In this document: in pieces, positions 1 through 64,000 of the stretch | Position numbering within the stretch: the stretch's first letter is position 1 | Layout of the letters: the number at the start of each line of letters is the position of its first letter | Assembly (NCBI GenBank): GCA_030390025.1 | Contig: CM059432.1 | Span: 88,848,001 to 88,912,000 of the forward strand | Length of the DNA stretch: 64,000 nt | Direction of reading: 5' to 3' | Source of the DNA: Squalus acanthias | Lineage: Eukaryota | Notes under the pieces: generated by a model | Database searches by the model: none | What the model was told of the DNA's origin: nothing | Seen by the model: only the letters and a program-made list of their open reading frames with translations | Made by a program: the position numbers and the translations under genes

Positions 1-862
1 GGTGGGGGAGACATATAAGTTACTTAACTGCTTGTTAAGTGCTTGTTTACTACTATTTTGCCAGCCTTTTTCTATTTTTCCACATTTTTAACGGGGTTCA
101 CGTCGTTCGGAGAGCACGTCAGGTAAGTAGGTCGGGTTCTCTATGTCTCCCCATTGCTGTGAATAGGTGACAGCTGCAAAAGTGGTATGAAAGCTACCAT
201 TTCAGAGCTGTTCACTTTCCAATGTCAGAAGCTTGAGCCTTCAGGACTTTGAAAACACTTTTGAGCTGTATGCAGTTTGGAAGTGTTTGGAGGAAACTTT
301 CTATCCACTGTCACCTCCTTGGAGCAACCTCTCTCACCATTGACAGATCGCTTCTGTCATCTCAACTTCAGCTGCCATCTATTCCAGCAACATTGGTGCC
401 CTTGAGAAAATCTCACCTTGGTCCTCTGAATCCCTCCACGATCAGCCCCAACACCAACATCACCAGGCACACCAATATCACCAACAACAATACCAATCTT
501 CTCCGCAATCACCTGATAGGGCACAAGGCATCAGCACCCGACAACATTGCTGCCCGGGAGGCCAGCGATGGCATCACCATGGCTAGATTTACTTCACTTG
601 ATACTGTACACCCTGGCTGCCACATGAAGCGCCAGGTTAACACCACCCCACACCATCACCATAAAGCATTCCTACAATGACCAAGCCATTTCTTTCACAC
701 TCCTCACCATTGCGGGGGATACCGTTATGTCTCACCATTCACTGCAACTCACTTAACAAGCCCCATTAATGGAAAATCCTTTTTACAGAATGGCTGCAGC
801 CGGGAATGGGACAGGAACCCGCCAACCACCGCGATCCCGCCTCCGCTGGCGAAATCGCGGCC
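1..862. mobile_element. Non-autonomous PIF/Harbinger deletion derivative (family B), left end outside window
   Basis: 1-245 matches the reverse complement of ~63470-63700 and resembles 45060-45260; 250-750 matches 45270-45780; 755-862 is the reverse complement of the 60407 terminus and ends in the TIR GCTGGCGAAATCGCGGCC. Confidence 0.8.
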
Positions 863-1492
863 GACGAGTCCGAAGCTCTGGAGACACCAGGTACTTTAGG
901 ATTTTTTTTTCGGTTTGGAGGCATATTCTTCTGGTACGCCTCCGACCACAAATTCAGGGCCATTGTTAATAGTGAGATATCCTGTGGGAGACGAAAATCT
1001 CTAAAGTGTCTTTGAATTAATTTGAAAATACTGTATCAGTGAGGACTTCCTTTACACTTACCTCCTGGATCCAGCATTCCTACCTCACCCACCCCCATGA
1101 TGCCTCCGCTCCCTTCCCTTCCCCCACCCCCCACCGGTGGGGAGGCGGGGGTGGTTAGAGGCATCGTGGGGGTGGGTGAGGCAGGAGTGCTGGATCCAGG
1201 AGGTAAGTGTAAAGGAAGTCCCCACCTTACTTCAGCTAGTGGGTTCTCCAAAGCCTGAGCCTGAGACACCGACCAGCCACAGTTAAATTTGAAATGCTGG
1301 TTAAATCTGAGGTACGTCAGCCTCATTATAATATTTAAATGAGCGACTTGCCTCCTGGGAGCGGGTTGGCCGCCTGCCCCCCGTCCACCTCCGTTAAAAC
1401 CGGAAGTAGGCGGGTTGGGGTCGGGATTCAGTTTTTTTAACACTTTAACCTCCCACCCAACCCCCCCGTTTTTGGGGTTAAAATTACCCCCC
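863..1492. mobile_element. GC-rich Harbinger-type MITE remnants containing a long internal hairpin
   Basis: TIR-like ends AAATTCAGGGCC (~961) and GTTAAAATTACCCCCC (~1492) resemble other MITE termini in the window; inverted arms at 1043-1106 and 1158-1221. Confidence 0.55.
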
Positions 1493-1828
1493 TAGAGTGT
1501 GTAGTGGGGAGGTGCAATGGGCTAACAGGGAATATGAAAGAAGGCTAGCAGATAATATAAAATAAAATAGTAAGGGGTATTATAAGTAAATAAAAAGTAA
1601 AATAGGTGTCAGCCATGGCTCAGTGGTAGCACTCTCGCCTCTGAGTTAGAAAGTTGTGGGATTATGGTGGGGATTGGAGAATTGCTGATACAAGTCCCAT
1701 TTGAAGAAGAAAGAGGAAAATAAAATGGGTAACTATAGGCCAGTTAGTCTCACCTCAAACTCTGAGAATCCATAATTCAAAATCAAATTGATGAGCATTT
1801 AGAAATGCATAGGTTAATCAAAGACAGT

Positions 1829-3517
1829 TTGGGGTGCCCCACTGACACCCCACTGTAACTTGTGGGGTACCGCAAGGATCAGTGTTTGGGCCTCGGCTAT
1901 TTACAATCGATATTAATGACTTAGATGAAGGGACCGAGTGCAATGTATCCAAATTTGCTGATGATACAAAGCTAGGTGGGAAAGTAAGCTGAGAGGAGGA
2001 AACAAAGAGCTTGCAAAGGGATATAGACAGGTTAAGTGAGTGGGCAATAAGATGGCAGATGGAGTATAATGTGGGGAAATGTGAGGTTATTCACTTTGGT
2101 AGGAAGAATAGAAAAACAGAATATATTTTAAATGGTGAGAAACTATTCGGGGCAAAATTCGGTTGCTTTGCGCCTCCCGTTAGCACCCGAAGCAACTAGT
2201 GCCTGGGTGCGGTGCCGCTAATGCCACCCGCGAAATTCAGGTTGTCGGTAGCTGTAGGCGCCCCGCGGCGCTGCGACTCTGGCGATGATGTCATCGCCGT
2301 GTGCAGCACTCCGGCCGTAAACTTCGGTTGCGACAGGGTCAGGGGGGCGTACGTGCAGCCGGGGCAGCGATATTTGAAGGGGAGGTGCTGGGCAGCCATT
2401 TTTTTTGCTGGCCACCTGCCCCCTTTGCCCTCCTCCCGCGGGGTGCCGGCTGCGATTGGGCAGCCCGGCATTCCTCTTAAGTACCGGGCTCTTTTGCCGG
2501 CACATCGCTCCCTGGTGGCGCTGCTGGGCCCCGGTTCGCGGTGTGCAAGGCCCCTCCCCTTTAATAAGGGGAGGAAGGCTTGCATAACCGCAGCGCGATG
2601 TTCCAGTGCGCGTGACGCTGCAGCAAATAGCACCGCAATATTGAGCTGGAGTGCACCAAGAGGGATGGGGAGCGCTTCCAGTAGTGCCATGTCTCCTGCT
2701 TGGGGCGCTACCACTCAATTTCGGGCACGGGGGCACTATCTTTTTTGGGGCGTTAAAAGTAGCGCCCTGGCGAAGTTAGCGCCCCATAGGGGGCGCGACC
2801 CAATTTTTCCTTCATTAAATCTTGGTATTTAGAAAGATTTAGGTGTCCTTGTACAGGAAATACAGAGAGTTAACATGCAGGTACAGCAAGCAATTAGGAA
2901 GGAAAATGGCATGTTGGCATTTATTGCAAGGGAGTTGGTTTACAAGAGTAAGGAAGTCTTGCTACAATTGTATGTGGCTTTGGTGAAACCACACTTGGAG
3001 TACTGTGCACAGTTTTGGTCTCCTTATTTGAGGAGGGATATACTTGCCTTGGAGGCATTGCAACAAAGGTTCACTAGATTGATTCCTAGGTGAGAGAGTT
3101 GACTTATGAGGAGAGATTGAGTAGATTGGGTGTATACTCTCTGGGGTTTAGAAGAATGAGAGGTGATCTCATTGAAACATATAAGATTCTGAGGGGGATT
3201 GACAGGGTAGATGCTGGAGAGTCTAGAACTAGGGGGCATAGTCTCAGGATAATGGTTGGCCATTTAAGACTGAGATGAGGAGAAATTTCTTCACTCAGAG
3301 GTTTGTGAATCTTTGGAATTCTCTACTCCAAAGGGCTGTGGATGCTGAATCGTTGAGTATATTCAAGGCTGAGAGAGATAGATTTTTGGACTCTTTGGGA
3401 ATCGAGGGATATGGAGATCCGGCGGGAAAGTGGGTTGAGGTCGAAGATCAGCCATGATCTTATTGAATGGCGGAGCAGGCATGAGGCCTACTCCTGTTCC
3501 TAATTCTTATGTTCTTA
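1829..3517 (+). mobile_element. 5'-truncated CR1 LINE (RT C-terminus and 3' tail), interrupted by a MITE
   Basis: [14 protein letters not shown] coding sequence, ORFs 2011, 2875, 3090 and 3275, and the TTCTTATG-type tail at ~3503-3517. Confidence 0.92.
2148..2813. mobile_element. Harbinger-type MITE (family M1)
   Basis: 3-bp TSD ATT (2145-2147 / 2814-2816); imperfect TIRs; the CR1 rejoins across it; homologous to 39190-39920 and 58456-59150. Confidence 0.9.
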
Positions 3518-6219
3518 CAGCCAGCATAGATTTGTTAATGGCAAGTTATGTTTAATGAATTTAGTCGAGATTTTTGAAAATGTGACTGATTGGATAAAGG
3601 GAAAGCAGTAGATGTGTCATACATAGATTTTTAGAAGGTGTTCAATAAGGTGTTTTACTCAAAAGTCAACCAGTCTGGTTTATAGTTCACTGACTTTTCC
3701 ATCCAAGATGACTGCTAGCAGTTTGTTAGATAAATTCAGGCATGGTATGAAAGGAAATGTAGCAGCATAGATAGAAAGTTGGTAAAGGAGACCAAAAGAA
3801 TTAGGGTGAATGGGTGTTGCTCGGATTGTAAGAAGATTGGAAGTGGTGTACTCCAGTGGTAATTGTTGGCTCCACTTTTGTTCTTGCATATATATTTGGA
3901 CTTGTGCATAGGGAGCATGATATCAATATTTTCTGATGACATAAAAATAAGCAATAGTGTGGCAGGCTCTAAAAGACTCCAGAAGGCTGTCAGACTGGGC
4001 AGATAGGTGACAGATGCAATTGACTATGGATGTTTGAGGTAATATATTTTGGCAGAAAAGATATTGAAGGATGTGATTCCACATCTTGAGCAACCTAATC
4101 AGCGGTCCTTAAAGGGACCACTGGACACCGCTCATAAAAGACAGTGTCCAGTTATTTTGGACAAAGGGTGAAAACAGGCGCTGAATGAGTGCAGTGCTAA
4201 TAAGACTAGCCTGTTTGAAAATATGCATTTAGCACACAATTTTAGTCCGAATTGCTGATTACCATTATTTGAACTTACCTGGAGGTGCTAAACGGACACC
4301 GTGGCCTAGAAATTCAGCACCGTAGCACCCGATTTTTCGGCGCTACAGGTACCGTTTTGCGTCCAAATTGGTGTCCGCACCGCACACGCACACTTCTGGT
4401 GTGGGTCGCACCGGACGCCATTTTGGTGAGGTCGTTTGTGCCAGCACAGGGAGCATGCAGAGTATGCAGGTCATGACGTCAATCAGCGCGCAAAGCTGAT
4501 TTGATGCCAACGCTGCCATTTTCGACCTCAACACTGGAGCTAATGCCGTCTCTTAACTTTCCACAGCCGAACATGCGTTCAGCAGCACCAAGGACCCCCA
4601 CACCAGCGTTATTTAAAGGATTCATCAACTGCTTTCAGGTTAGTTGCTGATTGACTTTTACTGGCTCTAGTTGAGTTTGTAGAGGTGTTTCTTAGTTTGG
4701 TGTCTTATTTGATGTTGCTGAAGTCTCAACGGAGTGGTGTAGCAGGTTACTTCAAGGCTTCTGCTCGGAACAGTTGCTCCCAGACATGGGTGCTGTAGTT
4801 TGTATCCCCCTTGGCCTGCAGCATGATAAGGAAATTGAGCAGAGGTGACACAGAGGAGGACGAGATACTCGAAGAGGGAGGAGGAGGAGGAGAAGCACTC
4901 TCAGCAGGAGGTCATATCCACCCAGGGTCGTCAGAGAGCAATTCTCCTACCTCAACTTCAGCGAGGAATAGTGCATGCGACATCTCCGCTTCACTAAGGA
5001 GGTGCTCACTGAAATCTGCCACCTGTTGCAGGCAGACCTGCAGTCTCGGAGCAGGGCGAGAACGGCATTGCCACTGGTTGTGAAGGTGAGCGTTGCCATG
5101 AATATTTATACATCGGACTCCTTCCAGGCTGGAGCAGGAGACATTTGCAACATTTCACAGTTCGCGGTTCACTGTTGCATAAGGGAGGTCACCGAGGATA
5201 TGTTTGCAAAGAGAGGTGAATACATTTCATTCACGCTTGCCAGAGAGAAGCAGACAGACAGAGCGAACATGCGGCTTCAAAAGGATAGCAGGCTTCCCCA
5301 TGGTGCAGGGTGCCATTGACTGCACACATGTTGCTTTGTGGGCACCGGATGTGAACTCGGAGATGTACTGAAACCGGAAGGGATTCCACTCCCTCCATGT
5401 CCAGCTGGAGTGCGACCATACTCAGCACATCATGCAAGTCAATGCTCAGTATCCTGGCAGCAGCCATGATGCCTTCATTCTGCAGCAATCCGCTGTACCA
5501 TCTGTATTTGATCCACCATGATAAACCAGAGGTTGACTACTGGGTGACCACATGGCTCATGCAACCCAAGTACACATGGGCAGCATGCATATTTTTTTTT
5601 ACTATTCGCTTATGGGCAAGGCCAGCATTTATTGCCCATCCCTAGTTGCCCTTGAGAAGGTGGTGGTGAGCCGCCTTCTTGAACCGCTGCAGTCCGTGTG
5701 GTGAAGGTACTCCCACAGTGCTGTTAGGGAGGGAGTTCCACGATTTTGACCCAGCGACGATGAAGGATCGGCGCTATACTTCTAAGTCAGGATGGTGTGT
5801 GACTTGGAGGGGAACTTGGAGGTGGTGGTGTTCCTATGCGCCTGCTGCCCTTGTCCTTCTAGGTGGAAGAGGTCGTGGGTTTGGAAGGCACTGCCGAAGA
5901 AGCCTTGGCGAGTTGCTGCAGGGCATCTTGTAGATGGTACACACTGCAACCACGGTATGCAGCGGTAAACCACGGTGGAAGGAGTGAATGTTTAAGGTGG
6001 TAGAAGGGGTGCCAATCAAACGGGTTGCTTTGTCCTGGATGGTGTCGAGCTTCTTGAGTGTTGTTGAAGCTGCACTCATCCAGGCAAGTGGAGAGTATTC
6101 CATCACACTCCTTACTTGTGCCTTGTAGATGGTGGAAAGGCTTTGGGGAGTCGGGAGGTGAGACACTCACCACAGAATACCAAGCATCTGACTTGCTCTT
6201 GTTGCCACAGTATTTATGT

Positions 6220-6970
6220 CGACGTCGATGACAAAGTCCAACACCGCCTTCAGTGTGCCAGTGCAGCCTTCGGTCACCTGAGGAAGAGAGTGTTTGAAGA
6301 CGAGGACCTCAAACCCGGCACTAAGCTCATGGTCTACAGAGCAGCAGTGATACCTGTCCTGCTGTATGCCTCAGAGACATGGACCATGTACAGCAGGCAC
6401 CTCAAAGCACTGGAGAGGCACCACCAATGCTGCATCCGCAAAATCCTGCAAATCCATTGGCAGGATAGGCACACCCATGTCAGTGTTCTTGCTCAGGCCA
6501 ACATCCCCAGCATCGAAGCTTTGACCACGCTCGATCAGCTCCAATGGACGGGTCACATTGTCCACATGCCCGATACGAGACTCTCAAAACAAGCGCTCTA
6601 CTCGGAGCTCCGGCATGGCAAGAGAGCCCCAGGTGGGCAGAGGAAACGCTTCAAGGACACCCTCAAAGCCTCCTTGAAAAAGTGTAACATCCCCATCGAC
6701 ACCTGGGAATCCCTGGCCCAAGACTGCACAAAGTGGAGGAGAAGCATCCGGGAAGGCGCCGAACACCTCGAGTCTCTTCGCCGGGAGTAAGCGGAAGCCA
6801 AGCACAGGCAGCGCAAGGAGCGCACGTCAACCCAAGCACCTGCTCCTTCAACCACTGTCTGCCACACCTGTAGGTCCCGCATTGGACTCATCAGTCACCT
6901 GCGAATTCATTTTTAATGTGGAAGCAAGTCATCCTCGGTTCCGAGGGACTGCCTAAGAAGGGGGGAGAAG
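6220..6970 (+). mobile_element. 5'-truncated RTE (BovB-like) LINE
   Basis: ORF 6116 (TKLMVYRAAVIPVLLYASETWT, GGQRKRFKDTLK), C-terminal zinc-finger remnant, GACTGCCTAAGAAG tail; exact 8-bp TSD ATTTATGT (6212-6219 / 6971-6978). Confidence 0.93.
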
Positions 6971-9350
6971 ATTTATGTGGCTGGTCCAGTTAAGTTTCTG
7001 GTCAATGGTGACCCCCAGGATGTTGTTGGTGGGGGATTCAGCGATGGTAATGCCGTTGAATGTCAAGGGGAGCTGGTTAGACTCTCGCTTGTTGGAGATA
7101 GTCATTGCCTGACACTTCTGTGGCGCGAATGTTACCTGCCACTTATCAGCCCAAGCCTGAATGTCATCCCGGTCTTGTTGCATGCGGGCATGGACTGCTT
7201 CGTTATCTGAGGAGTTGTGAATGGCGCTGAACACTGTGCAGTCATCAGCAAACATCCCCATTTCTGACCTTATGTTGGAGGGACGGTCATTGATGAAGCA
7301 GCTGAAGATGATTGGGCCTAGGACACTGCCCTGAGGAACTCCTGCAGCGATGTCTTGGGGCTGTGATAATTGACCTTCAACCACCACCCTTTGTGCTAGG
7401 TATGACTCCAGCCAGTGGAGCGTTTTCCCCCTGATTCCCATTGACATCAGTTTTACTAGGGCTCCTTGATGCCACACTCGGTCAAATGCTGCCTTGATGT
7501 CAAGGGCAGTCACTCTCACCTCACCTCTGGAATTCAGCTCCTTTGTCCATGTTTGGACCAAGGCTGTAATGAGGTCGGGAGCCGAGTGGTCTTGGCGGAA
7601 CCCAAACTGGGCATCAGTGAGCAGGTTATTGGTGAGTAAGTGCCACTTGATAGCACTGTCGATGACACCTTCTATCACTTTGCTGATGATTGAGAGTAGA
7701 CTGATGGGGCGGTAATTGGCCAGGTTGGATTTGTCCTGCTTATTGTGGACATGACATACCTGGGCAGTTTTCCACATTGTCGGATAGATGCCAGTGTTGT
7801 AGCTGTACTGGAACAGCTTGACTAGAGGCACGGCTAGTTCTGGAGCATAAGTCTTCAGCACGATAGCCGGGATGTTGTCGGGACCCATAGCCTTTGGTGT
7901 ATCCAGTGTGCTCAGCCGTTTCTTGATATCACGTGGAGTGAATCGGCTGAAGACTGGCTTCTGTGATGGTGGGGACCTTGGGAGTAAGCTGATATGGATC
8001 ATCTACTCGGCACTACTGGCTGAAGGTGGTTGCAAACGCTTCAGCCTTGTCTTTTGCACTCACATGCTGGGCTCCACCATCATTGAGGATGGGGATATTC
8101 ATGGAGCCTCCTCCTTCCGTTAGTTGTTTAATGGTCCACCACCATTCACGACTGGATGTGGCAGGACTGCAGAGCTTTGATCTGATCTGTTGATTGTGGG
8201 ATCGCTTAGCCCTGTCTATAGCATGCTGCTTCCGCTTTTTAGCATGCATGTAGTCTTGTGTTGCAGCTTCCCCAGGTTGGCATCTCATTTTTAGGTACGC
8301 CTAGTGCTGCTTCCGGCATGCTCTTCTACACTCCTTATTGAACCAGGGTTGGTCCCCTGGCTTGATGATAATGGTAGAGTGAGGGATATGCCGGGCCATG
8401 AGCTTACATATTGTGGTGGAATACAATTCTGCTGCTGCCCCACAGTTCCTCATGGATGCCCAGTTCTGAATTATCCCATTGAACATGGTGGTAATGCTCC
8501 ACAACACAATGTGAAGACAGGACTTCATCTCCACAATGACTGTGCAATGGTCACTGCTACCAATGCTATCATGGACAGATGCATCTGCGACAGGTAGATT
8601 GGTGAGGACAAGGTCAAGTAGGTTTTTCCCTCGTGTTGGTTCTCTCACCACCTGTCACAGGCCCAGACTGGCAGTTATGTCCTTCAGTGGTGCTACCGAG
8701 CCGCTCTTGGTGATGGACATTGAAGTCCCCCACCCAGAGTACATTCTGTGCCCTTGCTACTCTCAGTGATTCTTCCAAGTGGTGTTCAACATGGAGGAGT
8801 ACTGATTCATCAGCTAAGGGAGGACGGTAGGTGCTAATCAGCAGGAGGTTTCCTTGCCCATGCTTAACCTGAAGCCATGAGACTTCCTGGGGTCCAGAGT
8901 CAATGCTCAGGATTCCCAGGGTATACCACTGTGCCGCCACCCCTGGGATGGTGATGGAGGAGTTTGGGACATTGGCTGAAAGGTATGATTCTGTGAGTGC
9001 AGCTCTCCCAATTTTGGCACAATCCCCCAGATGTTGGTGAGGAGGAGGATTTTGCAGGGTCTGCCATTGCCAAGGTAGATGCCAGGTGGTCCCTCCAGTT
9101 TCATTCTTATTATGTTTTGTAGCGGTTAGTTACAGCTGAGTGGCTTGCTAGGCCATTTCAGAGGGCAGTTAAGAGTCAATCACATTGCTGTGGGTCTGGA
9201 GTCACATATAGGGCAGACCGCCAGACCAGGTAAGGACGTTAGTGAACCAGATGGGTTTTTACGACAATCTGATAGTTACCATTACTGATGCTAGCTTTTT
9301 ATTCCAGATTTATTTAATTAACTGAATTTAAATTCCCCAGCTGCCGTGGT

Positions 9351-9426
9351 GGAATTTGAACTTGCGTCTCTGGATCATTAGCCCAGGCTTCTGGATTACT
9401 AGCGCAGTGATATTACCACTACGCTA
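9351..9426 (-). promoter_or_regulatory. RNA Pol III type-2 internal promoter (A and B boxes) at the LINE 5' end
   Basis: A box TAGCGTAGTGG (9416-9426) fits TRGCNNARYGG; B box GTTCAAATTCC (9351-9361) fits GTTCRANNC. Confidence 0.8.
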
Positions 9427-9653
9427 CCGTTCCCCTATAATGAAAGTTATGCTGCCATATGTAATGTGATCGAGCTGGCCATTGGGGTCCTTAAACAAAG
9501 TTTGGCTGCCTGGGCTGCTCTGGAGGAGCCCTGCAGTATTCACCAGAGCTCGTCTCAAGATTCGTCATGGTCTGCTGCATGCTGCACAACCTCGCCATCA
9601 TGAGGGCACATCCCTTGCCACCAGGTATACTGCGAAGAGCTAAGGAGGAAGAG

Positions 9654-10116
9654 AGAAAGAAAGACTTGCATTTATATAGTGCCTTTCACGACCACTGGAT
9701 GTCTCAAAGCACTTTACAGCCACTGAAGAACTTTTGAAGTGGAGTCACTGTTGCAATGTGGGAAACATGGCAGCCAATTTGCGCACAGCAAGCTCCCTCA
9801 AACAGCAATGTGATAATGACCAGATAATCTGCTTTTATTATGTTGGTTGAGGGATAAATATTGGCCAGGACACCGGGGAGAACTCCCCTGTTCTTCTTCA
9901 AAATAGTGCCATGGGATCTTTTACGTCCACTTGAGAGAGCAGACAGGGCCTCTGTTTAACATCTCATCTGAAAGACGGCACCTCCAACAGTGCAGCACTC
10001 CCTCAGCACTGCTCTGGAGTGTCAGCCTAGCTTTATGTGCTCAAGTCCCTGGAGTAGGACTTGAACCCACAACCTCCTGACTCAGAGGCGAGTGGGCTAC
10101 CAACTGAGCCACAGTT
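9654..10116 (-). mobile_element. tRNA-derived Deu-domain SINE (SacSINE1-like)
   Basis: Head TGGCTCAGTTGG...GGTTCAAGTCC, Deu-type core (GGACGTAAAAGATCCCATGGCACTATT), tail TATATAAATGCAAGTCTTTCTTT; GAAGAG on both sides. Confidence 0.85.
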
Positions 10117-10507
10117 GAAGAGGAAGAGGGGAAGGAAGAGGAGGAGGAAGAGGAATGGAAGAGGCAACCACGACAGCCCCTTTCTGGCCGGGCTGCCAGT
10201 GATTAACTGATACAACTGCGGTACCAGTGAAACCAACCCCAATTCCCCATTCACCCACAGTCCAACACCTTACCTTAACTCTGTTACTGACCATCGCAGC
10301 ATCCTCTTGGCCACAATGCTACAATAAAGGCCACCATTCACAAACAAACATTCCAAACCAATTTTATACATCAATCCATCTAAGATTACATAACAAAGTC
10401 AACTAATCACCCTTGTGCATTCCCTTAGTGCCTGTCTCCCATGTGGCTTTGACTATCCTAGTGCTCCTATGAAGTGCTAGCCCAGTGGCACTGATTTGAC
10501 ACCAGTG

Positions 10508-10657
10508 CAACATTCACTATAAGCTGCGCAGCCGCGCAGCTCTCTGCCAGTCCCGACCAGCTTTTTCAATGTAAAGTTTCACATGCGCGAAACTGAATGG
10601 GCTGCGCACCCACTTAAATGGGCCACGCACTCAAAAAAAAAATAAGAGGGAACATCG
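10508..10657. mobile_element. 150-bp hAT-type MITE
   Basis: Exact 8-bp TSD CACCAGTG (10500-10507 / 10658-10665); degenerate TIRs (CAACATTCACTATAAG ... AAGAGGGAACATCG). Confidence 0.75.
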
Positions 10658-10850
10658 CACCAGTGGTGCCATTTTGGAGCTCAATGCTTCAGCCAATGCC
10701 CTCTCTTAAGCTCGTACAGCTGAACACGCGTTCAGCAGCAGGAAGGACTCCCCACCAGCGATGTTAACGGGATCATCAACTACATACAGCTTAGTTGCTG
10801 GTTGATTGCTTCTGGCTGTTGGTAAAATTCTACAAGTGTTTGGTGCTTTC

Positions 10851-12518
10851 TAAGAACATAAGAAATAATAGCAGGTGTAGACCATTCGGCCTCTTGAGCC
10901 TGCTTCGCCATTCAATAAGGTCATGGTTGATCTTCCTCAACTCCACTTTCCTGCACTATCCACATATCCCTTGATTCCCTTAATATCCAGAATTCTATCG
11001 ATCTCTGTCTTGAATATACTCAACGACTGACCATCCACAGCTGAGTGAAGAAATTCCTCCTCAGCTCAGTCATAAATGGCCGACCCCTTACTTTGTGACT
11101 ATGACCCCTAGTTCTAGACTCCCCAGCCAGGGGAAACATCCTCCCTGCATCTACCCTGTCAAGCCCTGTAAGAATTTTATGTTTCAGTGAGATCACCTCT
11201 CATTCTTCTAAACTCTAGGGAATATAGGCCTAGTCTCCTCAACCTCTCCTCATAGGACAATCCCACCATCCCAGAAATCAGTCTAGTGCACCTTCATTGC
11301 ACTCCTCTAAGGTAAGTATATCCTTCCTCAGGTAAGGAGACAAAAACTGTACACAGTACTCCAGGTGTGGTCTCACCAAAGCCCTATATAACTGCAGTAA
11401 GACGTCTTTACTCTTTTACTCCAAACCTTTTGTAATAAAGGGCAACATACCATTTGCTTTCCTAATTGTTTGCTGTACCTGCATGTTAACTTTCAATGAT
11501 TCGTGTACAAGGACACCCAGGTCCCTCTGAACACCAACATTTCCCAATCTCTCTCAATTTAAAAAATATTCTGCTTTTCTATATTTGTTACCAAAGTGGA
11601 TAACTTCACATTTCTCCACATTTTATTCCAGCTGCCTTGTTCTTGCCCACTCACTCAACCTGTCTATATCCCCTTGAAGCCTCTTTGTGTCCTCCTCACA
11701 ACTTACTTTCCCATCTAGCTTTGTATCGTGGTGTTTGTATTTAGATACATTACACTCAGTCCCCTCATCTAATTCATTGATATAGATTGTAAATAGCTGA
11801 GGCCCAAGCACTGATCCTTGCGGTACTTCACTAGTTACAGCCTGCCAACTCGAAACTGACCTGTTTATTCCCACTCTCTGTTTTCTGTTCTTTCACCAGT
11901 CCTCAGTCCATGCTAATATATCACTCCCATCCCATGAGCCCTAATTTTATGTAATAACCTGTTGTGTGTCACCTTATCAAATGCTTTTTGAAATTCCAAA
12001 TACACTACATTCACTGGTTCCCCCTTATCTACCCTGTTACTTACAACCTCAAAAAACACTAACAAGTTTGTCAAATAAGATTTCTCTTTCATAAATCTGT
12101 GTTGACTCTGCTCAATCATATTATAATTTTCTAAGTGCTCTGTTGCCACATCCCTAATAATAGATTCTAGCATTTTCCTTACTACTGATGTCAGGCTAAC
12201 TGGTCTATAGTTCCCTGTTTTCTCTCTCCCTCCTTTCCTAAATAGCAGGTATACATTTGCTACCTTCAAATCTGCTGGGACCGTTCTAGAAGCTAGGGAA
12301 TTCCGGAAGATCAAAACCAATGTATCCATTATCTCTGTAGCCACATCTTTTAGAACCTAGGATGTAGACCATCAGGTCATGGGGATTTGTTGGCTTTTAG
12401 TCCCATTAATTTTGCCAATACTATTTCTTTACTAATACTAATTTCTTTAAGTTCCTCATTGTCACTAGACTCTTGGTTCCCCATTATTTTCAGAATGTTT
12501 TCTGTGTCTTTTTCCGTT
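10851..12518 (-). mobile_element. 5'-truncated CR1 LINE
   Basis: RT ORFs 11913 and 11623; AAGAACATAAGAA tail; the Harbinger leader rejoins across it with TTCTA at both junctions. Confidence 0.92.
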
Positions 12519-12620
12519 CTACAGTTATTTCAAGTTGCAAAATTCTAAAGGGAGAGGTGTGGCATGTTCTAGGGACTTTTGTGACTTCAAGGCTTCTGCA
12601 CAAACCACTTGCTGCCAGAC

Positions 12621-13749
12621 ATGGATGCACTAGTAGGCATTGCCCTTGGAAAACAGCGTGACTTGGAGTATGAACAGCGGTTACACAGAGCAGGACAAGC
12701 TGCTGGAAGAGTGAGGAGGAGGAAGGGGTGAAGGGCTTTCAGCAGGAGGTCATATCCACCCCACATATTCAGCGAGCAATTCTCTTACCTGATCCTCAGC
12801 GAGGAACTAGTGTGTGACGTCTGTGCTTCAATAAGGGCATCCTCACTGAATTCTTCCATCTGCTGCTGCCACAACAGCAACCTCAGAGCAGGGCAAGGAC
12901 CGCATTGCCAGTGGCTGTGAAGTTGACCTTGGCAATGAACTTTTTGCGTCTGGCTCTTTCCAAGTTGGAGCTGGAGATATTTGCAACATCTCACAGTTTA
13001 CCATGCACTGTGCGTGAAGGAAGTCACTAAGGCTCTCTCTTCAAAGAGAGGTGACTACATTTCATTTTCTCTTGTCAGAAACAAGCAGGTGGAGCAAGCA
13101 CACGGCTTCGCTAGGATTGCAGGCTACCCCATGGTGCAGAGTTCCATTGACTGCACGCACATCACTTTGCAGGCACCGCATGTCAACTCTGCCATATACC
13201 TGAACCGAAAGGGATTCCACTCCCTCAACAACCAGCAGCTGATGTGCGACCAGAGCCAGTGAATCATGCAGGTCAATGCCCAATATTCTGGCAGCAGTCA
13301 TGATGCCTTCATTCTGCCGCAGTCCACTGTGCCAGCTGCATTTGAGCCATCACGGCAAACCGAAGAGTGGCTATTGGGTGACCAGGGCTATCCGCTGATG
13401 ACATGACTCCGATGCGCAACCCATGCGCAGAATGCGTACAGTGAAAGCCACGGTTCCACAGGAAATGTGATAGAGCAGATCATTGGCATGCTGAAACAAC
13501 ATTTCCACTGCCTGGACCACCCTGCAGTACTTGGCAGAGTGGATGCCAAGACATGTGGTGGTCCGCTGCATGTAGCACAACCTCGCCATCATGAGGGCAC
13601 AGCTCTTGCCACCAGCTATACAGCGAGCAGCTGAGGAGCAGGAGCATGAGGAGTAGGAAGAGGAGGAATAGGAATGGAGGAGGCAACCTAGACAGCTTCT
13701 TTCTGCCCGGGCTGTGCGCAAAGATCTCATCCAAGTGAGATACCAGTAA
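12621..13749 (+). pseudogene. HARBI1-like transposase pseudogene (copy 2)
   Basis: ORF 12981 ([29 protein letters not shown]), WLLGDQGYPL, acidic tail; multiple stops and frameshifts. Confidence 0.9.
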
Positions 13750-13921
13750 CCACAACCCCAATCTCCATTCATCAGCAGTCACACACCTTACATTCCCTGT
13801 GTTACTGACCATCACAGCATCTGCTTGGCCACAATGCAAAAATAAAAGCATTCCAAACCAAATTTATAAATGAAATCATGCTATAATGCATTTAAAAGTC
13901 AACTAGTCACCCTTGTGTCTT

Positions 13922-14535
13922 TCATTTGCCTTTGCCTGTTCTAGTGCCCCTATGCATTGCTACCACAGTGGCTGCAGCATAGCTGGTGGAAGGCTGCTGA
14001 CTTTCAGTGAGGGAGACTGCAGATGGCCTTGGAGGATGATCTCGAGCGGCTCTGGGCCTAGAAGGCCCGACTGTAGACTGCACCATCTCGGCATGGGCGG
14101 CAGTAGTCTGGACTGGCTGGCTGACAGGCAGCAGCAAGGGCACTGGCGGAATGGCTTTGGTGGGAGGATGAATGCTGTCATCCTGAGAGAGGACAGCAGG
14201 TTCGTGCTCCATAGAGACACTGACACTCCCCTGGGGTGGCGCCTCAGCAATCCTACTGATCTGTTGGACAGATTGATGGACTGCTGTGACACCCTGCAAG
14301 CCCGTTTGCACACTGTAATCCATAGCCATGATGGCAACAGCCTGAGCTTGCATGGCAGCCCTCAGACGTTGGGTGGCTGCTGCTTGTGCTGCAATGGAAG
14401 CTGTGACATTGGCAATCAGAGGCTGCATCATGGTTGCGTTCACAAGTGTGCGAATGGAGTTGGCCACCACTTCCATGCTGGAAAGGATGGACTCCAAGCT
14501 CTGTGAAAAGCTCTGTGCCAAGTTGGTGCTGGACT
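13922..14535 (-). pseudogene. 3' exon of the Harbinger Myb/SANT accessory gene (coiled-coil / low-complexity part)
   Basis: The 199-aa ORF is homologous to ORFs 52609, 54580 and 16488, which lie downstream of Myb exons in sister copies; convergent with the transposase. Confidence 0.75.
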
Positions 14536-14577
14536 TATATCGATATATTTATAGATATTGGGGCAGCTATTGCGGTG

Positions 14578-14612
14578 GGTATGATGGCATACTCTGAGTA
14601 TGCCATCATACC
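14578..14612. repeat. Perfect 35-nt palindrome (17-bp arms, 1-nt centre)
   Basis: GGTATGATGGCATACTC-T-GAGTATGCCATCATACC. Confidence 0.95.
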
Positions 14613-15033
14613 ACCTTTGAAATTGACTGCAAGTTCATCCTGAACTTGCGCCTTGATAGATGATCTGCACTGCCTTGGAAATCCTAATTGCTGGCGCAGA
14701 GTTGGGCTAATTGCCCACCAACTGCGCAGCAATTACATCCGAAAATTTAATGGTTGATGCAAACAGGTACAGATCCTGTTTGCATCAGTGTAAGGAGATC
14801 AGATAGAGACAGTTATTCATTTTATTAGCTCCGAAATGTGATGTAATGAATTGTAAAACTGTCCAAAACACCTCCAATGATTAATGTACAGATTTTCAGA
14901 TCTTTGTTTGGGCTCTGTTGTATTTATATCACCTGTCCATGTTATGTTATATGAAATTTCACAGAGCTTCAACGATTTATCTGAACTCTAATTCTTAAAT
15001 TAGATTTAAGAATTAATTTCCAAATATTTTTTT

Positions 15034-15037
<4 letters not shown>

Positions 15038-15064
<27 letters not shown>
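15038..15064. repeat. (GA)n microsatellite
   Basis: Read directly from the sequence. Confidence 0.95.
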
Positions 15065-15385
15065 TCATTTTGGAACTATTTATTCTCCTAGTCCTTATAA
15101 TTATTCTGAAAATACATTGGGTGAAATGCAATATACCAGTATTGGAGGTAGACACTTTCCCTTCAGTGTACTGATTGGAGCACCAGGCCCAAGTGTCCCA
15201 GGTACACTTCCGTACACGCTGCGCCCCTGGAATCCGTGGGCCATTACACTGCCCTCCAGTACGCAGTGTCAGAGAGCAAGTTCACAAAGGAGGGCCCCAT
15301 CAGATAAGTTCGTATTCTTTTTGCAGGTTGGCGGCGTACTCCATAGCTACGCCACCGACTGCAATTTCTGGGCCATTATATATTA

Positions 15386-15769
15386 CAGAACATAGGAACA
15401 GGGGTAAGCCATTCAGCCCCTTGTGCCTATTCCACCATTCATTTATATCAGGGCAGATCTGTACCTCAATTCCATTTACCGCTTTTGTTCCATATCCCTA
15501 CCCTTACCTAACAAATCTATCAATTTCAGTCTTGAATATTTCAATTGTCCCAGCACCTACAGCCTTTTGAGGGAGCAAGTTCCAGATTTTCACTACCCTT
15601 TGTATGAAAAAGTGCTTCCTGATTTCACTTCTAAATAACCTAGCTCTAATTTTAAAATTATGCCCTCTTGTTCTGGACTCCCCCACCAGAGGAAATAGTT
15701 TCTCTGTATAAACCTATCAAACCCTTTTTCCATTTTAAATACTTCAATTAGATCAACCCTCAACCTTCT
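15386..15769 (-). mobile_element. CR1 LINE 3' fragment
   Basis: ORF 15504 (GESRTRGHNFKI...FFIQRVVKIWNLLP) and AGAACATAGGAAC tail. Confidence 0.85.
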
Positions 15770-16250
15770 TGCCTGGATCGATACACCTTCAACAACACTA
15801 TCCAAGAGACAGCAGTCCGCTTGATTGGCACCCATCCACTGGCTTAAACATCCACTCCTTCCACCACTGGCACGCCATGGCTGCTGTGTGTATTTACAGG
15901 ATGCACTGCAGCAACTCGCCAAGTCTTCTTTGGCAGCACCTCCCAAACCTGCGCTCTCCACCACCTAGTTTCTGTCATGGAGCCACACTTATGGGAACAC
16001 CATCATCTTCAAGTTCCCCTCCAAGTCACACATCATCCTGACTTGGACATATATCGCCCTTCCTTTATTGTCACTGGTTTAAAATCATGGAACTCCCTCC
16101 CTATATAGCATTGTGGGGGCACTTTCACCACACAGACTGCAGTGGTTCAAGAAGAAAGCTCACCACCACCACCTTCTAAAGGGCCACTAAGGATGGGCAA
16201 TACATGCCAACCTTGCCAGCAATGCCAACGTACCAAAAATGAATTAAAAA
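15770..16250 (+). mobile_element. Diverged 3' fragment of the LINE family seen at 5593-9435
   Basis: LNIHSFHH...VCIYRMHCSNSP is homologous to ORF 5834; GGATGGGCAATACATGCC tail plus an A-run. Confidence 0.85.
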
Positions 16251-16254
16251 GTTA

Positions 16255-17850
16255 TAAATCAACCTTGTGTAACCCCTTAGAGCTGTCTTGTGTGCTGGTT
16301 TACCTATCCTAGTGCTCCTACAAAGTGTATCTCCTGTGACTACAGCTGCGGAGGGGTAGGCTGCTGAGATTCCATTGAGGACACTTCAGATGCTCATGGC
16401 GACCTTGAGCAACTGTGGGTCTTAAGGGCCCAGCTACAGACTGCAGCATCTCACGTGGGTCGGGGTAGTCTTGCCCAGCTGGCTGTGTCACTGGCAGAGA
16501 GGGTAATGGAGAAGCAGGCATGCTGTCATCCTGAAAGAGGACACTGGTGCTTCTGTCATGGAGCCACACTTCAGCGATTGTGCCTCAGCACTCCTTTGGT
16601 TATGCACAAGGACAGAGTGCAGGAGTGATGTGATGTTCTGGAAACCCCGGTTTACAGAAGTCAGAAAAGCCAAGATAGCAGCCATCTGAGCTTCCATAGC
16701 AACTGTGAGAACTGTCAGGAGAGACTCCATGACGGTGGGCACCACTGTCATACTGATGGAGCTGACCACTCGGTCTATGTTAGATAGAATGGTCTCCATG
16801 CTCTGCGCGAGGCCTTGACACAAGTTAGAGGGAGCCTCCTCCATGCTCTGCAACATTGTGCAGAAGCTCACAGGCAGGCTGCCCGGTGCATCTAGCATGT
16901 TCTGGTGTATGTTCATCATCCTTCTTCGGTAGTCTCTTCCCTCAAAGTCAGCATCTGAGTCCTTTGTAACAGAGTCAGCATCTGAGTCCTTTGTAACAGA
17001 GTTAGCATACGATCTCACCCTCCAGCAAGCTGGCACCTGTGGCATTCTATCCCCCTGCCATAGCTCCTGCAGACTTGTGCCCAGTGATTCACCACGTGAA
17101 GACCTGTCCTCTAGCCTAGCCTCTAAACTATGCGTGATGCCAGTCTCTGAACTGGTGCTTGTGAGGGAGAGATGGAATGGTGGTGCATCTTCAGGAAGGA
17201 AGCAGGGTGTATTGGTGCAGTGATTCAGGAGTGAAGGGAAGTGGGGAAAGAGGGGTATTATGAGTATTGTAAATAATGAAACTGGAGGTGGTGGAGGTGT
17301 GAGAGTAAGAGAGCAGTATTCTTACTTTGACAACTCTGGTGAGGTCATTAAACTTCTTTCGGCATTACAGCCATGTCCTGGAAGCTAAGCTCCTGGCATT
17401 GACCTCCTCTGCGATGTCTTCTCACTGGCGGTGCAGTTGTTGCCTGAAGGACTTTTTGCCCCTGGGGGAAAACAGGATTTCCCTCCTCCTGTCCACTGCC
17501 TGGATCAGGGCCTTCAAAGCAGCATTCAATAACCTAGGGGCACAATCTGCAGCGGTAGCAGCAATTTCTCTGTTGAGACATGGTTCTTTCCTCCTGCAGC
17601 CAGAGTGCACCTGCCCTTTAAGAGTTGCTGGCTGCCTTTAAGTGGCATCAGAGACGCTCGATTTCTGGCTCCCCTACACAGGTTTTGCAGCCAATGAATC
17701 ATGCGGATAGTGCTGGCTGCACATCTGACTCATTATAATGAGGTCCTAGCGTGAATTTAGCATGCTACCTGGGACCACATGAACAGGTATATGCAATGCA
17801 TGTCCTGCCTGCTGCACGCCCATTTCTAGGCACAAACGAATATCTAGGTC
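16255..17850 (-). mobile_element. Harbinger fragment carrying a degraded Myb/SANT gene
   Basis: 17327-17580 translates APRLLNAALKALIQAVDRRREILF...EEVNARSLASRTWL*CRKKFNDLTRVVK followed by donor GTAAGA; 3' exon in ORF 16488; TIR-like GAATATCTAGGTC at ~17850; 27-bp tandem duplication at ~16946-17005. Confidence 0.8.
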
Positions 17851-18094
17851 ATAGTTACTGAGGCAGCACAAAAGTGCTGAAAAGAAGAGCCAAGGATGGA
17901 GCCTAAGGGGATGCCTGAGGTGACTGCATGGATGTGGGAGGAGAAGCCATTGGAGGAGATGTACTGAGAGCATTTAGACAGAATGCTTTGTGAAAAGACA
18001 GATGGGACATTATTTGTACCTATGCACACTGCTAGTTGAGTATTAGGTTTCCATTACACAAACTATGAAGCACTTGTGCACGATCAGTACATTA

Positions 18095-18905
18095 TCCCGA
18101 TTTTAACCCAGAGCAGGAATCGGGCAGGCAGGCGGCAACGCAAGCGTCAATCTCTCCTGACCTCAACAGCATGAGGCACAGGCAATTTTAACTCCCAGGC
18201 CTCGTCTGCGTGCCGTAAGTCAGTTGCGCGCCCGAAAATGGGCAGAAGCAGCAGCTGTCCAGCGGCCTGGCGTGTAATTTTGGAAACCGAATGAACAGTC
18301 GGTGGCACTCAGGTAAATCATGGGTAGGGGATTTTGGGAGGATCTTGCGTTCTGGACTGGGGGGAGCCCGAGACAGGAGAAGACTGAATTTTCCTTGTGG
18401 GGCCCAGAAGAGTAATCCTGCAGCTCATGGTCCCACAAGGAAAGTTAAACAAACTTGCTTGTTTGGGCTTCTTCTATCCCTGCTCCTCTTCCCACTATTT
18501 TCACCTGGTCAGTTAGCCAGAACAGCTTCCTCGCTCAGGCTGCCAGTTAAATTTCAGTCAAGGCTCAACGGCATAACCGGTCCTCAATCTGCATATTTAA
18601 AGAAGGCCCCGGCTGGCTTTGGGTAGGTGTCCTTGCCACCTGCTCAGAAAAGCATGAGAAAATAGAAGGCAGTGGGAATAGAGCATAACATAAGAACATA
18701 AGAAATAGGAGCAGGAGTAGGCAATTCAGCCCTTCGAGCCTGCTCCACCATTCAATAAGATCATGGCTGATCTTCTACCTCAACTCCACATTCCCGCCCT
18801 ATTCCCATATCCCTTGATTCCCTTAGTGTCCTTTCGGCGGGTAAGTTTCCTGGCCAATTTTAACTGTCTGCCTCGTTTCTACGGGGCCAGTCAGGTTAAA
18901 ATCAG
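18095..18905. mobile_element. Probable MITE interrupted by a CR1 3' tail (~18686-18830, -)
   Basis: Inverted ends GATTTTAACCC / GGTTAAAATC; AACATAAGAACATAAG CR1 tail inside. Confidence 0.55.
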
Positions 18906-19087
18906 CAGTATTGATGTAACATATAGTCCAAATTATAAAATATATGATGACAATGTTACTTACTATGTGGTTCAAGTACCCTCCAAACTCCCAAGGACAA
19001 ACACTATCCAGTGTCTCGCTCTCTAAGCACTACTTTTGATTTAAACAACTCAGAATTAAATGCATTATCGATATATATTGTTGATAT

Positions 19088-19379
19088 CCATTGTAACTCA
19101 GTGTGATATTCTTGCCTTATCTTGATGCTCCTTTTAAAGTTGTGATACTTCTTTCTGATCTCCTCTCAGGTCTTTGAAGTGATCGACCTTGATTTCACCC
19201 AAACTGTGAGGTACTGCCCTACTCCTTGTGTCTGGTGCAAGTTTGGGGAGGCATCACCCTCCTCCCCAGACCAAAATGTCATCACATTTTTCAAATATGG
19301 CATCGATGATGATTTCCAAGTCGTGGTCATTGAGAGAATTTGGCTGAGTTTTCACTGCGTCCTTTTGGAAAGGTTTTGC
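19088..19379 (-). pseudogene. Ancient Myb/SANT-like (Harbinger ORF / MSANTD type) relic
   Basis: Manual translation gives PNSLNDHDLEIIIDAIFEKCDDILVWG, then after a frameshift VKSRSITSKT*EEIRKKYHNFKRSIK, which aligns with VNARSVVARTWVQCRKRFNDLRSGK (ORF 60666). Confidence 0.55.
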
Positions 19380-21409
19380 AGAGTGAAATGTTCATCATTT
19401 ATACCAGTTAAGTTACAATTTAGGTACTTCAAAAGTGCGAAAGTAGCTTTATTATAGGTATGTCATGATTGGTCTGTTTTCTTTTGTTGTCAGTAATGGA
19501 TTAGTATTCAATGTCATCAGCAGCAATATTGGCCATACCTGCTACTTTCATTTCTGTCTGTTTAAACCAATGAAAACAGGGAAATTAACGTTTTATTCAG
19601 GAAAGAGAAAAATATGCTCCTAACGTTTTAAAATGCTGTTTTTATGAATTATTTTATTATTCATTTGAGCAGGCTAGTGATACATGAGAAAACATTTGAA
19701 TATTTTTAATTCCTCAAGGTGTCTATTAGAATGCTGGAAGTGATTTAAAAAAATAATGAATCTTGTGTTTTATATTCAGAATGCCATAGTTGTGAGGTAT
19801 TGCATTCGATGTTAATACTTGCACAGCAGCTCACACTGAATAAAAGCATGCCAGTGGGATTCAGAATTTAGGATTTGGGTAGCATTAAAGGCAGCATCTA
19901 TCTGCTGCACTGCTGTGATGGCAAACACTGACATAAGTACAATATTTATGAGATGGTGACTACATGATGGAGTCAATGGGGAGATAAAATGTAATTTTTT
20001 TCTGAACAATGGAGTCCAGAACTATGCATGAATAATAACCTGTAAGATGTGGGTGGCCAGCAATTTAGGAAAACCTAGAATATTTGACACACAGGAATAC
20101 TTACACTTAGGTATCATTGTTCAAGGTATTTGGAGCCAATGCCATTCTGCTGGTGCAGTTAAGCTTCTAACTGTGATTTCATTATATTTGCAGTTAATGA
20201 GTTCATCATCCACGGTAGCTGAAGTACTTACCCTAACAATTCAATCTAGTCCACTCCTGTCACCACCTCCTATCAGCTTGTGCAGCCGATGTGAATCTCA
20301 AAATCTGCCAGTCAAACCACTCTGATGAGTACAATTTAAAGAAAAGGACTGTATTGGTTAAAAGTCGTCCATACAAATTAAATGCGTGATCACTCACTAA
20401 ACCATCTTTTCGTAGAAGAATATTCACAATGTGATCTGTGGTGTTTTTACATGAGGTAAACTTTAATTTCAGTTGAATTTTCTTCTTCATGATTAACATA
20501 GTTGTAAAAGGTGGCTAACAACAGCCCTATATTAACTTTTAGCAATTGCAATTTTGTTTAAATTTATTTCCACCCCTCCAATTCTTTTCATCTTCAAAAG
20601 GTGCAGACACACATTGGGCTCCAGTTCCATGAGTTCCCTCCAATTCATTATCCAAGTGACCGTCTTTTATATGTGAGCATTTCATCCAAAATTGATTCTC
20701 CTCTCTCTTTCCAGCAGTAGTCCCTCTGTAGCGGAGTCCATTGCAGCAACCCTATCCCTGCCCCAGTTGAGAACAGCATACACCAAGGATTTAGTTTTGT
20801 GGCTTGGTAACACTGGACACTGCACTTACTCACAAAGCCTCGCAGTCACATTTTTACTAACTCACACATATCACACCTATTCAGCTTTTCAAAAGAAAAC
20901 TTAATTTGTAAATAGGAATAATTTAGCAACAGAATTAGTTGAACAACTTTTTACTTAAATAATTGAGTTTTCAAATACATAGAGATGATTCAAAGTAAAT
21001 AAGATATCACATTTGGAAGAAGGTCTTATTATCCATGTACTTATGACTTCAAATAAATCAACTTTTTTAACAATCAAGTGGAAGTTATTTGACTGTTGAA
21101 TGATCAATGTTTACTTCTCATTTAGTGTATTTTTATATTGACCATTGTTCCTTGTGGGCATTTCGTAAATGAAACAACAATGTGAATACATTGGTAGAGT
21201 TAAACATTTAACTAACCTCCATCTGTAGCACTTAGATTATTTATGGAAAGGTTTTTAGTAATATTAATTTTCAGTATATCATCCTCTGATAATTTATGTA
21301 TTTGAAAACTGATATATAAGGAATTTCTTTCAGAAAATGATATTTTCCACATCTATTCAAATATTTTTAGTTAGTTAGTGATTGCTCTAGTAATAATCAC
21401 TGAGTGGAA

Positions 21410-21660
21410 AACAACAACATGTGTTTGTATAGCGCCTTTAATGTAGTAAAATGTCCAAGGCATTTCACAGGAGCATAATCAGACAAAAATTGACACTTGA
21501 AAGAAGGCGACATTAGGATAGGTAACCAAACGTTTGGTTAAAGTGGTAAGTTTTAAGCAGCATCTTAAAGGAGGAGAGAGGCAGAGAGGCCTGAGGGGGA
21601 ATTCCAGAGCTTAGGCGTAGACAGATGAAGCCACGGCCACCAATGGTGTGATGGAGGAAG
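21410..21660 (-). mobile_element. Old L2-type LINE 3' end
   Basis: ACAACAACATGTGTTTGTATAGCGCCTTTAATGTAG tail; similar to 43955-44175. Confidence 0.6.
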
Positions 21661-24634
21661 GACAATGAAATGATTTAGAATACCTAGTTAGCCTGGTTAG
21701 TTAGCATCCCACTTGTGATTAATACAATGTGGGAAGTTGAGAATTTAGAATTTTTAGGCTCTGGTTGTTGTGTGTAATTGATTAGTCCATAGCAGAGTGA
21801 TTAGGTACTAGAAAGTCTAACTTTTCCTGGTGAGTTCGATTCAGCCATTTAGTCCAAAGAATTCTCTGACGAATATGTTTCTGAAATTAAAAATGGCTTA
21901 AAAATAACTGAATTTATAGAAATGAAAGGGTAAATTATCTTATAATCTGCTTTCATTGTATATTTTACCAAAAAATAGTTGATATATTGTAATATATTGG
22001 AATATACTGATACCAGCATCCTTAGCCCAAGACTTTAAAAGCTTGGGACAATTCCAATTTTCAATTTAGAGGATTTTAATTTTTTTTAAATCCAAGACCT
22101 TTTTTTAATGAAATGACACAACACAATAATTGGATTTATGCAACACAGTTAAATAGTTTCTATATTGTAAATCTCCAAGAATTTTGGAATTTGAATTTTG
22201 TTTTATTTCACTGAAAGGAAGATTTTTCTCTATTTCAGAATTTTCTAAGAATGCAAATAAAAATTAAGCATTATCATGGTCATGCGTAAAATAATATAAT
22301 AGACATTCACGGTGAATTCAATATTAATTTCTGTTAATATATTCTAAATATGGGCAACCATTAAGAAACTGATGTTTCTCTGAGTTACTAACCAAAGTAG
22401 TCAGAACACTGATATTGAATGTTGTACTCCATAAAATGGATATAATGGATTTGGCAAGAATATTTTATTGGAGGAATGAAGTGGAGAAGCAAACTGTTTC
22501 CTAGTTTGTTGCATTAACAGAACTACTATGCCTCAGAACTATTATTCTAAAGGGTGACATTGGTAATGAAAAATGATGTGATTGCAGAAAACTTCGAAAT
22601 GCATCTTTGATTTAATAGTTTTTTTGCAGGAAAATAATCATCCACAGCAGAAAAAACTATTGTAAAGGGTTTTAGAATTAACAATATCACATCATGACTG
22701 ATGATTCATATACCATTTGCTGTTTATATTAGAAATTCCACTTTGAATGCCCCAGAACCAATATGATCAGTAAAATAAGCATGATGAGGACTAATGGCCT
22801 GGTAAGTTTGTTTCTCTGAGGGATATAGAATTTCCAGCATATGAAAGAACATTTACAGTGATATCTTTACAGCTTAATGACAGCTGCTTAGGTTCCATAT
22901 TCTAACCTTTCCACTTAAAATCATAATTTTGTCTCTTGCATTACTCCAGCAGTTTTATATGATACATTAAGATTAACAGCTCAATGTCAACAACCATAAA
23001 ATTATTCCAAGATCCCACTTAATTTGCTGCACTCAGTCCTACCAACAATTCAGTAGCATGCGGTCAGGAGATTATTACAGTAATTGACATGCTGAACTTC
23101 GTTTGCTTTTGTAGCATCTGCCAATAAACATTAATTCTACTGATTTAAGATTCTGATGTCAGAGCAGCAACTATGTAATTAGTTCTAATTTTAAGAAAGT
23201 AGATAACACTATAAATATGATTCTAAATTGTTTCTGCGAAATTAAAATTTGGTGTCACTGCCTTTGTTCTACAGCAGTACAATGTTGTATTTCCCAGGCT
23301 ACCTCTAAATGAATGTCAACTTCTTTTACCTCGGCCACAACCAATCGATACTTCATTAGGGTGAATTGTCTTGTGCCCATGCAACCTTGAAGCTGTGGCT
23401 TAATTACCACCCATATTATGCAGCGGCTGTGGGAGACATGCACAGCTGTGCCTGACTTTGACAATTGCTATGCTGTGGGCTCTAGTGTAAGGGAGACTAC
23501 CCACCTCTACCTCATGGCACTTTTAAGGGATTTAAGTACCGTACTCTTAAAAGTTGAATACAGAAGAGAGACACTAAATGATTGACTCATAAAGGTTAAA
23601 GATATTTCTTCTGATAATTTAGTTTAGAAATACATAAGGTATTTACATTTGATTAAAATATTCATTACAAAAATTGAGGAAATCAGCCTTTTTATAAAAA
23701 TAAAAAGCTAAAATGATAATGTTAGATTACAATTCACCAAGACAACATTCATCTTAAAAACAAAAACAAAATCTAAAAACCAGCAACCAAATGGCAATCG
23801 TGACAAATGACATCTCTTGTCTGGGAGTCACTTTTCCTCACTAGACTGATTTGTCATCCTCACTTTTGACATTTTTCATCCTACTACCAAATCAAATTGA
23901 CAGGATAAGATATTTCGTAAACCTCCAAAGTTGACAGTGGGGCCAAAATAATTTGCACTGTATCTATCTTTTTTCAGTTTTTGACTTTCCAACTATTCAA
24001 GGTAATATCTAGTAGGGTGTTAGGGTGGCTTTAGCTTAGGATATTTATAACTTAGTAACTTCATAAGTTTAATTAGAGCTAAAATGTAAGCTGAGTTATG
24101 TATTACGTTTCCAGCATCACTGTTATAGTTCTTAAATTAATTGAAAGATCATAATTAAGCAATTTTTAATTAGTCAATTATTTAGGGCATCTTTTATTTA
24201 GAAGGTAAGTTAGAACAATAACCATGCAGTAACGTCAGCACTGTGACCATGGAATAATTGGCAGATATGGTTTTTGATCTGAACAAATGAAGCTTGAGGC
24301 TTTTATTCTTCAATTTCAGTGACCTAAATGTCAGATTCAGAATTTAAATGATCAGGTGTTTTGTGTCTGCATTATGTCATTCTCTCATATCTTTCTGCCT
24401 CATGATAATGGACATTCAGCATTAAAACAGCGAGACTTTAGGTGAAAATACAGTGCCATGACAACAATCGCAACCAGCATTGAAATTTAGGAAATGCTAA
24501 CAGCTTAACCTATAATGAATATATATATGGAGAGAGAGAGAAAAAGAGACTAAAAGCAAAATATCATTAGCTTCTTGTTATCTCTTCATATTACCAGTTT
24601 CAAATTGTTTGCTTTTAATTTGATTATTGCTTAG

Positions 24635-24839
24635 ATCCATCCAGAGGACTTTTTCATGTATAATTTCATCTCCCTCTCTTCTGTCTCACATTGTGAAAAA
24701 AAATCAGCAGAATTTGTTGTACCCACGACTTCATCACTCTCTCGAGTTGATTAATGCAGATCTCACTGGCTTGAATAGAGTATCATTAATAATATTTCTC
24801 CTGTTATATCTTGCACAAATCTCATTCCTGCAAATTAAG
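24635..24839 (+). other. Exon-shaped open segment or conserved non-coding element, unresolved
   Basis: Acceptor TTTAATTTGATTATTGCTTAG, donor AAG|GTAAGA, one open frame; the peptide is not recognisable. Confidence 0.2.
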
Positions 24840-25696
24840 GTAAGATATCTCGTCAATACAGCACCTTGTGGATGGGAGCCAGACTGAATGCTGGTGACTT
24901 TTTAACTCATACCACTGCACACTCCCTGTTATTAATGTATATCAGTACTTCTGCCGTGTCACAAGAAGAGACAAACAATCAGAGCCCGAAAATTTTCCTT
25001 CATTTTCTGGCCTGCCTAGCCAGAAAAACATAACCCAAAATTATTCAGAGGAAAAATAAAAATTTCTGTTATCTTCTCATACGCAGATAACAAAGCCCCA
25101 GCCTAATATGTTCTGATATTTTTTTCACTCATTTATCATATGACCTTTCTTGCTATCAATAATACTGTAGAAGGATACAGCAGATATGTTGAGATGAAGG
25201 TGCATAGAAGTCAGATTGCTTCCAAAAGTAATAGCGGTCAGCCATACCAATTTATGCTTGCATTCAAAATAGAGGTGTCTGGAGGAGAGAATTTGTTATT
25301 AAAATTTGATATTGCTGTCTAGGCACTGCCACCTAGAATTTGCAACTTTCAGTTGTGATGGGAGCACTAAGGGGGTTAAATGAATTTCTGTTTGAATTAT
25401 GGTATTAATAAAATACAACACAGTTATTCAGGCATTCATAGTGTTTGAAATAAAATTTAGTAATACCTATTTAAAGGATTTGATAAGCATTTCCTTTTAG
25501 TCCCAGTGTGTAGAATCACGTCATCATTATTAGTCATATATGTTTTTTGCAATTATGTTACACTCAAAAGATAACTTTAAATATTTTTTATTAGCCAAAT
25601 AATTATAACCTTGATTTAGATGAAACACGGTTTGTTTTGCAATTTGAATACCTTTAATTACTTAGTATTTTAGCTTTAGCTTTAACATTCTATCAG

Positions 25697-26370
25697 GTAG
25701 AAATTAGTTGCGGCTCATTTTTGGGCCCAAATTAGGCAACGCAATTCAAGTGCGTGCCAGAAGCCGGAGTCCCGAGGATCACCTGAAATTGGGCCTCTGG
25801 CCTCATTTTAATAGGAGAGGAGAACTGCCACTGCCTGTCACGCCTTCAGAGGCAGCCCGCCCGACATCGGGGATAAAATTTGGGCCTTCTGCTTTGCCCA
25901 CAGTAGCCCTTAGGTAAGTCCTGGTGTGGGAGCAGAGACAAACGTGGGGAGTGCAGTGCAGTGGAGCCGGGAGGAGCACTCCTGCTTTTCCTGGGTCCAT
26001 AGGAGGGGAAGTACAAAAAATGTTCTTTACCATCTCTTTGGCAGCCTCCAGTGGTCCCTTTAATGACCACTGGTTAGACTGATATAGAACTGGAAAAATT
26101 AGTTGGAGCATGTGCAGTGCACAATCCGCCTAGATTTTCATGACTCTTGCAGCAAGATACTGAAATAGACGCAGGACCCTTTTTTGCATATTTAAATTCA
26201 ATGCTGATTTCAGGCAGCTGCCAGGGACATATAAAATTAATGAGGACCAATATGGCGGTGGTCATGCTGCCATTGCTTATCTGACACAGGACCTCATGCC
26301 CAGAAATTGGTAAATATCATGCCCATTTAAAATCCAAAAAACGGTTGAAACGCATACCAAATTCTGCCCC
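25697..26370. mobile_element. Degenerate GC-rich MITE-like insertion
   Basis: Sharp GC rise within AT-rich DNA; ends GGTAGAAATT / AATTCTGCCCC; internal motifs shared with other MITEs here. Confidence 0.5.
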
Positions 26371-29300
26371 ATTAGTGCTAGTTTTAGATAATGAAGCAAT
26401 TAAATAAACCAAAAATCAAATGACACTTTGTGATCTACCTGAAAAATTGTTATCTGTGAAAATGGAGGCATGTATGATGCATGAGAATTTTCCTTTTAAA
26501 TGTATCATTGTTTGGTTTTATCTTTGTTTTGTATTTTTTGGAAATGTAATGCTGATATTAAAGATCCTGTCCTTTAAATCTAAAAGAATAACATGCTTGA
26601 GGTGACGTTCCAAACAGAGGTCTTCTAAATGGGTCCCTAAGAGACCTGCACATATGAAATTAATTGTTAAATTCTGGCCATAACAAGCAAAGAGTGAGCG
26701 AAGATTCTGAAGTTTAAACTGTAATGAATGAATGTTGTGCTTTGATATTCTTAATAACGACATTCAGCAGTTTCTCACATCAACTGCATACATTTGATTC
26801 AATTTATTTTTTTTGCACACATTTAAATGCATTCCACTTTCAGTAGCAATTGTAGTATTTTTCAAACCATGGAAACTGCCAAGTATTGTTTGCATAGATT
26901 AAATTCTTAAGAAAATAAAATTTTCTGTATTCAGTTGTTATGCAATAACCGCAAATTTTCTCTCTAAGTCTAGACATTCTACCTGAGGACACCAATAAAT
27001 TCATCTATCAGTGCAGACTGTAAGACACCCACAGTTTGAGCAGTCATTTCCAAAGTGGAGATTGCATTTATGCAGCGATGAAAATAACTGGTAGCATAGC
27101 AATTTGTTTTGTTGAATGGTTGCATTGCTATGCATTTTAAAGTTTGATTTGTTGATATACTTCCGTGATCTGAAATATTTACCTCAAATTGACTCATATG
27201 GTATTAAAAAACAACTGCTGATCAGAATTCATGCACAGCTAATTGTGCTTTAATTATGGATTGGATGCACTGTCTGGCACAGGAGTAAAAAGCAAAGACA
27301 GGAACTAGTACAATTAAAAGTGGGGAGTGTCACTTAATGTTCAAATTACACAAGGGGTAAGATAATACAATACAATCACTAGTGACTGGAATTTGTCCTA
27401 CGAAGAGGTACTGTCCTCCATTTCAATGATTCTGCATTTTACTTCGATCTCGTAATGGCATCTGCATAAAGGAGAGAAATACTCTAGTCAGAAATACAAC
27501 CCAAATATACACCTTGTGCTGCTTAAAAATAAAATTAGGGTCAGGTTCATTAATTTCAATGCACCTGCCTTGTAAATTGGTTTAAGTGGCTAGTTTTTGA
27601 AATGTAGTACTTAAATTCACACTGACAATTTTTGTGTGTGATAGAAATGCAATATAGCATTGGAGGCAATGCTTTAAAGTGAATAGAGAATAGGACATGA
27701 CCATGAGTGGAGATAGAACGTTAATTTCATAAATGGAAAGACAATTTAATTCACAAGCCCAGCAGAGACTTCTGAATTATTCAGATCTTTTAACAAGAAA
27801 AATAAAAATCAGGATTTCAGTGCCTCCTGTATATTTAAGTGATATTCACTGCAGTTTTCGTGTTTACAAGACAATAAATGGTTTCCGCATGCTGAATAAA
27901 TAGGAAGATAAGTTTCCCTGGAAGAGCGGTTTTCACTGGGTACACTCAGCAACTGCAGCATCCTGAAATATTGTGCTGTATGTTTTGTTTGCAGTTGGTG
28001 GTATAACAATTTTCTTTGTAATTTTTGAATTATTTTATGATTTTTTTAAATTAACATGCCAGATTTTTTTTGTGTTAAAAAATAATAATTTTGCTTTGTA
28101 GTTTCATCAGATGTCAGAAAATCTTAAAAGTTTTAACATTATAGCAATTGCATTATTTTAATAAACACTTACCAGGAAATAATTGCCTTTGCCCAGAGAT
28201 ACTGGTGGCAGTGCACAGTTGCTTTAGAATTCTTTCGGACAGGTGGGAGATTCTTTTGTTTTCATTGGCTGATAGCTGACAAGTTACAAGTTGTTTTGAG
28301 TTTTGATTGGTCAGTTCTACAATGGGGTAAAACAGCTCTGATGAAACTATTGACATTATCTATGATTCTGTCAGCCAGCTGACCATTTTCCGATTAGCTC
28401 ATTTGAGCATAATAATTTTCCAAACTGCCTTCAGGAGAGGAGGTGAGGAAATTGGAGAAGATATAAGTTGAAGAAAATTGGAAAAAGATCCTAAATACAC
28501 ATATACTGCAGGTCTGACTGAGTTATGGTGCTCCTACTGATTCAACAGATAAAGAACTATTAATGGAAACTTCAGTCTTTGAACTAACATTGGAACATCG
28601 TACACTGCTGATGACCATTCGGTGTAATTTCACACAAGTGCTTTTGTGATTGAAGGAGACTTTTATGATATCAATTTGATATATCCTCATTCCTTATGTG
28701 AATACAGTTTTTTAAATTATTTTGTATTTAAGTAAATAAGGAACCAACCCCCTTCCATCTACGTGTCTCTGAGTGAGCTGGAATGAAAGATGTAATCCAG
28801 AGTCCCTACAACATGTGTTACCTGGGAAACAGATTCAGATTCAGGTTGGACAAGAATAAGGAGCTTCTGTCTGCCTCTGCTCATCTACACGTTAAATAGT
28901 GGCCTTGTAAGGTAGTTGGAGGGCTACTCTGCTCCTGACTATAAGAATTCCTCTTATTGATAATTTAGCTAAAAAGTCAGCATGGATATAAAATGGGATT
29001 TCCTGTCTTGTACTCACGTCAACTTTTTAATTTAAATTATTGACAGGAGGAATTTCAGTCCAAGTTGTTTTGTGTATTTAAATTAGAGTGGTGGTGATTC
29101 TGTCACCAGCAAAGCCAAATTACATACAGGTTATTTCCTAAGAATTTGATTTTTAGCTTTTCACACAAGTAAAATATTGATCCTGAGGGCAGTAGAGTTA
29201 GCAGTCATACACAGAAAATATCTGGGTTTATTCCAATTGTGACTGATTGCAGTAATTGAATTGTGACTTTTCCACTCCCAAGTTATTGGATTGAATATCT

Positions 29301-30082
29301 CTGGGAATAAATCTGGTGAATAGTCAATTGCCCCCAGCAATACCCAACTGTTTACCAGGAATAAAAGTATAATTTAAATGTATCCATATAGAAAGTTGAA
29401 ACCTCATTCTGTTCAGCTTTTCTATGTGGCGTAAATTTGAATGTTAGTATCCATTTGAATCTCAAAACTGTGCTGCGTTTTACATATTAGCTGATAGGAT
29501 AGGAATGTTCATAACATTGTACAACTTATTTTCTCTTTGAACATTAACAAGAGGTTTACATTTACAAATTAGGGGTTGCTTCTTATAATTTTGTTACTTT
29601 TGACTGACATTTTATAGAAATAAAAATACAATGAAATGTAAAACATGCTTTAGGTTTCCATTCTTTCTCCATGAAAAAATACTCCTGGATAAGTTTTGTC
29701 TTTTCATTGTTACAAAAAATCTCTCAGATATTTAAAGAAAATAGTCCAAATTATACTTTTTTGGAAGTGGGGAAGATAATGGCAGATCTACTGCCACACT
29801 TATGGAGCACCTTATGTAGAAATAAAGTGAACATTTAGAAGTTTTCAAGTTATTTAAAATTTAAAGACTCATCTTATTGCTGCCAGATGTGAGTAAAATC
29901 AGTCAACATCTATCAAAAATCTGGCTAATGGAGTTGATGATTTTTAATCTCAATATTTGTTGGACAAGTTTTGATCTTTCAGAATACACTTAATATGTTA
30001 GAAAAATCTTCATATTTCCATCAAAGTCTGTAACCTCACATAGTTGCCTCCAGTGTCAAAGGGATGCCGAGTCTGCCTGCTA

Positions 30083-30117
30083 CCAATCAGTGAAAGGTTG
30101 CCATGGTTACAAGGTCA
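30083..30117 (+). promoter_or_regulatory. Candidate enhancer module: CCAAT box, RFX X-box and nuclear-receptor half-site
   Basis: CCAATCAG (30083-30090), GTTGCCATGGTTAC (30097-30110), AAGGTCA (30111-30117). Motif match only. Confidence 0.4.
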
Positions 30118-33100
30118 GGAAATATGCCTTTTCCCCTGGTTGTCCAGGGCTCGCACATGTCACTTCTGAAACTATGAATTTTATATACAGGTCACAAGAT
30201 GCATATCAAACAAAATAACCAGCAAAGCACGGTATAATGACAGTTAATGTTCAAACGCCTTGAATTTTCAAATTTTTCTTTTTGCAAAAAAGCATTGTCA
30301 TCTTAAACAGATTGTATCATTTATATGAAATGATAGCAATTATTGTAATGCAAATTTCCCTAGTCATTATGAAATGTAGTATGTTGTATTTTAATATAGT
30401 TTAACAGATAGAGGAATATATATTTATATTCATAAAACAAAAAAATATTAAATACCCCCATACCTTTGCAATTGTAAATAGTAATTATCAAAACCCTTGT
30501 AATTGTGTGAAATGTAAGTGTCCCAATATAATGAAATTCAAGAAAATGGACATATTCATGCAATATTTATCTGTAGACAAGATGCAGGTAGAGATCTAAA
30601 TGGATTGCAGATTGTTCATCCTTTGAAGTATAAAGTCTCTTTAGTCAAATGAGGCAGTTTAATGTAATTTGCATAAGTTTAGAAACTGCTTTGACATCAT
30701 TAGTATTTTAAGTGATTTGTAATAGAAACCTTTGGTTTTTGAAATATATGTGTCTAGTTAAATAAATCGCTCGCCATGTGTATTGACCACAGCACTAATT
30801 TTTGGAGATTTATTATTATACCACAGATAAGATAGGTCAAGTAAATTCTTTATAGCTCTTCCCTCTTAGCCTAATGTGTTTGTTAGTTTGTTCATTTGAA
30901 AAGTTTTACACATTTTCATACTGTGAACCAAATTAATCTTTATGAGCACACAATGGGCCTGATTTTACTCTTTCACACACCAATGCAATTATCGTTATGC
31001 TTCAACCAGTACTAACTCCTGAAATTATATATTTTTTCATTTTGTGTCACATCCCCTCATTTAAATATTTAAATTATTGCTTTTGTGGATATTTTGATTC
31101 ATGGCAACCATTTCCATATTTTGTATACAGGTCAAATTATTGTTGTAAGTCGTCTTATTGTTTTCTATTCTTTTCATGGGCTGTTTTTGTGTGTGTATAT
31201 ATAATGTTATATATTGTTTTAATTGGCCAAGATTAGACTCCTGCTTTGACATGGTAATGAGTTATTGGAGATAATAATCAAAGATAAAAATATAACGAGA
31301 ATGCAGTTACGCAGAGATACCTTTTGGATTCTCCAATGTGTTTTGGTCTAAACATACAAGGGGCAACTTCTGTGGTGCTTCACATATCTGCAAGTCTTCC
31401 CTGATTTATAATGGCACACCCTGTTCTCTGAGCATTGGCAGTAGCTCCCTATCACTGGAATTTAAAGAGGGGGTAAATCTGGAAGTAAATCAATAACTGA
31501 TGTTTTGCCATAGCACCAGTAGAAAATACAATTTATGCCATGTTCAAAAGGGAGGGGGACAGGGAGAGAGAGAGTTGGGGAGAAGTTGGGAAATCATTTC
31601 ATGTTTATTTAAAAATAGATGAGTATCTTTTACTTATATCAATAATTAATTTTGTGGATAGAAGCTGTATATTGTCGATTATCATACTTTTAAATTACAA
31701 AATCAGTTTCTGTCACACTTTGACAAAACAAATGAAATTTTGAACTATTGATAAATATTAAAATATTGAACAGTAGCTACAATGTAACTAATTTTGCAGG
31801 AGAATTTATACTCACCATCAAAAATAAATCATTGGAATTTCTTTAATGTATAAAAATGTCAACATTGTTTGAGTTTAAATGAAATATTTTCACAAATAAT
31901 ATTTCACGTGGTAAATAGACTCATATCTATAATGGTGAATACAGAAAATGGATATTTTTGTGCCCTGTGTATACGAGATATAAACCCACACAGTTTATAT
32001 TTTATAATCTGGGGGTTTGAATGTACATTTGTGTTTCTTTACCAACCATATAAATGTGTAGTAATAAATGTTGACCATGTCAAAAAATTATGTGGCATAA
32101 AGGGCGTTAATGATGGTGTATGGCCATAGGACAATAAAAAATTATGCCTTTACGGGTCACATTTATCATTTTAAGGTTTATTATTTCTGTCTTACTAAAA
32201 TTTAAAACGAGATCTTTACCTTCATCCATTTAATCTAAAAAATACATTTTTTTAGTCCATCTGTGAATAATACCTTTTTTACCTTGCATTTATTTTTTTT
32301 CCTGGTAATGTTTGAAGTACATCTCATAGTTGGTTCAATGACATTAAAAGCCTGAAATAGATTAAAATGGGACATGAAATACAATAGAATAGATATCGGC
32401 CTACCTGCATTCTGCACTGTGGCTTTTGTTCAGCTGCATATGGCTTTTTTTTCCGCTCAGGAAAGATTAGTCTTCACAGACAATGATAACAATCCAGCCT
32501 ATTTTCGCAGAAAGCAGCATTCAAATCAGAAACTAAGTACATTTATTTTCGACAGACAATTTACCCCATGATGAGATGTGCTTTCACTTATTTTCTTCCG
32601 ACATTCTAGCATCCAGCAACACAGCAGGCATCCTGAGGTTAGACTTCAAATAAAGGATAACGATGCTTGTATATTAATAGATTCATTGTATGAATAATGT
32701 CATATTATTGCAGCATTTATTTCTTTCAGTTCAGTCTTAAAAATTGCTTCATAATTGAACTAGTAATTTTAACATAGGTTCAGGTGAATTTATCTGCATT
32801 TTGTTCTGTCATCAGTGGGGGGAAATAGCCTATAAATGCTTGCCTTTTAGTCGATTCATTCTGCATGAGCTTTGTGCTATTTATTATTGCTAATTTTCAT
32901 ATATTGCAAGTCAAAAAATACATTCTTGTTCAGACATTACCATAAAAATATTGCAAATATCCATTCATGAGTCATTTACCTTCTACCAGGATCCTTAGAT
33001 TAACTAAAATCTGTGGTGTAGGACAAACCTCTCTTTCACATTATTTATGAATATTGAAGATTGTGATTTGACTCTCTAATTTTTCTAATGGCTTTCAAAT

Positions 33101-34601
33101 GATAAGTACATGGCTCATGCTATTAATATATTTTAATAGGTGTATGTAATTATCATTTCATTGAAATGTATTAGTTTCTAATCCATTATTTACTGTACAT
33201 TGGACTCATCATAACAATGTTTTTGATCATTTGTGGTTTAAATCAAACTTGTAATATGAGTGCCATTTCTTATGTTTTGGCCTACGATAATAGGATTATT
33301 TGCATTTTTTTCAGTTTAGAATACTTGATTTACTGTTATTATAAATAGTTTAATTAGGATAAGGTATTAAAAGGTCTTATTTAATCAATAAAGATTGTGA
33401 CCTTCTGTTTTTAGCAGCCAAGCTAATCAGGAACACTGTAACTAATGATTTGTATGAATCAGAACTTGTTTTCCTACTGCTATTTCATAACGACAAGGCC
33501 CTATTATGCTACCTCATGCGTTTTCCCCTTCACTGACCTTTTTGTATGGCCACTGAGTTGGGTTCATATATCTCGTAGCCAGGGTACAACCCAGACCATT
33601 AGCCAGTCCCTAAACCACTACCATGAACCATCAGCCCCATGATTTCTGCAGTTCATTCATTTTGCAGCTTCCTAACGATCTCTGCCCCAGCTCTAAATCC
33701 TGCTTTTATTGTAGACGGAGCTGACAACAGGCAGCCTTGTCTTTCATTTCCTTGATGTACTTTGTACTGCAGTATGGCTTTTGTTAGTATTGATGCAAAC
33801 ATTACCATAAACCACCACCTAGGGACTAGAAACAATTGACTAACTGTTTTCAAATCCAATACACTTAAGTTGATCAGACACAAAGTTTAAGTACAGTTAG
33901 CTGTAGAAACACCATTGCTGTGTGGTCTCGGCCTGCATCGACTCGAGAGAGAGCAAGGCCAGTGTAATGCAGGGGCCCATATTGTGCATCAGTGAATTTC
34001 ATGACACAACTGATGTCTAGATGATGGAGCTTGTAATTGTTCCAAATATGGGTGTAAATTTCTCAAACTTTGGAGTTTGGGAAGAATATCCATTTATTAC
34101 TACCCGAGAATAATAATTTACAAAATCAAATTTATGTTTAGAAATGTGACTATTTTCTGAACAAGCTTATCCATTCTTTTTTTAATAAGAAGTACATTTT
34201 AATATGTTCTGGAAAAAAAAAATTAAATGGCAAAGAAACTGGACTCATTATGAATACATTTTCTGTTGCTTGTGAAACAATTTCTAAGTCACATGCATTA
34301 TTTATCTAAAACTGTGTCTGACCCTTTTTTTGTAAAGGGAGCAATAGTAGGGTCATTTGCTGTTTGAGCTTGGATAGATTCTGGAGTCGAGCTTTTGTAA
34401 AGAACCATTCAGGTCTATTTTCTATTCCATGCTTCAAAGCTGTCAGCTGCATCTTTGATGTTTCTTCTTAAATTAAGCAATACCGAGCAAAACAAAGAAA
34501 GAGGTAGAAATGAAGAGGACTTACGTTCATTGCCAGTTCAGTTTCTGCTTCTGCAGTCATTTCAATGCTGCATACTTAATCACTTGTAGCCTTTAATGGT
34601 A

Positions 34602-34648
34602 AATGTATGTATAATATATCAATGTATGTATAATATATCAATGTATCA
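34602..34648. repeat. 19-bp tandem duplication
   Basis: AATGTATGTATAATATATC twice plus a partial copy. Confidence 0.9.
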
Positions 34649-36399
34649 ACTCTATGCATTTATTCAGAATTATATTGGATAAATTTAAAAATGAAAATAC
34701 CAACACAGTGAAGCTTTTCTTCTGAGCTTGAACCTATGCAAAAGAGAAAATACATATATATCTGAACAAAAGCAGATAGAAAGGTGCTAAGCATACAACA
34801 ATGTTACACTGCGCAATTTGTGTAGTAACTCCATGTTTAGGGAGTTCCACTTTTGTAGTTTTGTTTCTAAAACACTATTAAAATAAAATAAAATGCCTTG
34901 AGTTTTGTATCACACTTTTCCCATGCCATACTGTATTTTGTCAATACTGTGAAGATATGGCAGATTCTGGTGTGTTCATTTTTTTTAAGGCTACTAGTTG
35001 ACTTATAAATGTGATTAAATTAGTAATCAGTACTGCAGAGAATGAAGCGGAGATGAGCTGATCATTCTACTGACAAAGTGCAATTGGAATTCTCATTCCA
35101 CCATTGACATTTTAGCATCACGCATTGTCCTTGATGTCAGAGGTTTTTAGCTGATTATCTGTATCCGGTTAGATAAATAATGACAATTGATCAGTTTTAA
35201 CTGTCTTAGACAAAATCAGCAAATAGAATACCCACAGAGTTCCATATTACAAAGCAGAGTGACAGGCAGCTTACACAAAAGCACTTCATAAGGACAAGAA
35301 TTTATCTTCAACATAATAGTTACAAATAATAATGAGATATATCTTCAACAACTACATGAAGAAATGCACAGTGAATTCCAAATTTAATCGTTGGCACTTC
35401 TATTTAAAGAATTACTGATAAAAATATATATTATTATCTTGATTTATTTTCCATTCTGGCAAAGAAAGCTTTTGAATTTTTAACATTAACAATTATTTAA
35501 TGAACTAATATACAAGTTTGTTTTGTTACTTTTAAAAGAACATTTGAACTGTATGTTTTAACTTTTACAAGATCATTAGCGCTTTCTCATTAGTTTGTTG
35601 TATACTAGTGCAATTTGTCAGGATTAAAGTATTTATTTTACTAATGATTTGAAATACTGAAATTATAGCAAATCAATATTAAGTAGACATAGTCCTGTTA
35701 TCTGTATGAACCTTTCTTTTCACTGTTTTGAAATGAGAAATGTGTCTATATTCATTATATTAAATACAGGTGAAAAACATGAACAAGATACTGCATGTAA
35801 AATAAATTACGTTTTTCCCCTAAAACATAGCATTTTTTTTTAAATCAGTAAAGATAAATATTCTTCCTTTCACAAACAGTGGAAATTATTTTTGTAACTT
35901 TGATCATAAAAATAAGGCACATTTTCTTTTATGAAATCAGAAATTTAACAGAAAATGTCATTTAAAATATTCAAAGTTTGTTTTTGTCAAAGCTTATCAC
36001 ATGTTACTTTTTCAACATAGTGCAATTTAATATACATAATTGGCCTTTGTTGTATGTAAGATGTTGAGTATATTTCACAATTTAGTTTGCATTGTTAACA
36101 GCAGCATAGCAGCAAGTAGGATCTGTATTATAGACATGTAGGAATGCAGGAGTGATTTAAATGTAGAGTTCAGCATGTCTCACCCTTCTTGCCATTGCCT
36201 TATTTTTTAACCATCATCCAATAGACAGTATAAGATGTATAGGGGGTTGATAGCTTTGCTCACTAAATTTATGTGCAGAATTACAGGCTGCACAGTGCCA
36301 AAGATGGATTGTAAAAAGAGCTTTTTGTTGCATATGGACATTTTCAGTTTATTAATGTATTTCAAATGAATATCTTACCATTTGGCTTGGTTTAGTTAC

Positions 36400-36604
36400 C
36401 TTGCATAACTAGCCACACAGATGGATTTCAGGGGGAAAAGTGGTGAAAGCCAGAGATCATATTGATAAAGAAGGTAGTTGACACTCAGAGAAGATTTAGT
36501 GTCCGATTCATACACTGGTTGAAGAGCGTTAGGTATGGCTGATAGGAGAAGACCAATAGGAGGCATTGGTAATCCATGCAATTTTACTGGCACTGTAATT
36601 GAAC
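36400..36604 (-). CDS. Candidate internal coding exon of an unidentified host gene
   Basis: Acceptor TTTCCTTTTGTTTTAAAAG and donor AAG|GTAACT bracket a 205-nt single open frame (SITVPVKLHGLPMPPIGLLLSAIPNALQPVYESDTKSSLSVNYLLYQYDLWLSPLFPLKSICVASYA); GC is higher than in the flanks. Confidence 0.45.
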
Positions 36605-37934
36605 CTTTTAAAACAAAAGGAAACATTGACTCTTTACAGATTAGAGTGAGGTGTTATAGTATGTGACCTCATTGTTGTAACAATTACGCAAGCTTTTTTA
36701 AAAAAATATGACTTGTTTCACAGGACCAAAGAGAGATTTTCTTTAGCAGCATTAGAAATCAATAGGCATATTTAAACAGTAAAAGAGCTGACTGTAAACA
36801 GAAGTATACATTCATGTATTGTGCTTCTGTTATTTCAAAGAGATTAGTGTTATCAATAATGGAAATATAATTTTTCAGGTTTATAGTTTCCTTCATTTAA
36901 ACATGTATCGAATCAACAAGGACGTAGCATTCATAACAAGGATCATTTTCAACAAGCCACTGTCTCACTTGAGTATTTTTACACATGATTTAGAAGGTAC
37001 TAATTTCAGTATAAGATACACAGTATATTCAAATCTGTTTCCTCTGTGCCCCAGTTTTCCTTTCGCGTTTTTTTACAGCTTAAGGTTTCTGTGGTGATGC
37101 CACAGTTTACAACATTGCTATGCGGCTTTTGTTGTATTTTAATGTGCATTTGTATATGCTCACAGAGCTTTTTTTTCTCTCTTGTGGGATTAGAGAGCTT
37201 AGAGATGCAACCTATGAGACCTAAATGAGGCAGAAGCAAACAGTTCAGGGAGCAAGGTACTAGCTGGGACTTTATTCACCGCAAAATGTTTTCAGTCAAA
37301 AGTATACACAAATACCATTTTAGACAATAGTCCAATTTCATATTTGCACTTAGCATCTGTGATAGCACAGCACCATTTCCTACACACCCTTTGTGTGGAG
37401 TATAAAATGAACATTTTATTTTGTTTATGCCTCATTGTTGCCTAGTGTTATATCAATATTATAACAAATGAGCTTTTACATTATCAATATACTGGAAATA
37501 TCTGTTTAATGCTGTCCTCCGAAAGAAATGACAAAATCAAATGCTGAAAATAAACAACAGATCCATCAGCATCTGAAAAGAGGAAAGATAGGCTATGGTT
37601 TGGGGTCGAGACTGTCAGAAATGACAGCTACGTTGTGAAATAATTAAAGATCATGCTGAATATATTCATGGACTCTGTCCCACCAGGAAAACTACACTTG
37701 TCTAGCTATTGTATTTAAAATAATAATTAGTGATGCATAAGGCACATAATACGATACCGCACAACACCCAAGACCAATCCCACGATTTTTACTTAAGTGC
37801 AATTTTCACTACTTTTGTTACTCACCAGCACTTTAATTCTAATTAGGAGCATGTTGCAAAGTGCCAGTGACCTGCCTCTCTCTACCCATGTAAGAGTAAG
37901 GAAACTTTCCAGCTGGTACAGTAACCAGCTGGCC

Positions 37935-38166
37935 TTACAGTCAGCAGATGTTCACCTCCTGCTCTCTCGACCCCATTCCCACTAAACTGCTGACCACCCA
38001 ACTTCCGTTCCTGGTCCCCATGCTAGCTAACATTATAACTGGTTCCATCTCCTCAGATACTGTCTCTCCTCCCTCCCAAAACTGCCATCCTCATCCCCTC
38101 ATCAAAAATATTAGCCTCGAACCCTCTGTCCTTGCAAACTACCACCCCATCTCCAACCTCTCCAAG
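37935..38166 (+). mobile_element. L2 LINE RT fragment
   Basis: TSCSLDPIPTKLL...LANYHPISNL in ORF 37948. Confidence 0.8.
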
Positions 38167-38190
38167 GTAATTTTTTTTGTATTAGTCAAT

Positions 38191-39075
38191 GGGGGAGAAA
38201 TTCGGTATCGCCCTGTTTGGGGCGCAATTATCGGCCGGGCGCAAAGTTTAGCGCCTGGCGCTAATTATCGCCTCCGACTTTAAACTTGGCTTTTATCGCC
38301 CCTGGAGGTGATTGGAGCGCTAAATCAGGTGCTACACACCTCTCTTCAGGCGCTAACGCCGAGGAGCGAGGCGCTATCTCAGAGCGCTGGCGAAGCTCAT
38401 GTGATGTCGATCAGCAATGGAACACAGACACACTGGCGCTGGCCAGTTCTTAAAGGGGAGGGTCGATCTTGCTCTCCATCCATACCTTGCTCATTGCAGC
38501 CTTGAATCTCGGCCTGGAGAGACCTGTACATAAAATCTGCTGGAAAGAATAATGGAGAGGCCCAGGGAAAGATGTCAGAGTGCAGCCCCCATAGTCTCTT
38601 CTAAATTGATGTAAGGAAGATCAAATCAAAATGAACCTGCAAAGTGCTGCTCAGTACCCAAAACTCCTCAACACAGCGTTGAATATCTCCAGAAGTCACT
38701 CTCACTCAGAATGCGTGGTGCAAATATGTCGCCAAATAAAAGGCAGTAACCGGTCGGCTTTAAATAGTGCTCCCCCAGTCCCTTCCCGACTGCAAAACGC
38801 TACCCGCAACCTGTCATTGCTAGCGGCGGGCGGTAAGGCAGGGGGCGCCACTCAATTTCCACTCCGGGGCGCCCCAAGGGCGTTGCACCATGGAATGATG
38901 TCACAATCTGCGCGCGCAGGTGGTCGCAGTGGTAAGTTTTAGCGCCGCCGCACAATCTCAAGTTAAGTTCTCGAGCGGCACAAACATCGCTGCGCCCGGG
39001 CGTTAGCGGCTTAACGCCCCATTAGCGCCCTCTTAAGGCGCTAACGGGAGGCGCAACCAAGTGAATTTTTACCCC
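38191..39075. mobile_element. Harbinger-type MITE related to M1
   Basis: Ends GGGGGAGAAATTC / GAATTTTTACCCC; the terminal GGCGCTAACGGGAGGCGCAA is shared with M1. Confidence 0.75.
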
Positions 39076-39189
39076 TGAGTGTCTCCGCTTCCACCACTTC
39101 CGTTGGCAGCGAGTTCCAGGTACTCACCACTCGCTGTGTAAAAAAGTTTTCCCTCACATCCCCCCTGTATCTCTTGCCCAAAACTTGAA

Positions 39190-39920
39190 GGGGGAAAAAT
39201 TGAGTCACGCCCCCTGTGGGGCGCTAACTTCACCGGGGCACTACTTTTAGCGCCCCGAAAAAATTAGCACCCCTGCGGCCGAAATTCATCGGTAACGCCC
39301 CAAGAGGGAAGCGGGGTGCTACTGGAAACACCCTGCCTCCCTCTTGGGGCGCTGCGAGGGAATATCACTGCACTACGTGCCGCGGTACTGCACGCCTTCT
39401 TCCCCTTCTTAAAGGGGAGGGGCCTAGCGCAGCACGACCCAGGGCCCAGCTGGGCCACTGGGGATCGGAGTGCCGGAAAAAGCGTCTGGCACTCAAGAGA
39501 AGTGCCGGGCTCACGGAGTGCAGCCGGCACTCTGCGGGGGGGGGGGGGGTGGGGATGGCAACGGGGGCAGGTGCTGGCAGGCGGGCAACAAAAATGGCCA
39601 CCCGGCACCTCGCCTTTAATTAGCACCGCCCCGGCCGCAGGTAGGCCCCCCGACCACGTCGGACATAGCGTCCGGTGGTAAGTCAGGGGGCGATACTGAA
39701 GATCGCGGCTAGGGCGCAAGCGTGACGCTGCGCACGGCGATGACGTCATCGCCGGCGGTGCAGCGCCATGGGGCGCTAACGGTTACCGCCGCTGCTAGCT
39801 TCCCGCTGAATTTCATGGGAGGTGCTGGCGGTGCCACGCCCGGGCGCTAATTGCTTTGCGTCCCGTTAGCGTCCTCTTAGGGCGCTAACGGGAGGCGCAA
39901 AGCAACCAAATTTTCCCCCC
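39190..39920. mobile_element. Harbinger-type MITE (family M1), inverted relative to the 2148 copy
   Basis: TIRs GGGGGAAAAATTG / AAATTTTCCCCCC; near-TSD GAA/TAA; the host CR1 rejoins. Confidence 0.88.
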
Positions 39921-40226
39921 TAAATCTGTGTCCCCTAGTCCTTGTACCATCAACTAATGGGAACAGCCTTTCCCTGTCTAGCCTATCCAAACCCATCATA
40001 ATCTTGTACATCTCTATCAAATCACCCCTCAACGTCCTTTGCTCGAATGAAAACAAATCCAGCTTCTCCAACTTGTCCTTGTAGCTAAGATCCCCCATCC
40101 CCGGAACCATTCTGGTAAATCTCCTCTGCACCCTGTCAAGGGCCTTCACATCCTTCCTAAAGTGTGGTGATCACAAATGGATGCAATACTCCAGTTGTGG
40201 CCTAACCAGTGCTTTATAAAGGTTCA

Positions 40227-42060
40227 TGCTGAACAAATATTTTGTTTCAGTCTTTACGGTAGAGGACACTAAGAATATCCCAACACTGGACAAACAGGGG
40301 GCTCTAGCGGGGGAGGAGCTAAATACGATTAAAATCACTAAGGAATTGGTACTCAGTAAAATAATGGGACTCAAGGCAAATAAATCCCCTGGACCTGATG
40401 GCTTACATCCTAGGGTCTTGAGGGAAGTGGCAGTAGGGATTGTGGATGCTTTGGTAATAATTTTCCAAAATTCCCTGTACTCATCAAAGGTCCCGGCAGA
40501 TTGGAAAACTGCTAATGTAACACCCTTATTTAAAAAGGGTAGTAGGCAGAAGGCTGGAAATTGTAGACCAGTTAGCCTAACATCTGTGGTGGGTAAAATT
40601 TTGGAGTCTATTATTAAGGAGACAGTAACGGAACATTTAGATAAACATAATTTAATAGGACAAAGTCAGCATGGCTTTATGAAGGGGAAGTCATGTCTGA
40701 CAAATTTGCTTGAGTTCTTTGAGGACATAACGTACAGGATGGATAAAGGGGAACCAGTGGACGTAGTGTATTTAGACTTCCAGAAGGCATTCGACAAGGT
40801 GTCACATAAAAGATAAAAAATCACTGGATTGGGGGTAATATTCTGGCATGGGTGGAGGATTGGTTATCTAACAGGAAGCAGAGAGTTGGGATAAATGGTT
40901 CATTCTCGGACTGGCAACCAGTGGCCGGTGGTGTTCCACAGGGGTCGGTGCTGGGTCCCCAGCTCTTTACAATCTATATTAATGATTTGGAGGAGGGGAC
41001 CGAGTGTAACATATCAAAGTTTGCAGATACAAAGATGGGAGGTAAAGTAGAAAGTGAGGAGGACATAAAAAACCTACAAGGGGATATAGACAGGCTGGGT
41101 GAGTGGGCAGAGATTTGGCAGATGCAATACAATATTGGAAAATGTGAGGTTATGCACTTTGGCAGGAAAAATCAGAGAGCAAGTTATTATCTTAATGGCG
41201 AGAAACTGGAAAGTACTGCAGTACAAAGGGATCTGGGGGTCCTAGTGCAAGAAAATCAAAAAGTTAGTATGCAGGTGCAGCAGGTGATCAAGAAGGCCAA
41301 CGGAATGTTGGCTTTTATTGCTAGGGGGATAGATTATAAAAACAGGGACGTATTGCTGCAGTTATATAAGGTATTGGTGAGACCGCACCTGGAATACTGC
41401 ATACAGTTTTGGTGTCCATACTTAAGAAAAGACATACTTGCTCTCGAGGCAGTACAAAGAAGGTGCACTCGGTTAATCCCGGGGATGAGGGGGTGGACAT
41501 ATGAGGAGAGGTTGAGTAGATTGGGACTCTACTCATTGGAGTTCAGAAGAATGAGAGGCGAACTTATTGAAACATATAAGATTGTGAAGGGGCTTGATCG
41601 GGTGGATGCGGTAAGGATGTTCCCAAGGATGGGTGAAACTAGAACTAGGGGGCATAATCTTAGAATAAGGGGCTGCTCTTTCAAAACTGAGATGAGGAGA
41701 AACTTCTTCACTCAGAGGGTAGTAGGTCTGTGGAATTTGCTGCCCCAGGAAGCTGTGGAAGCTACATCATTAAATAAATTTAAAACAGAAATAGACAGTT
41801 TCCTAGAGGTAAAGGGAATTAGGGGTTACGGTGAGCGGGAAGGAAATTGGACATGAGGCTGAGTTCGGATCGGTCAAGGCCCTGTGGGTGGCGGAGCGGG
41901 CCCAGGGGCTGAGTGGCCGGGTCCTGCTCCTACTTCTTGTATTCTTTAGATTTGAGGTTAGGATCAGATCAGCCATAATCTTATTGAATGGCGGAGCAGG
42001 CTCGAGGGGCCGATTGGCCTACTCCTGCTCCTTTTTCTTATGTTCTTATGTTCTTATGTT
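40227..42060 (+). mobile_element. Young 5'-truncated CR1 LINE with a doubled 3' end
   Basis: Long RT ORFs 40226 (196 aa) and 40852 (334 aa); (TTCTTATG)3 tail. Confidence 0.95.
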
Positions 42061-43770
42061 CAGCATAACTTCTCTACTTTTGTACTCAATACCTCTATTT
42101 ATGAAACCCAATATCCCATATGCTTTGCTAACCACTCTCTCAATATGTCCCGCCACGTTCAGGGACCTATGCACATTAACTCCCAGGTCCCTCTGTCCCT
42201 GCACACTCTTTAAAACTGTGCCATTAAGTGTATATTGCCTCTCCCTGTTTCTTCTACCAAAATGCATCACCTCACACTTCTCTGTATTAAATTCCATCTG
42301 CCACTTGTCTGCCCATTCTGCTCGCCTTTCTATGTCCTGTTGCAGTCGATTGGTATCATCATCACTGTTTGCCACACTCTCAAGTTTGGTGTCATCGGCA
42401 AATTTAGAAATTCTACTCTGTATTCCAATATCCAGGTCATTTATATATATCTAAAAAAGCAGTGGCCCCAGCACTGACCCTTGGGGAACACCACTGTCTA
42501 CCATCCTCCAGTCTGAAAAACAGCCATTTACCACAACTCGCTGTTTTCTGTCCTTAATCCAATTCCTTATCCAAGCTGCCACTGACCCACCTATTCCATG
42601 AGCCTCAATTTTGGCAACCAGCCTTCTATGTGGTACTTTGTCAAATGCCTTCCAAAAATCCATGTAGACAACATCCATTGCATTCCCTTCATCAATCCTC
42701 TCTGTTACTTCATCAAAAAATTCAATTAGATTAGTCAAACATGATCTGCCTTTTACAAATCCGTGTTGGCTCTCCTTAATTAGCTTAAACCTCTCCAAGT
42801 GCCCGTTAATTTTTTCCTTGATTATTGTTTCTTAAACTTTACCCAACACTGATGTTAAACTGACCGGCCTGTAGTTACTAGGATTGTTCTTACACCCTTT
42901 CTTGAACAATTGTGTCACATTTGCCACTTTCCAATCCTCAGGCACCTCCCCCGCATCTAGGGAAGATTGGAAAATTATGGCAAGCCCTTCCGCTAATTCC
43001 TCCCCCAATTCCCTTAGCAACCTGGGATGCAAGCCATCTGGACCAGACGACTTATCCACTCTAAGCATACCCAGCCTTTCTAGTACATCCTGCCTATCAA
43101 TTTTCACCCCTTCCATTGCTTCTACCTTTTCCACTTCTACTGATATTTTATCAGCATCCACCTCCTTTGTAAACACCGATACAAAGTAGTCATTGAGAAT
43201 TCTAGTCTTGCCCTGCACCTCTAAGCATATATCACCTTTGTTGTTCCTAATGCTACCCACCTCGCCTCTTACTACCCGCTTACTGTTTACATGCCGATAG
43301 AAGATTTTTGGGTTCCCTTTTATGTTAACCACCATTCTACTCTCATATTCTCTCTTTGCCAATCTTATTTTCATCTTCACTTCCCCTCTCAACTTATTGT
43401 ATTTGGTCTGGTTCTCCCTAGAAGAATTCACCTGACATTCATCATACACCCTCTTCTTTTGTTTCATCATCTTCTCTGTCTCCCTTGTCATCCAAGGAGC
43501 CCTTGCTTTGGTTCCCTTACCCTTCCCTCTTGTTGGAATGTACCTAGCCTGTACTTGGAACATCTCCTCCTTAAAGATCTCCCATTGTTCCGTTACAGTT
43601 TTTCCTGTCAGTCTTTGGTTCCATTTTACCCTGGCTAGATCCTTTCGCATCCCATTGAAGTTAGCCCTATTCCAGTTTAGAAGTTCCACTCTAGATTGTT
43701 CCTTGCTACTCTCCATTGCTAATCTAAATCTTATGATACGATGATCACTCATACCCAAGTGTTCTCCCAC

Positions 43771-43814
43771 AGAGAGAGAGACAGAGAGAGAGAGAGGCAG
43801 AGAGAGAGAGATAG
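43771..43814. repeat. Imperfect (GA)n microsatellite
   Basis: Read directly from the sequence; abuts the CR1 5' truncation point. Confidence 0.9.
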
Positions 43815-43954
43815 ACCAGTTTTGCTAATAATACTACTTCACATAATACTCCTGTTCTTATCAAAACTCCAACTCGCTATTCCAAAGAACATCAGCTAGC
43901 AAAATATCTGAATTTCAGAATTTGGTGCAGTGGGGGAGGGGGGGTTATATACAA

Positions 43955-44175
43955 CAACAAAAACGACAAATTATATTCATATAGCACATATACCATAGGA
44001 AATCATCCCAAAGTGCTTTGTTGAGGTGCAAGGAAAATTGGACACCGAGCCAAAGAAGAAAAGATTAGGTGGGTTGACCCAAAACTTGGTCAAAGAGTTG
44101 GGTTTTAAGGAGGGTCTTAAAGAAGGAGAGGGACATTGAGAGGTAGGGGGCTTAGAAAGGGACTTCCAGAGTCTG
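43955..44175 (-). mobile_element. Old L2-type LINE 3' end
   Basis: Similar to 21410-21660. Confidence 0.55.
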
Positions 44176-44851
44176 ATGATGGGAGTAAAAGGATTTTTAT
44201 CACTTTCAATTGGTTAAAGAAACTGCAGCACCATTGAATAAAATAAGATGTATATATATTCAAAAACTGATGCTGCAAAACCTGACCATCAACGGAATAG
44301 CTGGTGATATGCATTGAGATGTGAAGAAAGGAATAGCTTCATACGAGGATAAAATTTGATTTATTTAATCTCATACTACTTAAAAAAAATAAGAATTGCG
44401 AATAATTGAATGCTGGAACGAGTTTCAAGGCTATAATCTAATCAATGAGTTCAAGTGTCATCATAAACCATGAGAGAGAAGTTTTGTCAGGTATAACAAT
44501 CATTCTGACCTAAGATTAGATTACAGCCTTGAATTTCTTCCATGGTATCTTTAAATTGTTAGACTACTAGTTGATCTTCTCTGAAGTTGCTATATTAGTG
44601 TGCTGTAAATAGAGCTCGAAGTTTGTGTAGGTAATCTCTGCCATTTCATTTCAAGGAGCATACGATAATTCATTCACTTCAGAATTCACAACATTTAAAG
44701 CAAAACTATTATCACGAGCTGCTCTCAGTCTGAGCCAGACTTGGGACTGCAGGGGCGACTGTTTCTCAAAGATTTTTTTTGCTACAATGTGATTGGAAAG
44801 AAAATCAAAAATGAGGTGAAAGGTTTTGCATATGATAGAATATAGGAACGG

Positions 44852-46556
44852 GGACTGAATTTTGCTGGCGCTCAGAGGGCGGGTTCGGAGACGGGTCCGC
44901 TGTCAAAATCAAAAAGATTGACAGTGGGGCGGTATCCCACTCTAAACCCGCTTCCTTGTCAGTTTCCCTAGTGCCGGCTCTGCCTGCGCTTTGCAGACCC
45001 GGCACGAAGCAGCGAGTCATGGAATTGTGCTAGTTAAGAGAGTGTTTAAAGCAATTTAATCCCCATTTTACCAGGTACAAAGCATTTTGCCAAGTTTTCC
45101 ATGAGGTTCCTGTCGCTTGGGGATCACACAAGGTAAGTATGTCGGGTTCTGAACAACTCTCCATTTCTTTGAATAGGTGACAGCTGCAAAAGTGGTATAA
45201 AAGCTACCATTTTGCAGCTGGTCACTTTCCAATCTCAGAAGCTGGAGCATTAATGATTTGGAACCCACTTTTGAGCTTTATGCACTTTTGAAGTGTTTGG
45301 AGTAATCTCTCTAGCCACTGTCACCTCCTTGGAACAACCTATCTCAACACTGACAGATTACATCTGTCATCTCAACCTCACCTGCCATCTATTCCATCAG
45401 CATCGGTGCCCTTGAAAAAATCTCACTTGGGTCCTCAGAATCCCACCATGATCAGCCCCAACACCAGCATCACCGGGCACACCAGGAACACCAACATCCA
45501 CACCAACCTCCTCCGCAATCAATTGATGCTGCACTGGACACAGGGCATCATCACCCATGCACATTACTGCCCGGGTCACCAGCGATGGCCTCACCATGTC
45601 CCGATTTGCTTCACTTAACACTGAACACCGTGGCTGCCACATGATGCACCAGGTTGGCACCACCCCAGACCAGCATCATAAAGCATCCTTACAATGTCCA
45701 AGCCATTCCTTTCACACTCATCACCATTGCAGGGGTGGGGGGAGGTTAACGTTATGTCTCACCATTCACTGCAACTCACTAAGACACTTCCAAAGGTGCA
45801 CACAAATCTGTCCAAGAATGCAAAGTGTTGAAAATAAAGATTTCAATGTTTGACAGCACATTACCAGATACTTCACATGAACATTGGCTAAACCACTCAA
45901 GTGCCTACTGTTGTGTGTTCTTAGTTGGTATGCTTGCAGTAGGATGAGGGTAAGTGTGAGAGGTGGCTAGTGAGATGGGGAAGTGATAATGTAAATAGAG
46001 AGGGATGAGTGGAGGTGCAAGGTAAGTTGGTTTTAGTAAAGATGTGCAGGATTATGGTAGGGAAGGCAGAGTGATGGGGATGTGATGAGTGGCACAGTAG
46101 GATGAGGTTGAGTGTGGCTTGGCAGTAACGTTTCGTGATCTACTGAGATAATTGAAAGGTTTGCGCCACTGCAGCCTGGTCCTCCTGACCACATCCCTGC
46201 TTGTGCTCTCTTGTGCAATGTGCAACCAGGCTGCGTTGGTCTCCTGGAGAGGTGTCTTCTGCCCATTGGAAGGGAAGAGAACCTCCCTGCGTGCTGTGAC
46301 TCCCTCCATAAGCATATACAGGGAGTCATGGGAGAGCCTGGGTAGAGCCGTGCACCTTTGTGCAGTGCTTGTCAGTGTTTGCAGCACATCAATGCTGTAG
46401 AACACTGACAGCACAACTGTCAAAATCAATTTGGACTTAACAAGCCCAATCAGGGCAAAATCACTTGGAGGAGGCGGGATGAAGACGGGTGCGGAGTTTG
46501 AGGCCGCTGTCAGCTCCGGCTGCACCGGACTCACCACAGCTGGCGAAATCGCGGCC
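44852..46556. mobile_element. Non-autonomous Harbinger family B element with a Myb exon-1 remnant (-, ~46125-46365)
   Basis: TIRs GGACTGAATTTTGCTGG / CTGGCGAAATCGCGGCC; LPRLSHDSLYMLMEGVTARREVLFP...AAWLHIAQE is homologous to ORF 60666. Confidence 0.85.
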
Positions 46557-46652
46557 AGGAGCAGGCCAATTGTCCCATTGAACTGGCTCAAATATTTAGG
46601 TATCGATGGCAGTTGTAATTTTTACAAGCCCAATTCTTCACCCTTTTAGCAT

Positions 46653-46860
46653 GGGGGTAATTTCTGATTTCACTCGCCCAGTAAGGAGCTTCGTCTGCCC
46701 AAACATGCACATTGAAAAATTTTTGTGCACGTGGCCCACAATTTTGCAACCATTAATTTAAATGGTTGAGAAATGATGCATGGTGGTGCCCAAATTTCCA
46801 AAATGTGCTGTGGCCAGGCAAGAGTCCTTGCCAGCAACACAAATTTAGAAAATTACCCCT
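46653..46860. mobile_element. 208-bp Harbinger-type MITE
   Basis: TIRs GGGGGTAATTTCT / AGAAAATTACCCCT; TSD CAT (46650-46652 / 46861-46863). Confidence 0.8.
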
Positions 46861-47835
46861 CATATCCCTTAATACCCTTATTTATCAAATATGTATCCTC
46901 TTTAAACACCTCAGCCTAGAAATTCAGTTGCGTAGCGCCCGTTGTTTGGGCACTATGGTTGCTGAATTGGGACCAAAATGGCATCCGAGCACCGGGAGCA
47001 CACTTCTGCGGTGGGCGGCGCCGGATGCCATCTTGGTGAGAGCAATAGAGCAGCCGTTAGGAGCGTGCGCTATAAGTATGGTAAGTAGGCAGATCGTCAC
47101 GTCAATCAGCGTGCAATGCTGATTTGACGCCAGCACTGTCATTTTCGTCATCAGCGCTGGAGCTAATACCCTCTCCTCACCTTGCACAGCTGAACATGCA
47201 TTCAACAGCAGAAAGGACCCCCCCCCCCTGCCACCAGCGATATTTAAAGGGATCATCACCAACTTTCAGGTAACTTGCTTTTTGATTTCTACTGGCTCTG
47301 TGTAAGTTTGTGGAAATGTTTGGGGCTTTCTAGAGTTATTTAAAGTTGGTGAGGTGACAGGGAGTGGGGCTGCAAGTGGAGAAGGCCTTGCTTGTGACTT
47401 CAAAGGTTCTGGTCAGACCACTTGCTCCCAGTCATGGGTGCTTTAGTTGTCATCCCTCTTGGCCTGCAGCATGACAGGGAGATGGAGCAGAGGCAGCAAA
47501 GAAGAGGACAAGCTGCTCACAGAGGAAGGAGGAGGAGGGCGCTCAGAAGGAGACCTTACTCACCTAGGGTCTTCTGACAGCAATTTTCTAACCTCAACCT
47601 GAGCCTGGAGCATTGTGTGAGGCATCTGAGCTTTACGAAAGAGGTGCTCACAGAACTCTGTGACATTTTACAACCAGACCTGCAGCTTCAGGGTAAGCAC
47701 AGCACTGCCAATGGCAATGAAGGTGACCATGGCCCTGAATTTCTTTTCATCGGGATCCTTCCAGGTTGGAGCAGGTGATATCTGTAACATCTCACCATTC
47801 GACATCCACTGCTGCATAAGAGAGGTGATAGATGT

Positions 47836-50800
47836 CCTCAGGGGAGTGTTTGCTAGTGCTGTTGGGGAGGGTTTAAACTAAAATGGCAGGGGGTTGGGAA
47901 ACTGTGCAGGGAAACAGAGGAAAGGGAAGCAAGGATAGAAGCAAAAGACAGGAAGGAGAAAAGCAAAAGTGGAAGGCAGAGAAATCAAGGGTGTAAATCA
48001 AACAGGGCTACAGTAAATAATAACTCTAAAAGGATTAAGAGTGTTAAAAAAACAAGCCTGAAAGCTTTGGGCTGGATTTTCATGTGACCCGTGGAGGCGG
48101 GTTTGGAGGCGTGTGGGGGGTTAAAATTGCGAAAACTGGCGGGTGGGCACAAGTCCGCCTCCATCCCGCCTCCACGCAATTTTCATTAAATCGTGTCTGC
48201 TGGTCCCGACTCCGTCCCGCCTTTAAGAGATGGGATAGGCTGTTAAGGCCCTTAACAAGCACTAAATTGGCTCTATAATGCCATTTTGAAAGGCCTTTGT
48301 GATTTTAACCCTTGATCTACGTGAAGCACGCCTGTTCTGAACCACAATTGTGAAACCTGGCGGGAGCACATTTGGATAGCTGACTATCAGCTGCAGGTCC
48401 ACTATTACAATGGAGATGTGATGAAGGTAGTAGTAGTATTAGGTCTGAAAGTCGCCTCTGATGCTGCTGCATTGAAGGTCTTCAGAGACTGCCTGGCCTT
48501 TGCTGTGAGAGGACCTGGATGCAAAAAATCTCTCTCTCTCTCTCTCTCTCTCCCCCTTAGAGCTGCTGCTCATTTTGCATCCAGGTCCTCTCACAGCAAA
48601 AGCCAGGCAGTCTCTGACCTGCAATGCAGCAGCAATGATGACAACATCAGAGGCGACTTTCAGACTGAAACCACTAATTGGTTCATGGGTTCCCACATGC
48701 TGGAACTTAATTGCCCAATTAAGTGAAAATTGCATCAATCTCCCACATCCAATTGCAGTCGGGTGGATAACACGAAATGCGGATGACACGACCCCAACCC
48801 GCCCCAGTATCAATATCCAGCCCATAGTGTCTTAATGCGAGGAGCATTCGTAATAAGGTGGATGAATTAGCTGCGCAAATAGATGTAAACAAATATGATA
48901 TAATTGGGATTACGGAGACATGGCTCCAGGGTGACCAAGGCTGGGAATTCAACATCATGGGGTATTCAATATTCAGGAAGGACAGACAAAAAAGAAAAGG
49001 AGGTGGGGTAGCATTGCTGGTTAAAGAGGAGATTAACACAATAGTAAGGAAAGATATTAGCTCTGATGATGTGGAATCTGTATGGGTAGAGCTGAGAAAT
49101 ACCAAGGGGCAGAAAACATTAGTGGGAGTTGTATACAGACCCCCAAACAGTAATGCTGAGGTTGAGGATGGCATTAAATGGGAAATTAGAGACGCGTGCA
49201 ATAAGGGCACAGCAGTTATCATGGGTGACTTTAATCTACATATAGATTAGGCTAACCAAATTAGTAACAATACTGTTGAGGAGGAATTCCTAGAGTGTAT
49301 ACGGGATGGTTTCCTGGACCAATATGTCGAGGAACCAACTAGAGATCAGGCCATCTTAGATTGGGTATTATGTAATGAGAAAGGATTAATTAGCAATCTT
49401 GTTGTGCGAGGCCCCTTGGGGAGGAGCGATCATAATATGATAGAATTCTTCATTAAGATGGAGAGTGAAGTAGTTGACTCAGAGACTAGGGTCCTGAATT
49501 TAAATAAAGGAAACTATGATGGTATGAGGCGCGAGTTGGCTAGGGTGGATTGGGGAGTGTTACTTAAAGGGTTGACGGTGGATAGGCAATGGCAAACATT
49601 TAAAGGTCGCATGGATGAACTACAGAATTTGTTCATCCCTGTTTGGCATAAAAATAAAACAAAAAAGGTGACTCAACCATGGCTAACAAGGGAAATTAGG
49701 GATAGTATAAGATCCAAGGAGAGGACATATAAATTGGCCAGAAAAAGCAACAAACCTGAGGATTGGGAACAGTTTAGGATTCAGCAAAGGAGGACAAAGG
49801 GATTAATTAAGAGGGGGAAAATAGAATATGGGAGTAAGCTTGCAGGGAACATAAAGACTGACTGTAAAAGCTTCTATAGATATGTGAAGAGAAAAAGGTT
49901 GGTGAAGTCAAGCATAGGTCCCTTGCAGTCAGAATCAGGGGAATTTATAATGGGGAACAAAGAAATGGCTGACGAATTAAATACATACTTTGGTTCTGTC
50001 TTCACAAAGGAGGACACAAATAAACTCCCAGAGATGTCGGGGAACATAGGGTCTAATGAGAGGGAGGAATTGAATGAAATCACTATTTGTAGGGAAATGG
50101 TGTTAGGGAAATTGACGGGATTGAAGGCCGATAAATCCCCAGGGCCTGATAATCTACATCCTAGAGTACTTAAGGAAGTGGCCCTAGAAATAGTAGATGC
50201 ATTGCTGGTCATCTTTCAAAATTCTATCGACTCTGGAACAGTTCCCATGGATTGGAGGGTAGCTGATGTAACCCCACAATTTAAAAAAGGTGGTAGAGAT
50301 ATAACAGGGAATTATAGCCTGACATCGGTAGTGGGCAAAATGCTAGAGTCCATTATAAAAGATGTAATAGCAGAGCACTTGGAAAACAGTGACAGGATCG
50401 GACAAAGTCAACCTGGATTTACAAAAGGGAAATCATGCCTGACTAATCTACTGGAAATTTTTGAGGATGTAACTGGTAGAATAGATAAGGGAGAAACAGT
50501 GGATGTGGTGTATTTGGACTTTCAGAAGGTTTTCGATAAGGTCCCGCATAAGAGATTAGCGTGCAAAGTTAAAGCACATGGGATTTGGGGGTGAGGTACT
50601 GATTTGGATAGAGAAATGGTTGGCAGACAGGAAGCAAAGAGTTGGGATAAATGGGTCTTTTTCCGAGTGGCAGGCAGTGACTAGTGGGGTACCACAGGGA
50701 TCGGTGCTAGGACCCCAGCTATTCACAATATATATTAATGATCTAGAAGAGGGAACTAGATGTAATATCTCTAAGTTTGCAGACGACACAAAGCTGGGTG

Positions 50801-51706
50801 GGCGTGTGTGCTGTGAGGAGGATGCAGAGAAACTCCAGTATGATTTGGACAGGTTGGGTGATTGGGCAGATGCATGGCAGATGCAGTATAATGTGGATAA
50901 ATGTGAGGTTATCCACTTTGGTGGCAAAAACAGGAAGACAGATTATATCTGAACGGCAATAGATTGGGAAAAGGGGAAGTGCAACGAGATCTGGGAGTCC
51001 TTGTGCACCAGTAGCTGAAGGTAAGCATGCAGGTGCAGCAGGCGGTTAAGAAGGCAAATGGTATGTTGGCCTTCATAGCGAGAGGATTCGAGTACAGGAG
51101 CAAGGATGTCTTGCTGCAGTTGTACAAGGCCTTGGTGAGACCACACCTTGAGTATTGTGTGCAGTTTTGGTCGCCTTATCTGAGGAAGGATGTTCTTGCC
51201 ATGGAGGGAGTGCAGCGAAGATTTACCAGACTGATACCTGGGATGGCAGGAATGACGTATGAAGAGAGATTGGGTCGATTAGGCTTATATTCACTAGAGT
51301 TTAGAAGAATGAGAGGGGATCTCATTGAAACTTATAAAATTCTAACAGGACTAGACAGACTAGATGCAGGAAGGATGTTTCCGATGGCGGGGGAGTCCAG
51401 AACCAGAGGTAACAGTCTAAGGATAAGGGGTAAGCCATTTAGGACTCAGATGAGGAGGAATTTCTTCACCCAGAGATTGGTGAACCTGTGGAATTCTCTA
51501 CCACAGAAGGCAGTTGAGGCCAATTCATTAAATATATTCAAGAAGGAGATAGATATATTTCTTAAGGCTAAAGGGATCAAGGGATATGGGGAGAAAGCAG
51601 GGGCAGGGTACTGAATTTGGATGATCAGCCATGATCTCATTAAATGGCGGAGCAGGCTCGAGGGGCCGAATGGCCTACTCCTGCTCCTATCTTCTATGCT
51701 TCTATG
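47836..51706 (+). mobile_element. CR1 LINE: ORF1 C-terminus plus near-complete ORF2 (EN-RT), disrupted
   Basis: GVFASAVGEGLN* ORF1 end; EN motifs (IGITETWL, VYRPP, MGDFN, SDHN); RT ORFs 49404, 50578 and 51027; CTTCTATG tail. Confidence 0.95.
48069..48823. mobile_element. Harbinger-type MITE with an internal hairpin and (CT)n loop
   Basis: TIRs GGGCTGGATTTT / AATATCCAGCCC; inserted at the start of the CR1 EN coding region. Confidence 0.85.
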
Positions 51707-53107
51707 CTTTATGCCAGGAGAGAGGACTTCATTGTCTTCTCTCTGACCAGAGAGAAGCAGATGGAGCATGCACGTGGCTTTGCCAGGATAGTAGACTTCC
51801 CATGCTACAGGGCGCTATCGACTGCACGCACGTGGCTTTGTGGGCACCGTATAGAAATAATGAGATGTCCCGCCGCAAAGGTTACCGCTCGTTGAATGTG
51901 CAGTTGGTGTGCGACCATGCTCAGCACATCATGATGGTGAATGCCCAGTATCCTGGCAGCAGTCATTCTGTGCCAGTATGCTGTTCCCTCAGTCTTTGAG
52001 CCAGAAAGACAAACCAGATGGTGTCTACTGGGCGACAAGGGCTATCCCTTGACCACCTGGCTCATCGCTCCGCAACCCAACCACACGTGGCCAACATGCG
52101 TACAACGGTAGCCAATCTGCCACACAAAACATCATAGAGCAAACCATTTGGCTGCTGAAGCAACGGTTCTGCTGCCTGGCCCACTCTGGAGGAGCCCTGT
52201 AGTACTCATGTCCTGATTCGTCTTGGTCTGCTGTATCCTCCACAACCTGGCCATCATGAGGGCACAGCCCTTGCCATCAGGGATATGGCCACCAGCTCAG
52301 GAGAAGGAGGAGGAAGAGGAGGAGGAGGAGGAGGAGGAAGAGCAGGAAGCAGAAGAGGAGGAGGAGGAAGCGGAAGTTTGTAGGCAACCCAGACAGCCCC
52401 TTTCTGGCCGGGATATCCGGGATCGAATCATCCACCTGCGGTACCAGTGAACGCAACCCCTAATTCTCCATTCAACAACAGTCCCACACCTTACCTTCCC
52501 TCTGTTACTGACCATCACAGCGTCCTCTTGGCCACAATGCTGAAATAAAAGCCATGACAAAGCAAACATTCCAATCAAACTTTACCCATCTGTCCATCCA
52601 ATATTACATCAAAAAATCAACTCATCACCCTTGTGCATTCCCTTAGTGACTGTCTTGCATGCGCCTTTGCCTATCCTAGTGCTCCTACGCAGTGCTACCC
52701 CAGTGCCTGCAGCATGACTGGTGGAAGGCTGCTGACTTTCAGTGGGGGAGACTGCAGATGGACTTGCAGGATGACCTCGAGGAGCTCTGGGCCGAGTAGG
52801 CCCGGCTTTGGACTGTACCATCTCGGCATGGGCGGCAACAGTCAGGCAACAGTATGGACACTGGGGGAGTGGCAGTGGTGGGAGGACAAGTGCTGTCATC
52901 CTGAGAGAGGACAGCAGGTTTGTCCTCCACAGATCCATTGTCACTCCCCTGGGGCAACCTCTCAGCAATCCTAGTAATCTGCAGAGTACAAACTGCTGGA
53001 TTGTTGTGACAGCCTGCAAACCCCTTTCAACACTGGTAAACCCAGCCATGATGGCAGCAGTCTGTGTTTGCATGACTTCAGTCTGAGCTTCCATTGCAGC
53101 ACTCAGA

Positions 53108-54582
53108 CATAGAATCATAGAATGGTTACAGCACGGAAGAAGGCCATTCGGCCCATCGAGCCCGTGCTAGTTCTCTGCAAGAGCACTTCAGCTAGTCCCA
53201 CTCCCCTGCCCTTTCCCTGTAGCCCTGCAAATTTCATTCCTTCAGATACTTATCCAACACCCTTTTGAAAGCCGAGATTGAATCTGCCTCCACCAGCGTT
53301 TCAGGCAGTGCATTCCAGATCTTAACCACTCGCTGCGTAAAAAAGTTTTTTCTTACGTCGCCTTTGGTTCTTCTGCCAATCACCTTAAATCTGTGTCCTC
53401 TGGTTCTTGACCCTTCTGCCAATGAGAACAGTTTCTCTCTATCTACTCTGTCTCGACCCCTCATGATTTTGAACGCCTCTATCAAATCTTCTCTCAATCT
53501 TCTCTGCTCCAAGGAGAACAACCCCAGCTTCTCCAGTCTATCAATGTAACTGAAGTCTCTCATTCCTGGAATCATTCTCGTAAATCTTTTCTGCACCTTC
53601 TCTAAGGCCTTCACATCCTTCCTAAAGTGTGGTGCCCAGAACTGGACGCAGTACTCCAGTTGGGGCCGAACCCCAATACAGGTTCATCATAATTTCCACA
53701 CTTTTGTGCTCTATACCTTTATTCATGAAGACAAGGTTGAGAAAGCCTTTTTAACTGCTTTCTCAACCTACCCTGCCACCTTCAACAATTTGTACACACA
53801 TACCCCTAGGTCTCTCTGTTCGTGCAGCCCCTTAAGGTTTGTACCATTCAGTTTATATGCCCTCTCCTTATTTTTTCTACCAAAATGTATCACTTCACAC
53901 TTTTCTGCGTTCAATTTAATCTGCCACATGTCCGCCCATTTCACCAGCCTGTCTATGTCTTCCTGAAGTCCATCACTCTCCTCCTCACTGTTCACTATAC
54001 TTCCAAGTTTTGTGTCATCTACAAATTTTGAAATTGTGCCCTGTACACCCACGTCCAAGTCATTAATATATATCAAGAAAAGCAGTGGTCCTAGAACTGA
54101 CCCCTGGGGAACACCACTGTATACCTTCCTCCAGTCCGAAAAACAAGCGTTCACCACTACTCTCTGTTTCCTATCACTTAGCCAATTCCGTATCCATGCT
54201 GCCACTGTCCCTTTTATTCCATGGGGTTCAACTTTGCTGGCAAGCCTATTATGTGGCACTTTGTCGAACGTCGTTTGGAAATCCATGTACACTACGACAA
54301 CCGCATTACTCTCATCAACCCTCTCTGTTACCTCATCAAATAACTCAATCAAGTTAGTTAAACACGATTTGCCTTTAACAAATCCATGCTGGTTTTCCTT
54401 AATTAATCCACACTTGTCCAAGTGACTGTTAATTCTGTCCCTGATTACTGTTTCCAAAAGCTTCCCCACTACTGAGTTCAAACTGACTGGCCTGTAATTA
54501 CTGGGTTTTTCTTTACACCCTTCTTTGAACAATGGTGTAACATCTGCAATTCTCCAGTCCTCTGGCACCACCCCCATATCTA
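53108..54582 (-). mobile_element. 5'-truncated CR1 LINE
   Basis: RT ORFs 53768 and 53234; CATAGAATCATAGAAT tail. Confidence 0.93.
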
Positions 54583-55725
54583 AGGAGGAAATTGAGTGGC
54601 TTCTGCTTGTGCTGCAATAGAAGCTGAGACTTCTGCCATCAGATGTGGCATGATGGTTGGGCCCACAAGTGCGTTAATGGATCTGCCCAGCCCTTCCACG
54701 CTGGAAAGGATGGGCTCCAAGCTCTGCCCAAAGCCCTGTGCAAGGCTGGAGCTGGACTCCTCCATGCTCCTTGACATTGCACTCAGGTTTTCTGGCAGGC
54801 CTGCCAATGCACCAAGCATTTAATTGTGCATACCCATCAGCGTTCTTCTGTAGGCCGCCCCATCAAAGACTTCACCTGAGTCTTGAGTAGCACAACTTGT
54901 GTGCGACCTCGCCCTCCAGGGAGCTAACACCTGAGCTAACCTTTCCCCCTACCCTGGCTGCAGGCCACTCGTGCCCGGTGTCTCACTACATGGAGATCCT
55001 GCTTCTAACCTATCCTCTAAAGTACGCGGAGTGTCAGTATCAGAGCTGGTGGCTGGGAGTGTGAAATTGAGTGATGATGTTTCTTCTTCTTAACTCTCCT
55101 CTCCCTCTTTTTGTTCTACCACTGGCTAGGCTGCTGGATTTCTTGGGTGTTTGAAATGGGAAAAGCACAAGGGTAGGGTTATGGTCGTAGTGGAGTGGTG
55201 AAGCAAGAGCTGCATGCTTACACCATGTGCAGAATGTAAATCAGAAGAGATTATGGGATGAGGGGGAAGTGAGATGTGAGAAGGAGGATAACGTATGTGG
55301 ATATTGGCATCTTGTATTCTTTCCGCCCCGCTGCTGGCCAAGGGCTCAGTTGTGCCCCTGCCAAGAATGGCCAGCACTGTCTCCTCTAAGTGGGTGAGGT
55401 GAGATGATGCAGGCGAGCCTGTCCCCTGCTGGTTAAGGTCTGCTGGCGCCAGTTATGTGCCACATTTTTCTGCAAGTGAAAGAGAAACGTGTCAGTGAGT
55501 GTGGTATAATGTGTGTGGTTGATGTGCCAGTCATGGTTGAATAGTTCACAGTGTGTTCAAGCTGTGAGATGTGGGTGTGAGGCTTGAGCAGCGGTAAATG
55601 AGATGAAGCTATGAATATGGTGTGTGAGTTGTGTTTGGTACAGATTGTTGGTCAGTAAGTGATGGGGGTGTGGTGCATTGAGCAGTGTGTGAGGCTAGTG
55701 GTGCAGATGGTGGGATAAGGCATTT

Positions 55726-57345
55726 GAACATAAGAACATAAGAATTAAGAGCAGGAGTAGACCATACGGCCCCTCGAGCCTGCTCTGCCATTCAATAAGA
55801 TCATGGCTGATCATCAACCTCAACTCCACTTTCCTGCCCTATCCCCATATCACTACAGTCCAAAAATCTATCTATCTCAGCATTGAATACACTCAATGAC
55901 TGAGCATTCACAACCCTTTGGGGCGATTTTCCCAGCCCTGGGGAGGTGGGTATGGAGGTGAGACTGCTGGAAAAATGGCAGAATCTGGGAGCGGGTACCC
56001 ATCCCGCCCCCAACCCGCCTCCGTGCCATCTTCCCAGGAGGCGCGTACCCGACCCGCGCCAGGTCCCATCTCCTCGAGGCGGGAAGGGGATTAGTGCCAA
56101 TTAACTGCCTGTTAACAGGTAGTTAACAGGCAGTTTTTTGGCTAATCCCTATTTTGAGCCATAAAATGTGGGCTTCCCGACGGCTCCGAACCTCGCCAGG
56201 GTCAGCGAGGCGAGCCGTGGGTCTGTGGGGGTCGGAGGGGCCAAAATGTCCGGTGTGCAGGTGAGTGATGAGTGCAAGTGTGGAGAGGTAAGTGTGTGAG
56301 GTGAGTCTAAAGTGTTTTAATAAGATTACTTACCTTTGCTTCTTCCTCCAGGCTTCATCCCTTTAGGCTGCGGAGCTGCCTCATCTCACCAGCAGAGAAA
56401 GCAGAATGGACGCTGCATTCTTAAATGCAGTAGCCTTCTGCTTTCTGCTCAGGAAAGCTTTCTAAGTGAGTCTTGAGTACAAGTACTCACCAAAGAACAG
56501 AGATTGTCAGTGTTTGACAGCAGGGCGGGCTTAACAAGGTCAATCAAGGGAAAATAGCGTGGGTTGGCCAGACATCGATGGACGCGGGAGTAAAACCCGA
56601 CAAGCAGCTTTCCCGCCTCCATCACGTCCCCATTGATAAAATCACCCCCTTTGTGTTCTCCCCACAGCTTACTGTCCCACCTAGCTTTGTATCATCAGCA
56701 AACTTGGATACATTACACTCGGTTCCTTCATCTAGGTCATTAATATAGATTGTAAATAGCTGAGGCCCCAACACTGATCCTTGCGGCACCCCACTAGTTA
56801 CATATCCGTTTATCCCTACTCTCTGTTTTCTGTCCATTAACTAATCCTCTATCCATGCTATTGTATTACCCCCAACCCCATGAGCCCTAATCTTGTGTAA
56901 TAACCTTTTATGTGGCACCTAATCAAATGCCTTTTGGAAATCCAAATATACTGCATCCGCTGGTTCCCCTTTATCTACCCTGCTAGTTACATACTCAAAA
57001 AACTCTAATAAATTTGTCAAGCACGATTTCCCTTTCATAAAACCATGTTGACGCTGCCTAATCATGTTATGATTTTCTAAGTGACTTGATACCACTTCCT
57101 TAACAATGGATTCCAGCATTTTACCGATGACTGATGTCAGGCTAACTGGCCTGTAGTTCCCTGTTTTTTCTCTCCCACCTTTCTTGAATAGTGGTGTTAC
57201 ATTTGCGACCTTCCAATCTGCTGGGACCATTCTAGAATCTAGGGAATTTTGGAAAATCAAAACCAATGCATCCACTATCTCTTCAGCGACCTCTTTTAGA
57301 ACCCTAGGATGTAGGCCGCCAGGTCCAGGGGATTTGTCGTTGAAT
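55726..57345 (-). mobile_element. CR1 LINE fragment with a MITE in place of an internal segment
   Basis: GAACATAAGAACATAAGAA tail; RT ORFs 56919 and 56622. Confidence 0.9.
55920..56649. mobile_element. Harbinger-type MITE
   Basis: TIRs GGGGCGATTTT / AAAATCACCCC; TTT on both sides. Confidence 0.8.
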
Positions 57346-57573
57346 TCACTGACCTTGACCACTTGTGTGAGGTCATTAAATTTCTTCCTGCTTTGAGTCC
57401 AGGTCCTCGAATTTTACGTGCTGGCTGCAGTCCTCTGAACGGGCACAGGTTGCCATCGCATCACGATCACCACACCCATTTTTGGGTGATACCGAATTTC
57501 TAGGCGCTCAATTTTTAAACAATTCACTAATAATTATCTATCTCTTCTTTATGTACCTCAATTGTTATGAGAT

Positions 57574-58018
57574 TGGCTCAGTTGGTAGTTGTGGGATGGG
57601 CAATAAATGCTGGCCTTGCCAGTCTCACCCACATCCCAGGAACAAATTAAAAAAAACCCTGCTAGTTGCTCTAGCATGTAATCTAGTCTGACACTTTAGT
57701 GCAGTAGTGAGGGAGTGCTGTATTGTTGGAGGTGTTTCAAATGAGATGTTAAATCAAGGCCTCCCTGTTCAGCTGGATATCAAACATTCCGTGGTGCTAG
57801 TCAAAGATGAGCAGCAAATTCTCCCATTTCTCCATCCATTAATACCACCAAAAACAAATGAATTCATTTACTGTTTGTGGGTCCTTGCTAAGGCTGCTGA
57901 GTTTGCCTACCTAACAACATTGACTGCGCTTCAAACGGAATCCATTGGTTGTAAAGGGCTTTGGAATGTCCTGAGGATGTGATAAGTTACTATGCAAATG
58001 CAATTTCTTCCCTTCTTT
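57574..58018 (+). mobile_element. Old Deu-SINE with a short LINE-tail insert (~57592-57657)
   Basis: TGGCTCAGTTGGTAG head, degenerate Deu core and GCAAATGCAATTTCTT tail; the insert GGGATGGGCAATAAATGCTGGCCTTGCC...A8 matches the tail of the 5593 LINE. Confidence 0.7.
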
Positions 58019-58455
58019 GAAAGGATTCTTCACCTGTGGATTCTACGATATTGCACTCTACATTCTTACAAAACTTTCCGTGGATACATTTATTCTGGGT
58101 GCACTTTTAATCAGCTTGGTTCCAATTTCAAGATTATTCCCATTAATTTCTGAGCGCTTCTCCTAATTTTCCACAGTAACAATTGGTAGAGTATCCATGG
58201 AAATCCTGGGAAAACAGTGTAATCGCCATTATGCTGTTGCTCCAGGATTTCCATGGATCTTCCGCCAAAGTTACAGAGGACGATCAGGAGAACAACAGTC
58301 ACAACATTGATAACAGTCAGAAAATAATTTGTTATTATGAAAAAGATATAATTTTGTTTGTTAGGGTACTTTTCATTCTATTTTTAAGGTTTTTTTGCCC
58401 CATCCCAGCTGTCAGAACCCAACATGTCCTTACTACAGGTCAAAGAACGGCATTA

Positions 58456-59150
58456 GGGGGAAAATTGGGTTGCTTTGCACCTCCTGTTAGCACCTCAGGG
58501 GGCGCTAATGGGGCGCAAAGCCCCTAGCGCCCAGGCGCAGCACCGCTAACGCTTCCCGCGAAATTCAGCGGGAGGTTAGCGGTGGCGGTAGCCTGCAGCG
58601 CCCTGTGGTGCTGCGCCTCCGGCGATGATGTCATCGCCGTGCGCTGTGCCCCGCTCGCACCCCGGCCGCAAACTTCGGTCGCACCCCGGCCACAAACTTC
58701 GGTCGCGCCCTGGCCGCAAACTTTGGTCGCGCTCCCTGACCTACCGTCGGATGATATGTCCGACAGGGTCAGGGTGGCATTTTTGTGGCGCTAATTAAAT
58801 GGCAGGTGCCAGGCGGCCAATTTTTTTGGCACTCCTCTTGCGTGCCGGGCATTTTTCCCTGCACCCCGCTCCCCGGTGGTCCAGCAGGGCTCCGGTGCGC
58901 ACAGCGCTAGGCCCCTCCCCTTTAATCAGGGGAGGGAGACCTGTAGAACTGTGGTGCTACGTGCCGACGCATGTGGTGCTGTTGCACGTAGCGCCGTGAT
59001 ATTGAATGGTAGTGCCCCAGGAGGGAGGGGGAGCGCTTCCAGTAATGCCCCGCCTCCTGCTTGGGGCGCTACCCCTCAATTTACGGCGCGGAGGCGCTAA
59101 CTTTTTCCAGGCGCTAAATCCCAAAGGGGGCGCAACCGAATTTTTCCCCC
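58456..59150. mobile_element. Harbinger-type MITE (family M1)
   Basis: TSD TTA (58453-58455 / 59151-59153); TIRs GGGGGAAAATTGGGTTGC / GCAACCGAATTTTTCCCCC; internal 24-bp unit repeated three times (~58656-58728). Confidence 0.93.
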
Positions 59151-59898
59151 TTAGTGTTCTGTTACATTCACAAAAGGGAATTTAGGTTTTAATATATTCT
59201 GCCCTATTTCTCTCTTGCAAAATGAACTTATATGATTTATGCTTCTGAATTTAGATTGCTAGACCCAAATGGTTGTTGACCCTTTCAAACAGCCGAAGCT
59301 CCTTACTCTCAACAAACTCCTTACTCTTAACAATGTACAGCTCCTACAGCCTGAACTCTTTCTAGCATTTTCACTCGAACAATGTACTACTCCTACAAAC
59401 TCCTTCTACCATCTTCATTCAAAGGACCAAATACTCCTTCAAACCAAACCTTTTTTATTCTTGCAAGCACATTCATTCTAGCAATGTGCTATTCTTAGGT
59501 ACCGAATCTTCTCACCCATCACTAGCACTTTCATTTGTTCAATGTACTAATCTTATTGTTGAGATTCTACAGTCAATAACAGTATTATTTTTCCCCCTTC
59601 AACTTCCACAAGTTATGCAGTGGATATATGTTTGAAGAAAGGTTCAAATAATTAAACCTTTTAAGTAGTTATGGGAAGAGAATTTTCCCCCATTATAGTT
59701 AGGCCTGAAAGGACTGGCTGTAACAAAGCCTGTTTGTCTTTCTGTGCACAATTAACCTCCTGCCTGGGTGAAGGGAACGGAGATCAATGTGAAGGATTCT
59801 GAATGTTCTTACTTTTCCTAGTAGAAGTATTATTAATTGATGTGCTAATGGGCAAAGTATCAGCTTGGTTCAGAGGCAGCACTCTCATTTCTGAGTAA

Positions 59899-60359
59899 AC
59901 AAAGAAAGACTTGCATTTATATAGCGCCTTTCACGATCACCAGATGTCTCAAAGTGCTTTACAGCCAATGAAGTACTTTTGGAGTGTAGTCACTGTTGTA
60001 ATGTGAGAAAACACAGCAGCCAATTTGTGCACAGCAAGCTCCCACAAACAGCAATGTGATAATCACTTTTTGTTATGTTGATTGAGGGATAAACATTGGC
60101 CTTGACACCGGGGATAACTCCCCTGCTCTTCTTCGAAATAGTGCCATTGGTTCTTTTATGTCCACCTGAAAGAGTGGACGGGGCCTTGGTTTAACATCTT
60201 ATTCGAAAGGCGGCACCTCTGACAGTGCAGCACACCCTCTGCACTGCACTGGAGTGTCAGCCGAGATTTTTTGTGCTCAAGTCCCTGGAGTGGGACTCTG
60301 AACCCACAAACTTCTGACTCAGAGGCAAGTGTGCTGCCCACTGAGCCACAGCTGACACT
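59899..60359 (-). mobile_element. Full-length Deu-domain SINE (SacSINE1-like) inserted in an older + strand SINE
   Basis: Highly similar to 9654-10116; host SINE pieces at ~59857-59898, 60360-60406 and 63862-63960. Confidence 0.88.
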
Positions 60360-60677
60360 GTAAAAAGGTTGTACATTCAAGTCCCATTCCAGGAGTTGAA
60401 CACATAGGGCTGGATTTTGCCAGCTGAGGCGGGTTCGCGGCGGGAGAGGTAGTGGGCGGCTTCCGGTCCCGCTCCCGGCTGCAGCCACTCTGTGCAAACA
60501 ATTTTCCATTGATTGGGCTTGTTAAGCCCGCAGTACGTGTTACCCGGCCCAAACACAAGGTGCAGGTCTGTTGAGCTCCTCTGATGACGCGTTTGCTGTC
60601 AGTGTATTTAAGGGGGCAATGTCCCTATTTGTTCTCACATCTGCTTCCTTACTCCTGAGTGCTGCTTGATTGAAAAA

Positions 60678-62587
60678 ATGACTACAGAGAGACAGAGGGC
60701 TGTGCCACGCTTCAACAATGACTCCCTCCATGTTCTTGTGGAGGGAGTCAGAGGATGCAGGGAGGTTCTATTTCCTGGGGATGGAAGGAGGAGACCTCCT
60801 CATCAGACAAAGGCAGCCTGGCTGCAAATAGCTGAGGAGGTGAATGCAAGGTCTGTGGTTGCTCGCACCTGGGTTCAATGTAGGAAGAGATTTAATGATC
60901 TGCGTTCAGGGAAAGTGAGTATAAAAGCACACTTACCTTCATTCTGCTGTGCCTGTCATCACATCCCCATCACTCTGCATTGCCATCCCTACTCCTGCAC
61001 ATACAAACTCACCCCCAGCATCCCTTGCACTATCACCCATCCTTGTCTTCCTATCTACAGAATCATATCCCCATCTTACTATGCACCCCTCACACTCACC
61101 CTCAACGTTATGCAATGACAACAACTAACAACTCAAAAGGAGGCAACTTGGTATTGGCACCCCACTCCATCATAGTCTCCCTTTAAACATCTATCCTATC
61201 CATTCTTTACACTCATTCCATCACTCTCACTAAACTGGCACTTCTTTCACTCATTGCAGGAAAAGAGAGCCCACAATAAGAGGGAGAGGGAGAGAACAGG
61301 AGGAGGACCACCATCGCTGGCTGAGCTCACCAACGCTGAGGAGGCAGCTCTGGACATCGCAGGAGTAGTTGACCAGCCTGAAGTGAGGGACGGAGAGAGG
61401 GGCTCATTAGAACAACCTGGTGACAGAATGCTTCTTTACCCATCTTATTTTGCATTCATGAGTGACTCAATTGAGATCTGATGTCAATAGAAATTGAATG
61501 CTCATCATGTGCACAATGGGATGTGTCTGCAATCTACATATCACATGTCTACCTCATGTCTTTACTCTCCCCCTGGACCATCAGGAGTCCCCCATTTTCC
61601 AGGAGGGAGAGCAGGAGCACTCCTCAGAGGATCCTCCAGCCTCTGAGGGAGCAGCGTCAGCAGCAATGAGCGCACCCAGCACCAGCGCAGAGACGCACAT
61701 CTCGGTGGGCCCTCTGCAAGATAGAGTAGTGTTGTCACCTGGTGTATCACAAGTCACAAGTGAGCAAGATCAGATGGGTGGAGACAGGGACAGCAGTGGA
61801 AAATCCTTGTCGGAGGCCTCAGGAGTCTCCTGCTCGGCTGAGCTGCATGCAGATGCTGAGCCTCAGGGGGTCATCCAGGAAGAGGGCAATCGTGGAGCTT
61901 CAGGAACAAGTGCAGGAGGCTCTGACAGGGTTTTCAACCACGGTGACTGCGAGTGTGCAGAGAATGGAGGAGTCCATCTCAAAAATGAGCAACGCCATGG
62001 CGCACACACCGGCAACTGTAGGTTCTGTCATGGAAAGGATGGCAACCGCCATGGAGGACATAAATCGCCAGACTCAGGAGAACATGGTAACACTTCTAAA
62101 TAGATGGTCATCTATGGAGGATAGATGTGCATCTATTGAGGAGAGAAACCAAAGGTTCATGGACGTCCTTGTTATGAGGAATGTCAGTATAGACATGGGT
62201 CCTCATGGCTCCACTGATGTGCAGCAAGGTGCTCTCCAGCTACTTGCTAGCAGAGAAGTGCGGGTGGCCCATGAGAGGGATGATGGTGGGAGGGGACATG
62301 GAAGTGGGCGCTCCTCTTCAAGTGTTCCAACTTCCATCCCCTTGCCAACCCGTCGGTCAGAGCCCCAGATGCCTCCCCGAACAGTGATGGCTGAGTCTGC
62401 CCCTGCACAGCCGCAGGAGGAGCAGACTTTGGCGGGGCCCTCAAAGGCTCCAAAACCCAGAGGACGACCGCCAAAGGTGTCTAAGCAGGCGCAGCAGGGA
62501 AGAGAGCAGGCTGCCTCTACATCTGGTGAAGCCACAGTTGTATCACCACGTAGAAGCACGCGTAAAAGAAAGCTCCCACAGAAATAG
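60678..62587 (+). pseudogene. Spliced Myb/SANT DNA-binding gene (exon 1 60678-60914, exon 2 from 61260, exon 3 ~61585-62587), probably frameshifted in exon 3
   Basis: PRFNNDSLHVLVEGV...AAWLQIAEEVNARSVVARTWVQCRKRFNDL; AAA|GTGAGT and TTGCAG|GAA join in frame to EKRAHNKRERERTGGG; basic C-terminus RRSTRKRK; AATAAA at ~62657. Confidence 0.85.
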
Positions 62588-62873
62588 TCACAAGGGTAGT
62601 CACTTGGGTGATTTGCTATAAATGAATGTTAAGTTTCTGTTCTTTTATTTTGTTGTAATAAAGCAATGTTTTCTGAATGTTTGAATTTGTTCCTATACGT
62701 GTGGTCACAAATTGAAGTGGCACAGACAAGGGTAAGGGTGCCTTTATTGTCCAGCAATAGTGGTGACAGTGCAAGGATTGAACAGTTCATTGTAGAGATG
62801 CTCTATGGTGTTGAAGTGGGGTCATGCCAACCTTCATGTGCATGTGGCAGCCACGTATCTGTGCTGCATAAAG

Positions 62874-63245
62874 TTACGTGAATCTAGCATTGATTAGGCC
62901 ATCCCTGGCATCACGGGAAGCAAGGTGCTCGCGTACTGGTCACGTTAGGTCAGCTGCCTCCTCCAGGTCTTCCTCTTGCTGGACCTCATTCTGCTCCTCC
63001 TCCTCCTCGTCTGAAGAGGCTGTGCGCTCAGCGCTTTATTCCTCATGCAGCGTTAATCCGCGCTGCAGTGCGATGTTGTGCAAGGCACAGCAGACAACTA
63101 CAATTCTCGAGACCCTGGCTGGTGCATACTGAAGGACTCCACCAGATCTGTCCAGGCATCTGAAGCGTACTTTGAGCAACCCTATTGTTTGCTCTAAGAG
63201 ACTTCTGGTGGAAATGTGACTTTGATTGTAGTGCTCCTCAGACTT
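62874..63245 (-). pseudogene. C-terminal remnant of a HARBI1-like transposase
   Basis: EEHYNQSHISTRSLLEQTIGLLKVRFRCLDRSGGVLQY...CCALHNIA followed by an acidic tail. Confidence 0.9.
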
Positions 63246-64000
63246 GTTTGATGGCCACATCTTCAGAGGATAGCGTTTGTCTTCAAGGAGCTAGCTGGAA
63301 AGTTCGTTTGGCAGTTCCCATTTTGCTGTTATATATGGCGGTTGAGGATGAGATGGTAGAAGCAATCAGTCAATGGGGAGAGAGGTTATTCCAAGGAGGT
63401 GACAGTGCAGAAAGAGTTTACAACACACACTTACAGCCTCAATACAGATCAAATGTGTCTTCCCAAACCTGAGATCAGCAACTTCTGACATTGCAAACTG
63501 AACAGATATGAAAGGTTAGATTTTATACTGCAGTTGCAGCTGTGAACTATTGAGCTCGATTGAACTCCCGACGTACTTACCTGACGTGATCTTCGAACAA
63601 CGTGAACCCCGTTGAAAATGTGGGAAAATACAAAAAGGCTGGCAAAATAGTCTTTAACAAGCAGTTAAAAAGCAGTTAAGTATCTTAAATGCCTCCCCCG
63701 CCGCTTGGTGTTGGGTCTGTTCTGAAATCGCAGACCCGACACTTTGGAAACTTACATGGAGGCGGGTTCGCAGCGGGTTCCCAACCCGTTGTCAATCATT
63801 GCAATTTTGACAGCGGGCCCACCTCTGAACCCGCCCTCTGAGCTCCGGCAAAATCACGGCCATATTCTAGACTAACATTTCAGTGCAGTACTGAGGGAGT
63901 ACTGCATTGTCAGAGGGTGCTATTTTTTGAATGAGATGTTGGGCTGTATCTTGCTGGAAATATAATGGTGTGGTAATGATGCAAGCCATTATTAACGTGA

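Follow-up and report, generated by a model that had tools for sequence, protein, structure and literature searches.

A Zenon LINE of elasmobranchs with a tRNA-derived head at its 5′ end: a candidate autonomous LINE transcribed by Pol III

The LINE that we analyzed in a window of Squalus acanthias DNA (the whole stretch of 64,000 nucleotides) begins with a tRNA-like head that is shared by its family. By sequence, the element is an elasmobranch Zenon LINE of the CR1 group, 3.3 kb in length with a single ORF, and its best explanation is that it is probably a Pol III-driven autonomous LINE, the 5′ end of which serves as a tRNA-derived type-2 Pol III promoter. Three traits appear to concur in this element, namely A and B boxes at a fixed 5′ end, a strand-specific loss of terminators and the lack of a standard start codon, and the comparison of copies and species indicates that the feature is real, old and conserved. 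Transcription of the element by Pol III is probable to quite likely, and translation of the same Pol III RNA has about an even chance. The full interpretation, in which a single 3.3-kb Pol III RNA would be translated uncapped by way of a non-standard start, and would have been a natural vertebrate Pol III mRNA since the split of sharks and rays while driving a SINE with its own promoter, is one that we hold neither for nor against.

Structure of the copy in the window

The features of the copy and of related sequences in the window are as follows.

9435 to 5593, reverse strand: whole LINE copy, decayed, Zenon family
9345..9435, reverse strand: tRNA-derived head, with a Thr-like AGT anticodon arm and a second similar arm, and no acceptor stem (by eye)
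9434, reverse strand: the family's first G
9416..9426, reverse strand: A box of a putative type-2 Pol III promoter
9352..9361, reverse strand: B box, with one substitution in this copy
9130..9344, reverse strand: SINE-like body, or 5′ UTR, common to the companion SINE; its 3′ half is kept across sharks and a ray in the published rows
9148..9156, reverse strand: mini-ORF ATG-GCC-TAG, in the same frame as the long ORF
9132-9130, reverse strand: second in-frame stop, TAA, in the leader downstream of the mini-ORF
9102..9104, reverse strand: conserved ATG, out of the EN-RT frame in the master, with a 48-codon overlapping ORF
6971..9129, reverse strand: 5′ part of the single ORF, with basic N-terminus, APE endonuclease, linker and RT
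about 8844-8695, reverse strand: Pfam stretch of the APE endonuclease, within the 5′ part of the ORF
about 7732-7043, reverse strand: RT, within the 5′ part of the ORF
6220..6970, forward strand: nested 3′ fragment of an RTE-type LINE, foreign to the Zenon family, which splits the ORF
6212-6219 and 6971-6978: 8-bp TSD ATTTATGT flanking the nested RTE-type piece
5642..6219, reverse strand: C-terminal part of the single ORF
5593..5641, reverse strand: 3′ tail, consisting of A8 and a short UTR, part of which is deleted here, common to the companion SINE
5633-5628, reverse strand: AATAAA within the 3′ tail
5590..5592, forward strand: left copy of the TSD TAT
9436..9438, forward strand: right copy of the TSD TAT
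15686..16217, forward strand: a further 3′ fragment of this family, older, with 77.6% identity
57593..57655, forward strand: isolated 3′ tail of the LINE family or of its SINE

The original prediction had described a tRNA-like head with A and B boxes, then a SINE-like body and directly after it EN-RT coding sequence, with no room for an ORF1. This description was confirmed: both boxes are in place (9426-9416 and 9361-9352), and after the head and body the EN and RT domains follow in a single frame without ORF1, with Pfam matches to RVT_1 (E=5e-38) and to Exo_endo_phos_2 (E=6e-4, below its cut-off). It had also been held that head and LINE moved together, and we agree, in that excision of the element and one TAT, judged by eye from the flanks, gives the host transposase-like frame QHAYNESYAA, and the sister of this transposase near 52093 reads QHAYNGSQSA. 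The copy is dead, as had been said, with stops, frameshifts and short deletions in the ORF.

The nested fragment at 6220-6970, labeled RTE in the original prediction, gave no Pfam match. No tRNA was called in the window by ARAGORN, and nothing was found in it by Rfam at the gathering score. The AATAAA in the tail is also compatible with transcription by Pol II.

The head is the 5′ end of the family

When the 3.7-Gb genome was searched with a 5′ query of 836 nt, 40 of 12,297 candidates were scored and at least 44 matches were obtained, which is not a copy number. It was found that 48 of 51 loci start no more than 4 nt from base 1 of the head, the preceding base being variable (39 loci start at base 1, 9 at bases 2-4 and 2 at bases 11-13, and 1 is headless). 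Because 49 of the 51 loci had been retrieved with queries that contained the head, two less biased tests were run. Eight copies were picked by their long RT frames among 117 matches listed; 2 were full length and both started at the head, the remaining 6 were 5′-truncated into unrelated DNA, and an alternative 5′ end was seen in none of the 8. When loci were picked by head plus body (20 of 40 listed), 19 of 20 continued into coding sequence and 1 was interrupted. Therefore, the head is not the product of a one-off template switch, which the original prediction had raised as a concern. The original prediction had also proposed to test whether full-length copies begin at the head with target site duplications outside it. 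The start at the head was borne out. A scan of 18 copies, with 4 more skipped, gave no consistent long TSD, and adjacent matches extended over about 6-7 nt at best.

An older, more diverged type of head was also joined to EN, at the one interrupted locus by which this older subfamily was sampled beyond the head, and the bridge from body to EN was present in contigs from two other organisms. In the fetched longer stretches the 3′ tail was reached in 19 of 20, and A-rich tails were found in 19 of 20 fetched copies and in all 8 RT-picked copies. The consensus was built from 19 copies, namely 18 fetched ones plus the window copy, with the exclusion of L037 and L039. It spans about 3.3 kb, in which the tRNA head and a body of about 250 nt precede a single 970-codon frame, followed by a short UTR that contains AATAAA and by an A tail. 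Copies diverge from it by 3.0-5.8%, and none of the 117 best RT matches was intact, the longest open frame being 834 codons.

The first 400 nt of the published SquAca_Zenon-1 equal this consensus apart from a few positions (by eye). As far as the published rows extend, all 7 elasmobranch Zenon consensuses (5 species, 2886-3314 characters) begin with A and B boxes and have no TTTT in their first 400 nt (both by eye), and the boxes are constant across the five species while the arm between them varies. Two hagfish Zenons and one from coelacanth have no such head and several T-runs, in first 400 nt that may include flank. On the evidence of these loci and species, the head is the fixed 5′ end of the family in sharks and a ray.

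The head starts precisely, 8 nt ahead of the A box. In a sister copy, the head gave a weak alignment with the tRNA model of Rfam (14.5 bits, compared to a gathering score of 29) over model positions 7-64 of 71, with a D arm, an AGT anticodon arm, a 22-nt insertion and a T arm; the acceptor stem is missing, and by eye the 5′ end of the head is unpaired with the segment after the T arm. A weak alignment without acceptor stem would be more in keeping with the relic of a promoter than with a mimic of a tRNA. The fold energies were unremarkable (z of -0.9 for the head, -0.06 for the conserved body and -1.9 for the whole leader), and so an IRES fold in the leader is unsupported by energy.

The companion SINE

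Of 20 short loci that were fetched, at least 13 have the same head and body joined directly to the last ~100 nt of the LINE, forming a companion SINE of 440-470 nt, and a further one lies in L035. The SINE consensus is 91% and 89% identical to the matching parts of the LINE, and the joint between body and tail was also present in contigs of all four other runs examined. The LINE has the 5′ head with A and B boxes of a SINE2, whereas only the companion is short, non-coding and non-autonomous, as a 3.3-kb EN-RT LINE is not. The LINE may have captured the front of a SINE, or the SINE may be an internal deletion of the LINE. The existence of this SINE implies that the RT works in trans, and because head, body and tail are common to both, a direct route between SINE and LINE is offered.

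T-runs on the sense strand

A run of four or more T terminates vertebrate Pol III. The original prediction reported that TTTT is absent from the sense strand of the window copy outside the nested RTE and of the copy at 15770-16250, and recounting gave the same result: the former has 0 TTTT versus 14 runs of A4 or longer (12 in the 5′ part and 2 in the 3′ part, including the tail), and the latter 0 TTTT on its sense (+) strand. The sense strands of CR1 and RTE elements have 42 TTTT runs in 13,322 nt, which bears out the statement that such runs are common on the sense strand of neighboring CR1s.

The consensus has 0 TTTT, and 7 TTT runs versus ~20 expected. The probability of the absence of TTTT was 0.021 in base shuffles, 0.117 in synonymous-codon shuffles (0.056 when the Phe codons were freed) and 0.22 under a first-order Markov model, and TT dinucleotides are generally low (0.70 of expectation); taken alone, the absence of TTTT is borderline evidence for avoidance. 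Other measures gave lower probabilities. There were 5 TTT in the ORF versus 11.2 expected (P=0.005), and 1 T-rich five-mer versus 12.5 expected, a value reached in 0 of 500 shuffles, with no depletion of A, C or G. Terminator-like sites numbered 1 on the sense strand compared to 5.6 in synonymous shuffles (P=0.009), and 32 versus 30 on the antisense strand. Over 27 copies (80,355 nt), which descend from few masters and are statistically non-independent, the observed to expected ratio of TTTT was 0.09 for sense and 0.96 for antisense, compared to 1.14 for 13 CR1/RTE control segments. Pooled CR1 frames were slightly low in terminator-like sites (33 versus 39.0, P=0.066), and one CR1 segment had 0 versus 2.5 (P=0.027). 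Phe makes up 1.86% of the ORF and is rarer than in all 11 relatives compared (2.34-5.65%). In contrast to the depletion, metagenome relative L063, for which no A/B box pair was found upstream, had 14 sites versus 9.0, and L069, which is without its 5′ end, had 8 versus 4.5. Only T, and only the sense strand, is affected by the T-run depletion, and other LINEs of the genome differ in this respect. The original prediction had proposed selection for Pol III read-through; the sense-only depletion and the scarcity of terminator-like sites are in line with it, and the absence of TTTT by itself is not significant against codon shuffles.

TTTT and TVTTT are described as the shortest working terminators, of moderate strength, in excerpts of PMC8466645. 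None of the TTT runs of the consensus has T-V in front, and four variants that create TVTTT were seen, each in 2-3 copies and three of them at CpG. As in a Pol III unit, no internal sense T4 or TVTTT is present in the main consensus, whereas a run of 4-10 T stands ~120 nt into 10 of 17 heads of the older type, one of which is joined to EN; the other 7 of 17 have 3 T, and in 4 of 4 young-type heads the run at ~120 nt is broken. T-stretches beside A-runs grow in old copies, as the same excerpts describe for B2 terminators, and the T-runs of the older heads may have grown in this way after insertion, beside an A-run. Alternatively, an old master may have tolerated TTTT.

The reading frame and the start of translation

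Uncapped RNA is usually poorly translated. The ATG at 9104 had been predicted to open EN-RT directly, and this did not hold: it owes its place in the EN frame to deletions in the window copy, and in 17 undeleted copies its equivalent is out of frame, 83 nt ahead of the reference EN codon. The first in-frame Met of the 970-codon frame is residue 284, and since no in-frame AUG stands directly ahead of EN in the master, translation would have to start in an unconventional manner. By eye, the published consensuses (first 400 characters) of each of the five species contain the 9104-equivalent AUG, the offset of which is the same in the ray despite a 6-nt difference in length. The ATG of the mini-ORF, which is in the EN frame, is kept in 49 of 53 rows, and its TAG is replaced by CAG or GAG in 12 of 53. 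In the published rows of 3 of the 4 other species, ATG-GCC-TAG is in the EN frame without a further stop (by eye), and the Squalus acanthias genome has a TAA after it as a second stop. A start at the ACG of consensus position 351, present in 34 of 53 rows, was considered and is weakened by the ACA or AAA at this position in the published rows of the other four species. The relatives have a Met start, often with a basic extension ahead of EN that resembles an Arg-rich stretch in the Zenon EN frame.

The N/S ratio of non-CpG variants was 0.76-1.0 for those in at least 3 copies versus 2.27 for singletons. Among 34 cross-species differences tested, drawn from 40 listed rows (with 344 more beyond these, and six low-depth rows dropped), 26 equaled the consensus, 6 were silent, 2 changed a residue and none made a terminator. 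Judged by these substitution patterns, the single EN-RT frame is under purifying selection.

Proposed mechanism and alternatives

In the mechanism that we propose, TFIIIC would bind the A and B boxes, and Pol III would start at the first G, cross 3.3 kb because T-runs have been selected against, and terminate where the flanking DNA has a T-run. The uncapped RNA would then be translated without an in-frame AUG directly before EN. Ribosomes may read through the AUG-GCC-UAG mini-ORF or reinitiate after it, may undergo a -1 shift near GCA-AAG after a start at the conserved downstream AUG, or may start at a non-AUG codon. The EN-RT would bind the 3′ tail and insert the RNA by target-primed reverse transcription, and would mobilize the companion SINE too.

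It is unlikely, although worth serious consideration, that the head is a relic or a Pol II element and that Pol II transcribes the family, as it does other LINEs, from an internal or neighboring promoter. The scarcity of T-runs would then come from a C-rich, TT-poor composition or from selection against U-rich RNA signals, and the head would be retained because SINE and LINE exchange 5′ ends. The low TT content, the first-order Markov result, the T-runs in the older heads and the AATAAA near the tail are consistent with this explanation, and excerpts of 10.1101/788562 report that LINE clades differ in base composition, which is thought to be under selection. However, it does not account for the precise start 8 nt before the A box, for boxes that, in the published rows, stay constant over five species while the arm between them changes, or for a depletion that concerns T alone, on the sense strand alone, and that survives codon shuffling. 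A division of labor, in which Pol III makes the RNA that is copied and other copies supply the protein in trans by way of capped read-through transcripts of Pol II, we regard as improbable. It would explain the head and the lack of terminators, with a Pol III RNA that does not itself serve as mRNA. It would also accommodate the lack of an in-frame AUG before residue 284, and the companion SINE shows that the RT acts in trans, but a Pol II read-through RNA meets the same missing AUG, and purifying selection on the ORF in head-bearing lineages is most easily explained if the copied RNA encodes its own protein.

The head might instead be an RNA processing signal, a tRNA-like fold cut from longer Pol II transcripts by RNase P, which would parallel the role of 5′ ribozymes in other ORF1-less LINEs and would also yield a fixed 5′ end, uncapped RNA and non-standard initiation. 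We consider this very improbable, as the acceptor stem is absent (model positions 7-64 of 71, with the 5′ end unpaired by eye), the fold of the head is not unusually stable (z=-0.9) and the T-run depletion is left unexplained. A chimera formed once, at the window locus, from a SINE and a truncated LINE, for which there is nothing except that a free SINE with this head exists, is ruled out to near certainty by the identical junction at dozens of loci and in five species. Transcription by Pol III from the head is the explanation that we consider most probable, and if it is true, the element is a natural system in which to test whether a long RNA made by Pol III can be translated, and how translation begins on uncapped RNA. 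As a compact single-ORF element, it could also serve as a model for retrotransposition.

Comparison with known systems

The consensus has the characteristics of Zenon, with a single ORF containing APE and RT, no ORF1 and a poly-A tail. In a quick RT tree of 66 rows, which had no starred clade and no labeled Zenon reference, the element fell outside the CR1 clade and grouped (support 81-90) with moth, beetle and lancelet proteins, in loose agreement with Zenon but not strongly supported. The nearest named protein fragments were those of the sharks Heptranchias, Pristiophorus, Rhincodon and Heterodontus. A metagenome scan gave 57 distant relatives with 28-44% identity, one of them with an A/B-like pair, and the body motif was absent from the viral contigs searched. 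When conserved SINE bodies (Meta, UCON3, Deu, V, CORE) were compared by short motifs, nothing matched in the 2 MetaSINE supplement files covered (of 3), and two stray matches were all that the hagfish supplements gave.

A description of a Pol III-transcribed autonomous LINE was not found in the literature searched, which lay outside Repbase Reports, Dfam and subscription journals. Ingi/Vingi elements are reportedly tRNA-headed. The family itself is already catalogued, its consensus being in the supplement of PMC13343379 (2026), where SquAca_Zenon-1 (length 3314) and CarCar_, ScyCan_, RhiTyp_ and HypSab_Zenon-1 are the same family; the original prediction had anticipated such an entry with the feature unremarked. 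In its available parts, this source reports Zenon in five elasmobranchs as lacking ORF1, having a poly-A tail and not yet being in repeat repositories. Its main text has 0 matches for tRNA, polymerase, promoter or start codon, the supplement rows (first 400 characters) have 0 for tRNA, and no description of the head, the terminator avoidance, the missing AUG or the partner SINE was found in it. Thus, within the literature searched, the head and terminator traits were found undescribed.

The lepidopteran Zenon and Persaeus (PMC6740152) are similar in that a single-ORF CR1-group LINE with a poly-A tail has a short derivative made of its two ends. In excerpts of that paper Persaeus is stated to be without tRNA homology or a Pol III promoter, whereas both elasmobranch partners carry one. 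Bov-tA, SINE2-1_ACar and CoeSINE4 (PMC5786205, PMC4494074) likewise combine a tRNA head with LINE-derived parts; they are short and non-coding, and in excerpts of these papers the head is undescribed on their partner LINEs, whereas in elasmobranchs the coding LINE has it. RTE-1_DAn and relatives are LINEs said to contain tRNA-like sequence and are a possible precedent, although they belong to the RTE clade, and position, boxes and polymerase are unstated (PMC5786205, the one paper in the literature searched in which this name occurred).

According to excerpts of PMC10886601, non-LTR retrotransposons are Pol II transcripts, and the processivity of Pol III limits length. If our interpretation is correct, the elasmobranch Zenon, a vertebrate LINE of high copy number, would break the division between LINEs as Pol II mRNAs and SINEs as short non-coding Pol III RNAs, as excerpts of PMC10886601 and PMC5786205 give it. 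The TRIMp3 elements Cassandra, Helenus and Ajax resemble it in being retroelements other than SINEs with a Pol III promoter, but, in the same excerpts (PMC10886601), they are non-autonomous LTR elements of 311-1263 bp, unlike the autonomous Zenon LINE.

Structure and decay of the Zenon copies

Between the A and B boxes of the tRNA-derived Zenon head, window 9407-9371 (-) forms two similar tandem hairpins. The first is an anticodon-like arm and the second, almost a duplicate of it, varies from species to species.

Nearly all of the fetched Zenon loci L031-L050 and L116-L135 have lost numerous stretches of about 5-40 nt that are intact in the other copies, despite a substitution divergence of only 3-6%. 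Because so many deletions accompany so little substitution, short deletions appear to arise at a high rate in the Squalus acanthias genome. The A tails at the 3′ ends of L031-L058 frequently took the self-complementary form T(n)A(n), which suggests conversion after insertion.

Zenon relatives and protein fragments

Among the metagenome relatives, an A/B-box-like pair upstream of the RT was found only in L103 (518-570), but the same element carries 10 sense TTTT runs; the pair is probably due to chance. In the public annotation, the predicted shark genes P0001, P0008, P0011, P0013, and P0014 incorporate fragments of the Zenon LINE protein, which are probably annotation artefacts.

Other repeats of the window

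Ordinary CR1 copies of the window, which belong to several subfamilies, served as controls for the Zenon LINE comparison:

10850-12480, CR1 copy
40226-43770, CR1 copy
48780-51610, CR1 copy
53198-54583, CR1 copy
56643-57338, CR1 copy

Two-gene DNA transposons, in several decayed copies, are nested heavily with LINEs:

4300-5590 with 9439-10490, DNA transposon
12525-14550, DNA transposon
45900-47830, DNA transposon
51712-53170, DNA transposon
60612-62587, DNA transposon

Their two genes are a transposase-like and a Myb/SANT-like frame; a Pfam scan of three of the frames gave no match, and these elements are probably of the Harbinger type. A second tRNA-headed SINE is present in two copies that are 85% alike:

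9656-10118 (-), SINE copy 1
59901-60355, SINE copy 2

Both presumably resemble the Deu-domain SacSINE1.

Follow-up and report, generated by a model that had tools for sequence, protein, structure and literature searches.

A tRNA-headed 5′ UTR with a conserved core in elasmobranch Zenon LINEs and its relation to probable SINE-like deletion derivatives

A SINE-like segment upstream of a LINE reading frame in Squalus acanthias raises the question of what such a segment does for the LINE and whether SINEs could be derived from it. The preliminary description of the locus had proposed that the segment at 9105-9350 serves as the LINE 5′ UTR, that it may recruit ribosomes to an uncapped Pol III RNA, and that a SINE with the same head, body and tail could arise by internal deletion, which would give conserved SINE core domains a function. 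We followed up these proposals in the window, by which we mean the whole 64,000-nucleotide stretch of DNA that was analysed.

The minus strand from 9435 to 5593 holds a single decayed retrotransposon copy with one ORF, in the order tRNA-like head, linker, core, A-rich spacer, AUG, APE-RT ORF and A tail. The head (9352-9435, minus strand like all other parts of the element) forms its 5′ end, as judged from box patterns and from the starts of seven of seven elasmobranch Zenon consensus sequences. Its A box at 9426-9416 and B box at 9361-9352 were assigned from the usual box patterns; ARAGORN called no tRNA anywhere in the 64-kb window, the head included. An anticodon-arm-like stem with a 7-nt loop at 9385-9410 is kept in the species consensus sequences by eye. 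The head is followed by an AT-rich linker 3′ of the B box (9270-9351), with a length that differs by eye between species consensus sequences, by the conserved body core (9131-9269; 155 nt in the consensus), delimited by eye from the consensus comparison, and by an A-rich spacer of species-variable length (9105-9130). The three motifs quoted in the preliminary description do all lie on the minus strand within 9105-9350, between the B box and the AUG at 9104-9102 that it had named as the start and whose frame with the endonuclease we counted. The 5′ part of the decayed ORF (6971-9104) was recognized by the Pfam profiles RVT_1 (E 5e-38) and Exo_endo_phos_2 (E 6e-4, which is below that profile's cut-off). 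The ORF is interrupted by a nested later insertion of 759 nt (6212-6970, plus strand), a fragment of a different retroelement that is presumably RTE-like. It has an 8-bp target duplication, and a joint 6211/6971 that skips it, with 8 letters fitting both sides, was present in four of four sequencing runs. Reading frames place the 3′ part of the ORF at 5642-6211 with a stop codon at 5644-5642, followed by the 3′ UTR and A tail (5593-5641), of which a part near 5615 is missing in the window copy, with loose ends at 5615 in four of four runs. A second, 5′-truncated copy of the LINE 3′ end lies at 15795-16217 on the plus strand (78% identical over 438 nt).

The element sits in a copy of a DNA-transposon gene, which we assume to be Harbinger-like, and the left flank (4901-5592, plus strand) as well as the right flank (9436-9636, plus strand) were assigned to it by alignment to a paralogue. 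The target-site duplication is 3 bp long, TAT at 5590-5592 and at 9436-9438, and overlaps a T run on the left. Once joined, the flanks align across the insertion site with the paralogue, which lies at 12739-13644, at 73% identity over some 930 nt. Since the rejoined flanks align through the site and TAT is found on both sides, head, body and ORF were inserted as one unit. Decayed copies of the transposon gene, 68-73% alike, are found at 4901-5592 with 9436-9636, at 12739-13644, at 51712-52317 and at 47543-47826.

The identity of the element came from a 24-nt motif of the body with five exact occurrences in the supplementary data of Stuart et al. 2026 (PMC13343379), a survey that defines Zenon by an absent ORF1 and a poly-A tail and states that elasmobranch Zenon is absent from every repeat repository. 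In these data elasmobranch Zenon is represented by seven consensus sequences of five species, and by eye, over their first 400 nt, all of them open with head and body; their starts coincide with the first base of the head or lie a few bases from it. The window copy is closest to SquAca_Zenon-1. By eye the two are colinear over the first 400 nt, and in the first 200 nt of these about 10 sites are substituted and one gap of 8 nt is present. Compared with SquAca_Zenon-1 by eye the window copy has lost 24 nt in the core, is shorter by about 8 nt near 9277 and carries an 8-nt duplication near 9212, both also visible in contig alignments. ORF1 is absent, a 330-nt UTR whose longest upstream AUG frame has 16 codons being followed directly by the APE and RT remains, and the copy ends in nine A at 5600-5592, an A run also being present in a lone tail at 57648-57657. 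Judged from sequence, the LINE whose 5′ UTR is formed by 9105-9350 is an elasmobranch Zenon element of the CR1 group with one APE-RT ORF and an A tail, and the UTR assignment of the preliminary description thus holds across the family. With head and body present in seven consensus sequences, a one-off insertion of a SINE ahead of a truncated LINE was ruled out.

The published elements (SquAca_Zenon-1 to -3, CarCar, RhiTyp, ScyCan and HypSab; PMC13343379) are the same family as the one described here, with one ORF, no ORF1, an A tail and about 3.3 kb, and we found no family-level difference. The family is therefore already published; the SINE-like leader, its core and its derivatives are what the text of that paper leaves undescribed. 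Its main text gave zero matches for tRNA, polymerase, promoter and non-autonomous, and its preprint zero for the first three of these terms. A search of the open-access literature, with subscription journals and Repbase Reports outside its scope, found no publication describing a shark Zenon with a tRNA head or a SINE derived from it. A public gene model of a shark, CWC25 homolog by name, opens with about 120 residues of the Zenon LINE ORF and is probably mis-joined.

Outside the elasmobranch elements the body was not found. Neither head nor body occurs in the three hagfish and coelacanth Zenon consensus sequences (three of three, first 400 nt, by eye). The 24-nt motif gave zero exact matches in metagenome, viral and prokaryote contigs and zero matches in the main texts of papers. 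Protein searches with the RT gave relatives of at most 46% identity. Eighty distant LINE loci gave no UTR match (best E 0.26), no tail match and no tRNA call; an A/B-box pattern applied to the same loci is void because it also missed the head in the window. On this evidence the body appears to be specific to elasmobranch Zenon.

Nor did the body match a named conserved SINE domain in tests with short motifs on the damaged window copy. A Deu motif had no match in 9105-9350 and a control match in a neighbouring SINE copy at 9909-9922. A 19-nt motif of the 66-bp Meta domain of MetaSINEs, expected right after the head, had none at 3 mismatches, and the Meta consensus (PMC7245038 supplement) is unlike the body by eye. 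The UCON3 motif had no match at 3 mismatches, while the V domain motif, taken from bivalve V-SINEs, had two chance matches in the window and none in the body. The CORE motif was likewise without a match in the body, and the sole faintly CORE-like stretch of the consensus, some 130 nt 3′ of the B box, falls in the 24 nt lost here. The window holds three Deu-type SINE copies, presumably SacSINE1-like, at 9656-10118 (minus), 59901-60355 (minus) and 57577-58010 (plus), the first two being 85% identical. SacSINE1/Deu was rejected as an identity of the body, which aligns with two Deu-type copies at shuffle level only (121 of 300 and 298 of 300 shuffles scored as high). As Deu, Meta, V and UCON3 were not matched in these short-motif tests, and CORE not in the part of the body retained here, the earlier suggestion that conserved SINE cores gain a function from this LINE does not follow.

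To look at short derivatives of the element we compared four of 24 sequencing runs over 5570-9469. Among the best 15 of 6,191 joints, ten lead from the 3′ end of the body (9124-9163) to the tail (5645-5691) and skip the ORF, three skip the nested insertion and serve as a positive control, and two are internal to the ORF. The body-to-tail joints are carried by 73 contigs in run X1, 84 in X13 and 9 in X15, compared with 28, 34 and 6 for the positive control, contigs that yield no copy number, start or strand and that were read at the body-tail joint, the linkage of head and body being seen in the LINE. X15 is only guessed to be RNA and its depth and joints were not taken as evidence for expression. 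The tail is entered at various points (5652, 5672 and 5677-5691), and two classes of joints have 3-4 letters that fit both sides. An additional joint, 5728/9068, retains remnants of both the start and the end of the ORF, as is predicted by deletion from the LINE. In eight of the ten body-to-tail rows the core is kept to about 9124-9139, the end of the last hairpin, two of these with a diverged body end as in-between letters; the other two (9152 and 9153) cut into that hairpin. Microhomology, and not need, could be the reason why the breakpoints cluster. Over the body the depth is 2-10 times as high as over the adjacent ORF start in X1, X13 and X15, although contig depth is not copy number and the window copy is gappy there. 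In X22, raw reads of another organism, 170 reads aligned and two loose-end rows resemble body-to-tail joins, too few to use. ORF-internal deletions of 475 nt (7714-8190) and 45 nt (7807-7853) are among the best-supported joints of X1 and possibly mark amplified deleted subfamilies.

The route from LINE to SINE by internal deletion is supported by these joints at several breakpoints, as a variant of a known route with the head coming first; a head on the deleted copies is presumed from its linkage to the body in the LINE. The lone tail cited earlier is present at 57592-57657 on the plus strand (57593-57620 is identical at 28 of 28 positions to 5615-5642), and it was discarded as evidence for a head-body-tail SINE, being a 66-nt 5′-truncated piece of tail that was inserted into the head of a Deu-type SINE, an unrelated element.

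The order of events may also have been the reverse. A pre-existing tRNA SINE with this body could have parasitized Zenon, and a template switch could have moved its head and body onto the ORF, so that some short elements are sisters or ancestors of the UTR, with later deletions still possible. We regard this as a serious possibility short of an even chance. It fits with the hagfish and coelacanth Zenon starts without head or body and with the 0 of 80 distant LINE loci that match the UTR at E <0.26. It also fits with Persaeus of moths, which carries a Zenon 5′ UTR and yet has no tRNA homology or Pol III promoter (PMC6740152). From these observations the head must have been gained at some point, and module exchange by template switching is the standard model (PMC5499810, PMC4824008). 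Against SINEs coming first, the several tail entry points (5728 among them) and the joint that retains the ORF start form a pattern of repeated deletion, and no SINE combining this body with a different tail was found among the loose ends listed (24 of 11,721).

The core, which most of the listed derivatives keep, is by eye the most conserved part of the leader. Relative to SquAca_Zenon-1 its 155 sites show 3 substitutions in ScyCan, 4 in CarCar, 5 in HypSab and 8 in RhiTyp and no indels, while head and linkers do carry indels between species, and from the AUG onward 7 of 44 sites differ between SquAca_Zenon-1 and HypSab; these figures, as well as the pair changes and the AUG frame below, were counted by eye. 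Four small hairpins are predicted in the core, at 9257-9245, 9227-9193, 9192-9181 (with a GNRA-type loop) and 9161-9136 (pair probabilities 0.56-1.0), and their stems are almost invariant by eye across the five species. Among the 14 variable core sites there is by eye only one clear compensatory change; it falls in a fifth stem, lost in the window copy, in which a wobble and a broken pair are seen as well. In the damaged window copy neither the body (z -0.17) nor the core (z -0.43) nor the whole UTR (z -1.36) folds better than shuffles. Better values were obtained for the first 80 nt of the head (z -3.1), for 9374-9295 (z -3.6) and for several 149-nt windows of the ORF (7100-9000, minus strand; z -2.2 to -4.3 in 4 of 13). 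Rfam gave one chance match (E 0.32) and no family at a meaningful score.

The missing folding signal of the window copy would suit a core without any function, its likeness across species being due to slow shark evolution or to a recent spread of the element, as would the mutual likeness of more than 84% of all elasmobranch Zenon consensus sequences (PMC13343379). We consider this very improbable since, by eye, conservation of the core greatly exceeds that of head, linkers and ORF start in the same sequences. We infer that the core is constrained for something that LINE and derivatives alike would need.

The sense strand of the element has no run of at least four T in 3,032 nt, where 4.7 are expected from mononucleotide shuffles (P 0.006); with dinucleotide shuffles, from which 2.2 are expected, the absence is not significant (P 0.07). 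The triplet TTT occurs 9 times compared with 48-55 times for the A, C and G triplets, and is threefold depleted along the ORF, whereas each of five CR1 fragments in the window has 1-5 T runs. On circumstantial evidence we consider it somewhat probable that the full Zenon RNA is made by Pol III. The coding RNA could instead be a capped Pol II transcript with the core as an internal Pol II promoter or start region, the A and B boxes serving the short derivatives only. LINE 5′ UTRs usually hold Pol II promoters (PMC5786205, PMC6740152), and the shuffle test that keeps dinucleotides leaves the T-run absence at its marginal value. We nevertheless think a Pol II origin unlikely, given that all seven consensus sequences start at or near the first base of the head and given the TTT depletion set against the T runs of the CR1 fragments.

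Translation of the RNA would have to pass upstream AUGs, five in the window copy and, by eye, eight in SquAca_Zenon-1. In the stingray consensus HypSab the AUG lies 92 nt before the Asn-Ile-Trp codons of the endonuclease and out of frame with them (by eye), a result that rests on HypSab as the one ungapped consensus visible that far. The four other consensus sequences are colinear with HypSab for the 44-60 nt visible past the AUG. In the window copy the AUG lies 69 nt before the same codons and in frame, because of deletions of its own just after the AUG. The AUG of SquAca_Zenon-2 also reads in frame, and automated consensus sequences can slip by one base. Upstream, the endonuclease frame of HypSab is open, arginine-rich and AUG-free. 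The frame that begins at the HypSab AUG overlaps the start of the endonuclease but is not in frame with it (window equivalent 9035-9104, minus strand). Protein searches, with four partial matches for the N-terminal part and no match to the 45 residues that follow the AUG, did not point to a start codon, and neither did the 'top ORF2 length' values of the PMC13343379 supplement; two gene-model matches look patched and were excluded as evidence on it. The APE-RT protein may start at a non-AUG codon or be reached by a frameshift, as far as the consensus frames go.

Two functions of the core are ranked jointly first, each of them tentatively. Ribosome binding is one candidate and would account for translation past the upstream AUGs. 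The strong conservation of the core, the upstream AUGs and the out-of-frame AUG of HypSab speak for it; the folding at shuffle level in the window copy and the presence of the core in non-coding derivatives speak against it. The other is a role in cis outside translation, with the core stabilizing or exporting the Pol III RNA, aiding transcription or binding the RT particle, the RNA being translated inefficiently; this is an equally tentative possibility. The eight of ten listed body-to-tail rows that retain the core to the end of the last hairpin speak for this second role, although the derivatives have nothing to translate, and Kojima 2018 has speculated that conserved LINE 5′ UTR pieces in SINEs bind transcription regulators (PMC5786205). 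Such a role leaves unexplained how protein is made from an RNA that has no cap, eight upstream AUGs and perhaps not one AUG in frame.

Taken together we favour, with moderate confidence, an explanation in which a tRNA-headed Zenon UTR with a conserved core belongs to an element transcribed by Pol III that yields SINEs by one internal deletion. A Zenon ancestor would have acquired the tRNA-like head, with or without the core, and the RNA of the full element would be made by Pol III and hence be uncapped. A single internal deletion, probably through a template jump of the RT at 3-4 nt of microhomology, would then give a complete tRNA-headed SINE, one deletion being sufficient because the head is already on the LINE. 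The core would be a string of small hairpins required by the coding element and by its non-coding derivatives. If it bound ribosomes, the uncapped LINE RNA could be translated past its upstream AUGs, and the short derivatives could meet newly made RT. The full version, in which a Pol III-transcribed coding Zenon recruits ribosomes through its core, starts APE-RT without an in-frame AUG or via a frameshift and sheds deletion SINEs that capture RT at ribosomes, is one that we hold to be unlikely as a whole.

If true, this version would reveal the role of a SINE body in one family. A coding LINE and SINE-like offspring that share head, body and tail make the origin and the job of a SINE body testable by mutation, in an element that is abundant in sharks and rays, and Pol III transcription, should it hold, would make the element a natural example of a Pol III RNA with a need for translation. 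For the widespread CORE, Deu, Meta and V domains nothing follows from the result.

Both halves of the deletion route are already in print, namely that SINE bodies derive from LINE 5′ UTRs (PMC5786205) and that Zenon sheds internally deleted derivatives (PMC6740152). The Persaeus SIDEs that Wang et al. 2019 (PMC6740152) describe for lepidopteran Zenon resemble the shark derivatives in having the 5′ as well as the 3′ end of Zenon and in their repeated internal deletions at short direct repeats. They differ in that they are described there as lacking tRNA homology and a Pol III promoter, whereas the shark deletion product would carry A and B boxes and thus have SINE2 anatomy. In the bipartite-LINE model of Kojima 2018, with Bov-tA/Bov-B and SINE2-1_ACar/Vingi as examples, the SINE body likewise comes from a LINE 5′ UTR and the tail from the 3′ end of that LINE, but the tRNA head is added after the deletion and the LINEs are RTE and Vingi only, whereas in the shark the head is on an autonomous CR1-group element (PMC5786205). 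SacSINE1 and the Deu-SINEs of sharks are also tRNA-headed shark retroposons, and Deu-type copies adjoin the element in the window; SacSINE1 has an L2 tail (PMC5499810), and the Deu-type copies align with the Zenon body at shuffle level only. R2 and L1Tc (PMC3383444) share with the proposed shark Zenon RNA the need to translate an uncapped LINE transcript, and the 5′ UTR of L1Tc has been proposed to be IRES-like; in those elements the uncapped end arises from ribozyme cleavage of a longer transcript, whereas that of shark Zenon would come from transcription by Pol III.
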